Shown here one piece after another: positions 1-64,000 of a stretch of 64,000 nucleotides of DNA; within the stretch, counting starts at the first letter, position 1, and each line of letters starts with the position of its first letter. The notes beneath the pieces were generated by a model. The model made no database searches, was not told the DNA's origin, and saw only the letters and a list, made by a program, of their open reading frames with translations. The stretch spans positions 1-64,000 of the forward strand of contig DAIDJN010000019.1 of assembly GCA_027451365.1 (NCBI GenBank), given 5' to 3'. Source of the stretch: Phycisphaerales bacterium. Its GTDB lineage: Bacteria; Planctomycetota; Phycisphaerae; WQYP01. Position numbers and translations under genes: made by a program.

Positions 1-560
1 CTGGCCAAACGTTTCGTAATCCATCCCCAACAGCACCAGCGAACCCTGTCCGTTTATGCCGTTAAGCCAGCGGGCATAAGTATCCGCCATTAAAGGCCAC
101 TGGCACCACGACCGGCAGGAAAACCGCATGGCGATATCATCTGCTCAAATGATAATGCCGCAGCAGCAGACGAATCGGCTCCCGATGCGCCTGATACACC
201 AGCCCGGGATTGCGCAAACCAAGCATCGCCTCCCAACCTTCGGTAATCACCGCATCAAGTTTGAATGATCCGAGCAGGCGGCCGATCTCATTGGAATAAA
301 AAGGATTCCAGCACTTCCGGCGCGTACAACTCGAACTGTTCCAATGCGGTCCCGCTGATGCTCACGCAAAACCGAAACGACTTGCCGAAGCGGTGACATA
401 AATCCGGCAGAACTTTGTTTGCCGGCAAATAGCAATTGCGGGCCATTTTCTGCATGAACTCGCGATTGGCATTGCGGTCGAAATAATCGGCTTCGGTGTC
501 AAATACCCCGTATCGCCGCAGGCGGAACCGGAAATTCCGTCTGATTGACCTGCTTGCCAT
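1..560 (-). pseudogene. Degraded glycoside hydrolase family 57 (alpha-amylase type), runs off the window start
   Basis: Minus-strand pieces FRLRRYGVFD...CYLPAN...SISGTALEQFELYAPEVLESF, then in another frame YSNEIG...ITEGWEAMLG..NPGLVY..LLLRHYHLS / DDIAMRF / W..WPL.AD.YA.WL...MDYETFG. Frameshifts, a stop and an internal deletion. Confidence 0.8.
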
Positions 561-856
561 GGCCGTCATGGTGGTCTTCTGTGGCACCCGGGGCCGGACT
601 GCAGTGGCGGCATTCACAAGAATCGGAATAGAGAATGGATCGCCACCTTAATAAAACGGCCTGTTGGAGGCCTTCCATCTGCACCGTTCGAAGGCTGTTA
701 AGGGACCTGAACCCGTCCAAAACATCTGATTCTTGCTTCAATGCCTACTTATCTTCGGGCGGGTGCGTGGCCGCCCAGTTTGACCGCTTTGACCCTGCTT
801 TGTATTGTAATGGGCTTGTAATTTTGTCAGCCATGACAATGCTAGTATGAAGGAAA

Positions 857-1885
857 ATGAGTATGGCGGTTGGTGATTCTGGTCTTAAAGTGTTCTACGA
901 AAAAGATGCACCCCTTTCCGGACTGGCCGGTAAGACAGTGGCGATTCTGGGCTACGGCTCACAGGGGCACGCGCACGCCCAGAACCTGCGCGACAGCGGT
1001 GTAAAAGTCATAGTGGCCAACCGGCGGGATTCCGCCAACGGCAAACTCGCAATTGAACATGGGTTCGACCCGATGTCTGTTGCCGACGCGGTGAAGGCCG
1101 CGGACCTTATTATTCTGACGCTTCCGGATGAACTTCAGGCAGAAATTTATCAGAAGGATATCGCTCCGCATCTTAAGGCGGGCAAGACCTTCGGCGCAAC
1201 CCATGGCTTTAACATTCATTTTAAGCAGATTGTTCCGCCGGCGGATGTGGATGTCGTCATGATTGCGCCCAAGGGACCTGGGCATCTTGTGCGCAGCGAA
1301 TTTGTGAAGGGTGGCGGCGTGCCGTGCCTTGTGGCCATTCATCAGAATGCCTCAGGCAACGCCATGGCCACGGCGCTGGCGTGGGGCAATGGCGTGGGCG
1401 GCGCGCGGGCGGGCATTATTGAAACCAGTTTCAAGAACGAATGCGAGACCGACCTGTTTGGTGAACAGGCGGTTTTGTGCGGCGGTCTTGCCGCGATGAT
1501 TAAGGCCGGCTTTGAGACGCTGGTGAAGAACGGCTATCCACCCGAAATGGCCTACTTTGAATGTGTCCACGAAGTGAAGTTGATTGTGGACCTGATTTAT
1601 CAGGGGGGGCTGAATTACATGCGATACAGCATCAGCAACACCGCTGAATATGGAGACCTTACCCGCGGCCCGCGCATTATTACGGAACAGACCAAAGCTG
1701 AAATGCAGAAAATTCTGGACGAAATTACATCCGGTAAGTTCGCCGCCGAATGGATGGCCGAGCACCGCGCCGGCAAACCGAAATTTAACGCACTGTATGA
1801 TGCGGATAAAAACCATCCTGTTGAGGTGACCGGTCGCAAGTTACGAAAAATGATGAAGTGGATCAACGCCAAAGAAATTATTTAA
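857..1885 (+). CDS. ilvC: Ketol-acid reductoisomerase
   Basis: [47 protein letters not shown] motifs. Confidence 0.97.
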
Positions 1886-1922
1886 ATTCGCCGGCGAGCC
1901 ACGGTGGGGCGTTGCAGAGGAA

Positions 1923-2372
1923 ATGGAGTGCCCTTCCATGGTGAATTTCACCCGCGGTCTTGACCATGTGGCTATTGCCGCCGATCACACCGATCAGATG
2001 GTGGCTTGGTATAAGCGCATGCTTGGCTTGGTGGTCGTGGCGCGTACCCATCCAACCGACCCTGCCCAGCAGATAACGTATCTGATAGGTCCGGCCGCGG
2101 CCAATGGCACCGATTCGCGCGGCGTCCAGGCCGGCATGATGATGGAAATTATGCCGCGCAACGACCATATTCGTCGCCCGCGCGACAGCCATGATGCCGG
2201 CTTGAGCCATGTTGCCTGGCTGGTTTCTGATTTTGATGAAGCGTATGCCCATTTGAGCGCGGAAGGTGTTGGGTTTGTGGGGGCGGTCGTACAGGCGGTG
2301 GGGGGCGGAAGGCTGATATCCTTTGTGGATTGCGAGGGAAATCTGATGCAGATTGTGGAAAGAAAGATTTAG
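1923..2372 (+). CDS. VOC/glyoxalase family protein (alternative start 1938)
   Basis: LDHVAI...WY..MLG...HVAW.V.DFD...F.D.EGNL.QIVE pattern. Confidence 0.85.
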   Translation: MECPSMVNFTRGLDHVAIAADHTDQMVAWYKRMLGLVVVARTHPTDPAQQITYLIGPAAANGTDSRGVQAGMMMEIMPRNDHIRRPRDSHDAGLSHVAWLVSDFDEAYAHLSAEGVGFVGAVVQAVGGGRLISFVDCEGNLMQIVERKI

Positions 2373-2411
2373 CCCCATAATCTGGTCCGCACCCTGAATT
2401 CTGCTTATAAG

Positions 2412-3437
2412 GTGACAACCATGCAATTTTCTTTTCCGCGAGTATCCGTTCTGTCCGCGACAGTGTTGGCAATGGCATTGTTTTTGGGAGGGTTGACGGG
2501 TTGCGCAAATCGCACAGTACAGATCAATCTGGTTCCCACCCACGCGCGGGTACGGGCCCAACTTGTAAAAAAGAGCCGCCATTGGTTCGTATTTAACCGC
2601 ATCGCCCTGGTGAATATATCCGGCATGATCATGGATGGCCGCGGAGGATCGCTGCTGACCAGCGGACATAATCCGGTCAGCGACCTGCAACAAACACTGG
2701 ATGCAATTTCGCATGATCCGCGGGTGAAAGCCGTTATTCTTCGCATGAACACACCCGGTGGAACCGTTACTGCGAGTTACATGATGTACCGCGCAGTGGA
2801 GGCGTTTAAAAAGCGGACGCATCTGCCCGTCATTGCTTCAATGATGGATGTCTGTGCCAGTGGCGGCTATTACGTTTCCTGCGCGGCAGATTATCAGATG
2901 GCCTATCCGACCACGATAACCGGGTCCATCGGTGTAATCGTCCAATTATTTAATTTTCATCGCGCCCTCCGCTATCTGGGCATTACCGCGCCGGTATTTG
3001 TGAGCGGACCGAATAAAGATACCGGTTCTCCGTTTCACAGGATGACACCCTCTAACAAAAAGCTGATTCAGGGTTTTGTGAATCAGTTCTATGCCCGCTT
3101 TAAGGCACTCGTGGAAAAGTCGCATCCGCGGGTGGCTAAAGCAGACTGGCCGAAGTTGACCGATGGCCGCCCGGTGACCGGCACGGACGCGGCGCGTTAT
3201 CATTTGATTAATGCGGTTGGGGGCTTGAACAGCGCTATTTCAATGGCCAAAAAAATGGCACATATCCATCATGCCAATGTCGTTCTGTATGGTCGGAGTT
3301 CCGCAGGCCATGGTTCGATTTACGCCCGGACGCCGCTTTCGGCTTCACGGGTTCAAACAAATATGGTAAATGTGAATCTTGGCGGCTCGATGAATACCAT
3401 GCTGCATCCGCATTTTCTGTATATGTGGGAACAATAA
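2412..3437 (+). CDS. sppA: Signal peptide peptidase SppA (S49), short lipoprotein form
   Basis: Lipobox LTGC; LRMNTPGG, CASGGYY, TGSIGV, SGPNKD motifs. Confidence 0.9.
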   Translation: MTTMQFSFPRVSVLSATVLAMALFLGGLTGCANRTVQINLVPTHARVRAQLVKKSRHWFVFNRIALVNISGMIMDGRGGSLLTSGHNPVSDLQQTLDAISHDPRVKAVILRMNTPGGTVTASYMMYRAVEAFKKRTHLPVIASMMDVCASGGYYVSCAADYQMAYPTTITGSIGVIVQLFNFHRALRYLGITAPVFVSGPNKDTGSPFHRMTPSNKKLIQGFVNQFYARFKALVEKSHPRVAKADWPKLTDGRPVTGTDAARYHLINAVGGLNSAISMAKKMAHIHHANVVLYGRSSAGHGSIYARTPLSASRVQTNMVNVNLGGSMNTMLHPHFLYMWEQ

Positions 3438-3668
3438 CCCCGCAAAAAAGATCGCCTCGCACCTTGGTGGACTGGCGTACCGCTGGCCATGAATCAGCTT
3501 CTCCGTGCGCACCGCGGAACATCTGTTCCAACCGGGGGGGTATGCCGATCTCCAGCAACGCAACGCTTGGTGGCGTGAAATTCGGGCGACATTCGTTTAA
3601 AAAAAGGCTGCAAATAATAGCAGTGCTATTATCGGACGTGTTGCGACCTTTTTCGGCCGCCCGATTCA

Positions 3669-3677
3669 TGGTATAAT
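3669..3677 (+). promoter_or_regulatory. Extended -10 promoter for ssrA
   Basis: TGgTATAAT about 33 nt upstream of the tmRNA 5' end. Confidence 0.6.
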
Positions 3678-3709
3678 TCAGCCGGTTTTGATCCATTACC
3701 CATTTGAAA

Positions 3710-4087
3710 GGGGGCGACAGGTATCGACCGGACAGTAGTGTTGAACATCGCATGCCGACCTGCCGGACAAGTCGTAAAACTGATTGGCAAAAAATCAAAT
3801 GCTGAGAACTTCAAGTTCCCAACAACCGGAGGCTTCGGCCTTCGGCTGGCTGCCTAAAAAACGGTAGCCCGGTTCCCGTGGGAAGTCCGCGTCCCGCGAA
3901 GAACTGACGACCAGCGGAATGCCCGGATGACAGAGTTGATCGGTCATCTGTTAAGACACAGGATCGGCTGGGGTCATGGGCAGTTAGACTGCGAGCGGCC
4001 TGTGACTCGACATTAACCTGCAGCCTAAGCGTGTAGAAGTGTTCCTCAACCTGCCACGGGACGAGGGTTCGACTCCCTCCGCCTCCA
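3710..4087 (+). ncRNA. ssrA: tmRNA (one-piece); tag reading frame 3801-3857 encodes AENFKFPTTGGFGLRLAA*
   Basis: 5' GGGGGCGACAGGTATCGAC pairs with 3' CGCCTCCA; T-arm GAGGGTTCGACTCCCTC; internal ORF ends in LAA-stop. Confidence 0.95.
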
Positions 4088-4294
4088 TTAATATATGGCA
4101 AAATTCTCCATTTGACGTGCGGGACTCGCCAAGGCGTCCGGGTAGCGTCGGGCTTTAATGGTGCCGCGAAAACCTTTTTAGCTGCCGCATCGGGCGCTGG
4201 TGATACGCGCCAAATACGTCCCTCCTGAAGCCCTTTTCCACTGGCGGGCATCTGGCCGCTGCATCGGATTTAATATTCGATGAAGCCCGGTCTT

Positions 4295-5356
4295 CTAAAA
4301 CAGTTTTTCGCCTGAGTTATCGTCCTCTGCGACGGCTTTTTGCTGTATCGGTGGTTTAAGCTTCAGGTGTGCGTAGCCGGCGTTGGTCAACTGTCGTCCT
4401 TTGGGTGTGCGGCGTATCAGGCCATTTTGCAGCAGGAATGGCTCTATGACATCTTCCAGCGTATCGGATTCCTCCCCCATGGTTGCCGCCAGCGCCTCAA
4501 GTCCGGCCGGCCCGCCATCATAATCGCGGGCCAGAACACCCATGAATCGGCGATCCAGTGCGTCCAGTCCCTGGTTATCAATGCCCTCAAGCTCCAGTGC
4601 TTGGGCCGCAATGTCTGGTGTCAATTTCCCTTCGCCGCGCACCACAGCAAAATCGCGCACCCGCCGTAGCAGTCGGTTGGCCACACGCGGCGTACCACGT
4701 GACCGCATGGCCACAAGTTCCAAGGCCGCTGGCTGCGAGGGTAAATCCAGCAGTTGGGCGGACCGTGTGACAATGGTGATTAAATCCGGCAGGTCATAAA
4801 AATTAAGATGATGCACAATGCCGAAACGCGAACGCATTGGCCCGGACAAAAGCCCGGCGCGGGTAGTGGCGCCAATCAGGGTGAAGGGCTTGATATCCAT
4901 GTGCACAGATTCCGCATGTGTGCCCGCACCGAAAACCACGTCAATGCAGAAGTCTTCCATCGCGGGGTACAAATATTCCTCCACAGCCGAAGGAATGCGG
5001 TGAATTTCATCAATAAACAGGATTTCACCCTGCTGCATATTTGTCAGCATGGAAACCAGTTCGGTCGGACGCGCCAGCGCCGGCCCGCTGGTAATTTTTG
5101 GCACCGTGCCGTTTAATTCACCGGCTATCAGATATGCGAGTGTGGTTTTGCCCAACCCCGGCGGCCCGTGCAAGAGAACGTGCTCCATGGATTCCTTGCG
5201 TTTCTGCGCCGCCTGAATGCTGATGCGCAGTTTCTCCACAAGTTCACGCTGGCCGATGTATTCATTGAGACTCTTCGGCCGCAGTGCAGGCGATGCGCCC
5301 GTGCCGGGCTGGTCTTCAGGAAGTGAAGCGGCGGTGACAATCCGTTCTCGCGCCAT
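4295..5356 (-). CDS. ruvB: Holliday junction branch migration helicase RuvB
   Basis: LRPKSL.EYIGQ, GPPGLGKTT, FIDEIHR, GATTRAG, SRGTPRVANRLL. Confidence 0.97.
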   Translation of the reverse strand: MARERIVTAASLPEDQPGTGASPALRPKSLNEYIGQRELVEKLRISIQAAQKRKESMEHVLLHGPPGLGKTTLAYLIAGELNGTVPKITSGPALARPTELVSMLTNMQQGEILFIDEIHRIPSAVEEYLYPAMEDFCIDVVFGAGTHAESVHMDIKPFTLIGATTRAGLLSGPMRSRFGIVHHLNFYDLPDLITIVTRSAQLLDLPSQPAALELVAMRSRGTPRVANRLLRRVRDFAVVRGEGKLTPDIAAQALELEGIDNQGLDALDRRFMGVLARDYDGGPAGLEALAATMGEESDTLEDVIEPFLLQNGLIRRTPKGRQLTNAGYAHLKLKPPIQQKAVAEDDNSGEKLF

Positions 5357-5374
5357 GGTAAAAAGACCCTTGTG

Positions 5375-5995
5375 TTAACCGGTAACGTTTTTCAGCTTGT
5401 ACGCGGCCCGCATGATATCTGAAGATTTCACCAGAGCCGGATCAGTTCGGCAGGCCCGATCAACCCAGTTTTCCGCCTCGGCTCGCCGTTCGCCCAAAGC
5501 TGTCAGCGCGGCGATCGCATTTAACTGTTCATCGGTGTGTTTAACCGGGGCGACGAATTCAGAGGGACCCGCATAAATATCCACCTTGCCTGATAATTCC
5601 GCGATCATCTGTTCGGCCGTGCGTTTACCTATTTCAGGAAGACCCGTGAGAAACTTTGCGTCCTTCCGCACGATGGCCGCGGCAACCTGACTGACCGGTG
5701 CGGCCAAAGATCGCAATGCCCGCCGTGGTCCAATGCCCTTCACCGTGATAAACAACTGGAAAAAATCTTTATCCTGTTCACGAAGAAAGCCCAGCAGCCG
5801 GGGTGCCAACTGACCGAAACTGGCGTTCCCTTCCAGGTATTGCATGGTAAACAGCGCGATGCGCTGGCCCACCCGTGTTTGCAGGTGAGGCAGGTCCGCG
5901 GCGGGCACCAGAATTTCATAACTGATATCGCCGACATTCACGAGAATGTTATCTTCCGTGACAAGTTCCAGAGTTCCTTGAATGCGGGCAATCAT
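5375..5995 (-). CDS. ruvA: Holliday junction binding protein RuvA
   Basis: MIARIQG start, V.GIGP, PEIGKRTAEQMIAEL helix-hairpin-helix motifs, upstream of ruvB. Confidence 0.93.
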   Translation of the reverse strand: MIARIQGTLELVTEDNILVNVGDISYEILVPAADLPHLQTRVGQRIALFTMQYLEGNASFGQLAPRLLGFLREQDKDFFQLFITVKGIGPRRALRSLAAPVSQVAAAIVRKDAKFLTGLPEIGKRTAEQMIAELSGKVDIYAGPSEFVAPVKHTDEQLNAIAALTALGERRAEAENWVDRACRTDPALVKSSDIMRAAYKLKNVTG

Positions 5996-6979
5996 GCGGA
6001 CTTTCCAAATTTCATGGAGCGAACAAACAACGAACAAAAGTATAAACGCCACACGCCTGTGCGGATAGTGCGGCCATGCCGGCGCCCCGGCGGTAGCCTG
6101 ATACCGCATCCATCCGTGTCGGCGACCTGCCGGTGGATATCGGTCCGGGCGAAGGTGACTATCGCGGCGGGACCTGACGCCCTTTTCGCAAAATACATGT
6201 CAAACATTTAATTTTGGGCATTCAGATTGCCGCGTCGTTTTTAATGCTAACCGAAATTCCCAATGTCTGGCAGATAAGGAATTCGCCGGGCCGAACCGAA
6301 AAAAAAGCGGCACCACCAGGACCAGGATGGATATGGAGAATGCCATGGGAAGATGACCGATGAAATAAGTGTGTCAACGGAAGTGCTGGCCGAATGCCGG
6401 TGCCGTTTAGTCTGCCGGAATACCCGATCACCGATCTGTCAGATGCGGCTATCGGCTGCGGAAAAACCTGTCGAATCGCGTGGTCTTGTGGATGCAGGCT
6501 ATGGAATACTTTGCGATGCAGGCGTCGCGCGGTTTTGCAAGCACTGCGATATGCCGTTCGTCGGTTCGGATACGCTTCTGCATAGTTGCAATCCGGCGAT
6601 AAGTATTGTTATATCCTGATATCTGTATTATTTATGGGATATTGGTAAATTGAGATGCCACGGAGATAATCACGCATTGGGTTTGCGCAACAATGCCGCC
6701 GGCATGAGGCCGCTTGTTGCGCCAGTCGGCCCTGACGCAATTGAACGGCAAATATGTCATGCGACAATTGGCGGCTTGTCTACTTCCAGGCACAACGCCT
6801 GTAACTGAAAATACTTGCTGGGCAATTAAGCGGCGCGGAATCCGGCACCCGATTCAATCTCAGTGAACCGACAATCATCCGACTTTATCTGCCATGGATC
6901 GCTGTTGAATCCGAATAGTCCGGAAAAAATCGTCCGCCACCGTTCTACCGCCAGGACAGCCTGGATTCCGACTTGGCTG

Positions 6980-7492
6980 CTAGCCGGCGGACCGCCCGGC
7001 TTTTTTCTGCCGCCGGGCCTTGATGCGCAAATACACCAGATACGCCAGGATTAACGCGTTGCCTAGCAAAAGCGCAATCCGCAGAACGTCCGGCTTTTTG
7101 ATTATTTCATACAGTTCCAGCGGCATAAGCAGCGCCGTGTCCACCAGCACCAGATATTCGCCCCAGGTCTTTTCCATGACCAGGCCGATACCTTCAATCG
7201 CAAAAAGCAGCGCGTATACAAAAGTGCCGCCAGCCAGCATTTCCATCTGCTTTTTATGAATGAGGGCAATATGGTCCAGTGCCATATCGATCCAGTGATT
7301 GTGCGGATCCAACCGCATTTTGTTAATCCAGTGAAGCGCAACCTTGGTTAAATCCGTATTACGGAAATGAATGACCAGAATGCCCGCGGTAATAAGGGCC
7401 GCGGCCTTGAAGAACTTAAACAGACCTATCAGAAGCAGAATTCGATTGCGGTGCGCTGGCGATTTGGCGGCCGATGGATTGGCATTGCTCAT
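6980..7492 (-). CDS. DUF2127-like membrane protein
   Basis: LIGLFKFFKA...YALLFAIEGIGL...WGEY...PLELYEI pattern with about 4 hydrophobic segments. Confidence 0.8.
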   Translation of the reverse strand: MSNANPSAAKSPAHRNRILLLIGLFKFFKAAALITAGILVIHFRNTDLTKVALHWINKMRLDPHNHWIDMALDHIALIHKKQMEMLAGGTFVYALLFAIEGIGLVMEKTWGEYLVLVDTALLMPLELYEIIKKPDVLRIALLLGNALILAYLVYLRIKARRQKKAGRSAG

Positions 7493-8163
7493 ATTGTCTC
7501 CGTGTGTGTCAAGATGTGGCTGGTAATCTTATCCGCAATGGCGGCGGATATTTTTTCCACCCCGGCCGGATTCGGATGCACGCCATCGGCGGCGATCCAA
7601 TGGGTTGGTGGTGTGCCGGCCGCTGCTGCAGATTGGACATCCTTGCGCACATTGACCAAATCCACGCGCCGGCGGGTAGCCCATTCTATGAACCGCTCCT
7701 GATATATTTCCCGCCAATGATGTCGATTGGCAAAAATCTCCGGACCGGCATGAAAAAATAGCCGATTGGCCATTTCGCCAGGCGGCTGCGGTGTGGAGGC
7801 GATCGTCACAAGAAAAATCAGGCGACTGTGGGGTGCAAGTTCGCGGCAGGTTTCCAGAATTTCATCCCATATCCGCGTAAAGTTTTCCAATCCCGCGGCC
7901 TGGTCGTTGCTGTTGTTGAACGCGCAGGATTCCAGAACCAGTGCGTCGGGCTTTAGTACCGGCAGAGGAAGCATACGTTGGCGGCCATGCCAGAATTCAT
8001 ACCTCAGGCGGTAAAGAACTAGTTCTGCGCGTGTGGCACCCACGCCGTAATTCAGTATTTCAAATGCTCGCCCGGGGTTCTGGGCCTGGAGCATACCGGC
8101 CAGCACGCGCGGCGGCGTGTGCAGGTATTCAGTCATGGAGTCGCCATAGAGTACAATTCGCAT
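7489..8163 (-). CDS. SGNH/GDSL hydrolase
   Basis: GDSMT, NYGVGA, DGVHPN blocks; stop overlaps next start (ATGA). Confidence 0.85.
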   Translation of the reverse strand: MRIVLYGDSMTEYLHTPPRVLAGMLQAQNPGRAFEILNYGVGATRAELVLYRLRYEFWHGRQRMLPLPVLKPDALVLESCAFNNSNDQAAGLENFTRIWDEILETCRELAPHSRLIFLVTIASTPQPPGEMANRLFFHAGPEIFANRHHWREIYQERFIEWATRRRVDLVNVRKDVQSAAAAGTPPTHWIAADGVHPNPAGVEKISAAIADKITSHILTHTETI

Positions 8164-8462
8164 GGTCACGTCTGCCAAAGTTAAGGTAACGCGCGGAAGA
8201 GCCGCCACAGTTTTATGAGGGGTATGGTATCCGATAGGGAACATTGAACAAAGCCGTCCGATGGGCAGTGGATTGTGGCGCGGATGGCGGTTGAGGCGGC
8301 GCCAGCAACACCGATCGTACGGATAGACGCAGAGCTTAACGTCACGCCGGAAAAAGACGAGGGCCATCGTGAAAAATGAGGCGCCAAAAGACCACGCGCC
8401 TACTAAAGTTTCATTGACTGTGCTACACTGCTGCCCAAACAATATGGCAACGGAGTGATGAA

Positions 8463-9428
8463 ATGCCCATTCTTGATCTTCCTTTGGATGAACTTGTCGT
8501 GTATCGTGGCCGGAACCCCAGACCCTCCGATTTTGACGCTTATTGGCAAACCGCCCTGACGGAAATGCGCGCGGTAGATCCGAAAATTGAATTGCGTTCG
8601 TCGGCATTTCAGGCACCGCACGTGGACTGTTTTGATCTGTACTATACCGGTGTGGGCAATGCGCGGATCCACGCCAAATTTCTGCGGCCGAAAAAGCCGC
8701 CTTTGAAAGCTCTTCCCGCGGTTTGCATGTTTCACGGCTACTCGGGTAATTCGGGTGATTGGCTGGACAAACTTGCCTGGGCGGGGGCGGGCTATGTTGT
8801 GGCGGCAATGGATTGTCGCGGGCAGGGCGGCCTTTCGGAAGATATTACGCCGGTGCATGGAACAACGCACCGGGGGCACATCATTCGCGGGCTGGAAGAT
8901 CCGGACCCCCAGCGACTGCTGTTTCGGTCCATTTTTCTGGATGCGGCGCAACTTGCGGGAATTGTGCTGAACATGCCGGAGGTCGACCCGTCCCGGGTCT
9001 TTGCAACCGGGGCATCACAGGGTGGGGGGCTTACGCTGGCGTGTGCTGCCCTGGAACCGCGGGTTGCCCGGGCCGCGCCGGAATATCCTTTTCTTTGCGA
9101 TTACCAGCGCGTGTGGGAAATGGATCAGGCCAGAGAGGCATATAAGGAATTATCCGATTTTTTCCGCCGGCATGACCCGCGCCATCAGCGGCAGTCCGAT
9201 ATTTTCACCCGGCTTGGTTATATCGACTGTCAGCATCTGGCCCCGCGCGTTTGTGCCAAGGTGTTAATGGGCATTGGCCTGATGGACAGCGTCTGTCCGC
9301 CATCTACACAGTTTGCGGCGTACAACAAAATTACCTCCGCGAAAAGAACCGTTATTTACCCGGATTTTTCGCATGAAGTTCTGCCGGACTGGTGGGATAT
9401 GGTGTTTCAGTTTTTCAATGAGGCGTAG
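8463..9428 (+). CDS. Acetyl xylan esterase / cephalosporin-C deacetylase (CE7)
   Basis: P.DFDAYW, FHGY, DCRGQGG, GASQGG nucleophile elbow, D..CPPSTQFAAYN, HE. Confidence 0.92.
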   Translation: MPILDLPLDELVVYRGRNPRPSDFDAYWQTALTEMRAVDPKIELRSSAFQAPHVDCFDLYYTGVGNARIHAKFLRPKKPPLKALPAVCMFHGYSGNSGDWLDKLAWAGAGYVVAAMDCRGQGGLSEDITPVHGTTHRGHIIRGLEDPDPQRLLFRSIFLDAAQLAGIVLNMPEVDPSRVFATGASQGGGLTLACAALEPRVARAAPEYPFLCDYQRVWEMDQAREAYKELSDFFRRHDPRHQRQSDIFTRLGYIDCQHLAPRVCAKVLMGIGLMDSVCPPSTQFAAYNKITSAKRTVIYPDFSHEVLPDWWDMVFQFFNEA

Positions 9429-9639
9429 TCCCGAAAAATGGGAGTCAGCGGGGGCGGACGTCCGAACGCCATATTTGACTATTTAAAACGATGCATATGA
9501 CGTTGTCTGTTTACCTTGGTATCCGCGGTACATCAGAATTCCGCAGAATAAGGACCAGGGCCAATCCGCGCAGCGTGATGAATGAATTATAATTATATGT
9601 AAAATACATCATATATATGCGGATGCCGCAAAACTTGCG

Positions 9640-10416
9640 TCATGACGCGGATTTTTCAGAATCAGCGGCGGGCGGCTGTTGCAGACGGGCGAGCCGTTCG
9701 AGTAATTCATCTTTCCATGATTGTGCCAGCGGACCGACGGCCGCCAGGGCCTCGGTAAGGTCGCGGTCCAGCTTGCAATGATGTAGAATATGATTCGCGC
9801 GGGCAACCGGCCATTGGCTTTCCGGTCGCGCCAAAAGGGTCATGGTCATGCCGGGTTCCACATAACCTTCTTCCAGCACGCGCAGATACCAGCCGCTGCG
9901 CCCATTCTGAATTACCATTGCCACAAGTTCATTCATCCGCCAGCGGCGGGCCAGTTTCCAGCACGGTTGCCGCGGCTGAGAAACTTCCACGCGCGCCGCG
10001 CCTAAAGCATAGACATCTCCAATGCAGACTGTCCGTTCATTAAGCCCATCCACCGTAAAGTTTTCACCAAATGCGCCATGGGGCAGGTCCCGCCCGATTT
10101 CGCGTTTCCAGTCCGGATAATGGTTTGCACTGTAGGCCAGGACGGCCTTGTCCGGGCCGCCATGGTGTTTCAGGTCCGCCTGGCCGTCACCAGCTAGATT
10201 GGTGCGGCCCAGAAAGACGCGACCGACCAGGGGTGATTTGAAAAACCCGGTAGTCCAAGGTTTGTCGTGCGTGTTGGTGGCATCGGGCGAGCCGTAGTTT
10301 TGGGGCTTGCCTACGCAAAGCGTGACAAGAGTTCCAGCCGCGGGAATCGGATTGTCCGTATAGCTGGATAAACTGAATTCTGAATCCTTCGGCATAAGGA
10401 AGGATTTTAACACCAT
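9640..10416 (-). CDS. MOSC domain protein, YiiM-like with C-terminal 3-alpha domain
   Basis: GDGQAD..HHGGPDKAV, GAFGEN, SQPRQPCWKL, GWYLRV; AGGAGG RBS before 10416. Confidence 0.9.
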   Translation of the reverse strand: MVLKSFLMPKDSEFSLSSYTDNPIPAAGTLVTLCVGKPQNYGSPDATNTHDKPWTTGFFKSPLVGRVFLGRTNLAGDGQADLKHHGGPDKAVLAYSANHYPDWKREIGRDLPHGAFGENFTVDGLNERTVCIGDVYALGAARVEVSQPRQPCWKLARRWRMNELVAMVIQNGRSGWYLRVLEEGYVEPGMTMTLLARPESQWPVARANHILHHCKLDRDLTEALAAVGPLAQSWKDELLERLARLQQPPAADSEKSAS

Positions 10417-10603
10417 GAAAAGCCTCCTGTAAACCCGAGACAAACCGATGTGTCAGGCCGGGTGCCGCCCCACAAGATGCCGGGCCTTACATTTGATTTG
10501 CCGAATCCGGGATTGCCGTCCGCGCGGGTCAGGCGCGGGCGGCAACTGCGGATTGACAAGCCGATGGCGGATACCCGAACCGCCGGCGGCACAAATGCCG
10601 TTA

Positions 10604-12070
10604 TCAGGTTCCGACCGGCGTGGCCACCGGGTTGTCTTCCATATCCAGTTCGGCTCCGCTTTCTGTATATTCGAACTGGTGAAGCGTTTCGGGCTTGACT
10701 GTTTTATCCCGCCTGACTCCGGCGATCCATATTATTCCCAGCAGCACGTAAACGCCGAAAATATACGGAAAATAATTTACCGGCGGGGTAGGTACTGGAT
10801 AAACCGTACCGATCGCGGGCACCAGAAGCAGTAAAACCGCCAGCAGGCTCATGAAAATATTCTGAGGTTTCAGTTCGCCGATGCGTTTCAGGTAGACCGG
10901 TGCGGCAATAGAAATGACAAAATAGGCACCGCAGAATCCAAAGGCTCCGAAGGTTCCAGCCCAGTTAAAGGCATCCAGAACCGCCATCTGAAATCCTCCA
11001 ATTCCCATAGCCGCGGTCAGGATTCCTGCAGTCGGAATAATGAACTGCAGGATGGCGAGTGTGGTAATGGCCACGTGCGGGGTCAGGTTATGGTGGTGGG
11101 CTTTGGCGGCCGCCGAATGAAACACGCCCGATCGGCTCATGGAAAAAATAATTCTGGCACCGGCGTTCATGCAGGAAAGCGACAGAGCGAAAAAACTGAT
11201 CATGGCGCCGCCTGAAATGAGGACCCCCAGCCAGGGCAGGTGCATCATTTTGGAAAGCGTGTTCAGTGGCGCGGCGAGTTGATCGAGTGTGGGTTTGTGA
11301 TTTTTTAACGCCAGAGTTTCTATGTAAGTAACCAGTACGAAGAATATCCCCGTCACAATAAGGCTGGTAATGACGGCGCGTGGTATGTTGATTAACGGCT
11401 TTTTAGCCTCTTCACCGAATGCGGTGGCGGCCTCAAAGCCAACCAGACTGAAAATGGCGACCACCACGCCCAGCCCGATGGTGCTCATGGATGTCCCCGC
11501 GAAGGTCAACTGGGATGTATCCACCACGCCGGTGTGTACGGTTACCACGAACATCAGAGCGAGAATAAGCGTGACCGAAATACCCTCCAGAACAAGACTC
11601 ATAATGGTGGAAAGTTTGATATCTCTATAAGCCAGATACCAGGCGATTCCAGCGCACACGGCGAACAGTCCGATGGACAATGCCGAATTGTTGGGCACAC
11701 CCACAAGGCCCAGCAGCACCTTGGCGAAATGCGTGAAGCCGGTTACCCCCGCGATTCCAATGAAAAGATAAGCCCAAATCAGGCACCAGCCCCCAATGCC
11801 GCCTCCGGCCTTGCCCAAGCCGCGCACTGAATAATCATACATGGATCCCGCCGTGGTCGACCGTTTGGCGAATTGATTGAGATTCATGGCCACACACAAC
11901 AGCATGACAGTGCCGAACGCATAGCAAAGCCAGCCCAGACCGCCGGCGGTTCCGAACATCAGGGGAACAATAAGGGCTGCGGTCATGGTGGGAGAGATAA
12001 GCGCGATTGCCTGGGCGAGCACCTCCCAAAAATTCAGACAATTCGCACGCAGCTTCGGTTTGGTGGACAT
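10604..12070 (-). CDS. APC family amino acid/amine permease
   Basis: About 12 hydrophobic segments; AGSMYDY, FSLVGFEAA..GEEAK.P..NIPRA; AGGAG RBS. Confidence 0.9.
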   Translation of the reverse strand: MSTKPKLRANCLNFWEVLAQAIALISPTMTAALIVPLMFGTAGGLGWLCYAFGTVMLLCVAMNLNQFAKRSTTAGSMYDYSVRGLGKAGGGIGGWCLIWAYLFIGIAGVTGFTHFAKVLLGLVGVPNNSALSIGLFAVCAGIAWYLAYRDIKLSTIMSLVLEGISVTLILALMFVVTVHTGVVDTSQLTFAGTSMSTIGLGVVVAIFSLVGFEAATAFGEEAKKPLINIPRAVITSLIVTGIFFVLVTYIETLALKNHKPTLDQLAAPLNTLSKMMHLPWLGVLISGGAMISFFALSLSCMNAGARIIFSMSRSGVFHSAAAKAHHHNLTPHVAITTLAILQFIIPTAGILTAAMGIGGFQMAVLDAFNWAGTFGAFGFCGAYFVISIAAPVYLKRIGELKPQNIFMSLLAVLLLLVPAIGTVYPVPTPPVNYFPYIFGVYVLLGIIWIAGVRRDKTVKPETLHQFEYTESGAELDMEDNPVATPVGT

Positions 12071-12289
12071 AGTAAACTCCTTGTTTGATGAATGCCTTAC
12101 GGGCGCAGAAAGGCACTGATACGCGCAGCGCTCAACCTGTCCCGAATTTTCAGAGTTTCCATCCACCACCGGTGGGCCATCTGCCGGGCTTGCCAGCCCA
12201 GCCGGTAAAACTATCGTTTCCAATCCGCATGCGTGCCAAATGCATATCAGGCCGACACTATCGCAACATCGCAGGGCACAAGCGTTGAT

Positions 12290-12916
12290 TCATTCGGCAA
12301 TGCGCTGGCCCGCCGGCCGAGGCGGGCGCGCGAAAGGCCGGGCTTCCAGCGGGCATGCCACTACAATCAATTCTGCATCCACGTTATTCATCGCATCAAG
12401 CCGGTGAGGGAGGCGGGAATCAAAATGGGCGCTGTCTCCGGCGGAAAGAATTTCCGTTCGTGCGCCCACGGTGACGCGCAGCCCTCCGGAAAGCACAAAA
12501 AGCCATTCTTCGCCCTCATGGGAGTACCGATCCACCTCGGTTCGGCCCGGCGAAACCACCACACGAATGGGTTGTAGATTGAAGCGGCTGGCACCCGTGG
12601 ACAGTGGCCAGTAGGTCTGTCCATTTGCCTCCTGCGGCAGGCCTTTTTCGGCCCGCACCACCTGAATATCCGCGGCAGTATCGGGCGCGCAAAAGAACGC
12701 TCCTACGGCCACACCATACGCTTTAGAAAGTGAAAGCAGCGCTGCCAATGACGGCCTGCGTTCACCGCTTTCAAGTCTTGAAAGTTGCGGCTTGGAAATG
12801 CCGCTTCGTTCGGCGAGCTCATCAAGGGTCCAACCACGGCCTTCACGGATGGAACCAAGCCGGTACCCAAGCTCGGTAATAGATCGCTCTACATCGTTCA
12901 GGGTTACTGGTTCCAT
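12290..12916 (-). CDS. XRE-family HTH plus cupin transcriptional regulator
   Basis: TLDELAERSGISKPQLSRLESG HTH; HEGEEW..VLSG...GDSAHFDS..PH cupin. Confidence 0.92.
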   Translation of the reverse strand: MEPVTLNDVERSITELGYRLGSIREGRGWTLDELAERSGISKPQLSRLESGERRPSLAALLSLSKAYGVAVGAFFCAPDTAADIQVVRAEKGLPQEANGQTYWPLSTGASRFNLQPIRVVVSPGRTEVDRYSHEGEEWLFVLSGGLRVTVGARTEILSAGDSAHFDSRLPHRLDAMNNVDAELIVVACPLEARPFARPPRPAGQRIAE

Positions 12917-12939
12917 GGTCACTCCAAGCACAGCGGCGG

Positions 12940-13199
12940 CTGACTGCTGGCAACAATTTTTGTCTGGCAGTCAACAAATTAGGCACAAAAGTACCTACCA
13001 CAGTGGTAATGCAAAGGGCGTGCCAATCGGGATGGAATCAAGGCTTGTTGGGGTATCATTTTTATGGCAACGCAGAGGACGGGCCATGGCCCGAAGAAAA
13101 ACTGGCGGCTTTGTGTGTGCTTTTCGTGTGCGCTGATCCCCTGAATTGTCTGCACCCAGAAATCAGTGTAGTCTCATTTGCGGTTTGACTGCCAGTAAC
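12940..13199. promoter_or_regulatory. Three related 15-bp near-palindromic operator candidates
   Basis: CTGACTGCTGGCAAC (12940), TTGTCTGGCAGTCAA (12960), TTGACTGCCAGTAAC (13185). Confidence 0.5.
13010..13026 (-). promoter_or_regulatory. Sigma54 (-24/-12) promoter
   Basis: TTGGCACGCCCTTTGCA on the minus strand, GG-N10-GC, about 95 nt upstream of the XRE gene. Confidence 0.7.
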
Positions 13200-13508
13200 C
13201 AACCAACAGAACCACAAATGACACGGATTAAACGGATTGGGGTAATGTACTGGCAGGCGGTTGTCACAGCATTTCCCCCGCAACCGTGATTTTACCGAGT
13301 ATCACCGCGCCCGGATTGGTTACGGCATAGTCGCGATGTGCAATCCGCGGAGCGACACGTTCTGCCAGCGCGCCGCGCGACGGGCATAGCCCGCTAAGTG
13401 GCACGTAAAAGTTGAAAAACGTTCCGTATTTCGGTTTTGTTTCAGCAACGCAACTAAAATGTTGTGAATTTACCGGTGGGCTATGCGTCAGGCTGGACGG
13501 GACCACCG

Positions 13509-14213
13509 TCACAATTCGTCGGGCAGGTTCAAACGGTAGCCCACACCCGTTTCGGTCATGATATACCGTGGCTCAGACGGTTCTGGCTCCAGCTTTTTGC
13601 GAAGCTGGTTCATATAAACGCGCACATAATGAGTCTCAAAAACGTGGGCGGTGCCCCAGACGGCCTTCAGAAGTTGTTGATGTGTCATCACTTTTCCGGC
13701 ATTTCGCATCAGCACTATCAGCAACCGGTATTCATGCGGAGTCAGACGCACCGGATTTCCGCCGACTGTGACAGTTCGCGCTTCCTGATTGACATGAATA
13801 TCACCGATAGACAAATTCGGCGAATTCGGCTGGGCTGTTGCCGCCGCCCGGCGCAGTGCGACGCGTACGCGGGCCAGCAATTCGCCGACGCCGAAGGGCT
13901 TTGTGAGATAGTCATCAGCGCCGGCGTCCAGAGCGTCAATTTTTCCGCGTTCGTGCCCGCGTGCGGAAACGATCAGAATAGGAACCTTGGAAAGCCGCCG
14001 TAGGTCTTGAAGCACCTGAATTCCTTCGCGGTCGGGCAGGCCGAGGTCCAGGATGACCAGGTCCGGCGGCAGCAGGCCAAAAGCTCGCAGTCCTGCTTCC
14101 GCGGTGGAGGCCTCCTGCACGCGGTATTGCTGGCCGGTGAGGGCAATATTCAGGAATCGGCGAATGGCCGGGTCGTCTTCGATTACAAGTATTAATGCTT
14201 TAAAAGCGTTCAT
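13509..14213 (-). CDS. kdpE: Response regulator KdpE
   Basis: REC domain (LDLGLPD, GADDYLTKPF) plus OmpR winged helix; follows kdpD. Confidence 0.95.
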   Translation of the reverse strand: MNAFKALILVIEDDPAIRRFLNIALTGQQYRVQEASTAEAGLRAFGLLPPDLVILDLGLPDREGIQVLQDLRRLSKVPILIVSARGHERGKIDALDAGADDYLTKPFGVGELLARVRVALRRAAATAQPNSPNLSIGDIHVNQEARTVTVGGNPVRLTPHEYRLLIVLMRNAGKVMTHQQLLKAVWGTAHVFETHYVRVYMNQLRKKLEPEPSEPRYIMTETGVGYRLNLPDEL

Positions 14214-16966
14214 TACAGGTCATCTGAACCGCCCGGTGCCTGCGGGTCAAGTGCGGCGGGTATTGTGTGAATGGTCTGGGTGGGGGCGACGGGCAGGTGC
14301 AGTATAAACTCGGCACCACCACCCGCTCGCGGACGGCCGATTATTTGGCCCTTGTGCAATTGCACGATGGCGCGGCAGATAGCCAAACCAAGACCTAATC
14401 CGCGGATCGGGCGGCGTTCGGAATCGCTGTTGCTGTCGGAACTCTGGCCGCGATAGAATTTCTCAAAAATACGGTGCATTTCCTCCGGTGCCAGTCCAAC
14501 GCCGCGGTCCATGACACGAATTTCCACTGAGCTTGCGGTGGGTCTGGCTTGAATTTCGACGGGGGTTTGCACCTGCGAGTGTTCCACCGCATTTTCCAGA
14601 AGATTGGATAGAACCTGTTCAAGTAAAATTGGATCGCCACTTATCTCAGGCAAGCCGTCGGCGACATCCAGCTTAATTTCCCGATCCGCAATCACTTTTC
14701 GCCAGCGGCTGGCCACCGCGACAATCAGCTCTTCTATATCCACCACGTCGCAGTGCAGAATTGCTTTGCCGGATTCCAGTCGCGTCATTTCAAGCAGCTT
14801 TTCAATGAGTTTTTCCATCCGTTGCGATTCGGCCGCAATGGTTGTGATCAGTTCGTTCCGCATTGAAGTGGCCATGGTATGTCCGGCCTCCAGTATGCTG
14901 GTGGCCGAACCAGTTATGGCGGCCAATGGGGTGCGGAGATCATGTGATACCGCGGAAAGAAGTGTGTTGCGCAGCAATTCAAGGTCGGTTCTTTCGCGGA
15001 TGCGCTGACTTTCCTCGGAAAGAATCATGCGTTCCATGGCGACGGCTGTTTGTGCGGTAAAGGCTTCAAGTGTGCGCATCTGGTCCGGATATCCGAGCTT
15101 GGCTGAATCACCAGGCACAAGAATAAGCGCGCCAATCGTGTTCAGCACGCCCTTAAGCGGCAGATACAATCCCTTTGCGGATGGGAGCGTATTGGTCGTT
15201 GCCCCGGCGCGCTGTCCATGCCTGATCACCCAATCGGCTACGCCAAGTTCTTTGTCATCCAGCGTCAGGCCTTTCGAAGCGCAGGCCAGAACGGGCACGC
15301 CAGATGGCGCTGGCCGCAGAATTCCCACGCCGGAATCGAAGAATTCCCCCACATGCCGTACCGCCGTCTGCATGACTGCGGTCTGATCTGAGCATAAAAT
15401 AAGTTCACGGCTCAATTGCAATAAGGCATTCGTGCGCTGTTCGCGCAACCGCGAAAGGCGTTCCTGGTCGCGCAGCCGCGTGGTCAGCGTGCTGATGACC
15501 AGTCCGGTCAGAAGCATAACGCCAAAAGTAATCAGATACTGCGTATCCGATACCGCAAATGAGTAGTACGGACGCACCACAGTATAATCAAAAGCCAGAA
15601 CGCTCAGGACTGTCGTGACTATTCCCGTGGTGCGGCTGTAACGTGCGGATACCCAAAGCACGCCCAGCAGGTAAAGCATAATGACATTGATATCAGACAA
15701 TCCCAACCCATGATACAGACCGATGCCCAGGGCGGTATTGACCGCGACGACGGCCAGGGCAATTACCCATTCGCGCCGATGCCATTCCTTTTTATACGCA
15801 GAGCGGGGTGCCGTGGTGGAGTCCGCATCTTCACGAATCAGGACCAGTTGAATATCACCACTCTGTTGAATTAAGGAATCGATGAAAGATTGTCTGAACC
15901 AGCGGCGCCATCCCCGCGTTGCCGGCTTGCCAATTAAAATGCGATCTACCCCTCGCTTTTTGGCGTAGGCGATAATTTCCAATTCCGGTCGAATTCCGGA
16001 AAGCGATACGCTTTGCCCGCCCAACTGATGGGCCAGATCAAGTGTGTGCGCCACGCGGTTGCGGTCTGCCTCCGACAGCCGCCCATGGGCGCTGGTTTCC
16101 ACATAAAGGGCGATCCATTCGGCCTTCCAGGCCGCGGCCATACGCGCCGCCGTGCGTACGAGATTGACCGAGGATGGACTCGGTCCAACGCAAACCAGCA
16201 CGCGCTGGGAAACCGCGGATAAATCGCGCTGCGTATGCTGCTGGCGAAACGTGTCAATATCCCGATTTATCCGGTCCGCGGTCTGCCGCAGGGCCAACTC
16301 GCGCAGCGCCAGCAGGTTGCCCATTGTAAAAAAGTGATGCAGTGCCGCATCGGCGCGCTGGCGGGCATAAATTTTGCCATCACGAAGGCGTTCAATGAGC
16401 TTTTCCGGCGGTAAATCCACCAGTTGTACTTCAGTTGCTGTCTCGAATATCGAGTCGGGCAAAGTTTCGCGAACCTTCACGCCGGTGGCACGCTCCACAA
16501 TGTCGTTCACAGATTCCAGATGCTGTACATTTAAGGTGGTATACACATCGATGCCTGCGGAAAGCAGTTCCGCAACATCCTGCCATCGCTTGGCATGACG
16601 CATTGCCGGCGCGTTGGTGTGCGCAAGTTCGTCGACCAGAATTAATTCCGGATTGGCGGCCAATGCCGCATCCAGGTCGAATTCTTTCAATATTGTTCCG
16701 CGGTGTTCCACCAGTTTATATGGCAGAATATCCAGCCCCAGAAGCAGCGTTTCGGTTTCCGGACGAATATGCGGCTCGGCATAGCCGACCAGAACGCTTA
16801 CGCCAGCCTCGGCCTTGCGACGGGCTTCTTCCAGCATCGTGTACGTTTTCCCGACGCCCGCCGCGGCTCCAAAAAAAATCTTCAGTTTGCCGCGGCGCTG
16901 ACTCGATTCTTCGTGTTGCGCGTGACGAAGCAGTGAATCGGGATCTGGCCGCTGATTCTCGTGCAT
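14213..16966 (-). CDS. kdpD: Sensor histidine kinase KdpD
   Basis: GKLKIFFGAAAGVGKT, DELAHTN, Usp domain, 4 TM, SHDLRTPL, HATPase. Confidence 0.97.
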   Translation of the reverse strand: MHENQRPDPDSLLRHAQHEESSQRRGKLKIFFGAAAGVGKTYTMLEEARRKAEAGVSVLVGYAEPHIRPETETLLLGLDILPYKLVEHRGTILKEFDLDAALAANPELILVDELAHTNAPAMRHAKRWQDVAELLSAGIDVYTTLNVQHLESVNDIVERATGVKVRETLPDSIFETATEVQLVDLPPEKLIERLRDGKIYARQRADAALHHFFTMGNLLALRELALRQTADRINRDIDTFRQQHTQRDLSAVSQRVLVCVGPSPSSVNLVRTAARMAAAWKAEWIALYVETSAHGRLSEADRNRVAHTLDLAHQLGGQSVSLSGIRPELEIIAYAKKRGVDRILIGKPATRGWRRWFRQSFIDSLIQQSGDIQLVLIREDADSTTAPRSAYKKEWHRREWVIALAVVAVNTALGIGLYHGLGLSDINVIMLYLLGVLWVSARYSRTTGIVTTVLSVLAFDYTVVRPYYSFAVSDTQYLITFGVMLLTGLVISTLTTRLRDQERLSRLREQRTNALLQLSRELILCSDQTAVMQTAVRHVGEFFDSGVGILRPAPSGVPVLACASKGLTLDDKELGVADWVIRHGQRAGATTNTLPSAKGLYLPLKGVLNTIGALILVPGDSAKLGYPDQMRTLEAFTAQTAVAMERMILSEESQRIRERTDLELLRNTLLSAVSHDLRTPLAAITGSATSILEAGHTMATSMRNELITTIAAESQRMEKLIEKLLEMTRLESGKAILHCDVVDIEELIVAVASRWRKVIADREIKLDVADGLPEISGDPILLEQVLSNLLENAVEHSQVQTPVEIQARPTASSVEIRVMDRGVGLAPEEMHRIFEKFYRGQSSDSNSDSERRPIRGLGLGLAICRAIVQLHKGQIIGRPRAGGGAEFILHLPVAPTQTIHTIPAALDPQAPGGSDDL

Positions 16967-16986
16967 AATCGTTTTTCCTTCTGTTT

Positions 16987-17607
16987 TCAGTGGCGGGCGG
17001 TCGCCGGGGTGCTGGCGCTCAGGCGGTCCAGTGCCAGATTCAGCAACAGCACATTCACATGCGGCGATCCAAGAAGCCCAAATGTCCGTCCCCGGCATTC
17101 GTCACGCACCAGATGCCGCACCATGTGGGCCGGCAGCCCGCGTGCCTTGGCTACCCGGTTGACCTGGTAAAATGCGGACGCCGGGCTGATATCCGGGTCC
17201 AGCCCGCTGGCCGAATCGGTTACCAGATCAACCGGTATCGGGCCTTTCTGCGAAGGATCTGCCGCATGCAGCCGCGCCACGCGCCGTGCCACGTCCGCAT
17301 AAAGGGTGGGATTCGACGGCCCGAGGTTTGATCCCGAGCCGCAACCTCCCGTGGCGGCATTATAAGCGGTGTAAGGGACTGGGGATGTAGCGGAGGGCCT
17401 TGGCCAGAAATATTGCGGCCCGTAAAAGTCCTGACCAATCAAACGTGAGCCTACCACTTTACCCCGGGCGTTGAGCACCAGACTGCCGCTTGCCTGCCCG
17501 GGAAACAGCGTGTCAGCCAGAAGCGTGACCGCAAGCGGATAGGCCAGCCCGGTCAACCCCGTCAACACTAGAAATACGATTATGGCACAGCGTAACTGCC
17601 AAAGCAT
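16987..17607 (-). CDS. kdpC: K+-transporting ATPase subunit C
   Basis: [46 protein letters not shown]. Confidence 0.96.
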
Positions 17608-17637
17608 TGGATTCTCCTTATGCAGAATGATGTTCAT

Positions 17638-19716
17638 TTATGTCAGGTGCATGGCCACAAGGGCCATATCGATAAGTTTAATACCAATGAACGGGACAAT
17701 CAGTCCGCCCAGACCGTAAATGAGAATATTGTGCAGGAGCAGCTTGCCCGCGGGCAGCGGTCGGTATTTCACCCCGCGCAGCGCCAGGGGAATAAGCGCG
17801 ACTATGATCAGGGCATTAAAGATAACCGCGGACATAATCGCACTGGCGGGCGTGGCCAGATGCATGATGTTCAGTTTTTCCATGGCCGGATAAATGCCGG
17901 CAAAAATGGCCGGAATAATGGCGAAATACTTGCTGACATCGTTGGCGATGGAAAAAGTTGTCAATGAGCCGCGGGTCATCAGCAATTGTTTGCCGATCAC
18001 TATCACTTCAATGAGTTTTGTCGGATTGGAATCCAGGTCCACCATGTTGCCGGCTTCCTTAGCCGCCTGCGTGCCGGAATTCATCGCAACGGCAACATCC
18101 GCCTGCGCCAGGGCGGGAGCATCGTTGGTGCCATCCCCTGCCATGGCTACCAGCCGTCCGCCTTGCTGATATTCGCGAATCAGTTTCAGCTTGGCTTCGG
18201 GTGTGGCCTGGGCCAGAAAATCGTCCACGCCCGCTTCGGCGGCAATCGCGGCGGCGGTCAGGGGATTGTCGCCGGTTATCATGATGGTTTGAATTCCCAT
18301 GCGGCGAAGTTCGGCGAATCGCTCTTTAATGCCGCCTTTCACCACATCCTTAAGTTCTATAACCCCCAGCACGCGGGCACCTTCGGCCACAATCAGCGGC
18401 GTGCTGCCGCGCCGTGCCACAGCATCAGCCTGCATTCGAACTTCGGGGGGCAGCGAACCGCCGACGGAACGCACGTATTCGTCTATCGCGGCCAAAGCCC
18501 CTTTGCGAATTTGTCTGTTGGGCAGGTTGACCCCTGACATTCTGGTTTGTGCGGAAAAGGCCACAAATTCCGCGCCCAGATCATCCATGACCCGTTCGCG
18601 CATTCCAAACTGTTTTTTGGCCAGCACGACAATGGACCTGCCTTCTGGCGTTTCATCAGCCAGAGAGCTTAACTGTGCGCCATCAGCCAACTCCGTATCT
18701 GTGACACCGGGGGCTGTCACAAATGCAACTGCCTGCCGGTTGCCCAACGTAATCGTTCCGGTTTTATCCAGCAGAAGCACATCCACATCGCCCGCCGCCT
18801 CCACCGCGCGGCCGGAGGTTGCAATGATATTGGCCTGAATCATCCGGTCCATGCCGGCAATGCCAATGGCGGAAAGCAGCCCGCCAATGGTGGTGGGTAT
18901 CAGACAAACCAATAAGGCCACCAGCACGGTCATGGCCACCGGTGACCCGCGACCGTTCGCGTGAACGGCATACACGGAAAATGGCAGCAGGGTCATGCAG
19001 ACCAGCAGGAAAATAATGGTCAGCTTGGCCAGCAGAATATTCAGAGCAATTTCATTGGGCGTCTTCTGGCGGCTGGCGCCTTCCACCAGGGAAATCATGC
19101 GATCCAGAAAAGTTTCACCCGGATCGCAGGTCACGCGCACAATAAGCCAGTCGGAAAGCACTCGTGTGCCGCCGGTGACGCTGGACCGGTCGCCACCGGA
19201 TTCCCGAATCACGGGTGCTGATTCACCGGTAATGGCGGATTCATCCACTGAAGCGACACCCTCCGCCACTTCGCCATCTGCGGGGATCGTTTCGCCGGCT
19301 TCCACCAGCAGAATGTCGCCCTTGCGAAGTGTGGTGGCGGGCACCATGTGTGTTGTGGCGTCGCGACGGACTTCGGAAAGTTTACGGGCCGGCGTGTCGC
19401 GCCGTGCGCGGCGTAATGTATCGGCCTGGGCTTTGCCACGGCCTTCCGCCATGGCTTCGGCAAAATTGGCAAACAACACGGTAAACCAGAGCCATACGCT
19501 GATACCCAGAATAAACCCCGCGGGCGCTTCGCCATGGCCCAGGCAGGCCTGAAAGAACAGCAGAGTGGTTAAAATGCTGCCAATGAAGACCACACACATG
19601 ACCGGATTGCGTATCTGAATGCGCGGGTCCAGCTTTTTAAGGGCGTCGACAATGGCGCGGCGTATGATAGCGGCGTTAAACAGGATGGGGGCCGGTTTTG
19701 CGGTTGGGGATGACAT
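17638..19716 (-). CDS. kdpB: K+-transporting ATPase subunit B
   Basis: [20 protein letters not shown]-type motifs. Confidence 0.98.
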
Positions 19717-19768
19717 GAAATGTCTCCATATGATTAGAGGTATATAAAATGGGGCAATCTGAAGGTCG

Positions 19769-21547
19769 TCAATGCATCATCTGAAAATATTCCGCGATCG
19801 GTCCCAGCGCCAGCGCGGGTAGAAATGTAAGCGCCCCGATCAGCACCACGATGGCGGCAAGCCACACCACAAACAGGGCGTTGTGGGTCGGAAGCGTCCC
19901 CCCGGATACGGGAACAATTTTTTTCCGCCCCAACGACCCCGCGATGGCCAGAACCGGCACAATCAGCCAGTAGCGTGATATCCACATCATGATTGCTCCG
20001 GCCAGGTTGTAAACCAGGTTGTTGGTATTCAATCCGGCAAAGGCGCTGCCATTGTTGTTGCCCACGGAACTCGCCCAATAAAGAATTTCGCTGTAGCCGT
20101 GCGCGCCAGGATTGTTCGTGGCCGCCACTGCGGACGGCACGCAAACGGCCGTTGCCGCGCCCAGCAGCACCAACGCTGGCGGTATCAGGACAATCAGTGC
20201 CGCCATTTTCATTTCAAAGGCCTCGATCTTTTTCCCCAGATATTCCGGTGTGCGGCCTACCATCAGGCCGGCGGCGAAAACGGCGACAATCACAAAGGCC
20301 AGCATGCCATAGAGTCCGGACCCCACGCCCCCGAAAATGATTTCGCCCATTTCCATCAACCACAGCGGTATCAATCCCCCCAGCGCGGTATAAGAATCGT
20401 GCATGGAATTGACGGATCCGTTGGATGCCGCGGTGGTCGCGGTGGCCCAAATGGCGGAATCCGTTACGCCAAACCGCGTTTCTTTACCTTCCATATTTCC
20501 GCCGGACATCAATGCCGAATGGGTCTGGTCCACACCATGAAATACAATGCCGGGATTGGCTGTATGTTCCGCGGCCACACAGCCGATCATAAGCGGTACA
20601 AAAATCAGCAGCATGGTGACCAGCAGAGCCCAGCCCTGTCGCGTGTCACCGACCATTGTCCCGTAGGTGTAACAGAGAGCTGCCGGAATCAGCAGAATCG
20701 CCAGCATCTCTAAAAAATTACTCAAGGCCGTGGGGTTTTCAAAAGGATGCGCGGAATTTACACCGAAAAAGCCGCCTCCATTGGTACCCAACTGCTTAAT
20801 GGCAACCTGTGAAGCCGCGGGCCCCAGCGGCAATATCTGATGCTTCACCCAAACTGTCTGATTCATCAATTTGCCGTCGGTTCCCGTTACCGGATTGCTG
20901 TAGCTGACGGGCTGAACCAGCGGCACGGTCTTATATGGATTCAGAGTCTGCACCACACCCGCAGAAACCAGAGCTATTGCCAATACAAACGACAGCGGCA
21001 ACAGGATATAGACCACGCCGCGGATCAGATCCACCCAGAAATTGCCAAGATTGGCGATTTGCTTTCCGCGAATGCCGCGAATAAGGGCCACCAGTACCGC
21101 CAAGCCAACACCCGCGGAAACAAAGTTCTGCACCGTCATCGCCAGCATTTGTGTCAGGTAGCTAAGTGTGGTTTCGCCGTTGTAGCTTTGCCAGTCGGTA
21201 TTGGTGGCAAAGCTGATGGCGGAATTCAACGAAAGATCAGCCGCCACGCCGGAAAAATGTTGGGGGTTTAGTGGCAGGAACCCCTGAACCCGCTGAAGCA
21301 TGTAAACCGCCAGCGCACTAAGCAAACTGAAAAGCATGACGGCGACGGCATAAGTACTCCAGGTCATGGCCGTGTCGGCGTTAATGCCGCACAGGCGACA
21401 GGTCAGCGTTTCAAGCCATCCGAGAGCCTTTTTCATAAAGTTGGGCCTGCCCTCATAAACGCAGGCCATATACGCGCCCAGTGGCTTCACCAGCAAAAGC
21501 AGCGCTCCAATATAAAGAGTCATTTGTAACCAGGCATTCAAAGGCAT
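19769..21547 (-). CDS. kdpA: K+-transporting ATPase subunit A
   Basis: [46 protein letters not shown]; probable start MPLNAW. Confidence 0.97.
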
Positions 21548-21636
21548 TAAAACTTCTCCGGAAAAAGCATGGCGAAAATCAAATAGCCCAGCATCGCCAA
21601 GGACAACAGTGCACCGAGCCAATCCATCACCGTCAT
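21547..21636 (-). CDS. kdpF: KdpF, 29 aa (MTVMDWLGALLSLAMLGYLIFAMLFPEKF)
   Basis: YL..A.L.PEKF motif; TAATG overlap with kdpA; AGGAG RBS; not in the ORF track. Confidence 0.92.
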   Translation of the reverse strand: MTVMDWLGALLSLAMLGYLIFAMLFPEKF

Positions 21637-21725
21637 GGCCTGTCTCCTAAAATGATGCACAATTTAAGCAGCCCAAGCGTGAGCGCCATAAGTGCAGAAG
21701 TCACACCCAACATAAGCCAGTCCAT
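21633..21725 (-). CDS. 30-aa hydrophobic peptide upstream of kdpF (MDWLMLGVTSALMALTLGLLKLCIILGDRP)
   Basis: GGAG RBS, single TM, ATGA overlap with kdpF. Confidence 0.75.
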   Translation of the reverse strand: MDWLMLGVTSALMALTLGLLKLCIILGDRP

Positions 21726-21787
21726 ATTTTTTTCTCCGGCAACATACGTTTCATGCACAATGCACAAGCCTGTTGTATGTGAACGGA

Positions 21788-21838
21788 TTTCAAGATGCTG
21801 TAAAAAAATCGGCCGGTGGTATCAAGAAACTATCAAGA
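21788..21838 (-). promoter_or_regulatory. Probable KdpE binding repeats
   Basis: TATCAAGA at 21820 and 21831 (11-bp period) plus TTTCAAGA/TGTAAAAA at 21788/21799, upstream of the kdp operon. Confidence 0.55.
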
Positions 21839-22289
21839 CGCGAATCGGTGGATTTTCTTTCGACCGTGGCTGTTTGGTGGGCACCAGCATTCCCGCAGAG
21901 TAAATATAATTATTCGCAAAAGCAATTTTGGCTTTTCGTGAGAAAATTCAGGCTCGGAAAGGGCCAAACTTCTGTTTGGTTGCCAATTCCAATCAAGGAG
22001 TAACCTGCCAGCATCCGATAATTAAATAATGGTGCGATTGTTTGGATGCATTCGACCTAGCAAGCCCGGATGGGCGGATTCGCGTTCCGCCGCAGGCGAA
22101 GAACTGGACATGGACGACCGGTGAGCCGCGAATGATTCGAATTTTCGCAAATATCAAAATTAATGTCTGTTGCGTTTGTGGTTTTAGCTGATTTGTTCGG
22201 CTAAACTAACAAGTGTGTAGAGAGATTTTATTATTCCACAGGCTGTGAGCTTGTTGTAAATCAGCCTGTGATCATTCGGAGACTTCATC

Positions 22290-25166
22290 GTGGACACCTC
22301 GGACTCTTTGGGCCGTCCAATTGATTCGGTAAATGCCCTGAACGCGGAATTTCTTCAAGACCTTTATCAGAAATGGCAGCAGGACCCGCAATCGGTTGAT
22401 GCCCAGTGGCGCTGGTTTTTTCAGGGCTTTAACCTGGCATCCGACGGGGCGTTATCGGCGGGGGCCAACCAGTCCACCGCCACAGCGGCGCCGACAGGTC
22501 TGGCGGCTGAGCCAGATTTGCAGATTGCCGACCTGATTCACAGTTATCGCGAATGGGGCCATTTGATCGCCGATTTGGACCCGCTGGGGCGGAATCAGAC
22601 AGAGCATCCGTTTTTAGGGTTGGAAGAATTCGGCCTGCGCGAAGCCGACTTGGACCGTATGGTCAAGGCTGGAAGCTTTGCCGGCAACAGCGTTGTGTCG
22701 CTGCGGCAGCTTATTTCCATGCTCCGCGCCACCTACTGCGGCACGCTTGCCGTGGAATATATGGACATACAGGATCCGGCCCAGCGCGCGTTTTTACAGG
22801 AACGCATGGAGCCGATGTTGAACAAACCCGAGCTGACCGCCGCGCAGCGGAAATTTATCATGTCTCGCCTGATCGCGGCCGAAGATTTCGAGCAATTTCT
22901 CCAGCGTCGGCATCCGACAGTCAAACGCTTTTCCATAGAGGGGGCGGAATCACAAATTACTTTGCTGGACGAATTAATTGAACATGGAGCCGCACTGGGT
23001 GTAGATGAAATGATTTTCGGGATGGCACACCGCGGGCGACTGAATGTGCTGGCGCATATCCTCAAAAAGCCTTATGAAATGATTCTTGCCGAGGTTCTGG
23101 ACCGCCCACAGAAACTGGGTGGCGACGGGGATGTGAAATACCACCTCGGCTATGCGTACGATCATACCACGCAGGCCGGCGGGTCTATCCACCTTTCCTT
23201 GGCGGCGAATCCAAGCCATCTGGAAATTGTGGACCCGGTGGTGGAGGGCATCGTCCGCGCGAAACAAAACCGCAAAGGAGATGTGACCCGTCAGCGCGTG
23301 GTGCCCGTCCTGATTCACGGCGACGCGGCCTTTACCGGGCAGGGGATTGTATCTGAAACACTGTATCTATCAGAGCTGGAGGCCTACCGCACGGGGGGCA
23401 CGATTCATATTATCTGTAACAATCAGATCGGATTCACGACCGACCCGACCGATTCCCGTTTCACGCGGTATCCTAGCGATATTGCCCGCGCCATTCAGGC
23501 GCCAGTTTTTCATGTCAATGGCGATGATCCGGAAGCGGTTGTGCACGCGGCACGCCTTGCGATGGAATTCCGCCAGCGATTCAAGGCGGACGTCATTATT
23601 GATCTGGTCTGTTACCGTCGCCGGGGCCACAATGAATTAGATGATCCCAGCGTGACCCAGCCGGTGGTTTACCGGCAAATCGCCAAACACCCCACGACCC
23701 GCCAATTGTACGCCAAGCGCCTTCTGGAGGCTGGCGTTACCAATGCGGCCGATCTGGACGCCATGGCGGCACAGGTGCATGAACGCCTCGAAAAAGCTCA
23801 GGAATATGCACAAACGTTCAAGCCCACAGATTTGCCGCCCCCGACCCGCGGACCTTGGCGAGACGTGGTGAAGGCGCCACGTGATATTCGTGACTGGCGT
23901 GTGGAAACCGCGGTACCCGCGGAACGCCTGACTCAAATCGCCCGTCAGGTCTGCGCTATGCCCGAGGGATTCAATGTCCACCCGAAGGTTGCGCAGATGT
24001 ACAAAATGCGGCTCGAATCCGTGACCAAGGGTACGGACATTGACTGGGGCTGCGGCGAAATGCTGGCGATTGGCTCGCTGCTGGATCAGGGAATTTGGGT
24101 GCGACTGACCGGACAGGATGTGTGCCGTGGCACATTTAGTCATCGCAATGCGGTTATTTACGATTCCCAGACCGGTCGCGGCCACACCCCGCTCGGTGCT
24201 TTCTGCGAAAACAAATCCCGTTTTACCATCATCAACACCATGCTTTCTGAACTGGCTGTGGTGGGATTTGAATACGGCTTTTCATCTGCAGATCCGCAGG
24301 CGCTTGTCATGTGGGAAGCGCAATTCGGCGATTTTGTAAACATGGCCCAGCCGATTATTGACCAGTTCATCACCACTGCCGAAACAAAATGGGGCAAATA
24401 CAACGGGTTGGTCATGCTGCTGCCCCACGGATACGAAGGCCAGGGGCCGGAGCATTCCCATGCCCGCCTGGAACGGTTTTTACAATTGGCCGCTGAAGAT
24501 AATATTCAGGTCTGCAACCCGACCACGCCGGCGCAATATTTTCATCTGCTCCGGCGGCAGGTGCTGCGCCAATTCCGCAAGCCGCTGATTGTCATGGCTC
24601 CCAAAAGCCTGCTCCGGAACAAACTGGCGGTTTCCAGCATTCAGGATTTTGCCAGTGCCCAGTTCGAAGAAATTATTGATGAAATCCGCCCGCTGGAACG
24701 CTCGCGAGTGCGCCGTGTTCTGATTTGCAGCGGAAAAATCTACTACGAACTGCTTGCCGAGCGCGAACGCCACCGCATTACGGATATCGCCATTCTGCGA
24801 CTGGAACAGATTTATCCTTTCCATGCCGAACGGCTGACTGAAATCGCCCGCACCTATCCCAAGGGAGTGGAAATGGTCTGGGTACAGGAGGAACCGCGGA
24901 ACAACGGTGTGTATCCGTTTATTGGTGCCAAACTGCACTATCATTGGCCAGGCATGCAGAAGCTGACGTACATTGGCCGCAAACCGTCCAGCAGTCCCGC
25001 CGCCGGTTCGCATGAACGCCACCACCACGAACAGGAAGAAATTATTATACGGGCTTTGAATCTTTCCCTGACGGAACTGGAAAAACAGGACCACAGCCTG
25101 AGCAATGGCAAAGTAGCCGCGCCCAGCCAGGTCGAAGTAACGGAAGGGACACCCGTAGGCAAGTAA
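22290..25166 (+). CDS. sucA: 2-oxoglutarate dehydrogenase E1
   Basis: [56 protein letters not shown]. Confidence 0.97.
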
Positions 25167-25242
25167 AACAACGCCCGGCCGCCGGCCGGGGCCAGATGGA
25201 TGTTGTGGAACCGCAAGGATGTTAACAGGAAAGTATGATTCC

Positions 25243-26505
25243 ATGAGTACGACACAAGTAGATTTATTTGTTCCAGGCCTGGGCGAATCAATTACGGAGG
25301 CCCGAATCGCCAATTGGGTGAAGACCGATGGCGATTCAGTGGTTGCCGATGATGTGGTGGCGGAGTTGGAAACGGATAAAGCGACGGTAGAACTGCCCGC
25401 CGGTTCAACTGGCGTATTGCGGATTGTCAAAGATCGCGGTCAAACCGTGAACGTAGGTGACCTGATTGCGCGCATTGAACCCGGCGCGGCGGGTGGTAAG
25501 GCGATCGCCGCCTCGGCCCAGAAGACGCCACCGGCCCGAAATCTGGCACCATCGGTCCAGCGCCTGGTGACGGAAAAGAATCTGGACCCCGCAAAAATTT
25601 CGCCCACCGGTCCGGGAAATCGCATCACCAAAGCGGATGTCGTGACCCATCTGGATGCCAAAGATGCGGGAGCCACGTCCCAGTCGGATGCCGCCGCCGC
25701 TGAAACTTCCCGTGCCGTCCGCCAGTCCCAACCCGGAAGGCCAACCGCCGTCCCGGCGGATGCCGCCAGATCCGCCGCACCGGTCATAGCCGCGGCCGCT
25801 GATGGTCCGGAAGAAACGCGTGTGGAAATGTCCAAGCTGCGCGAAACCGTGGCGCGACGGCTGGTCGAGGCACAGCACACCGCCGCGATTTTGACTACTT
25901 TCAATGAAGTCGATATGTCCGCGGTCATGTCGTTGCGCGACAAATACAAGGAAAAATTTGAAAAGACCCACAGTGTCGGGCTCGGTTTCCTGTCCTTTTT
26001 CGCAAAAGCCGTCTGTGCCGCCGCCAAAGCCGTTCCCGTGGTGAATGCCCAGCTTCAGCAGCGGGCGATTGTCTACAAAAAACATCTGCACCTGGGTGTG
26101 GCCGTGGCTACGGAAAAGGGCCTTATTGTGCCCGTGGTGCGCTATGCCGACAAACTTTCCATGGCCCAGATTGAAGCCGAAATTAAGCGGTTGGCTACCC
26201 GCGCCCGCGAGGGAAAAATTTCCCTGGAAGAACTTGGCGGGGGCACGTTTACCATTACGAACGGTGGCGTATTCGGATCGCTGTTGTCCACGCCCATCCT
26301 GAATCCACCGCAAAGCGCTATTCTCGGTCTGCATAAAATTGAAAAGCGCGCGGTTGTCGTCAACGATCAGATTGTCATCCGCCCGATGATGTATCTGGCT
26401 CTTAGTTACGACCATCGCCTGATCGACGGCCAGCAGGCCGTGACCTTCCTGGTGCACATGAAAGAATCGCTTGAGGATCCTTCGCGACTGCTGCTGGAAG
26501 TGTAA
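25243..26505 (+). CDS. sucB: Dihydrolipoyl succinyltransferase E2
   Basis: Lipoyl ETDKA, E3-binding domain, [17 protein letters not shown]. Confidence 0.96.
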
Positions 26506-26856
26506 GCCTCCGAAACTCAATGCATACCCTGCTTATGTGAACCGCTGAAGCCACACCGCCGGTCAGGCGATTCGGCGGTTCTTGCAATACTGTGGGTAAA
26601 ATCGCGACCGCTGGTATTCCGCGATGGCATTCTCCTTTGGAATGCATGGCTTGTTCAATCGACGAATTGCCGAAGTGCTCGTCGGTTAAGGCATCCGTAC
26701 CGGTCCGGTGGCTTATTTGAAAGGGTCTTTCAGCGTGGTGGATACTAATTTGGCTAAAAAATAGCCTTTTTTTTCATGAGCCCTTGTATCCTGCGGAATT
26801 CTTACTATGATACACGCAGTTTCTGGTTTTCTTTGTTCTTTATAAAGGATTTGCCA

Positions 26857-27168
26857 ATGGCAGACAAAGCACCAACGAAGAGTGAAATTCTTTCGGCCAT
26901 TTCCGCGGAGACGGAACTTTCGCGCAAGCAGGTCGCGTCCGTGATGGAAGCGATGGCGGGCCTCATCAGCAAGAACGTGGGCAAAAAAGGTCCAGGCCTT
27001 TTTGTAGTCCCGGGCCTGATGAAAATTACCGTCATCAACAAGCCCGCCACCAAAGCTCGCAAAGGTATCAATCCGTTCACCAAAGAAGAAGTCATGTTCA
27101 AAGCCAAGCCGGCTCGCCGCGTCATCAAAGTGCGCCCGCTTAAGGCTCTTAAAGACATGGCTAAATAA
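26857..27168 (+). CDS. HU-family DNA-binding protein
   Basis: TKSEI...TELSRKQV...PGL.K...KARKGINPFT.E...KAKPA. Confidence 0.9.
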   Translation: MADKAPTKSEILSAISAETELSRKQVASVMEAMAGLISKNVGKKGPGLFVVPGLMKITVINKPATKARKGINPFTKEEVMFKAKPARRVIKVRPLKALKDMAK

Positions 27169-27622
27169 GTTCGCACCAGAATTTCTGAAGCTGATCATGC
27201 GAGCCGGTGGCTGCGGTTGCCTGCGGGCATGATCTTCGGAAGCCTGGGATATTGCCACGGACCGAATGATGTTGATTGTCTCTGGCCTGTTTAAACAGAC
27301 CGGCGGACATGCGATGCAGTCGCGTTCTTGGTGGCGATGTTGGGTGTTGCCGTGTCGTGCGTTACCGGTTTACGGTTCCGCTGACATTGGCGGCGATGCC
27401 TGAAATTGGCGGTTGTGCGGAAATCATTTGGACTGCGCGCGGTTTTCATGGCTTGTCCATGTTGATGGCGTCTGTTCTATGAAGACCAATTTGTTTAGCC
27501 GATCAATTGGGTATTTAGTTCACTGTGTTTAATTTGCGTTGAATGCTGCCTGGTCGGCAATTCGGCAGGCAACTTTCAGCCGGGTCACCATCAACTCGAC
27601 GTGATCTGATAGACATTTATTT

Positions 27623-27662
27623 CCCATGCCGCGGTTCGACCCGCGGCATGGGTTTCTTTTTT
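27623..27662 (+). terminator. Intrinsic terminator-like hairpin
   Basis: Perfect 12-bp stem CCCATGCCGCGG-TTCGAC-CCGCGGCATGGG followed by TTTCTTTTTT. Confidence 0.8.
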
Positions 27663-27859
27663 ATCCCCTCCGACCAGCGTCCCGGCCAATGCTCCCATCG
27701 CGATCTGCTTGCCAGGTTTTGATTGCAGCTAAAAGCTGTGGTCTGATAAGGCCCGTCCTTAAACATGTCAGGTCATAAAATTGACGGCCGAGGCGATGAA
27801 AGCTATCCTGCGCCTGCCGTACAGGATGGTTATCGTGTCGCTTGGAGAAATTTATATAT

Positions 27860-29677
27860 ATGGCAAATCGACGACAATTTCTGAAAATAATCACTACCGC
27901 CGCTGTCGCCTCTTTAGCCGCTGCGCGAACCGATGCGGTGGCGGTCCCGACCACTGGACGTGCCGCATCCGTATCGCGGGCAAACAAGACCATCTTCGGT
28001 GAAAATGTGTACGTTTTCGATGCGGAAATGCCTGCCGATGGAATCAACCATATCACCCGAGAAGTTTTCGGGAAGATGGAATCGAATCAGTTTGCATCGC
28101 AAGGGTATGCATTCCTGTTCAAACCGGGTAAATACCGTGTGAATTTTAATGTCGGCTTTTATACGGAAGTCGCGGGCCTGGGAAAAAATCCTGACGATGT
28201 ACTTATTGACGGCGGTGTGAACATCAATGCCCAGTGGAGTGGCGGAGCCGCCCTGGTCAACTTCTGGCGGACAATCAGTAACTTTGCTGTGCTGCCCTCG
28301 GCTACCGGCGGTACGACGCGCATTGCCGTGTCGCAAGCCTCGCCTATGCGACGTTTGCACGTGAAGGGCGATCTTAACCTCTTCGACGTGTGGAAGTCAT
28401 GTCATTGCGGCGCCGGCTACGCAAGTGGCGGGTTTCTGGCGGATTCAGTGGTGGATGGCAAAGTGGTGCCCGCGTCACAACAGCAATGGTTGGCGCGCAA
28501 CAGCAAGTGGTCAGCCTGGAGCAACGCCGTGTGGAACATGGTGTTTGTAGGGTGTCAACATGCTCCGGGGAACACATTTCCCAATCCTGCCTATACGGTG
28601 GTTCACCGGACGCCGGTGATTCGTGAGAAGCCATATTTATATGTCGATAAATCTGGCGATTTCGCGGTCTTTGTTCCCGCGCTGCGGCACAACACCATTG
28701 GAGTGTCCTGGGCTTCGGGTGCAACGCCGGGAGCATCAATTCCGATAGAGCAATTTTATATCGCGCACCCCGCCAAAGACTCGGCCGCCAGCCTGAACAG
28801 GGCGCTGGCGGATGGCAGGCATGTTATTTTCACACCCGGCACATACGAATTAAGTGACACACTTCGAGTGACCCGCCCGAACACCATACTTCTGGGTTTG
28901 GCCGTGCCGTCGCTGAAAGCCATGACCGGGCGGCCCGCGGTTTCGGTTTCTGATGTGGACGGCGTGACCATTGCCGGGCTTATTGTGGATGCCGGTCCGG
29001 TCAACTCTCCCTGCCTGCTGGAACTGGGATCTGTCGGCAGTGCGGACGATCACTCGGCTAACCCAAGCTTTCTTTATGACTTAACCGTGCGCACGGCCGG
29101 GCCGGCGGCAGGACGCAACGACGCGGGAATTGTCATTCACAGTAGCCATGTGGTGACTGATAATATCTGGATTTGGCGGGCGGATCATGGCAACGGCGTC
29201 GGGTGGAGGGCAAATGCCACAAAACACGGACTGGTGGTGAATGCCGACGACGTGACCTGTTATGGATTATTCAATGAACACCACGAGGAATACCAGACGC
29301 TTTGGAATGGCAACCGTGGTCGAGTGTACATGTATCAATCTGAAATGCCGTACGATCCGCCCGACCAGGCATCATGGATGGCTGGCCAGACCGATGGCTA
29401 CGCATCGTACAAAGTGGCCGATACCGTGACCGATCACGAGGCCTGGGGATTGGGAATTTACTGCTTTTTTCGTGATGCTGTTATTAAATGCCAGAGCGCC
29501 ATTCAGGCACCGTCTGTCCGAGGGGTTCGTTTGCACGATATGACGACGGTCTGGCTAAGTGGAAAGAAGGGCAGCCAGATCGATCACATTGTCAATCGCA
29601 TCGGCGGCCGGGTGTACGGCAATACTCCCGCTTCGGCCATGCGACAGACCTTAAATGAATTCGGTGGCATCGGCTGA
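27860..29677 (+). CDS. Tat-exported GH55-type exo-beta-1,3-glucanase
   Basis: NRRQFLK signal; FGENVYVFD, LFKPGKY, NFWR, VSQASPMRR, SQQQW, WIWRADH, YQSEMPYDPP as in bacterial GH55. Confidence 0.8.
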   Translation: MANRRQFLKIITTAAVASLAAARTDAVAVPTTGRAASVSRANKTIFGENVYVFDAEMPADGINHITREVFGKMESNQFASQGYAFLFKPGKYRVNFNVGFYTEVAGLGKNPDDVLIDGGVNINAQWSGGAALVNFWRTISNFAVLPSATGGTTRIAVSQASPMRRLHVKGDLNLFDVWKSCHCGAGYASGGFLADSVVDGKVVPASQQQWLARNSKWSAWSNAVWNMVFVGCQHAPGNTFPNPAYTVVHRTPVIREKPYLYVDKSGDFAVFVPALRHNTIGVSWASGATPGASIPIEQFYIAHPAKDSAASLNRALADGRHVIFTPGTYELSDTLRVTRPNTILLGLAVPSLKAMTGRPAVSVSDVDGVTIAGLIVDAGPVNSPCLLELGSVGSADDHSANPSFLYDLTVRTAGPAAGRNDAGIVIHSSHVVTDNIWIWRADHGNGVGWRANATKHGLVVNADDVTCYGLFNEHHEEYQTLWNGNRGRVYMYQSEMPYDPPDQASWMAGQTDGYASYKVADTVTDHEAWGLGIYCFFRDAVIKCQSAIQAPSVRGVRLHDMTTVWLSGKKGSQIDHIVNRIGGRVYGNTPASAMRQTLNEFGGIG

Positions 29678-29851
29678 TACCCGTGTTGTCAGCGACCGTT
29701 TCACGCCCGTGAGCCGTGACGGGGTTTTCCCCCTTTCACGCCCCGCAGGCCAGATCACCATATCCCGCGTATGTGCGGCCACAAGTCACGCTTGTAATCG
29801 GTCCGCTTATTTTTGATGGTGCGCAGCGGCATCAGGCTGCCGCAGCCCGCT

Positions 29852-31939
29852 TTATAATCCTTGTCCGCCGTGCAGGGTGTCCAGCGACTGATACTTTTTT
29901 TCCCGGGCGATGCGCTTCAGAAGTCTGATCCGCAATTCCTGTTCGTGGCGCGGCAGTTTTGTTGCGGGTGTCAGCAGCTTAATCCCCTGCTTCCAGCTAT
30001 CAAGTGCTAAGCTGTTCTCATTTAGCTTATGGAGCGTATCGCCAAGGTGCAGAAATTCCGCGGCATTTTCACCGCCGGGAAGTGCCACGGCAATACGCAA
30101 TTCTTCAAGTGCCCGCCGGAAATGCCCAAGCCGATAGTAAATCCATCCCAGCGTGTCACGGGAAGCGGTATCCCGCGGGTATTCCCTCACCGACAGTTTC
30201 GCCATGCCCAGTGACTTGGTCAGATGCATTCGCCGCTGCGCCCAGAAAAACGCCAGATTATTGTTCGCTTCGGCATTGCTCGGCTCGATAGCAAGAATCC
30301 TTTTCATCTGTGTGACATAAGTGGTCGTATCGCCCTGTTCGTAGCTCAGGTCCGCAAAGGCTTGAATGTCCGCGATTCGCGGCGCGGGCTGGTAGGCCAG
30401 ATTGTGGAGGACAGCCAGCGCCCGCTTTGGCCTGTTTACCTGCTCCAGAAAATGTACATTCAGGCGTTTGACCCAATTCCGATTCGGCAATTTCGAGCTT
30501 AACTTTGCCAGCCAATCCGCTGCTGCGATCGAATGGTGCAGTTGCAGAAGCAAGTCCACATACATGACCTGACGGGAACTGGAACGAAATTCCCGCTCCG
30601 CCGCCGCGCGGACGCTGGCCATCGCCTTGTGAGGATGGCCGTTCGCAAGCAGGCTTTGCAGAAGAGCCGCCATGAGCGTCGGATCATCCGGGCGTTGAAA
30701 AAGAGCTGCGTGAATATCCTTTAAGGATTGTGCGAACGCATGACGGGCAAGGTCGCTTTTCCAGAGAGCCATCGCGATTCTTTTATCACGCGGATTGTGC
30801 TTCGCGGCGTTTCGCAGCAGTTTATCCGCAAGAATACTGTTTCCAGCGACCAGCGCATGATTTGCCGCAAAAACGATGCTGCGGGAATCCGTCGGAAAAT
30901 TCACCGCGTAAAGGTGTTCCAGCCTCTGTGTCAGGACGGTATTGTTTTTATTTTGCGCGATTCGCAATAGGCCGCGGTAAGCCGGCGCGAAATCCGGAAA
31001 CAAATTCAGCAGAATAAGGAGTTCATGAATTTCCGGGCGTTGCTGGCCGCGTGCCCGATATACTCTGGCCAGCAGCCAATATCCCAGCAGCCTATGTTTA
31101 TTCATTCGCTGATATGCTGTCGCTAATCGCAATGCGGAGTCTGTCCGGTCCTGACCCAGGTCCATGGCCAATTGCATGACCAGCCGGTCCGGGTGGTGGC
31201 TCAAATGCCGGATGCCGGTACGCAATTCTTTACTGGCGGCGGCAAAATCGTGCTGCAGAAATAATTCCCCGGCAATAAATTTCTGTATGCCCGGCAATTG
31301 CGAATCTGAATTTTCGGCCGCGTATCCGAAGCCCGTGGCCGCCAGATGGTCTCCCGCCGCGCTGGCCACAATCGCCAGCAAAAAGTACCGCCAGGCTCTT
31401 TTCCGCTGAATTAGCGTGCTGGAAATCCGATTTTGTCCGACGGCCGCCGAGGCGGGCAATCCGGTGTGGTGGTCGCCCGTTGCACGTACCAGGTTGGCCA
31501 ACTCGCGTTGCGTGGGATATGGCCCGATCAGCACATACAAATCGTTCCGCACCACGCCCGCAGTTAGGATGCCATTGGCCGCCGCACCGGCCAGCAGTTG
31601 GAGTGCCGCCCCAGTCCTGCGCTGCTGTCGGGACAGGGAAAGATATTCCAGCATTGTGGCCGTGTCAGTCGGATGAGCATTCAGATATTGCTGAAAATGT
31701 CGCAGGCTCGCCGCCCACTCTCCTGTGGTTAATTCGTGCCGGGCTTTCGCAAGAAGCCGCAGCATCGCTGGATTCACCGCCCCCTGGGCGGCCGGTTTGA
31801 TGGCGGCCACCGTTTCGGTCTGGCACATTGCGGCGTTTGCCGCCAGAAATACCGCAGCGGCACCAGCCCACTTCAGTAGCCATCCAACACGCCAAAGCCG
31901 GGGTTTGCGTTGTGCCGAATAGCGGGTGGTGATCTTCAT
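29852..31939 (-). CDS. Exported tetratricopeptide repeat protein (start uncertain, 31939-31960)
   Basis: Signal peptide; helical repeats; ANNNLAF..A, DTLGWIYY, HLGD C-terminal TPR pattern. Confidence 0.8.
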   Translation of the reverse strand: MKITTRYSAQRKPRLWRVGWLLKWAGAAAVFLAANAAMCQTETVAAIKPAAQGAVNPAMLRLLAKARHELTTGEWAASLRHFQQYLNAHPTDTATMLEYLSLSRQQRRTGAALQLLAGAAANGILTAGVVRNDLYVLIGPYPTQRELANLVRATGDHHTGLPASAAVGQNRISSTLIQRKRAWRYFLLAIVASAAGDHLAATGFGYAAENSDSQLPGIQKFIAGELFLQHDFAAASKELRTGIRHLSHHPDRLVMQLAMDLGQDRTDSALRLATAYQRMNKHRLLGYWLLARVYRARGQQRPEIHELLILLNLFPDFAPAYRGLLRIAQNKNNTVLTQRLEHLYAVNFPTDSRSIVFAANHALVAGNSILADKLLRNAAKHNPRDKRIAMALWKSDLARHAFAQSLKDIHAALFQRPDDPTLMAALLQSLLANGHPHKAMASVRAAAEREFRSSSRQVMYVDLLLQLHHSIAAADWLAKLSSKLPNRNWVKRLNVHFLEQVNRPKRALAVLHNLAYQPAPRIADIQAFADLSYEQGDTTTYVTQMKRILAIEPSNAEANNNLAFFWAQRRMHLTKSLGMAKLSVREYPRDTASRDTLGWIYYRLGHFRRALEELRIAVALPGGENAAEFLHLGDTLHKLNENSLALDSWKQGIKLLTPATKLPRHEQELRIRLLKRIAREKKYQSLDTLHGGQGL

Positions 31940-32274
31940 ATTCGATAACTCCGGAATCAACAGTCAGCATATTGTAGTCCGTTATCGGCGTATCGTCGCG
32001 AAGCCCGACATTCGGCATTTATCGGATCTGCCCGTCTTGGTCCGAAGTTGTCCGATTGCGTGCGGAATGGTTCGTGAAGAACAACTGTGAAAGTCTGTCT
32101 GCCGGCTTGTGACCGTGGTCCCAGGCCGCTTGGAATACTCCATCTGTTCGCTTTCGGTGGATCGTCCGCTCACACATAAGTGTAGGTTGAGCCTTCCGGT
32201 AAAAAGGGGCACTCTTTTTGCTTGCCGCCAGAACGAGCATTTTTGTGGAGGCGGTCGTCCCACGTGCGTGCCTT

Positions 32275-33708
32275 TTATTTGCCGCCGGCGCGGGGCTCGG
32301 CTGGTGAAAATCCAATGGAGCGCAACCTTAGCCATGCCCCCGGTTCGCCGGCCTTCACGGGCGCGATCATAATCTGCGCAATGTGGCCCCGATAAGCGGT
32401 CGAGGCACTTAGTCTGATGGCATAATGGTGATAATGTCCATCGCCGATGATTTTAAAAGCAATGCTGCGTTCCGCGGCAAAGCCCGTCTGCCGCGTGTTG
32501 CGCCAGAACATCCTGCCGCTTTTGCGGCTGGTTTTAAAAGCCGCGTCCATGTAGAGAACCGGAGCCTGCCGGGCCGGCCAGAAAGCGGAAGGACCGACCA
32601 ATTCCGGGTGGTGCCCGGCAAGCGAAATATTCAGCCGTCCTTTGACAGGCCAGCCTGTATCGATTGCGTCGTGATAGACCCAGCCCTGCCGATCGCGGGT
32701 AAATGTCCATACCGGTGGGCGCGGCCGCTTTGCATGCCGATAAACAAAATCACGAATATCCTTCAGATTGCCCACAATTAAAACATAATGGTATTGATAT
32801 ATAATATTGTGATCAAGAATCACAGATTGGTTGGGAGCCATATAGCCCGTTTGAGCGCTGGCAGGACCGCCGTGGCCGGTTTGCGCGCCAAAAAAGCCGC
32901 CGGAGAAATCAAAAGTACCCGGTGACCAGACGCCGATTCCGTTGTCATTGCTGTTTAACATGGCCGCCCAATTTTCTGTGGCGTGAAACGGAATCCAGGG
33001 GTCGCCGCGCAGTTTGCCCGCGAAAACGGCCTGTTCGCGGGCCAATGCTTGGCGCGTGTCAAGGAACGTGAGTGGCCGATGGGTGAAAGGCCGATTGCCG
33101 GTATATGAGACCAGCCGCCAGTATTTGCCAACAGTATAAATGGCTGGGCATTCCTGCGGCCGTCCGGGGTATTGCGTGTGATCCATCCGGTGAAGAATGG
33201 TGGCGCACCGTACATAGATGGCGTTGTTGTGGAGTCTAATAGTGCATTGAAACGTGCAATGTGCCGGAACATTTTTCAGCGGCCAGATCATCGGAATACA
33301 GCGTACCACCAGACGCGACGCGGTCTGGTGGAAGTAGGTTATTTTGCTCCGAAAGCCGAAGGCGTCGCCGCACTGAATTGGATTCCATCCGAGGCCGCGC
33401 CATGCCGGCGCAATTATTTTGCCGGGTGGAATATACGGATTCGGGCCTGAATAATCAGACATTTGAATCTCTCTGCCAAGATCGCAATGGTTAATCAGAT
33501 TGGTCTTTTTTCCAGACCGGGAAATACTGGTGATCGCGCCACCCATGGCCAGATTGACACCCACCCGCAGTTTGCCATTATCCAGATAGCGCATGACCGG
33601 CGCGGGTGCGGGCTTGGCAAAACAGCGACTGATTTCCAGTCCGCGGCCAGGCATCAGAATGATAATTGCGACACAGGCCATCCAGCGAAACGGGTAGGAG
33701 TAAATCAT
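32275..33708 (-). CDS. Secreted protein of unknown function, probably carbohydrate-related
   Basis: Signal-like N-terminus; long ORF with LDNGKLRVGVNL..GGAIT, DLGREIQ, WNPIQ.GD, QECPAIY; aromatic-rich beta C-terminal module. Confidence 0.7.
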   Translation of the reverse strand: MIYSYPFRWMACVAIIILMPGRGLEISRCFAKPAPAPVMRYLDNGKLRVGVNLAMGGAITSISRSGKKTNLINHCDLGREIQMSDYSGPNPYIPPGKIIAPAWRGLGWNPIQCGDAFGFRSKITYFHQTASRLVVRCIPMIWPLKNVPAHCTFQCTIRLHNNAIYVRCATILHRMDHTQYPGRPQECPAIYTVGKYWRLVSYTGNRPFTHRPLTFLDTRQALAREQAVFAGKLRGDPWIPFHATENWAAMLNSNDNGIGVWSPGTFDFSGGFFGAQTGHGGPASAQTGYMAPNQSVILDHNIIYQYHYVLIVGNLKDIRDFVYRHAKRPRPPVWTFTRDRQGWVYHDAIDTGWPVKGRLNISLAGHHPELVGPSAFWPARQAPVLYMDAAFKTSRKSGRMFWRNTRQTGFAAERSIAFKIIGDGHYHHYAIRLSASTAYRGHIAQIMIAPVKAGEPGAWLRLRSIGFSPAEPRAGGK

Positions 33709-33779
33709 ATCTGTTCCTGTCACCTCATACGACCAAAATGCGCAGTCCGCGTATCACCAACCGAAATCGGGAAGCGATC

Positions 33780-34014
33780 ATGCACGCCCGTGATACACCG
33801 TCTGAACCGGTATCGCCATCTCCGCCCGCACAACCTGTTGAAAACCCGGCACAATGTTGGACTCCCGCGGATACGCCAGACTGCGCTGAAGGTCGTCATT
33901 ATTGACGCCCGGCATGGCGATTTCCTCCGGGACTTTCCTGCCGGTTTGCACGGATTATTCCAGCAAATCAGTCGCGAGCAGATCCTTGGCTATAAAACTT
34001 CAAACCGGGAATTG
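33780..34014 (-). pseudogene. Remnant of a XylR/LacI-type ligand-binding domain
   Basis: QFPV*SFIAKDLLATDLLE*SVQTGRKVPEEIAMPGVNNDDLQRSLAYPRESNI with two in-frame stops. Confidence 0.6.
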
Positions 34015-34771
34015 CATTGACCCGATTTACCCGCGGACGTCGGCCCTCCAGTTTTTCTTTCCGCGCTCACAATAATGAACGACCAATAGCGATTTTTGTT
34101 GCCGTCATTCCAGATTTGTGGCGGCTCTTAACGTATCTTCAAACCCGGCCCCTCTCATTCCCGCATACTCGTGGTAATAGTCACCAAAAAAGCAAATTGC
34201 CGGATGCCCAACCCTTGAAAATATTCCTTCGCCATGCGTCCTGCCGCGATGTTTCCCGCGCATAGCCGTGTTGTACGTTTAGTCGCAAAGCCCTCGGATG
34301 GTTGTCCAAACGCGCATTGCGACAATCTTTCTATCAGTCACGACGGCCATTCTCTGGACTTATACCCTTATGAAAGCGCCTTTACAATTCACGAAATCAA
34401 CGCATGAACAGACAATACAATTGACGTGCGCCAGCTGCGCCTTGGCACAAGCCCGCGAACAGGCGCTTTCTTTGTGAATGCGGCCTATGACGCACCGGTA
34501 ACTTTCCCAGGCTGGCTACAGCACAGACCACGGCTGTTCGTGAAGGCTCCATCGGGCAAGTGCCGGTATCATGTGCTGGCTGTCATTCCTATCATGACTC
34601 ATGAATTGGCGGGGGTGGACGAATAAAGGCTGTCTCAATTCCCAATAAATATGCAAACCGCCGAACAAAATGGAGGTGTCGGACTTGGGCGGTTCGCTCA
34701 ACACGGTACTGGAAAGCGCCCGCGACCAACGCCGCACGCTGGTGCAAGATTTGGTGACCGCCCAACACATA

Positions 34772-36106
34772 TTACCAGCCCGAGGGCTTTTTGATGGAAT
34801 ACTGCGGGTCTTTTACAAGATGCAGAGAAGCCACTTTGTCCGGATGCGCGGGATTAAACCGGCCGGTTCCGGGACGGATGAATTTGGCCAGGCCAAGGTG
34901 GTCGGCGCGAATTCCGATCAGTACGCATTTGGCAATTTCATAGGCGCCGTAGTCGTCGTTATGCGTGCGGTCCACAAAGGCAATCGCAGATTTTTCGGCG
35001 CCAAGGGCGTTAAAAAATGTGGTGCTTAAGGCGTTGAGGTCAATCAGCGGCACATTCTGCTGTTTGGCAATGAGGCGCATTTCGGCGGGAAAGCCGTCCA
35101 GCGTGTTAATCTGTTTGCCATGTTTGTAAATGCGGCGGGCCATGGGGGTTACGAGTACGGGGATGGCACCTTTGGCGCGGGCACCATGAATCATGGTCAG
35201 CAGGGATTGCCGATATTCGTTTTTCGGACCCGCATGCGGGCCGCGTTCATGCTGGTCGTTGTGGCCGAATTCGATCAACATATAATCGCCGGGTTTAATG
35301 AGACTCATTATTTTCTTATAGCGCTGCTCCCCGATAAAACTGTTGGCGGATTCGCCATCTTCGGCGTAGTTGTCCACCACCACACGGCGCGGAACAAAAA
35401 AGCGGGTGAACATCTGCCCCCAACTGCACCAGGGTTCAAAACGCTGATCGGTGTCGGTGGAATCTCCGGCAATGTAAACCGTTATTGGATGCCGGGATTT
35501 GGTAATCGTCATGGCGCACAGGCAGGCACGGGAATTGGCGAATTCAACAGTCAACTTGTTATCCCATTCCAGAGAACCGATTTCGCGACCTTTCAGTCGC
35601 ACGCGGCCACCGGTGGAAATTTCCGGCACACGTGTATTGACCGTAAAGGTGCGGATCACGAAATGGCCTGGTTTGGTAACAATGCGGCGGAACATCAGAC
35701 GTCGCTGTTCGGCTTTTACTGTTGTGACGCTGGCTGCTTTGGCATCTCCCAGTGTGACGGTGACGTTATAATTGCCGGGCGCCAGCCGCACTGAAAAAAA
35801 GAATGGATGCCTGCTGGTTACAAAATGAGCGTCCAGACCGCGCGGCGTGTGCCGATTGACACCTTTGACCTTAAAACCAAGATCAAAACCGTAGCCGCGG
35901 CGGGGCGTATATTTTGTGTCGGGAAGAACCTGGATGTATCCGGGAACAGTCGTACCCGGTCCGAATTGAAATTTCAGCGGGGGTGTCAACTGGGCCGCGT
36001 GCGCCGCGGGAACCATATTCAGGGCAAGTAAAAGGCCGGTTGCCGCCGCAAACCGGTGCCCCAAAAAGCTTGCTGCAAACCTGCTGAATTGCGACATGTG
36101 GTTCAT
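34772..36106 (-). CDS. Secreted rhamnogalacturonan acetylesterase (CE12, SGNH) with N-terminal beta-sandwich
   Basis: Signal peptide AHA; AGDST..DQ..EPW.SWGQM, EFGHND, D.TH...YGAY. Confidence 0.88.
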   Translation of the reverse strand: MNHMSQFSRFAASFLGHRFAAATGLLLALNMVPAAHAAQLTPPLKFQFGPGTTVPGYIQVLPDTKYTPRRGYGFDLGFKVKGVNRHTPRGLDAHFVTSRHPFFFSVRLAPGNYNVTVTLGDAKAASVTTVKAEQRRLMFRRIVTKPGHFVIRTFTVNTRVPEISTGGRVRLKGREIGSLEWDNKLTVEFANSRACLCAMTITKSRHPITVYIAGDSTDTDQRFEPWCSWGQMFTRFFVPRRVVVDNYAEDGESANSFIGEQRYKKIMSLIKPGDYMLIEFGHNDQHERGPHAGPKNEYRQSLLTMIHGARAKGAIPVLVTPMARRIYKHGKQINTLDGFPAEMRLIAKQQNVPLIDLNALSTTFFNALGAEKSAIAFVDRTHNDDYGAYEIAKCVLIGIRADHLGLAKFIRPGTGRFNPAHPDKVASLHLVKDPQYSIKKPSGW

Positions 36107-36146
36107 TTAAATTTCCTTGCTAAGATTTACGCGGCATTTCTATGGG

Positions 36147-39100
36147 TTAGCACGGCCCACTTGCTCGTTTGTTGCAAAAGCGGCTTCGCCGTCGGAGCGC
36201 CATCGCCCCAAGCCCCAAAAATGTAATCGCTAATTCACCCGGTTCGGGCGTGGGCGTAAGCATGATGCTGTGTGGGCTATACTCAAGCTGATAATCCGCC
36301 GCCAGCCCCGACACAGAATTGAATCTGCCGGTCAACGTGCCGGTAAAAGTGGCAATCGTATAGCTGCTTCCGTCATAGCCGCCGGCCAATTCTGTCAGAT
36401 TCAGCTTGCTGGTATTATTCAGCGCAAGGTTACCCGAGATCACCAGCAGATTGCTGGTACCCTTGGATCCTAAATTGGCCATCAATGTGCCGGCATTGTC
36501 GAGATTACCCGTGATATGCAATTCGCCTGCGGGACCCGCGGCCGGATCCCCGGCCGAAATAACGCCGTAATTGGTTACATTCGCCGTGATAATGCCAGTT
36601 CCGGCCAGTTCACCGCCGGTGCCGGCGGCAAACGTGGTGTTGCTTTCATCGGTGGACACCACGATGCCTGCCGCATCAACCGTTAGAGACATGGCGTTGG
36701 TAACGCTGCCGTCAATCACCAGCGTTCCGCCGTTTATTTCCAACCTTCCGCCAAAGCTCTCCGGGCCGCTTAGCGTTAAAGCGCCCGTCCCGATTTTATA
36801 GAAATTGGTGATATAACCGCTGGTCCCATTCAGCGAGCCGTTAAATGTGGTGCTGGTATTCAACCCGCCCACCACATAATTCAGGGCGTGGTCCAGTGTC
36901 GCGCCTGGAGCTGTCTGCGTGCCCGCCAAAGTGCTTTCCGTCGTGCCGGTTAACGCCCCCAGAACAACGTTATAGCCATAAGGTGCATGGTCTGTCTGGC
37001 CGTTGAAATAGGAAAATGTGATGGAATCCGTGGCGGTTCCATTCAGATCAAGCGTGCCATTGTTAAGGTAAAATCCGATCACGCCGGTCGCGTTGGATAC
37101 CCCGTCAAAACCGACATTGGTGCCATTCCTGCTGGCCATCAGATTAACCGTACCGGTAAATGCGGACCAGTCGCCACCAATCAGGTTTCGCACATAAAAT
37201 GCACTGATGTCCAGCACGCCGCCACCAGACAGAGTGCCGGAGTCAGCCATGTTTCCGCCCAGCACCGCATAATTGTTATTTTCAAACACAATATTGCCGG
37301 TCTTACCGGTTGGCAGATACAAATTGTTTAATATTTCTCCGGAGTCATTCATGGTGCCCCCATTAATAGTTATGGTTCCCACGCCCGCCCCGGAAACATT
37401 ATTCAGATTCAGTGTCCCGGCATTCAGTGTCAGGCCGCCGGAAAAGGTATTTGCGCCCCCCAATGTCAGCGTACCGCTGCCATTTTTAATCACGGACAGC
37501 GTTCCCACGGAATCCTGTATGACTCCATTGAAGGTGCTGTCGGAATTATTGCCACCCAGCGTAAGGGTGTAGTTTCCGGTATTGGCTGGGCTGTTGTTAT
37601 CCACAGCGCCTGTGCCATTCAGCGAGCCAATGGTGACATTGTTGCCGCCTATGTCCAGCGTAGCGCTGGAACTGATATTCAACTCGGTTGCCGCAGGCAG
37701 CGCCGAAGCGATTCCCAGGAACAATGTGCCTGCATTCACGTTGGTTGCGCCGGAATAAGAATTGGTGCCATTAAGAATAATGGTGCCGGCACCCGCTGCC
37801 GTCAGTGTGGCCGCGCCCGTACCGTTGTCCGTAATATTCGCATTTATGGTCAGGGCCGCGGCGGTGGAATAATTCAGCAGCACCAGTTCACCAGGATTCC
37901 CATCCGTTGGGCCGCCGGCGGTAAGCATGCCAGCGGTACCGCTTGTGCCAATAACAAGCCCCAGCCCGTTGGCCGCCTGCATGACGCCGCCTGCCGCGCC
38001 AAGCCGAAGCGTTTGGCCGGTGCCCACAGCCAGCAGTCGCACCGTGGTGGTGTCGGTATCCAGCAGTGTATTGATATCTGTTGTGCCGTTGGCCACCGCA
38101 ATATTTCCGGTGGAGGCGGCCGTGATACGGAAATTAGAACTGGAGTGATAGCCGCTCATCTGGCTGATAACGGTGTTACCGCCGGCAAAATCAAGATATT
38201 CGGCGTAAGGAACGACGTTGTTGTTTGATACGGTGGCCCAATCGGTCTGGTTGAAAGTGGCCCAACCGCCAATTATGCCGGTGTTTGCATTGTTGGTCAG
38301 GCTGTTGCCATTGACCGTTCCACTTGTGGCAAAATCGATGGTGGCATTGTTGCGGATCAGCGGGCCGTTGATGGTTAATGTATGGCCGCTGCCTGCAATC
38401 CATTCGTCGCTTCCATTGTTCAATGTCAGTCCATTGCCAATGGTGATGTTGCTGCCGGAAGCGTGTATGTCGCCATTTAGAATGAGGGCGGAATCAAATA
38501 CAATTCCGCCGGTTCCGGTCGCGTTTATTCCGCCGGACCCGACAGTCAGCGTATGGATGCCGGCACCAATTGTAACGGCAGCGGCGGAGGTGCTGTTGAC
38601 ACTGTTGACAGTCTGATTGGCACCAAGAGTGACTGTGGCGCCGGATGCAAAATAGACATCATCCAATGACTGGGGTGTGTTGTTATAGGCAACTTGGGAA
38701 TTTGGGGATGTCGACCAGTTTCCTTTGGTATTCCAAGTGTTATCCGCGTCGGCCCCGCTCCAATATACGCTGAAGCCCAATTGTATCTGTTCGCCGGCAA
38801 TGGCGGCGGCATATTTTTCAATGTTGTTGTAGCCGGTGTTGTTGTAGTCTCCGGCGGGGTTGGCGAAATCCGCAGAGGTCAGACCATGCTGCTGAATCCA
38901 GGCTATGGGGACTGAGCCGGACTGTCCGCCCAAGGGTAGCGAGCCTCCCTGCAATGTGCCAAAGCCCGCATTGGAAATGCCGGTGTCCGCGGGGCTGTTT
39001 AAAATTCTGCCGCTGGTACCTAATGATTGCACGTTAGCCAGCACCTGGGCATCAACGGAATTTAGATGCAGGGAATCGCCAGTGTTGGCTACATCATTGG

Positions 39101-40079
39101 AAAAGGCCTGCAGGGCGGTTTTGGCGTTCTCTGTATAGAACGGTGTGCTGGCCGATGTGACACCGGTCGGATATACCGACGAACCGTTCAACACGCCGTT
39201 GCGGCTGGAGTTTTCCAGGTTTCCGCTGGCATAGGCGTTAATGTTGGAATCCATCTGGAAGAAGGCATCACCGGGGTTGGTGGTGGATGGCCCGGTGATA
39301 AAATAATTGCCGACGATATCCTGATTAAAATGGCCGCTTGTGTCGGCGACTGTATATCCAGCTTCAAAGTTATAAATAACATTATTAACGAACTGCGCGT
39401 CGGCTTTGGCCATTGGATTGCGGTTATGCGCGCTGACCAGGAGATTGTTAAAAAAGCTGGTCGGTCCGGTCTGGTCATGAATATTGAAGGTTTGGGCGGC
39501 GATGGGGTCGGCCACAATGGAGTTCTGAATGGTGATATCGCCGCCGGTGCTGCCGTTTCCCACGGCATCAATATTGTCGTAAGGGCCGTATTCGATGGAA
39601 ACGTGATCCAACAGGGCATTGGTGGTGCCGTACATGTCCACGGCGGTTTTCTGCACAGTGCTTGGGCCGCCCTGCAGGACACGAAGGTATTGGACAATAT
39701 CATTTGTGGAATTGGACAATGACAGATTGTATCCGTTGGTGCCCCCTTGAATGGCAATGCCCTGTCCCGGCGCGGTCTGCCCGAATATGGTGACATTGCT
39801 GGCGATGGCGAGTTCAGATTGCAGATTAATGACCCCACCGACATCAAATACCACAATTGAATTGGCCTGGCTGACGGCCTGGCGGAACGAGCCTGCTCCT
39901 GCATCATTAAGATTGGTGACCACTTGAACCGTGCCGCCGCGGCCGCCCGTGGCGTTTGCGCCAAAACCAAGTGCGTCAGGAATGGCCAGTGGTGTGCCGG
40001 CGCGGATTGTCTGGATCGAATTGGAAATATATCCCGCGGCTGCCAATGAAAGTAGTGCGACCAGGTGGTACCGCTTCAA
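36147..40079 (-). CDS. Pectate lyase (PL1-like) plus autotransporter-associated beta-strand repeats plus PEP-CTERM anchor
   Basis: GFGANATGGRGG..VVTNLNDAG.GSFR, GQTAPG.GI, RNP; repeats K.G.GTLTL.G.NTFSG; C-terminal TPEPG-hydrophobic-RRR. Confidence 0.88.
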   Translation of the reverse strand: MKRYHLVALLSLAAAGYISNSIQTIRAGTPLAIPDALGFGANATGGRGGTVQVVTNLNDAGAGSFRQAVSQANSIVVFDVGGVINLQSELAIASNVTIFGQTAPGQGIAIQGGTNGYNLSLSNSTNDIVQYLRVLQGGPSTVQKTAVDMYGTTNALLDHVSIEYGPYDNIDAVGNGSTGGDITIQNSIVADPIAAQTFNIHDQTGPTSFFNNLLVSAHNRNPMAKADAQFVNNVIYNFEAGYTVADTSGHFNQDIVGNYFITGPSTTNPGDAFFQMDSNINAYASGNLENSSRNGVLNGSSVYPTGVTSASTPFYTENAKTALQAFSNDVANTGDSLHLNSVDAQVLANVQSLGTSGRILNSPADTGISNAGFGTLQGGSLPLGGQSGSVPIAWIQQHGLTSADFANPAGDYNNTGYNNIEKYAAAIAGEQIQLGFSVYWSGADADNTWNTKGNWSTSPNSQVAYNNTPQSLDDVYFASGATVTLGANQTVNSVNSTSAAAVTIGAGIHTLTVGSGGINATGTGGIVFDSALILNGDIHASGSNITIGNGLTLNNGSDEWIAGSGHTLTINGPLIRNNATIDFATSGTVNGNSLTNNANTGIIGGWATFNQTDWATVSNNNVVPYAEYLDFAGGNTVISQMSGYHSSSNFRITAASTGNIAVANGTTDINTLLDTDTTTVRLLAVGTGQTLRLGAAGGVMQAANGLGLVIGTSGTAGMLTAGGPTDGNPGELVLLNYSTAAALTINANITDNGTGAATLTAAGAGTIILNGTNSYSGATNVNAGTLFLGIASALPAATELNISSSATLDIGGNNVTIGSLNGTGAVDNNSPANTGNYTLTLGGNNSDSTFNGVIQDSVGTLSVIKNGSGTLTLGGANTFSGGLTLNAGTLNLNNVSGAGVGTITINGGTMNDSGEILNNLYLPTGKTGNIVFENNNYAVLGGNMADSGTLSGGGVLDISAFYVRNLIGGDWSAFTGTVNLMASRNGTNVGFDGVSNATGVIGFYLNNGTLDLNGTATDSITFSYFNGQTDHAPYGYNVVLGALTGTTESTLAGTQTAPGATLDHALNYVVGGLNTSTTFNGSLNGTSGYITNFYKIGTGALTLSGPESFGGRLEINGGTLVIDGSVTNAMSLTVDAAGIVVSTDESNTTFAAGTGGELAGTGIITANVTNYGVISAGDPAAGPAGELHITGNLDNAGTLMANLGSKGTSNLLVISGNLALNNTSKLNLTELAGGYDGSSYTIATFTGTLTGRFNSVSGLAADYQLEYSPHSIMLTPTPEPGELAITFLGLGAMALRRRSRFCNKRASGPC

Positions 40080-40339
40080 TAATGGTTGCTGCGAAATAGA
40101 AAACCCTCCGTGTGCGCTTGCCCCGATGCCATTAACTTTGACTCAGGGTGAACTAAAAATAAAATGGATGCCACGCAATTTGCGTGCGAAGCATATACCC
40201 AACTCGGATTGCGCTGATACATTAACGCCGGCGGATTTTGACACAAACGCGGCTTTTTATTCGGTTTGCCGTCCATCGTATATGTATCGCATAGCTCTGG
40301 CACCATGCGATTTTGCTTCCGCTCACGAAAGTGGAAGAT

Positions 40340-40383
40340 AAAAAAACCGCGCCGGCGGCGAACGGAATCGGTGCCCGGCGCGG
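40340..40383 (-). terminator. Intrinsic terminator after the DUF1559 gene
   Basis: CCGCGCCGG/CCGGCGCGG stem followed by T7 on the minus strand. Confidence 0.65.
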
Positions 40384-40428
40384 CTGACGTTCAAATTGAA
40401 AATCTGGTAACGGAACCACAATCCGGGT

Positions 40429-41313
40429 TTATTTGGCACCTCCGTCATTTGGGTCTGGCAGGATATAAAGCGGTTCCAGGGTGTTTAGCTGAAGGGACAT
40501 CACGTGGCCATCCGCACAGACGAAATTGGCCATTCCAGACGTCGACGATGCGGTCAGCATGTGGCGGAACCGAGCTCCGGTCTTGTACAGGTTGGCGGGG
40601 GCTGGGTAATCGGAATTGCCACCGCTGGCCGGCGAGGCCGCAAACATCTGACCGGTGATGCTGTATTTGCCGCCCGGAATGGAGGCCTTCATGTCGTCAT
40701 CCCAGCCGGACCAGCCAGGTGAACCCCAATAAAACAGCCAATCATTGGTGCCATTCGACCAGTTTTGTGTGGCATCGCCATAAAGAATGCAGTTTCCCGC
40801 GTTGACCACATAGCTGGTGGGCAACGATTCCGCGGGTTGATTCTTTTTCGCACTAAAGTAGCCAAGCAGGACAAATGGGTTGGCTGCGTAATTCAAAGCG
40901 TATCCGGAATTCTGCACCAGCGCGCCTGGATCTTCAAACAGAGAGGCCCATTTGACCTGATCAAATGCGGGAAGCGGCTTGCCCTGCCCATCTTTGCCTT
41001 CATAACCGTAGTTCGTCGGCTGCACGGGTGCGCCGGCATACATGAAGAACAGCAGGTTGGCCCATTCGCCGGCGCGGTAATAATTCGTATCGTAGCCCGA
41101 GGGGGGATAGAACCCTTCGTAAGAATCTGCATATTCAATAGTTAACTGGCCGAGGGATCGCAATCGGGCTTGACACTGAATACTGATTGCCGATTGTTTC
41201 GCCTGTGCCAGTGCGGGCAGCAGCAGCGAAATAAGCAGGGCGATGATTGATATCACCACCAGCAGCTCGACGAGTGTGAACGCTCTGCGACGGGTTGGTT
41301 TAAAGGGACGCAT
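40429..41313 (-). CDS. Prepilin-type N-terminal cleavage/methylation protein (DUF1559 / H-X9-DG type)
   Basis: [30 protein letters not shown]-terminal RH...ANFVCADGHV; GGAGG RBS. Confidence 0.92.
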   Translation of the reverse strand: MRPFKPTRRRAFTLVELLVVISIIALLISLLLPALAQAKQSAISIQCQARLRSLGQLTIEYADSYEGFYPPSGYDTNYYRAGEWANLLFFMYAGAPVQPTNYGYEGKDGQGKPLPAFDQVKWASLFEDPGALVQNSGYALNYAANPFVLLGYFSAKKNQPAESLPTSYVVNAGNCILYGDATQNWSNGTNDWLFYWGSPGWSGWDDDMKASIPGGKYSITGQMFAASPASGGNSDYPAPANLYKTGARFRHMLTASSTSGMANFVCADGHVMSLQLNTLEPLYILPDPNDGGAK

Positions 41314-41358
41314 AAGAAATCCTCCAAAAAAGGAGACGGTGCGAAGCCATAAGAATTT

Positions 41359-41399
41359 AAAACCGGCCGGCCTGCCGCAACGCACGGTCAGGCGGCCGG
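41359..41399 (-). terminator. Intergenic GC hairpin (terminator or mRNA stabiliser) between the PEP-CTERM and DUF1559 genes
   Basis: CCGGCCG..CCTG / CAGG..CGGCCGG stem followed by TTTT on the minus strand. Confidence 0.55.
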
Positions 41400-41414
41400 G
41401 TTAACCATTTTTCT

Positions 41415-43190
41415 TCAGGCAGATACGCGACCACGGCGACGGCCCGCCAGCAGCAGGCCGGCAAAGCCGACGCCGAAAAGGGCCAGGGTAGCTGGTTCGG
41501 GGGTTGCCGTTGCCGAAAGGGTAATGTTGTTGGCGTTGTAGTTGACCGTGTAACCGGCCCCCAATCCACTAATGGTCGCGAAGGTTCCACTCAGGGTTCC
41601 GGTGAAACTCGCGATCGTATAAACGCTGCCATCAAAACTGCCGGTAAGACCTGTTAAATTCAAGGCGCTGCTGGGCCCAAGCGTCAGATTTCCAGTTATT
41701 GCCAGCAGACTGCTGGCGCTGGATGGGCCGACATTGATGTTTAATGCGCCATTGCTGGTAACGTTGCCTATGACTGATAATGTGCCGGTGCTGCTGACGG
41801 CCGGATCGCCAGGTGCAATGATTCCGTTGTTGGTCACGGTAATAGGAAATGAAGCGTTGCCAAGGGTTCCATTGCCGGCTAACGTCCCGCCAGCGCCGGC
41901 TGCAAAAGCCAGTCCTGACTCCATTGTTGTGGCTTTGGTCAGGGCCGCATCCACCGTGATACCCGTGGTGCCCGCCGGCGTTGCGGTGACGCCCAATGCC
42001 CCGTCCACCACAAGCGAGCCACCGTTGACTTCAGTGATTCCCTGGAAATTATCAGCGCCGGTCAGCGTCAGCGAACCGGTCCCGACTTTGTAAAGGTTTA
42101 CCTGACCGGCGACTCCGGCCAGCGTACCTGCGAATGTGGTGCTGGTATTGGCGGTACCAATGACATAATTGAGAACGTGGTACGGGAAGCTTCCATACGA
42201 GTAACCCCCCAATGTGCTGTATTTGGTTCCGGTCAGCGCGCCGATTACCGCGTTTACTCCATTGAGGGTGGATTTATTTTGTTCGTTCTGGTACGAGAAG
42301 GTCAACGAGTCGGTTGCAGTACCGTTCAAATTCAACGTACCGTTGTTAAGATAGAATCCGCCGTTACCCTTAGAATTGCCAGCGGCAAGGCTGTCCTCGA
42401 AACCGTTGAAACCGAGGTCCGTGCCATTTCTGGCGGCGGAAACATTGACCGTGCCAGTAAAGGCCGACCAGTCACCGCCGATATTATTCCGCACGTAAAA
42501 CGCGTTGATGTTCAATGTGCCGCCGCCGGTAAGTGTACCCGTATTCAGGGCATTGCCTCCGAGGGTGTCATAGTTATTGGTCTGCTCCATGACGATGTTT
42601 CCGGTGTTACCCGATGCGACATATAAGTTACTTGTAATGTCTCCTGAATCACCGAGTGTGCCACCATTAAATGAGATAGTTCCAGTGCCTGGATTGGTGC
42701 CCGAGATCAGTGTGCCGCCATTCAGATTGGTCCCACCGCTGAAGGTGTTGGCACTTTTCAGCGTCACGGTGCCCGTGTAGCCGGTATCAAGGTTCAGCGC
42801 TGTGGCGCCGGTAATTCCGGATACATCGCCGGTAAAGTTGGTCAGGGAATAGCTGCCCGCACCAGTCATAAAATCGACGGAAGCCGGGCTGACGCCCGAA
42901 CCGGTGCCGACTGTCAGGGCCAGGTTTGTGGCACCACCGGTGAATTGCACAGCTGAGCCGTCGGTATAGGCGACGCCGTTGGTGCTGGTGGTGGTGTCGT
43001 TCCAGTTCAGGTCGGTGCCGGTGGTGTCCCAGTTGCCATTGGTGGCACCAGTGTAAACGAGTGTGTCTGCCGCAATTGGGCGCGTGCTTAGCATTGCCGA
43101 ACCGGCCAATAGAGCAACCGCCAGTGTAGCGCAACCGAGCAACCGATTGCGCCGGTTGAGCATCATTTGATTCCGCTGCGAACTTGCCAT
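41415..43190 (-). CDS. PEP-CTERM surface protein with autotransporter-associated beta-strand repeats, no recognisable catalytic domain
   Basis: Signal peptide; G/T/N-rich repeats (NTFSGGTNLNGGTL, KVGTGSLTLTG); C-terminal TPEPATLALFG...RRR; GGAGGAG RBS. Confidence 0.9.
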   Translation of the reverse strand: MASSQRNQMMLNRRNRLLGCATLAVALLAGSAMLSTRPIAADTLVYTGATNGNWDTTGTDLNWNDTTTSTNGVAYTDGSAVQFTGGATNLALTVGTGSGVSPASVDFMTGAGSYSLTNFTGDVSGITGATALNLDTGYTGTVTLKSANTFSGGTNLNGGTLISGTNPGTGTISFNGGTLGDSGDITSNLYVASGNTGNIVMEQTNNYDTLGGNALNTGTLTGGGTLNINAFYVRNNIGGDWSAFTGTVNVSAARNGTDLGFNGFEDSLAAGNSKGNGGFYLNNGTLNLNGTATDSLTFSYQNEQNKSTLNGVNAVIGALTGTKYSTLGGYSYGSFPYHVLNYVIGTANTSTTFAGTLAGVAGQVNLYKVGTGSLTLTGADNFQGITEVNGGSLVVDGALGVTATPAGTTGITVDAALTKATTMESGLAFAAGAGGTLAGNGTLGNASFPITVTNNGIIAPGDPAVSSTGTLSVIGNVTSNGALNINVGPSSASSLLAITGNLTLGPSSALNLTGLTGSFDGSVYTIASFTGTLSGTFATISGLGAGYTVNYNANNITLSATATPEPATLALFGVGFAGLLLAGRRRGRVSA

Positions 43191-43509
43191 AGGAAACTCC
43201 TCCAGAAAAGGGCGCCGATAATTCGTGCGTATCACACGATTCGGCAGGCTCAATCTCAACGCTCACCAACACCGACAAGGCATCAGCCATCGAGACCCGT
43301 TTAATTTAGTATTCGCGCCGACGGTCAAACCTTTTGCACCATTCCGATGTTCCGTTCAAGAGCGGCGGAACAGACGCGGGACAGAATCAGGAAAAGTTTG
43401 AACGCCTCTGATTTTTTCAACTCATTCAAGGCCAGTTTTAAGAATCGACCGGCCTGTGCAACTTGTGACGTTTTCCTTCGTATGGCATTAACGTCATCAA
43501 CTTAAAGGA

Positions 43510-43573
43510 AGTATACCCGGCATTTTCAGCATATCTAGAGTATATTTGTGACCACTTGTTATACTTTTGTCGC
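43510..43573 (-). promoter_or_regulatory. Candidate activator-dependent promoter of the PEP-CTERM operon
   Basis: -10 TATACT (43510-43515, minus), poor -35, and TTTGTGAC/TTTGTCGC direct repeats 21 bp apart (43545, 43566). Confidence 0.5.
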
Positions 43574-44192
43574 ATGATTTCCTGGCCTCATGCAGGGTGA
43601 AGTGTCTCTATTGGGCGGTGCAAAGCCCACAGCGAATTGCCGGAAACCTGGTAAGAGATGTCTAAGCGGCCACCCTTGCTCCTATTCACGGCAGCATCGC
43701 GTCGCCACAGCGGCCAAAGCGGCGAATTGATTGCAACTAAATTCCGGCAAAAGCGAAAGCCGCGCATTTATTGCTTTTCATGCGGCTATAGCCCTTTATT
43801 TCTGCAAGCCTGCCGTTCGGATTTATCCGAACCAAAGCGCCATGTCCTGGATGATATTATCCACTGTTCCGTCGACTGCTCAATTGTACAAATGTAGCCT
43901 GTTGTTATAGTTTTGTTGCGCGGGCGGGCCGGCGGCAGTCTTATTGGTCAAATAAACAGACTCTTTCTTCGGTCCGCCGGTGACCGGTTAACGCTTGCAT
44001 GCATCGTTTTTACGGCCTATTATCCTTTTGTCGGATTGCATGGCCATGTCGATATGGCCAATGGCGTTGTTTTTCCGGAGATTTCGCCACCCGGTGTATG
44101 AATAGTAGTGTTTTTGTCGCCCTTTTTCATGCAACGGCCGGCCTGGAATCCGTCCGGTTTGAACAGGAATTTATAGCGACAGGATTGCGGAC

Positions 44193-45050
44193 ATGGCTTC
44201 ACAGGCGATTATCAGTCAGACGCAGGAGCCTTTTGCCAAACGGCTGGATGGTCGAGCCGTCACGCGCCCGCAGGATGAACCGCCGCATGGAATCCCGATA
44301 GCGCTGCGTTCCGCCCAGCACTCGCAAATCAGCCGCGGCCGCTTCGAGCCGCCTTGGTCCAAGCGCATTGTGTTGGCCAATTGGCTGATAAAGGGAGAGG
44401 CGTTGATGGGCGTAGGGGGCCGGCGTGTGCCCATAAAGCCCGGCGATTTTGCATTGTATCTCCCTTCCATGCCGCATCAGATATGGGCGGTTTCCAAAAT
44501 TGTTGAAATGTGCTGGTTTTCGATTGATGGCCCGCTGGCCGAACCGTTTGTTCTGCAATTGAATTTGCGTGCAGGCGTGTATCCGTTTGGTCCCGCGCCG
44601 CTGGCGGTGATTGACACCATGATGGATTCGCTAAGCGACCATACCATTCAGGGACGTCGCCGCGCCAGTCTGCTGGCAATACAGGCCTGGTACGATATCG
44701 CCAACACCATTCGCGCGCCGGAAGTGCATTCGGTCATCAGTCAGGCCCGCCACCTTATTGAGCAGGAATTTTCCGATCCTGACACTTCCGCCAAGCGGGT
44801 GGCCACCAGGCTGGGCTATCATCGTGCGTCATTAAGCCGCATGTTTCATGAAAGTACCGGCGTGACTCTGAAGGATTATCTGACGCAGGTTCGGCTTCAG
44901 GAAGCGCAATCGCTGCTTTTACACAGCGATTTTAAGGTCGCCGATATAAGCCGTAAATGTGGGTTTCTGGAAGTCAGCTATTTTTGCCGCTGGCTGCGGA
45001 AACATACGGGGCAGACGCCATCGCAAATTCGCGAATCCGCAGCGCCGTAA
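44193..45050 (+). CDS. AraC family transcriptional regulator
   Basis: Cupin N-domain (PGD..LY.P..PH); LSRMF...TG.T..DYL...RL..A..LL, CGF...SYF.R...G.TP...R. Confidence 0.95.
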   Translation: MASQAIISQTQEPFAKRLDGRAVTRPQDEPPHGIPIALRSAQHSQISRGRFEPPWSKRIVLANWLIKGEALMGVGGRRVPIKPGDFALYLPSMPHQIWAVSKIVEMCWFSIDGPLAEPFVLQLNLRAGVYPFGPAPLAVIDTMMDSLSDHTIQGRRRASLLAIQAWYDIANTIRAPEVHSVISQARHLIEQEFSDPDTSAKRVATRLGYHRASLSRMFHESTGVTLKDYLTQVRLQEAQSLLLHSDFKVADISRKCGFLEVSYFCRWLRKHTGQTPSQIRESAAP

Positions 45051-45356
45051 TTTCCCAAACGCGCTTGTCCAAGCCAGGCTGATTCAGTTTGGCGGCCGCG
45101 TCGGGGGCCACCGTTCCGCTCTATCGGTAAAGTCGATAGAGACACACAAAGCCCCAATTTAGAGTTAGTTTGACCATACCTTCTGCCAATGTACGCGGTT
45201 GGGCAGTTGGAAGGTATAAAGGCAGCCCGCAAGACAATTGGGTTTGCACCATGACGCCAACCACCGTTGTCCGCCAATGGTGATACAATTGCCTCTATCG
45301 TATGAACTTCGTTCGGCACTATTGCGGCGGCGGCCCGTTGTGATATAACTAAACAG

Positions 45357-46076
45357 ATGGCAAACGCCTCCCTGATGGGTATAGCCCATCGTGGAGCATC
45401 CGCTTACGCCCCGGAAAATACTGTCGCCGCATTTGATGAGGCCATCCGTCTGGGTGCTGCGGCCATCGAATTTGATGTGCGGGAGACCGCGGATGGCGTT
45501 CCGGTGGTGGTGCATGATGAAACAGTGGATCGAACCACGAATGGGCATGGCCGTGTAAACGAATTAACGCGGCTGGAGCTGTTGCGGCTGGACGCAGGCT
45601 CGTGGAAACATCCGCGCTTTGTCGGAACCCGTATTCCAACGGTGGCTGAGGCTCTGGCGGCCATAGATGATCTGGCGATTCCGGTGCTGGAACTGAAAAC
45701 AACCGTATCGGCTGGCATATTGGCGGATATTCTGACGGATTTTGCCATGACCGACCGTGCGGTGGTCTTGAGTTTTGAAGCTTTTATGCTTGCCCCGCTG
45801 CGACCGATTCTTCCGAATATCCGAATCGGACTTCTGGCGGATGTATGGACAACTGATTTGCCCCAGCGCTGCGTTCAAACTGGGGCGGGAATTATTGTGG
45901 CAGATACCGAAATTCTGTCGCTGGAACGGGTGGGCCAGATACGAAGCGCGGGACTTGCGGTGTGGACGTACACCGTCAACGACGCCGGCACAGTCGCCGC
46001 ATGTGCCGCCATGGGTGTCACCGGTGTCATAACGGATTACCCGGATTTAATCCGCAGCCGTGGTGTGCCATCCTGA
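45357..46076 (+). CDS. Glycerophosphodiester phosphodiesterase
   Basis: AHRGAS..APENT, EFDV..T.DG..VV.HD...DRTTNG, WTYTVN, ITDYP. Confidence 0.93.
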   Translation: MANASLMGIAHRGASAYAPENTVAAFDEAIRLGAAAIEFDVRETADGVPVVVHDETVDRTTNGHGRVNELTRLELLRLDAGSWKHPRFVGTRIPTVAEALAAIDDLAIPVLELKTTVSAGILADILTDFAMTDRAVVLSFEAFMLAPLRPILPNIRIGLLADVWTTDLPQRCVQTGAGIIVADTEILSLERVGQIRSAGLAVWTYTVNDAGTVAACAAMGVTGVITDYPDLIRSRGVPS

Positions 46077-46227
46077 ATTGCGGGCGGCAATATTAAAGCT
46101 GTTCCCATGGCCCCCAGTGAAGTTTTTGCCGTCTGGCGGGTGATGGCCGTGAAACAATCAATTTAAAATCCGGCATTTAAGCGGAGTAAACAACGCCGCA
46201 CCGGAAATTTACTTCAAGCGAGGTTAT

Positions 46228-47652
46228 GTGTCAGACAATCAGACAGTACAGGAAACCACAGTGACGGGTCTGCTGGAAATTACCGAAAAAGGCCAGGGCT
46301 TTTTGCGGTTCGAATCGCGCAAGTTCAAGCCCGTGCCGGCGGACCCCACCGTCTCTGCCGAGGTTATTGCACGGGATCATCTGCGGCCGGGGCTGATGGT
46401 GACGGCCACCGCTAAATCCAATGGGCGGTCACCCGCTCCCGCGGTGATGGACATCGTTTCGGTGAATGGCAAAACCCTTGAAGAATACTGGCAGATGCCC
46501 GCATTTGGCGACCTGACTGTCATTGATCCGCGCGAACGTCTGAAACTTGAAACCGTGGGCGGCCCCATTTCTATGCGTATCATGGACCTGCTGACACCCA
46601 TTGGCCGCGGACAGCGCGGGCTGATTGTCGCGCCGCCAAAAACCGGTAAGACCACGCTGCTGAAGCAGATTGCCGAAGCCACGCTGCGGAACCATCCGGA
46701 TATGAAGGTGTTCATTCTTCTGGTCGATGAACGGCCCGAGGAAGTCACCGACTTTCGACGCACGCTGAACGCGGAAGTCTGGGCGAGCAATAACGATGAA
46801 GATGTCCTTTCTCATGTGCGTACAGCGCGAACGGTTATTGAGCGCGCGCGGCGCATGGTCGAATTCGGCCATCATGTGATGGTGGTGCTTGATTCGCTTA
46901 CCCGGTTGGGACGCGCATTTAACCATTTTGTCGGCAGTTCAGGACGCACCATGACCGGCGGTGTTGACTCCGGTGCGCTGGTTGAGCCGCGGGCTATTTT
47001 CGGCTCTGCACGGAATATTGAAAATGGCGGATCGCTTACCATTATCGCGTCCTGCCTCATTGAAACCGGCAGCAAAATGGATGATCTTATTTTTCAGGAA
47101 TTCAAGGGTACCGGCAACATGGAACTGGTGCTTTCCAGAAAACTGGCCGAGCGGCGGGTCTGGCCCGCGATAGACCTGCCCGCGTCCGGCACCCGAAAAG
47201 AAGAATTACTTCTTGGTGCCACCCATGCCTATAAGTCGGGCATGTTGCGCCGCGACCTGATCGGACGTGACCCGGTTGCCGCCATGGATGTCCTGGTCAA
47301 GGCCCTGTCCCGTTACCAGGCCAACGCCCAGTTCTGGGAGAGTCTGGCCTCGCCGACGAAGCTGGCTGCCCCCGCTCCTTTGCCCGGTCCCAGACCCGCA
47401 CCGGTTGCGTCCAATGGTTCGCCGCCCGCATCGCCAGCAGTCACAGTGCCGGCGGCCAAACCGGTGGTACCTGTGCCACAACCACCCGCCACGCCGGAGG
47501 ACTCGAACAGCCCCACCGTGGGCGTGGCCCGTCCCATGCGAACTGGGCATGGCAGTCGCAGATATTCCAGCCGAGGCCGATCGCAACGCAGTGGTCGCAG
47601 TGGCAGTGGGGGTAGCAGCGGCGGCAGTGGCGGTGGACGCAGAAGGCGCTGA
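46228..47652 (+). CDS. rho: Transcription termination factor Rho, short N-terminus and low-complexity C-terminal tail
   Basis: GFLR, PIGRGQRGLIVAPPKTGKT, DERPEEVT, DSLTRL, EFKGTGNME, SGTRKEELL. Confidence 0.93.
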   Translation: MSDNQTVQETTVTGLLEITEKGQGFLRFESRKFKPVPADPTVSAEVIARDHLRPGLMVTATAKSNGRSPAPAVMDIVSVNGKTLEEYWQMPAFGDLTVIDPRERLKLETVGGPISMRIMDLLTPIGRGQRGLIVAPPKTGKTTLLKQIAEATLRNHPDMKVFILLVDERPEEVTDFRRTLNAEVWASNNDEDVLSHVRTARTVIERARRMVEFGHHVMVVLDSLTRLGRAFNHFVGSSGRTMTGGVDSGALVEPRAIFGSARNIENGGSLTIIASCLIETGSKMDDLIFQEFKGTGNMELVLSRKLAERRVWPAIDLPASGTRKEELLLGATHAYKSGMLRRDLIGRDPVAAMDVLVKALSRYQANAQFWESLASPTKLAAPAPLPGPRPAPVASNGSPPASPAVTVPAAKPVVPVPQPPATPEDSNSPTVGVARPMRTGHGSRRYSSRGRSQRSGRSGSGGSSGGSGGGRRRR

Positions 47653-48330
47653 CCGGCCTGCCGTAGCACACCCCGCGGCATTGCCGCAATCAAATCGGGA
47701 CTCTCCGGCTACCCGAATCGCGCGAACACAGAACAGCCGCAACGCCGATTTTGCCATCCCGGCTTCGCGATAAAATTCAGCCGTTAACGGCTATGTCAGC
47801 ACGTCGCTACCGGCCGCGTGGCCAGACTCCAGATATCGCGCTTCGGAGGAGACCGCTTTTCCGTCCCAATGGCCAGACCGCCGAGAACTGCGGAAAAACT
47901 ACCGGGCCTGGGCGTCCCAATTCCTGCAAGACTCAATAAAAACAAGCCGTTCTTTCGTAGCCTTTTCTGTTCAAAATCGTGGGTGTCTGCCATTGGGTAT
48001 CTCCTGAACGGCGGTTGTGCCGTGGGCGTTAATGCCCGGCAATTGCAAGCAAATCCTGTCCCGATCTAAAGTGTTAACTTATACGGCACGTGGTTGTTCA
48101 TGGCGTATCTGGGGACACGCTTTGTCCGTAAAAGCGGACTGTTAACAGCTCCCGGCACGAACAGCGATCTGTTATCAGAACCCGATAGCGGTAGTTTGTC
48201 CGGTTCGCGCCTCCTGATTTTGCGCTGATCGGGGAATTGTGCTGGGAACTCCGCGCCAATCGCGAGCTTTGATTTCATGCCACTGAAACTATAGAATGTC
48301 TGCCCGGCCGGCAGAATCTGGAGATGAACC

Positions 48331-50037
48331 ATGGGCGCACTAAGTGGCGGCAACCGACGGAATTTTCTGCGTTCATGTGCAGCCGTCGGCACGGTTATTT
48401 CGGCGGGCCGCGGCCTTTTTCGCCAGGCCGCCGCACAGGCACAGGTGGCACGCAATAAATTTAATCGGTTCAACCTGCCGCCGGCGCTTCCGCCAGATGC
48501 CGACCAGCCAAACCGGCAAGGCAACTGGGGAGATCAGGGCGACGGCACTTATGTGAATCCGGTTTTGCCGGCGGACTACAGCGATATTGATGTGATCCGC
48601 GTGGGAACCGATTATTATTTTATTTCCTCCACGTTTCAGTTCTCGCCGGGAATTATTATTTTACATTCGCGCGACCTGGTAAACTGGACCATCGTTGGCC
48701 ATGCGATCACAGATTTAACGCGCATTACTCCCGAACTGAACTGGAACCGCATGGCCCGCTATGGACGGGGCATCTGGGCACCGGCAATTCGCCACCATAA
48801 CCATAAATTCTGGATTTATGTCTGTACGCCGGATGAAGGTATTTTCATGAGTACGGCCGACAATATTTCCGGGCCATGGACGCCGATTCATGCGGTAATG
48901 CGCGCCGCCGGCTGGGATGATCCGTGTCCATTCTGGGATGACGACGGGCAAGGCTATCTTGTGACCAGCCATTTTTCCGCCGGCTATAAAATTTATCTTT
49001 TCAAGCTGACCGCCGATGGACGGAGAATCATTCCCGGTTCCGGACGGGTTATTCACCAGTCGCGCGGCAGTGAGGCGAATAAACTTTATAAGATCAACGG
49101 CTGGTATTATCACTATTACAGTCAGGTGCAGCGCGAAGGGCGCGTACCGATGATGGATAGGTCTCGACGCCTCGATGGACCATGGGAAACGCGCCAGCTT
49201 ATGCACGTGAATCCGCGAATAGACCATGAACCGAATCAGGGAGGGTTTGTAAGCACCGCGGCCGGCCAATGGTGGTTCCTGACGCACCAGGGTTCCGGCC
49301 GCTGGTATGGCCGTGCCTGCTGTCTGCTGCCGGTAACCTGGGTCGATGACTGGCCGATTATTGGGAAAATTGGATCGGATGGCATTGGCAATATGGTCTG
49401 GCGGGACCGGATGCCCATCCACGGCCACGCGCCCTGTGTTCCGCAGACCAGTGACACCTTTGATCGCCCCGTTCTGGCGGCCCAATGGGAATGGAACTAC
49501 CAGCCGCGCGCCGACAAATGGTCGCTCACCCAACGCCCGGGATACCTGCGGCTTCACGCGTTTAAGCCATTGCGGGCGAATAATCTGTTAACTGCGGGTA
49601 ACACGCTTACTCAGCGTGTATTTAAAACCAATCGGAATGTGGTAACTGTTCAGATGGATATAACGGGCATGACCGACGGCCAACACGCGGGGATATGCCA
49701 TTTTGCATCACATTTCTGGACCATTGGTGCGGCCCGGCGGGGCGACCAGACGCATATTGCGTTTAACCATAATGGGAAGCTGACGTATGGCCTGGCGATG
49801 ACGGCCTCCGTGGTCTGGTTCAGGTCCATCTGGGACATCAACGGACAAAGCCGGTTTTCGTTTAGTCTGGACGGTCGCCGGTTTGTGGATTTCGGCGATA
49901 AATTTCGGCTGGCTTGGGGATTTTATCGGGGCGATCGGATCGGCATTTTCACTTTCAACAACAATGCTGAAAACGGCCATGTGGATGTGAAATACTTTCA
50001 TTATTTACTTGCCGAACCACGCGGCATGCGTACCTGA
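48331..50037 (+). CDS. Tat-exported GH43 beta-xylosidase/arabinofuranosidase-like enzyme
   Basis: NRRNFLR; NPVL..DYSDIDVIRVG, WAP, DDPCPFWDDDG, C-terminal beta-sandwich WEWN..P. Confidence 0.9.
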   Translation: MGALSGGNRRNFLRSCAAVGTVISAGRGLFRQAAAQAQVARNKFNRFNLPPALPPDADQPNRQGNWGDQGDGTYVNPVLPADYSDIDVIRVGTDYYFISSTFQFSPGIIILHSRDLVNWTIVGHAITDLTRITPELNWNRMARYGRGIWAPAIRHHNHKFWIYVCTPDEGIFMSTADNISGPWTPIHAVMRAAGWDDPCPFWDDDGQGYLVTSHFSAGYKIYLFKLTADGRRIIPGSGRVIHQSRGSEANKLYKINGWYYHYYSQVQREGRVPMMDRSRRLDGPWETRQLMHVNPRIDHEPNQGGFVSTAAGQWWFLTHQGSGRWYGRACCLLPVTWVDDWPIIGKIGSDGIGNMVWRDRMPIHGHAPCVPQTSDTFDRPVLAAQWEWNYQPRADKWSLTQRPGYLRLHAFKPLRANNLLTAGNTLTQRVFKTNRNVVTVQMDITGMTDGQHAGICHFASHFWTIGAARRGDQTHIAFNHNGKLTYGLAMTASVVWFRSIWDINGQSRFSFSLDGRRFVDFGDKFRLAWGFYRGDRIGIFTFNNNAENGHVDVKYFHYLLAEPRGMRT

Positions 50038-50155
50038 AATTTACCAGGCGCCGACATCATTGGGAATCGGGCGCACGCGTTGGCTGATGGGCCTCGCGGT
50101 CGCAAAGGGACCGTGCGGTCGCGCGTGCAAGGTGCCAGCCATATGAAGGTTCCGG

Positions 50156-51100
50156 TTAAATCTGAAAATCAAGCGGCTGTTCCTGAACAAATTCCCGCGG
50201 CGGCCGATTGCGGTATTGCAGTTCCGGGTGCTTTACGCTGACCCGGGTGTTAGGCGGAACCGACTGGGTAACAAATACATTGCCATTGATGGTCGCACCG
50301 CGTCCTACCACTGTATCTCCTCCAAGAATGCTGGCGTTGGGATACACCATCACATCATCCTGCAGCGTGGGGTGGCGCTTGGAACCGCGCAATGACTGCC
50401 CGCCGCGCGTGGAAAGCGCGCCCAGCGTTACGCCCTGATAAATTTTTACATTGCGGCCAATGTGTGTGGTTTCACCAATGACCACACCGGTGCCGTGGTC
50501 TATAAAGAAATAGTTGCTGATTTCCGCGCCCGGATGAATGTCAATACCCGTCAGGCTGTGGGCGTATTCACTCATGATGCGCGGCACCAGTGGAACGCCC
50601 AGCCGGTGGAGTTCGTGTGAAATGCGATATATCGTGATGGCCAGATACCCCGGATAGCAGAAAATAATTTCATCGACGCTGCCCGCCGCCGGGTCGCCCT
50701 CAAAAGCCGCCTGGGCGTCGGTGGCCAGAATTTCCCGCAGACGCGGTATTGATCCGAGAAATTCGTCGGTAACGGCTGCCGCGGTCGTGTCACAATTCGG
50801 GCAGTCTCCTTTACCGGAACGCTGATGCTGGTGGCGGATCGCGCGTCGAACCTGGTCAAACAGCATGTCGCGGACAGAACCAAGAATGGAACTGACATGA
50901 AACTGTAAATCAGCCTGGGTCAGATTCTGGCGGCCGAAAAAGCCGGGGAACAGCAATTCCCGCATTGTCTTGACCAGTTGAATCACCACGTCGCGATTGG
51001 GCAGAAATGTGGCGCCGATGTACTGTGTCTCAGCATACCGGCCATAGCTGGCAATGATGTCCTGCGTCAACTGGGACAGGTCCTGTTTGTCGGTGCTCAA
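50156..51100 (-). CDS. cysE: Serine O-acetyltransferase (long type)
   Basis: GDPAA, TGIDIHPGA, FFIDHGTGVVIGET, YQGVTLG, KRHPT; TTG start after AGGAG. Confidence 0.9.
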   Translation of the reverse strand: MSTDKQDLSQLTQDIIASYGRYAETQYIGATFLPNRDVVIQLVKTMRELLFPGFFGRQNLTQADLQFHVSSILGSVRDMLFDQVRRAIRHQHQRSGKGDCPNCDTTAAAVTDEFLGSIPRLREILATDAQAAFEGDPAAGSVDEIIFCYPGYLAITIYRISHELHRLGVPLVPRIMSEYAHSLTGIDIHPGAEISNYFFIDHGTGVVIGETTHIGRNVKIYQGVTLGALSTRGGQSLRGSKRHPTLQDDVMVYPNASILGGDTVVGRGATINGNVFVTQSVPPNTRVSVKHPELQYRNRPPREFVQEQPLDFQI

Positions 51101-51269
51101 GGGCAATCTCCTGCAAGCCAAAGTATGGTAGTTTAGGCCAGCCGGGGCGGCAGGGCCAGTGGTCGGCGGACCTCACGCCGATTTTGCGGGGCCGTGGCCG
51201 GGGCAATTGCAGATGGCGGCTTCCCCGCCTAATATCGTGGAACCTGTAATGGCCTAAGGAAAAATGTGC

Positions 51270-52793
51270 ATGGCGTATGACGATCTTCAATCCTTTCTGA
51301 CCGCTCTGGAAAAGGCCGGCGAACTCCGCCGTATTTCTGCAACCGTAGATCCCGTGCTGGAGGTGGCGGAAATTGCCGATCGCGTCAGCAAGTCGCCGAC
51401 GCGCAGCGGTCAGTGGCCAGCCTCCGGGCCGCCACCCTTCGGCGGGGCAAACCCATTGCACGGCACGCAGGGAACCAATCAGGCCCTGTTGTTTACCCAT
51501 GTCAAAGGGAGCGATATTCCCCTGGCGATCAACACCTTTGGTTCCTATGACCGGCTGCATAAGGCGCTGGGGTGCGACAATCTGGATGTTTTGGCGCAGC
51601 GCATTGCGGAGCTTACCAGACCAGAACCTCCGGTCGGGCTGATGGACAAAATTCGCAAAGGGCTGGACCTGCTGAAACTTGCCGGATACGGCCCGAAAGT
51701 GCGTTCCGGTGCCGCCCTGTGCCAGCAGGAGGTGCACACCGATGATGCGGACATTACCCGATTGCCCGTGATTCAATGCTGGCCAAAAGATGGCGGCAAA
51801 TATATTACGCTGGGTCAGGTGATTACCCGACATCCTGAAACCGGATCGCGGAATATGGGCATGTATCGCGTGCAGGTCTTTGACAAAAAACTCACCGCAA
51901 TGCACTGGCACATGCACCATGATGGCGCCCGGCATTTTCGTGCCTGGAAAAAGCTGGGCAAGCCGTGCCCGCTGGCGATTGTGCTTGGCGGGGAAAGCGT
52001 GCTGCCTTATGCCGCCACCGCGCCGCTGCCGCCGGGAATTGATGAGCATCTTTTTGCGGGCTTTTTAATGGGCCGGGGGCTGGACCTTGTGGCGTGTAAA
52101 ACCATTCCTCTGGAAGTTCCGGCCAATGCGGAAATAGTGATTGAAGGCTTTGTTGATCCGGCCCAGACGATCCTGGAAGGGCCGTTTGGCGACCACACCG
52201 GCTTTTATTCACTGGCCGACCAATATCCGGTTTTTCGCGTAACGGCTGTGACGCATCGGAAAAATCCGGTTTATCCGACCACTATTGTCGGCAAGCCGCC
52301 GCAGGAAGATTATTATCTGGGCAAGGCAACGGAGCGTCTGTTTCTGCCGCTGCTGAAAATTCTGATACCGGACATCGTGGATTATGACCTGCCCATGTTC
52401 GGGGCGTTTCATAATTGCGCGGTGCTGAAAATCCGAAAGGATTATCCCTACCATGCTCGCAAGGTGATTCACGCCGTCTGGGGCGCGGGCCAGATGGCCT
52501 GGACCAAAATGGTGATCGTGGTGGATGAACATGTGGATGTGCACAACCTTGATGATGTGCTGTTTCATGTGGCGGCCAACGTGGACCCCCGGCGGGATAC
52601 GTTTATTGCCGAAGGTCCGCTGGATATTCTTGACCATGCCGCTCCGTTCATGGGTGCTGGCAGTAAAATGGGAATTGATGCAACGCGGAAGTGGCCCGGC
52701 GAGGGTACCGTGCGCGACTGGCCTGAGGAAATTTCCATGGATGACGCGACCATTGCCACCGTGAGCCGCCGGTGGAAAGAATATGGCTTTTGA
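51270..52793 (+). CDS. UbiD-family prFMN decarboxylase, probably menaquinone pathway
   Basis: N.GMYR, VPANAEIVIEG, EGPFGDHTGFY, GKPP.ED, GSKMGIDAT. Confidence 0.9.
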   Translation: MAYDDLQSFLTALEKAGELRRISATVDPVLEVAEIADRVSKSPTRSGQWPASGPPPFGGANPLHGTQGTNQALLFTHVKGSDIPLAINTFGSYDRLHKALGCDNLDVLAQRIAELTRPEPPVGLMDKIRKGLDLLKLAGYGPKVRSGAALCQQEVHTDDADITRLPVIQCWPKDGGKYITLGQVITRHPETGSRNMGMYRVQVFDKKLTAMHWHMHHDGARHFRAWKKLGKPCPLAIVLGGESVLPYAATAPLPPGIDEHLFAGFLMGRGLDLVACKTIPLEVPANAEIVIEGFVDPAQTILEGPFGDHTGFYSLADQYPVFRVTAVTHRKNPVYPTTIVGKPPQEDYYLGKATERLFLPLLKILIPDIVDYDLPMFGAFHNCAVLKIRKDYPYHARKVIHAVWGAGQMAWTKMVIVVDEHVDVHNLDDVLFHVAANVDPRRDTFIAEGPLDILDHAAPFMGAGSKMGIDATRKWPGEGTVRDWPEEISMDDATIATVSRRWKEYGF

Positions 52794-52832
52794 GTTTCAG
52801 TTCTTACTTGATCAATCTGGAAAATTAAGTTT

Positions 52833-54479
52833 ATGACCGACAGTTTGAATGCCGTTATGACGCCGGTTCGCACGCGATTTGCGCCCTCTCCGACCGGCTT
52901 TCTACATGTGGGCGGCGCGCGGACCGCGCTGTTCAACTGGCTTTATGCGCGAAAAAATAACGGGCAGTTTGTATTGCGTATTGAAGATACCGATCAGGTG
53001 CGATCCACAGCCGAATCCGCGGCGGGCATTCTAAGTGATTTGCAATGGCTGGGGTTGAACTGGGATTTTGGCCCTGTTCCCGGCGCGGGCAAAAATGAAT
53101 ATTTCCAGAGTACCCGTCTGGATATTTATAACCAATATCTTCGTCATCTTATCGAACGCGGGCTGGCCTATGAAGCGTATGAAACGCCCCAGCAGCTTGC
53201 CGCCATGCGAATGGCCGCCGAAAAGGCCAAAAAGCCTTTCCGTTATCGCCAGAACATGCCGGGCCGTGCCGCCAAAGGTGAAGGCCCCTGCGTGATTCGG
53301 TTTGCCATGCCATGGGAGGAGATTCAGTTCACCGACGAGATTCTGGGCGATATTCGCGTGGCTGGCGATGAGCATGATGATATTGTCATACGTAAATCAG
53401 ATGGCTTTCCAACCTATCATTTTGCGGTGGTGGTGGATGACCATCTGATGGGTATTACCCATGTGCTTCGTGCGCAGGAGCATCTGATGAACACGCCGAA
53501 GCATTTGGGCCTTTATGCCGCGCTCGGCTGGGTGCCGCCACGCCACGCCCACATGCCACTGGTGTTTAATATGGACAATACCAAAATGTCCAAGCGCGAC
53601 AAAGCCAAAGCGGCGCGTCAGGCCTTGCAGCTTTATGCCCGCCAGAAAAATGATCCGGCTTATGCCGCTCTGGCTGACAGTCTGAAAACCGACCGGCAGG
53701 CAATTGTGGATTTTGTCGCCAAGAAGAATGACGACACCGCGTTGGCCGCGCTGCTGGCCGCCGCCATTGGTGTTTCGCTGCCGGAAATTGATGTCCAGGA
53801 TTTCCGCCGCAGCGGTTACATGGCCGACGCGCTGCTTAATTTTATAGCCCTCATCGGCTGGTCGCCTGGAGAGAATCGCGAAATTCTGACCCGTGCGGAA
53901 ATGCTGAATCTGTTTTCACTGGAGAGCATTGGCAAAACCAGTGGCCGATTTGACCGCAAAAAACTTCAGTGGATGAATGGTGAATATATACGTCGCTCGC
54001 CCGCAGACAGTCTGGTTCTCGCCGTGCGCAGCTTCTGCCAGGTGACGGATTACCCGCTGGCAAACGCTGATGAATCCAGCCTGCGGCGGATACTGGCTAT
54101 GTATCAGGAACGCATGGCCACGTTCGGCGAAATGGCCGAAAATTCCCGGTTCTTTTTCATCGAACCCCAGATTGACGGCGCTGCGGGTGAAAAATTCATT
54201 GTTCGTAATCAGGGCTGGCGATGGCTGGCCCCGATTCATGATATACTTTCAGCCGTGGCGGCCTGGGACGCGGCCTCTCTTAATTCCGCCATGGAGCGTA
54301 TTATTGCCATGGGCGAAAAGCGGGGCGAAGCTGCGCAAGTTTTGCGCGTCGCCCTTGCCGGGGGCGCGGTTTCACCCCCAATGCTGGAAACCATTCTGCT
54401 GTTGGGGCGGCAACGAACGCTGGACCGGGTGCGGCGGGCGTTGCATCAGTTTACGCCTGCGGATTCATCGGCTGGATAA
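52833..54479 (+). CDS. gltX: Glutamate--tRNA ligase
   Basis: RFAPSPTGFLHVGG, RIEDTD, PTYHFAVVVDD, KMSKR. Confidence 0.96.
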   Translation: MTDSLNAVMTPVRTRFAPSPTGFLHVGGARTALFNWLYARKNNGQFVLRIEDTDQVRSTAESAAGILSDLQWLGLNWDFGPVPGAGKNEYFQSTRLDIYNQYLRHLIERGLAYEAYETPQQLAAMRMAAEKAKKPFRYRQNMPGRAAKGEGPCVIRFAMPWEEIQFTDEILGDIRVAGDEHDDIVIRKSDGFPTYHFAVVVDDHLMGITHVLRAQEHLMNTPKHLGLYAALGWVPPRHAHMPLVFNMDNTKMSKRDKAKAARQALQLYARQKNDPAYAALADSLKTDRQAIVDFVAKKNDDTALAALLAAAIGVSLPEIDVQDFRRSGYMADALLNFIALIGWSPGENREILTRAEMLNLFSLESIGKTSGRFDRKKLQWMNGEYIRRSPADSLVLAVRSFCQVTDYPLANADESSLRRILAMYQERMATFGEMAENSRFFFIEPQIDGAAGEKFIVRNQGWRWLAPIHDILSAVAAWDAASLNSAMERIIAMGEKRGEAAQVLRVALAGGAVSPPMLETILLLGRQRTLDRVRRALHQFTPADSSAG

Positions 54480-54590
54480 ATCCTGGGTGGCCTGTGTGGA
54501 AGTATGGAACAGGAATAAGAGGTTCAGTTGCCAGCGGAGTGGGCGGCGGCTACGCTTAAACAACGTTTTTTTCTCTTGCAGGAGTCTTAC

Positions 54591-55313
54591 ATGCTGAAGT
54601 TTTCCGGTGACCCCGCCAATGTCATCCGTCAGGCGTATCAGAACAACCCCACCGCCAACACGCTGGTTCCCATTGTGGTGGAACGAAGCGGCCGTGGCGA
54701 ACGTTCTTATGATATATTTTCGCGACTGCTGCGCGACCGGGTAATTTTTATGGCCGGACCGGTTGATGATGAAGTCGCGAATCTGGTCATCGCCCAGTTG
54801 CTTTTTCTCTCCAACGAAGATTCCAAGACTGATATTCATTTTTATATCAACAGCCCGGGCGGATCGGTTACCGCGGGTCTGGCGATCTATGACACCATGC
54901 AGTTCCTGCGCTGCGATGTGGCCACCACATGTGTCGGCCTTGCGGCCAGCATGGGGGCATGGCTTCTGGCGGCCGGCCGCAAAGGCAAGCGGTTTGCGCT
55001 GCCTAACAGCCGCGTCATGATTCACCAGCCGCTGATTTCCGGAGTCATGCAGGGCACCGCGACCGACTTATCCATTGAAGCCCGTGAAATGCTGCGTCTT
55101 AGAACCAGAATGTACGAGATTATGTCGTTTCATACCGGGCAAACCGTGGAAAAGGTTCATCGCGATTGCGATCGCAACCTGTGGCTGGAAGCCGATGAAG
55201 CGATTACCTATGGCGTAGTCGATAAAAAGCTGGAACGAATGCCCGAATCGCCGGTGGTCCGCGGAAGCGACCTTGCGCCGCCGGACGGGACCACCGATTC
55301 AGCCGACCAGTAA
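54591..55313 (+). CDS. clpP: Clp protease proteolytic subunit
   Basis: DIFSRLL.DR, YINSPGG, AASMG, MIHQP; AGGAG RBS. Confidence 0.95.
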
Positions 55314-55425
55314 TTTTGGCGGGTTTCAGTTTTTCACTGGATACAAGCGAGTTCATCTTATGCCGCAATGCAGCGCTGATGTAAGCCAACGGTTGGTTGG
55401 AAAGTGCGGGCGAATTCCAGTTAAT

Positions 55426-56055
55426 ATGCGAGCCCGCTTGTGTCCACTGGCGGGCTTTCTGGCCATTGTTGGCCTGTCGGGCCTGATGGGGGGCTGCGCT
55501 AATTATGCGAAAAACGCGCCTCTATACCGGCAGAACGTGGCGCTGCAGAATCAGAACACGCTGCTTGAAAGTCAATTAAAAAGTGAACGCGCAAAAGTGG
55601 CGGACTTGAAAGATCAACTCGCCGCAAAAACCCCGCGCTTCGCCACTCTGCCTCCGGGGCGGCTGGACCAGTTGTTTACCGTCACCAGCGTCAGCATTTC
55701 CGGCGATACGCGATCCAGTCGGCTGGGGAATAATCCCACACTCCGCGGATTCCGCATTTTTGTGCGCACTGGCATGGCCGGTGGGATGGCGCTGCCCGCG
55801 ACGGGACAATTTGTCCTTGAAGCGTTTGACCTTGCGGCACCGGCCGGGCGGGAACGCGTCGGCCGGTGGGTGTTTACACCCATGGAATCAAAGAAAGACT
55901 GGTATGGCATGTTCGGCATAAATGCATTTGCGTTTGATTGCCCGTGGAAACTGCCGCCGTCACACCGGCAAATAACGTTTAAGGTTGCATTTACCGACGC
56001 TTTGACCGGGCAAGTCTTTACAGCGCAGCGTCTGGTGAAGGTACGCATCAAATAA
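55426..56055 (+). CDS. Hypothetical lipoprotein with coiled coil (start uncertain, 55360 or 55426)
   Basis: Hydrophobic signal ending LMGGC, heptad segment, beta-rich C-domain. Confidence 0.7.
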   Translation: MRARLCPLAGFLAIVGLSGLMGGCANYAKNAPLYRQNVALQNQNTLLESQLKSERAKVADLKDQLAAKTPRFATLPPGRLDQLFTVTSVSISGDTRSSRLGNNPTLRGFRIFVRTGMAGGMALPATGQFVLEAFDLAAPAGRERVGRWVFTPMESKKDWYGMFGINAFAFDCPWKLPPSHRQITFKVAFTDALTGQVFTAQRLVKVRIK

Positions 56056-56112
56056 TTCAGGGGGCGGCGTCCATCGCATAAAGTGAACCCGCGCGCTGCC
56101 GCGGCGGTGGGG

Positions 56113-56796
56113 TCAGGGCTTGAAAAATCTCAGGTCCGCATGTTTTGGATACATATTCCGGACGTACCGATAGGCGACGTAGGCAGTCACGCCGTCGCAG
56201 AACAGTTTTTTGTAAAATAGCTGGCTTACCAGAGCGGCATCGGCCCAGCGAATTTCCCTCCGCGGACTGATAAATGCGTCCGCTCCGGTGCCGCGGACAA
56301 AGGCTTCCCCGAAGGCGTCATTACCGGTCAGACAACTGGAAGAGAAAACTGTCTTCCCGCGCAGGTCTCCAGCCAGAGAAATGACTTCATCAACGTCAAC
56401 TTCTTCCAGTTGAAGCACCAGTTTTCGCTGCAAACCGTGCATGGAAAGGTGAATGTGGCGACTGGTCGAAAGGCGTGCCAGCCTCAGGAAATGTCCAAGT
56501 TCCAGTTTGGTGCGGATAAACGAATAGAGCGGTCTTGCGCCGATCATGCGGAGAAATTCACCGAGCAACCGACCTTCCGACCAATACTTTTCGGTGGGTT
56601 TGCGGGAAACGGATTCTATCAGGAACACTTTATTGGAAGGCTGAAGGCGACGCGCCGGCATGCGATCTGTCTCGCCGTCCTGATAGGCGAAATAGGCGGT
56701 TCCATTTGCCAGAAAAGTGATGCGCGCTGGGAATAACCGCTCCCGGTTCCACGGGGCGTATACGCGATCACCTATATGCAAGTTTCTGCCGACCAT
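56113..56796 (-). CDS. Hypothetical protein: Tudor/SH3-like N-domain plus caspase/CHAT-like C-domain
   Basis: IGDRVYAPW....FPARI......Y..Y.DG; HIHLSMHG ... VFSSSC.TG. Confidence 0.65.
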   Translation of the reverse strand: MVGRNLHIGDRVYAPWNRERLFPARITFLANGTAYFAYQDGETDRMPARRLQPSNKVFLIESVSRKPTEKYWSEGRLLGEFLRMIGARPLYSFIRTKLELGHFLRLARLSTSRHIHLSMHGLQRKLVLQLEEVDVDEVISLAGDLRGKTVFSSSCLTGNDAFGEAFVRGTGADAFISPRREIRWADAALVSQLFYKKLFCDGVTAYVAYRYVRNMYPKHADLRFFKP

Positions 56797-57312
56797 AAGC
56801 CTTTCCCTTTTCGCATCCGGTCCGCGCCTGACGCAAGCGGACCGTAACAAGAGATTATATTCGGTGAACCGCAATAACTGCGATTACAGTTCTTTATAGA
56901 CAGATACCCATTGAAACGGTGTATTATCGGACTTTATATGCCAAGGGCGCTGGCCGGGGCGTACACCGGGCAGAATCTTTTCTGTCGCGCGAAAAAAATA
57001 ATCCCAATTCAATCAGCGATTCATTTCCAGTAAATCGGCCGCCGCCGCCACGCGCAGTGCCGTGAAATGATTTTTATCAGTCGCGGAAATATGGGGCGTT
57101 GAAACAGGCAATTTACCCAATGAAATCATATTGCCCGTGCCAAACAGCTGCCGATAGTTTGTGCGGAGCCAAATTCGGCTCTTCTTGAATATCGCTGCCA
57201 GGCATCACTTCGCAACGGCCGCGATCAGATTAAAAATGTCCGTCCTTCAATCCGTGGAAGTTGCTTTTCCGCGGAATGTTTCGGAGGTTCGGTTCTAAAA
57301 TCAGGAGCAGTC

Positions 57313-58068
57313 ATGGCAGGTATTAAGAGAGTTACAGCACCGCAAGGCTTCACGCTGATGGAACTTCTGGTCGTTATCAGTATCATCGCACTTCTGATTT
57401 CGCTGCTGCTTCCGAGTTTAAGTCAGGCTCGTTCACTGGCCAATCGGGTTGACTGTGCATCCAATCTCCGGTCGATCGGTCAATGTATGCACATTTATGC
57501 CGACGAAAACCAGAACCAATATCCGGTTAATATGAAGAATTCCATTTTCACTTTTGGTCCGGTCGTGGCAGGTTACACCAAAACCTTCCAGCCGATCCCG
57601 GGCAGTTTCGGAGCGCTGTACACCAACGGCATCCTCACCAATTCCACTATGTTGTACTGCACCCAGCCGGGCTTTTTCGGACCGGCCATGGCCCATTACA
57701 ACCTGTATCTCCCGACGGAAGTGGAATCTGGCGCTCCAATCAGTTGGTGGAGCATTTATTATGGCTATTCCTACTGGTATCAGCAGCAGCCGGGCAATCC
57801 GTTTTCGCCAAATGCTCTGACCAATCCGAATATTCAGTACACCCAAATTGTCAACGACAGCCCGAATACAATTCTGGCTTCGGATATCACCGCCAATCTG
57901 GCTGGCAATTGGAACTGGCCATATAACATGCCTACATCCAATCACGTAAGCGGCAACAACGGCAAGCCGGATGGTGGAAATATCTTGAAAAATGACGGTT
58001 CCGTCAATTGGAAAAATATTGGTGATATGTCGGTCGGACGCAGTTGGATTTTCAATTATTATCAGTAA
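57313..58068 (+). CDS. Prepilin-type N-terminal cleavage/methylation protein (DUF1559-like)
   Basis: [37 protein letters not shown]...GGNIL..DGSV.W; AGGAG RBS. Confidence 0.92.
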
Positions 58069-58112
58069 GGCTGTGCCCCACCGCTGCAACACTATTTAAC
58101 AGCTATTCATCC

Positions 58113-58148
58113 AGAAGGGGCCGGACCGCACAGGTCCGGACTCCTTTT
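58113..58148. terminator. Hairpin between convergent genes
   Basis: AAGGGG-CCGGACC / GGTCCGG-A-CTCCTT stem followed by TTGTTT. Confidence 0.6.
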
Positions 58149-58150
58149 GT

Positions 58151-58879
58151 TTATACGCCGGTCCTTGGCATAGACAGATCGCCAAAACCGATCAGCCTTA
58201 TGCCACGAGCCATGATGGCGTTGCGTACTGCCGGATCGCAAAGCGTCCGAACTTCAGTTAATCGTTCCTCGCGATACTGGGATTTTATTGTCAGATCCAG
58301 CCCCGGATGACAGCTCAATTCGGTCACGCCCTGGTCAAGTTTTTGCAGAATCCACACCATTCCCTTCACGCTGATATTCTCCGGCGTCGGTTCCAGATAT
58401 TCATTTTGTCCAAAAAACGCGCCCCAGAACCGGACGTACGGGTCGGCACCGCGCAGCACCACACCGAGTTCTCTTGCCAGCCGTTGCATTTCAGCGCCCG
58501 CCGCCGGACCTTTGTGCACGTGCTGATGTGAATCCAGGTGGGTCGGATTGGTGCCGGTTAACTGACGGAATCGATCCAGTTGCCGGCAAATTTCGTCGCG
58601 CACTGATGTCGGGTCATGTGTGGGAACAACTTCATAAATTGTTTTCCATTCGCCGTGGGAAAATATCCATTCGCCCAGCTCCACATGCAGGCCGAGGCTC
58701 AAATGGCCGTCGTCTCGCCAAAGCTCAACAGCTTCCAGTGCCGCCGGTGATCGGACCATCAGGCTGGCGCTGGTCAGAATTCCGTCGCGGCGGCATTTCA
58801 TAATGCCGGCATTGGTCAATGAGCTAAGGCCGAAATCGTCCGCATTCACGATAAGTTGAGGCGCTGAACCTGCATGCAC
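58151..58879 (-). CDS. YdjC/ChbG/HpnK family deacetylase
   Basis: IVNADDFG, SASLMV, GLH, PTHLDSHQHVH, ELSCHPG. Confidence 0.92.
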   Translation of the reverse strand: MHAGSAPQLIVNADDFGLSSLTNAGIMKCRRDGILTSASLMVRSPAALEAVELWRDDGHLSLGLHVELGEWIFSHGEWKTIYEVVPTHDPTSVRDEICRQLDRFRQLTGTNPTHLDSHQHVHKGPAAGAEMQRLARELGVVLRGADPYVRFWGAFFGQNEYLEPTPENISVKGMVWILQKLDQGVTELSCHPGLDLTIKSQYREERLTEVRTLCDPAVRNAIMARGIRLIGFGDLSMPRTGV

Positions 58880-58884
58880 TTCGG

Positions 58885-60060
58885 TTAAACTCCAATCTGC
58901 CGCATGACTTTGGCTAGAACCTTAGGCGCGGAAAAATATTCTTCTGCTATGTCCCTTGCGGCACGGCAGTTGCCGGCGTAATCGCGCCGAATTTCAGCAA
59001 CCGCATGCGCAATATCCTCCATGGTTTCAAATGCAAACAGCCCCCGACCTGTCGGCAGGTGATTGCCAAACCCGGTCTGTTGATTGATGACGGGCCGGCC
59101 TGCCGCCAGGTAGCAGGCACTGCGGTCCGAAAACCAGCCGCTGCGCAGCCGGATATTCTGATCCTTGGCCACGCTGAATTCTCCACGCGATCCCCGAATA
59201 TAATCGCGGTAACGGGCCATATCCCGTGAAAGATGGACCGGATCCCGCAACGTCCAGCCGTGATCCGTCAGAAGGCGGCGGGTTGGTTCATCCACGCCGG
59301 CGGCGATTTCAAATGCGGCACCGGTGATTTGCGGGGCCTGAAGAAATTTTAAGAATTCGCGGTCCTTGGACCAGTAATAGGTTTCGCCGGCATATTCAAT
59401 GTCCCGACCTTTGTTCCGCCAGGTGGCGATTGTATTAAACGATTCTCCAGCTTCGGAAGGCTTGCTGTTCCAGAAGTCCAGCACCACAGGCTGGCGCGTG
59501 GAATGCCACTTGTAGCGCCCGGTCGGCAGTCGGCAATCCGGGCATCCCAGGTTTTCACCATAAGTGAAATGATGCGTATGTGCATCCAGCGCTGCAATCA
59601 CATTTTCGTTACCCTGTGCGATCTGAATCTGAGAAACGACCGGGTCGGTTTCCAGATACACCCGGATGGGGCAATCCAGATGTTCCGTGCGAAGTTCCTG
59701 CGCACCCGTGACGTTAAGAATAATGTCCGCGGTTTTATACAACTCCGCCAGCCGCTGTTCGGTTTGACCGTAACATTTTCCACCTTCGTAATGACCGCGG
59801 AAAATCCATCTGTCGGCCAGGCCGTGTTCCTTGAGAATCGGTACGATGGCGGCAATGTTGGCGTCGGCATCCGGTGTGCTGTCGCCGAGTGTCGGGCTGT
59901 AAACCCAGCGGGCGGAATCTTCCACGTACCAGGGATCAAACCCCAGTTGGCGCAGGCCCAGCATAAAATGCAGAAATTGCCAGGTTACTCCGGCCAGTGG
60001 ATACCAGAACAAAATGCCACACACAATGATGCGCGGTCGCCGGCGCAATGGGTCAGTCAT
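58885..60060 (-). CDS. Putative GT-B glycosyltransferase
   Basis: YRDYI..SRGEFSVAK...SGWFSDRSACYLAAGRPVI.Q.TGF C-terminal glycosyltransferase-like module. Confidence 0.72.
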   Translation of the reverse strand: MTDPLRRRPRIIVCGILFWYPLAGVTWQFLHFMLGLRQLGFDPWYVEDSARWVYSPTLGDSTPDADANIAAIVPILKEHGLADRWIFRGHYEGGKCYGQTEQRLAELYKTADIILNVTGAQELRTEHLDCPIRVYLETDPVVSQIQIAQGNENVIAALDAHTHHFTYGENLGCPDCRLPTGRYKWHSTRQPVVLDFWNSKPSEAGESFNTIATWRNKGRDIEYAGETYYWSKDREFLKFLQAPQITGAAFEIAAGVDEPTRRLLTDHGWTLRDPVHLSRDMARYRDYIRGSRGEFSVAKDQNIRLRSGWFSDRSACYLAAGRPVINQQTGFGNHLPTGRGLFAFETMEDIAHAVAEIRRDYAGNCRAARDIAEEYFSAPKVLAKVMRQIGV

Positions 60061-60667
60061 GGTAATTCTCCTGTTGTTCGGCCGGCGCGTTTGCGGGGGC
60101 GATGGAACGAATGAATTTTGCCGGATTTCCCGCAAAAATGCAGTTTGGTGGCACCTGCCCGCCCACCACGGACCTGGCCCCAATAATGGTCCCGTCGCCA
60201 ATGGTTGTGCCGGGCAGAATGCAGCAATCGAACCCAATCCACACATTGTTGCCGATGGTAACCGCTTTCGTCGCCTGTCCAGCGAATGCCTCCGGTGACC
60301 GCGTGCCGGCGAACTGGCGCAACATGGCGCGTCGCCGGTCCGACCGGGGCGAGGCGCGGTAGGTATCCATAATAACCACGTTCCAGGACAGGAGACAGGA
60401 ATCGCCAATGGTTACGCGCTGGTCGCAAATAAGCCATAACCCGTTGAGCAGCGTATTTTCGCCGGTTTGAAAACAGGCCTTGGTGCCCAGATCAAACATG
60501 CAGCCCATATACGCGGATGAATTCGCGCCTAGAATCATGCCAACGGGCAGACGGCTGCGGTAAAACTGAAAGCTGTAGGTGGTTTCAAGATATGCGCCGG
60601 TCCGCAATTCCACGTTTTCCGGAATAACGCCCGGATGCCAGTCCCATGGAAGTGTGCGTGCGGTCAT
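60053..60667 (-). CDS. Hexapeptide-repeat (LbH) acyltransferase
   Basis: VTIGNNVWIG...ILPG.TIGDG.IIGA.SVV...AGNPA. Confidence 0.88.
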   Translation of the reverse strand: MTARTLPWDWHPGVIPENVELRTGAYLETTYSFQFYRSRLPVGMILGANSSAYMGCMFDLGTKACFQTGENTLLNGLWLICDQRVTIGDSCLLSWNVVIMDTYRASPRSDRRRAMLRQFAGTRSPEAFAGQATKAVTIGNNVWIGFDCCILPGTTIGDGTIIGARSVVGGQVPPNCIFAGNPAKFIRSIAPANAPAEQQENYHD

Positions 60668-61245
60668 GGCGTATCCACCGCTTTGGCAGGGTTCCCCGCG
60701 ACGCAAGCGCCCGCGGCCACGTCACGCGTGACCACGCTGCCCGGGCCGATCCATGCGCCACGACCTATGCGGACGCCCTTGAAAATGGCACAATTCGGCC
60801 CGATCCAGACATCATCCTCTATTATGACCGGCGCGCGGCGTACCGGCGGACGCGGATTGCCCGCCCCCGCGGGCGAGCAGGCTACCGCATCGGCAATGCG
60901 CAGAGCCGGCTCGATGGGGTGAAAGTCGCTGTCGGCGATGACCGTGTTCCACCCGATTAATACATAGCTTCCTATGCATATATATTCTTCCGCCATCAGT
61001 ACCGCACTGGTGAAGCAGCAGTAATCGCCTATGCGTATGCGGGCACCGGGTCCAATTGAAAACTGCACGCCATCCATCGTGGCATTTGCCCCGATAACCA
61101 GCGCATCGGGTTGCCGCGAGGCAACCCGGCGGAAGGCCGCCTTTCCGTTCACCACCGTGTTGTCGCCCAGCGTGACGCCGACGGGCAGTTGGCCGCCTTC
61201 CCAGGCGTTGGGGCGAGGGGGAGTCATGTCGTTCGCTGGATTCAT
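60664..61245 (-). CDS. Hexapeptide-repeat (LbH) acyltransferase
   Basis: DSDFHP, PV.IEDDVWIG...GSVVTRDV...AGNPA. Confidence 0.9.
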   Translation of the reverse strand: MNPANDMTPPRPNAWEGGQLPVGVTLGDNTVVNGKAAFRRVASRQPDALVIGANATMDGVQFSIGPGARIRIGDYCCFTSAVLMAEEYICIGSYVLIGWNTVIADSDFHPIEPALRIADAVACSPAGAGNPRPPVRRAPVIIEDDVWIGPNCAIFKGVRIGRGAWIGPGSVVTRDVAAGACVAGNPAKAVDTP

Positions 61246-63131
61246 GGTTCTCCTGCCGCCGGAACGTCAGGCGGGAATTGCAGGTTATGCAGCGTGCGGT
61301 AAAGCCCCTTTCCCGCCAGCAACTGCTCATGCGTACCTGATTCCCGAATTTTTCCCTGTTCCAGCACCACAATTTTATCCACATGCCGCACCGTGCCAAG
61401 GTGATGAGAAATAACCACAGTGGTTCGGCCGGACATCAGCGTGCGCATGGTGGTTAGCAGGTCGGCTTCGGTCTGCGCGTCCAGACCGGTGGTCGGTTCA
61501 TCCAGAATAATGACAGGGGCATTCTTAAGGAATGCCCGCGCCAGTGAAAGCCGTTGCCGCTGGCCACCCGAAAGCAGCACGCCGCGTTCGCCGATGGGTG
61601 TTTCGAACCCCAACGGCATCCGGCTGATAAAATCCCAGGCCCCTGCGGCGCGGGCCGCGGCATGGACCTGTTCAATCGTGGCGCTGGGTTGCGAATAGGC
61701 AATATTTTCGCGGACGCTTACATCAAATAGAACCGGTTCCTGCGGCACGATGGTAATCTGCTCTCGCAGTGTTTGCAGTGTAATATTCTTCAGCGGTTGG
61801 CCATCCAGTAGAATCGTGCCGATTTGCGGGTCATAAAAACGTGGAATTAATGCCGCCAATGTGCTTTTGCCCGCACCCGATGCGCCCACAAGTGCCAGAG
61901 AGGTTCCCGCCGGAATGATCAGGTCGATGCCAGCCAGAACCGTCGAGTCCGGCCGATAGCCAAAGGTGACTTCCTTAAAATGAATTTCGCCGCGTGCCGG
62001 TGCTGTCAGCGGCCGGGCCGACGGAGAGTCGGATATGGCTGAACTCCGGTCAAGAATTTTGAAAACGCGGTGTGCACCGGCCACCGATCCCTGAATGGAT
62101 GATACGGTATAGGACAGCGTTTCCAGCGGCTTGAAAAGCAGGGCGGTATATCCGGCCAGCAGGACGACATCCCCCGGCGTCAATTGGCCATGAATGACAC
62201 GTTCCGCCGCCAGCCAAATGACCGTCGCGGTTCCCGCCGCCAGCAGCAGCGCTACTCCGCTTTGTGATGCGGTCTGAAGCACTGTTAGCCGCAGGCTCGC
62301 CAGCAGGCTGCGGCGGGCATCTTGTGCGAAATGGCCGGCTTCATGTGCCTCCCCGCCGAATGCCTGCACCGCCCGAATTCCCGTCAGCGTCTGCTGGACA
62401 CGGGTGCTGACCAGGCTTTCATTTTCATGCACGCGGGTGGCAAAATCGGTGGTGGGCTTTTCCAGTCGCCGTACCATTATCAGGAGCAGCATTCCAACGA
62501 TCAGCGCCACAATGCCGATGCTCCAATCCTGACTGACCATCACCACGGAAATGCCCACCAGTGTGACCGCCGCCGATACACCGGGCACCAGCCCTTCATT
62601 AAAAAGGCTCTGAACTGAATATGTGTCCCAGGTGACGCGGTAAAGCGAATCGCCCACGGTGGTTGCATCGTGAAAGCCCAGTTCCATTCGTTGAATATGT
62701 TCAAATACGCGGCAGCGCAGTTTGAACACCATCCGCAGGCCCGCGGAAATCAGCATCCAAGTGCTTAATACGCTGATTCCCGCCGCCAGAAGGCTGATCA
62801 GCACCAATGCAATGCACAAAACTGTAATCAATCCCGATTTTCCGGTTCCGATGGGAATGATCGCCGCAATAAAATGTTGCGTTCGTGATAAAAATTCCGG
62901 CGGTGCCGTTTTTGATGTCACACTGTCAATGATGAATTTCATCGGCCATGGCTGAAGAAGTCCCACCAGCGAACCACATAACATCAGGGCCATGCCTGTC
63001 AGCGTGCCGGTTCGCTCCCCGGGCATACACATTTTCAGAAGCCTGGCGGCTGTCACCAGAGATCCGGCGCGATGCGGATTGTGCGCGGCCGGGCGGCCGG
63101 CCGATGTAGAATCTTCCGCTGGCGCGTTCAT
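61242..63131 (-). CDS. ABC exporter, fused TMD-NBD (MsbA-like)
   Basis: 6 TM; GASGAGKST, LSGGQRQR, ILDEPT. Confidence 0.95.
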   Translation of the reverse strand: MNAPAEDSTSAGRPAAHNPHRAGSLVTAARLLKMCMPGERTGTLTGMALMLCGSLVGLLQPWPMKFIIDSVTSKTAPPEFLSRTQHFIAAIIPIGTGKSGLITVLCIALVLISLLAAGISVLSTWMLISAGLRMVFKLRCRVFEHIQRMELGFHDATTVGDSLYRVTWDTYSVQSLFNEGLVPGVSAAVTLVGISVVMVSQDWSIGIVALIVGMLLLIMVRRLEKPTTDFATRVHENESLVSTRVQQTLTGIRAVQAFGGEAHEAGHFAQDARRSLLASLRLTVLQTASQSGVALLLAAGTATVIWLAAERVIHGQLTPGDVVLLAGYTALLFKPLETLSYTVSSIQGSVAGAHRVFKILDRSSAISDSPSARPLTAPARGEIHFKEVTFGYRPDSTVLAGIDLIIPAGTSLALVGASGAGKSTLAALIPRFYDPQIGTILLDGQPLKNITLQTLREQITIVPQEPVLFDVSVRENIAYSQPSATIEQVHAAARAAGAWDFISRMPLGFETPIGERGVLLSGGQRQRLSLARAFLKNAPVIILDEPTTGLDAQTEADLLTTMRTLMSGRTTVVISHHLGTVRHVDKIVVLEQGKIRESGTHEQLLAGKGLYRTLHNLQFPPDVPAAGEP

Positions 63132-64000
63132 CGGCTGCTCCTGACTTCACATTCTCCCTCGCGCTGACGGCCGACAAACATGAAAATCATGGACAGGGCG
63201 CCGCCGGCATCCATACTTCCGCGCAGCATCATCAGCGCTGCAAGAATAAGCATGGGAATCGCTCCCGGCCAGCCTTTGGCGAACAGATCAAACAGGCCCA
63301 GCACCGCCAGAACGCAGATAATGACCAGATAAAGCTGCGGAAACACTGGCCACGTTCGCAGGCGCACGAGTTGTTTACCGGAACCATGTTCCTCAATTGC
63401 CATGCGCAGACGAATCGAACCAAACACACCGCTGCGCAGCGAAAGGTCCCAGCGGTCAAAATCACCGCCGCGCTGTACGCACAGGCCTTCAGTCTTCAGA
63501 TAGGCTTCAATTTCCGTCAACCGGTCATCCGTGCTTCGCCAGCGTTCCGACCAGATCGCAAATTCACGCGGTATTGGAATATCCAGGCCGCGCGGAAATC
63601 GCATGCGCCAGGGGTTCAGTCCGCGGGAAAGTCGACCGCTTAAGCGGGCGACCGGTTGAATCAGATAGCACCACATCGTCAGCAGACGCAATTTAAACAA
63701 TTCGCTGCCGGTCCGGGGGATTTCGCTGAACGGACTGTACATCGCGCCGATCACCGCCTGAGTCACCGTGGCCCCGGCGGCGGCCACCAGCATCAGTCCC
63801 AGAAAAATTGGATGCCAGTAAAAGCCGGCCATGAATATCACGCTTAGCGCCAAAACCATCAGATACCATTCCGGCATCATGGCCAGAGACATAAGAACGC
63901 CCGGATTGCCATGATAAACAGACTGAAACAGCGCGCTGCCCCAGGACCCGTGGTAAATCCGCCGCCGGCCCCAGTTCAGAAATTGCCAGATTCCGCGTCC
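63128..64000 (-). CDS. C-terminal membrane part of a probable family 2 glycosyltransferase (5' end outside window)
   Basis: Open frame to window end: IYHGSWGSALFQSVY, TM helices, QP.ARL.GR, GGDFDRWDL, EEHG.GKQL.R; catalytic domain not visible. Confidence 0.6.
   Translation of the reverse strand, partial: GRGIWQFLNWGRRRIYHGSWGSALFQSVYHGNPGVLMSLAMMPEWYLMVLALSVIFMAGFYWHPIFLGLMLVAAAGATVTQAVIGAMYSPFSEIPRTGSELFKLRLLTMWCYLIQPVARLSGRLSRGLNPWRMRFPRGLDIPIPREFAIWSERWRSTDDRLTEIEAYLKTEGLCVQRGGDFDRWDLSLRSGVFGSIRLRMAIEEHGSGKQLVRLRTWPVFPQLYLVIICVLAVLGLFDLFAKGWPGAIPMLILAALMMLRGSMDAGGALSMIFMFVGRQREGECEVRSSR

Follow-up and report, generated by a model that had tools for sequence, protein, structure and literature searches.

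The window, the whole 64,000-nucleotide stretch analysed here, comes from a Phycisphaerales bacterium whose genome (G000) is 93% complete. ORF, profile and homology searches of the window recovered every gene that an earlier, sequence-only reading had named, each where that reading had placed it (Table 1). An AraC-family gene is divergent from a minus-strand run encoding a PEP-CTERM beta-helix protein, a prepilin, a PL1-like lyase, a CE12 acetylesterase, a regulator remnant and a secreted protein. The genes of the run do share a strand, as claimed, but they probably do not form one unit, because a terminator-like hairpin follows the pilin gene and what looks like a separate decayed cassette lies downstream. 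This cassette would consist of the XylR-type remnant, whose broken frame is interrupted by stops and frameshifts, and the gene for the 477-aa protein, which probably forms a unit of its own. A hairpin between the PEP-CTERM and pilin genes was not significant (fold z -1.42 against shuffles). Comparison with relatives and with sequencing run X2 indicates that the locus gains and loses genes readily.

Table 1. Genes and other features of the locus, with their positions in the window.
Feature	Positions	Strand	Evidence
Secreted protein, 477 aa, conserved family without a name	32275..33708	-	beta-supersandwich and small beta domain
XylR-type sugar regulator pseudogene	about 33802..34327	-	tblastn, 51% over 148 aa to C17:59561-60862
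CE12 rhamnogalacturonan/pectin acetylesterase, YxiM-like, N-terminal galactose-binding-like domain	34772..36106	-	PF13472, PF21254
PL1-like lyase domain, beta-helix (PATR) stalk, PEP-CTERM anchor, 1310 aa	36147..40079	-	PDB 9BUJ, TIGR02595
Segment covering pilin head, spacer and lyase signal peptide; apparently replaced in another strain	39997..41196		run X2, P0125
Terminator-like hairpin and U tract, 3' of pilin	40346..40385	-	fold z -2.66; 3/200 shuffles as good
DUF1559-like prepilin, 294 aa	40429..41313	-	PF07963, TIGR02532; FTLVE start, helix 14-64, NFVCADGH tail
PEP-CTERM-anchored PATR beta-helix protein, 591 aa	41415..43190	-	PF12951, PF07589
Likely AraC operator, abutting -35/-10 promoter, 381 bp before first ATG	43510..43572	-	CRACAAAA copy 35 bp before TAGATA-16-TATACT
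Second operator-like copy, likewise 35 bp before a -35 hexamer	43856..43918	-	sequence repeat
AraC-family regulator, cupin ligand domain and HTH	44193..45050	+	PF02311, PF12833; 77% ortholog in same place in G001

The spacer holds four operator-like copies, where about 0.1 would be expected: the two in Table 1 and two more that begin at 44033 and 44119. The copy abutting the promoter is conserved in G001, a sister species of the same genus. There, 39 of 50 bases are the same, which is the top match between the two spacers, and shuffled sequences reach at most 31. Its distance to the first gene is also similar (386 bp in G001, 381 bp in the window); the second copy is not conserved in G001. When the rest of G000 and the PL1/PL4 loci of relatives were scanned with an operator matrix, no further convincing site emerged, and the AraC regulon therefore looks local. 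The co-location of PL1-like lyase, CE12 and AraC agrees with the pectin context proposed earlier. Judged from its sequence, the locus is likely an AraC-activated cluster for foraging on pectin (rhamnogalacturonan/acetylated galacturonan).

Enzymes and surface proteins of the cluster

The lyase matched PDB 9BUJ (E 4e-17, profile A5) and the pectate-lyase clusters of the Atlas (0.97); it had no PF00544 match. Its catalytic arginine lies in an RNP triplet that aligns with RTP/RNP/RMP (R-x-P motif). In 4/4 lyase orthologs the first Ca2+-ligand motif has Thr (KTAV/KTAI) at a position that is Asp in 9BUJ and Jun a 1. This Asp is a usual Ca2+ ligand, and its replacement makes the substrate of the lyase uncertain; the earlier label of pectate lyase is sound as far as family PL1. 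Three orthologs, in 3/3 genomes, all adjoin pectin enzymes (GH28/CE8, PL4 or CE12), and G001 keeps merely a 3' remnant of the gene. The organism hosting this PL1 lyase without a usual calcium ligand occurs in mine-drainage runs. The CE12 assignment was upheld by matches to YxiM (E 3e-29) and RGAE (E 2e-10), with which the SGNH motifs GDS, FGHND and D-x-x-H align; its ortholog in G001 stands at 88%.

The 477-aa protein, rightly described before as an unknown secreted protein, has no Pfam or NCBIfam match, and its 319 homologs are without Pfam matches too. No PDB sequence match was found at E<=1. Its model (pLDDT 87.5) is closest in fold to a GH174 fucanase (Z 20.9, rmsd 3.3, 257 aligned, 8% identity), and on this model it is a candidate new glycosidase. 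The GH174-like family to which it belongs has no name. Orthologs adjoin GH78 at 2/13 loci and a pilin with GH92 at 1/13, and none of 17 flanking ORFs scanned encodes PL1 or CE12; a pectin role for this protein is unsupported by ortholog context.

The beta-helix ORF starts at an ATG behind a GGAGG site, giving 591 aa. Its product is 53% identical over 457 aa to the C-terminus of the lyase and is predicted to be a free, non-catalytic, accessory paralog of that module. An Atlas search with its core returned only PATR clusters without a name. In both other genomes with an ortholog (G108 and G112) the gene directly precedes a PL4-PEP gene. PEP-CTERM signals (PF07589/TIGR02595) are present in both the beta-helix protein and the lyase, the latter scoring 23.3 bits with TIGR02595 (cut-off 16), and G000 encodes two exosortases (PF09721). 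Substrates of such enzymes are described as combining an N-terminal signal with a C-terminal PEP-TM-basic tail (PMC1569441).

The pilin has a prepilin signal (PF07963, 29.4 bits, cut-off 21.2; TIGR02532, 23.9 bits, cut-off 16.3), as had been noted, but the accompanying labels DUF1559 and H-X9-DG do not apply directly. There was no PF07596 match at E<=0.01 and no TIGR04294 match, and the conserved H and DG lie 16 residues apart, not 9 (H251/D268); three other genes of G000 pass the TIGR04294 cut-off. PF07596 was matched at E<=1e-5 by 5 of 31 pilin paralogs, which share profile A1 with the window's pilin. The pilin is therefore homologous to DUF1559 but below the model, and appears to be DUF1559-like only through its paralogs. 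Its model (pLDDT 88) shows a long helix (14-64) and C-terminal strands; the head of 230 residues is mostly loops and far larger than that of a major pilin. Type IV pilins are its nearest structural neighbours, though with a modest top Z of 5.1 (the tool advises caution under 8; rmsd 3.5, 120 aligned), and the top 13 VIA rows are pilins or pseudopilins only. Foldseek gave no match at E<=0.001.

Pilin neighbourhoods and apparent head exchange

The co-location anticipated by the sequence-only reading was found throughout G000, where DUF1559-like pilins are statistically linked to PEP-CTERM genes, CAZymes and sugar regulators. A PEP-CTERM gene adjoins 23/38 pilins as compared to 25/1354 controls (p 6e-27). 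CAZymes make up 25/152 pilin neighbours versus 4/110 in controls (p 0.001), and occur at 18/31 pilin loci versus 4/20 control loci (p 0.01); the other 13/31 have no Pfam-detectable CAZyme within three genes. Sugar regulators account for 12/152 neighbours versus 0/110 (p 0.0016). Pilins with an adjoining PEP-CTERM gene are also common in G001 (14/23), G002 (15/24), G030 (5/8) and further family loci (17/22). A metagenome scan with profile A4 retrieved generic prepilins, not orthologs, and 3/22 evaluable cases, without taxon labels, had a PEP-CTERM neighbour.

In relatives, loci for mannan (GH76/GH92) and for xylan (GH10/GH115) and rhamnosidase loci also hold close homologs of the pilin (38-47%), and in a quick tree the window's clade is not joined with support to the PL4-linked clade, the backbone being open. 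The head sequence therefore does not visibly track substrate, and substrate tracking by pilin clade was not borne out.

Evidence of exchange was seen at the window locus itself. Contigs of run X2 are about 99% identical to the window on both sides of the segment in Table 1 and unlike it for 831 and 220 letters, and there is no read depth between the flanks. A database protein, P0125, has the same first 36 residues as the window's pilin, then diverges. On this one sequencing run and one database protein, the head has apparently been swapped between near-identical strains. The other head at the pectin locus is 47% identical to the resident one. A swap fits an exposed, selected surface, and phage pressure would explain the 47%-identical head equally well. 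General hypervariability between species was rejected: syntenic pilins are conserved like their neighbours (median 77% versus 74%, p 0.54).

The role of the pilin

G001 keeps AraC, pilin and CE12 and has lost both PEP-CTERM genes. Its pilin gene is intact (79-81% identity) and heads the genes that follow the conserved operator. This comparison suggests that the regulator, the DUF1559-like pilin and the CE12 esterase are the constant parts of the cluster, and that the pilin, not a PEP-CTERM and pilin pair, is the constant element. Another pectin locus (GH28, CE8) contains a pilin but lacks a PEP-CTERM gene. Because the sister species keeps the pilin without the surface protein and the head has apparently been exchanged, the pilin probably gives a shared, retractable fibre its hold on a particular sugar, rather than being one partner of a fixed import pair. 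In 33/33 aligned paralogs, the cleavage motif and E5, which serve filament assembly, are near-invariant. G000 encodes six PilB/PilT-family ATPases over cut-off, one secretin and one prepilin peptidase.

We favour, with a probability of roughly 45%, an AraC-induced pectin foraging operon in which the pilin is a substrate-specific subunit of a shared type IV filament and the beta-helix protein an accessory surface binder. AraC would respond to a pectin fragment by activating the promoter at 43537. After processing by the only prepilin peptidase, the pilin would be assembled by PilB, as a minor or tip subunit, into the filament, which would leave through the only secretin. Polymer would attach to the pilin's large variable head and, as PilT retracts the filament, be kept at the envelope or drawn into it. 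At that site the PL1 lyase, anchored by exosortase, and the secreted CE12 would cleave the polymer and remove its acetyl groups; the free beta-helix protein would assist as an optional binder at the surface, comparable to SusE/F-type proteins. Uptake of the products would rely on systems encoded outside the locus, such as the two OprB porins of G000 and symporters. A bolder generalisation, which we regard as doubtful, is that Phycisphaerae forage with one retractile type IV filament re-tipped on demand. Sugar-regulated loci would each supply a private DUF1559-like pilin with a glycan-specific head, strains would trade heads as cassettes while the N-terminal helix stays invariant, and pulling the filament back through the one secretin would take the place of SusC/D import.

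Alternatively, the pilin could serve type II secretion as a pseudopilin or cargo adaptor, each glycan locus providing a tip subunit that drives the enzymes and PEP-CTERM proteins secreted from that locus out by way of the common secretin. The genome's single secretin, the weak GspG/GspH profile matches and the presence of EpsG/PulG among the fold matches are consistent with this, as is the almost invariable presence of secreted or surface proteins next to the pilins (PEP-CTERM proteins in Phycisphaerae and, in G093, small lipoprotein-like ORFs at 6/16 pilins by regex, more by eye). However, 47/71 PEP-CTERM genes have no adjacent pilin, the G112 beta-helix and PL4 locus has no prepilin motif within 16 kb, and an adaptor specific for its cargo accords poorly with a change of head while the cargo remains 99% the same. 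We consider this role unlikely.

The sequence-only reading had the PEP-CTERM beta-helix protein and pilin as an obligate two-protein capture/import module replacing SusC/SusD. Besides the frequent adjacency described above, 7/19 scanned PEP-CTERM partners match lectin/CBM-type beta-sandwich families, 8/12 G001 pair loci map onto an adjacent G000 pair (read by eye), and the beta-helix ortholog of G108 has a pilin homolog (45%) next to it. G000 has no match to PF00593 (TonB receptor) or PF07980 (SusD), for which controls match in Bacteroides. The reported lack of both at the locus is thus correct, but as they are missing genome-wide it is not a feature of the locus; TonB receptors are rare family-wide (11/45 genomes, at most 3 each). 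Each protein also occurs without the other: no beta-helix ortholog was found in G001, and no prepilin motif in the 16 kb at the G112 beta-helix locus. The beta-helix protein is a copy of a lyase module, and neither protein has a membrane-barrel family match in Pfam or NCBIfam. Pilins with a PEP-CTERM partner and those lacking one show no significant difference in CAZyme linkage (13/19 versus 5/12, p 0.26), and either gene order occurs (12 upstream, 8 downstream). Complex prediction with beta-helix residues 40-562 and the pilin head (35-294) scored 0.00 in two runs, which weighs neither way. An obligate pair is decidedly unlikely.

Less probable again is a pilin that never polymerises and serves the locus regulator or transporter as an inner-membrane-anchored periplasmic oligosaccharide binder or sensor. 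The size of the loop-rich head, the flanking sugar regulators, the symporters adjoining some pilins (L027, L119) and the recovery of such proteins from Tuwongella membrane fractions (PMC8567305) would suit it. The near-invariant cleavage motif and E5 argue against it, and AraC already has its own cytoplasmic ligand domain. Least probable is the absence of any glycan-specific role, with pilins and PEP-CTERM proteins as generic adhesins gathered in recombination-prone surface-protein islands alongside secreted CAZymes: the ready gene turnover and cassettes without a CAZyme (for instance the one on C11, next to lptF/G and shared by G001 and G002) agree with it, but the G001 pilin behind its operator and the neighbour-like conservation of syntenic pilins do not.

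Relation to known systems

A SusC/SusD PUL carries tandem genes for a TonB-dependent transporter and SusD. The window locus resembles it in having a regulator, co-located substrate-matched CAZymes, a surface-anchored lyase and a non-catalytic surface protein (for Bacteroidota PULs, see PMC11131199). In contrast, neither transporter nor SusD is found in locus or genome, the anchors are PEP-CTERM and not lipoprotein, and the recurring marker gene is a prepilin without a fixed partner. The lyase shares beta-helix PL1 motifs and the catalytic R-x-P arginine with 9BUJ and VexL (6FI2), and VexL also has Thr in the first Ca2+-ligand motif, but the window lyase is carried on an 850-residue PEP-CTERM stalk. 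CE12 has its SGNH catalytic motifs in common with YxiM (2O14) and RGAE (1DEO).

Davey et al. (2023) reportedly describe Akkermansia mucin utilisation loci with pili-like genes. That PVC bacterium likewise links pilus-type genes to glycan uptake, though reportedly in one dedicated locus rather than with a pilin paralog per glycan cluster. Its PilQ and PEP-CTERM proteins are treated in PMC4960237.

The DUF1559 (PF07596, SBP_bac_10)/H-X9-DG (TIGR04294) proteins are a Planctomycetota prepilin paralog family (PMC8567305, PMC10632474, PMC4807772). The window's pilin resembles them in its N_methyl start, LLPAL helix and N-x4-DGH tail, in dozens of paralogs per genome and in flanking signal-peptide genes, whereas it falls below both models. 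The accessible text of those papers gives no function and no CAZyme or PEP-CTERM link. In family f15 (two sampled genomes) the neighbour of the DUF1559-like pilin is a small lipoprotein-like ORF, not PEP-CTERM. A literature search found no paper on cassettes of pilin, PEP-CTERM and CAZyme; Mahajan 2020 and Davey 2023 may bear on novelty.

Polysaccharide uptake by planctomycetes without SusC/D and the role of their largest paralog family are called open in PMC12673574 and PMC12078418. The locus is a small test case with predicted inducer, operator and substrate class; the AraC-pilin-CE12 cluster of G001 is a natural minimal version, and strains provide natural alleles with different pilin heads. 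The closest parallel in mode of action is 'fishing-rod' fibre uptake (PMC5394234; review PMC12078418), which is proposed to work through pilin-like proteins that capture polysaccharide and deliver it to the periplasm. Boedeker 2017 (PMC5394234) describes dextran binding to 12 nm pili-like fibres of Planctomycetia. As presented in these sources, the evidence is microscopy only, with dextran in Planctomycetia and no genes assigned, whereas in the window a candidate gene can be named, along with its predicted inducer and substrate.

Composition and probable regulation of the pectin locus

Gene calls and family searches recovered all seven features that the sequence-only reading had named in the locus. 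Its regulator remnant proved to be a pseudogene of an XylR-type regulator. Its DUF1559, H-X9-DG pilin was missed by both PF07596 and TIGR04294 and is DUF1559-like only by way of its paralogs, 5 of 31 of which match PF07596.

Coordinates of the features discussed (window positions unless a locus, L, is named)
Feature	Position	Strand	Remarks
AraC-type regulator	44193-45050	+
Beta-helix protein	41415-43190	-	591-aa PEP-CTERM PATR protein
Pilin	40429-41313	-
Lyase	36147-40079	-
CE12 esterase	34772-36106	-
XylR-type remnant	33802-34327	-
477-aa secreted protein	32275-33708	-
702-aa TPR protein	29852-31960		co-oriented, just downstream of the locus; weak match to PrsT (PEP-CTERM system TPR), 78.7 bits (cut-off 312)
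611-aa protein	27842-29677		Tat-like signal, repeated beta-strand character, no Pfam match; possibly an unannotated secreted glycanase
Rho	46228-47652		lacks usual N-terminal extension; Pro/Gly/Arg-rich C-terminal tail; below short-form model cut-off
GH43	48331-50037		Tat-like signal; no pilin nearby
GDSL esterase, divergent from CE7/AXE1 gene	7489-9428		no pilin nearby
Second DUF1559-like pilin	57313-58068		next to YdjC and glycosyltransferase genes; no PEP-CTERM gene or CAZyme adjoins it; syntenic in sister genome (L096)
Three-PEP-CTERM plus pilin cassette	L001:9214-15597		no adjacent CAZymes; kept in this genome, G001 and G002 (also L103, L119)
HEAT-repeat region fused to PL4 rhamnogalacturonan lyase	L052:10278-13934; L051:8182-9186		after PL1-PEP gene, two relatives
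DUF1559-like pilin adjoining pilB/pilT/pilB cluster	L097:5164-11002		sister genome, opposite strand; ortholog here (contig C28:5998) does not adjoin one

The lyase domain resembles PL1 (9BUJ, E 4e-17; VexL, E 7e-6) and retains the catalytic R-x-P arginine. In all four lyase orthologs, as in VexL, Thr stands where the first calcium-ligand motif would have Asp, and from its sequence the lyase may be calcium-independent. The catalytic motifs of CE12 are present. Of the three orthologs of the window's lyase, one (L050) lies next to GH28 and CE8 genes and two (L051, L052) lie next to a PL4 protein, with a CE12 ortholog also in L052; the truncated L051 gene was assigned by its likeness to the L052 gene. 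Elsewhere the genome carries GH28/CE8 genes (contig C56), KduI with a GH88/105 protein (C35) and, on C51, a protein whose identity to PL4 lyases is about 70%. Together, the enzyme families, the ortholog neighbours and these further pectin genes make the pectin reading sound, short of the exact linkage. The four sequencing runs containing about half or more of the window's words are mine-drainage metagenomes from a single study.

CRACAAAA occurs four times in the spacer that separates the AraC gene from the first gene, where about 0.1 copies would be expected. Two copies lie exactly 35 bp upstream of -35 hexamers that were identified independently, and such spacing between operator and -35 is the usual layout in AraC-type activation. 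Among the blocks in common with the same-genus sister genome, G001, the proximal copy is the most conserved (39 of 50 bases; 30 shuffles reached no more than 31). It lies 381 bp upstream of the first ATG here and 386 bp upstream in G001. A terminator-like hairpin lies 3' of the pilin gene, and the lyase and esterase may therefore need read-through or a second promoter. The top off-target matches of the first operator matrix (C42:46607 and C29:42303) sit shortly before two related pilin genes, but score low with the refined matrix.

The 477-aa protein is a member of a conserved unnamed family. Its predicted structure is a supersandwich fold nearest to GH174, with E186, E245 and D299 among the acidic residues that are conserved, and its orthologs adjoin GH78, a pilin together with GH92, or housekeeping genes. 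The gene probably belongs with the dead XylR-type gene and not with the pectin unit. The pectin cluster is genuine and probably regulated, and it is a good example of a type of glycan cassette that recurs and is marked by a pilin.

Pilin neighbourhoods in the genome and its relatives

A same-strand PEP-CTERM gene lies within 800 bp of 23 of the genome's 38 pilins (profile score at least 100 bits; 12 weaker matches excluded), compared to 25 of 1354 size-matched genes (p 6e-27), and 24 of the 71 PEP-CTERM genes have a pilin as such a neighbour. Around each of 31 regex-defined pilins beyond the window contig, the nearest three genes to either side, PEP-CTERM genes excluded, were also scanned, against 110 genes flanking 20 random anchors, with genes taken from our own ORF picks and families counted by eye. 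Degradative CAZymes account for 25 of 152 pilin neighbours compared to 4 of the 110 control genes, and sugar regulators for 12 compared to none; these contrasts are conservative because one control locus itself turned out to be pilin-bearing. Counted per locus, a CAZyme is present at 18 of 31 pilin loci and at 4 of 20 control loci (p 0.01). The DUF1559-like pilins are statistically associated with PEP-CTERM genes, CAZymes and sugar regulators; the sequence-only reading had named a lack of co-location with CAZymes as grounds for its refutation. CAZymes are found at 13 of the 19 pilin loci with a PEP-CTERM partner and 5 of the 12 without (p 0.26). Lectin/CBM-type beta-sandwich families are matched by 7 of 19 partners, with no such match for the window's own partner. 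The three-PEP-CTERM cassette, which lptF/G adjoin in this genome, has a possible non-glycan or core role.

In relatives, which are kin and not independent, only the best-scoring loci were compared (in G001, 20 regions out of 41 matches; in G002, 20 out of 53; in G014, 11 out of 126). PEP-CTERM adjacency among these is 14/23 in G001, 15/24 in G002, 5/8 in G030 and 4/14 in G014, and 0/3 in G092/G039, 0/16 in G093 and 0/11 in G073; other family loci give 17/22. The G093 pilins (L128-L137) are usually followed by a lipoprotein-like ORF of 130-200 aa in place of the PEP-CTERM gene. These patterns suggest that the partner's anchor is a lineage-specific choice. Best-scoring loci of G002 have 10 glycosidases among 69 pilin neighbours, a count with no matched control.

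PMC8567305 describes DUF1559 genes as flanked by signal-peptide genes, a remark that the lipoprotein-like ORF of G093 matches. Passages on DUF1559 in PMC8567305, PMC10632474 and PMC4807772 contain no link to CAZymes; PMC2754498 also names DUF1559. Glycan-binding fibres are described with the genes behind them unknown (PMC5394234, PMC12078418, PMC12673574), planctomycete CAZyme clusters are called uncharacterised (PMC11131199), passages of PMC11685898 and PMC7397252 contribute nothing about pilins in such loci, and the PEP-CTERM/exosortase system is set out in PMC1569441. A literature search covering neither Mahajan 2020 nor Davey 2023 found no published description of a pilin-marked glycan cassette.

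The beta-helix protein and the pilin

The sequence-only reading had suggested that the beta-helix protein and pilin may be a SusC/D-like capture and import pair; a fixed pair finds no support at this locus. The syntenic order in G001 is rho, GDPD, AraC (77%), pilin (79-81%) and CE12 (88%), and two queries gave no beta-helix match in that genome, which is 93% complete. The lyase has been lost there, since its decayed PEP-CTERM tail persists between pilin and CE12. In G112 a beta-helix ortholog lies between GH2 and PL4-PEP genes, with no prepilin motif in the surrounding 16 kb. In G108 the pilin, beta-helix ortholog and PL4-PEP gene are consecutive. From the three layouts, the beta-helix protein goes with pectin lyases in three of three genomes and with the pilin in two of three. 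The C-terminal module of the lyase is 53% identical to the beta-helix protein, which is a free copy of it, and two other lyase orthologs have, by eye, exchanged this module for a different one. The beta-helix protein behaves as a putative ancillary binding module.

Filament machinery and apparent replacement of the pilin head

The structure model of the window pilin is confident, and pilins make up all of its best structural matches, though their Z scores are modest. The genome encodes PilB/PilT-family ATPases, one secretin, one prepilin peptidase, two exosortases and two OprB porins. With a single secretin and a single prepilin peptidase, the approximately 38 pilins would all depend on one assembly line, and a role as minor or tip subunits is therefore the likelier one.

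In one sequencing run (X2), two contigs match the window at about 99%, on one side as far as 39996 and on the other starting at 41197; beyond these points they continue for 831 and 220 letters that do not resemble it. Depth between these positions is absent in X2 and present in X1, X3 and X4; all four runs are from one study, and such a hole by itself proves nothing. Independently of the runs, the database protein P0125 matches the window pilin exactly over its first 36 residues (as far as 41205), although overall identity is 47%. P0241 differs from the window beta-helix protein at 7 of 591 residues. P0125 and P0241 share their sources, contig count and longest contig (71,789), and we infer that they are adjacent; the P0241 allele apparently accompanies the alternative head of the pilin. 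Three of the seven differences between the beta-helix alleles P0241 and P0274 lie within residues 335-339. Syntenic pilins have diverged between species no more than their neighbours, and the head change therefore looks like cassette replacement and not fast drift.

The locus has neither TonB receptor nor SusD, as the sequence-only reading had stated, but this is not specific to it: neither was found in the whole genome, and a search of 45 family genomes gave no TonB receptor match in 34. The locus would work like a PUL; it is not a SusC/D PUL.
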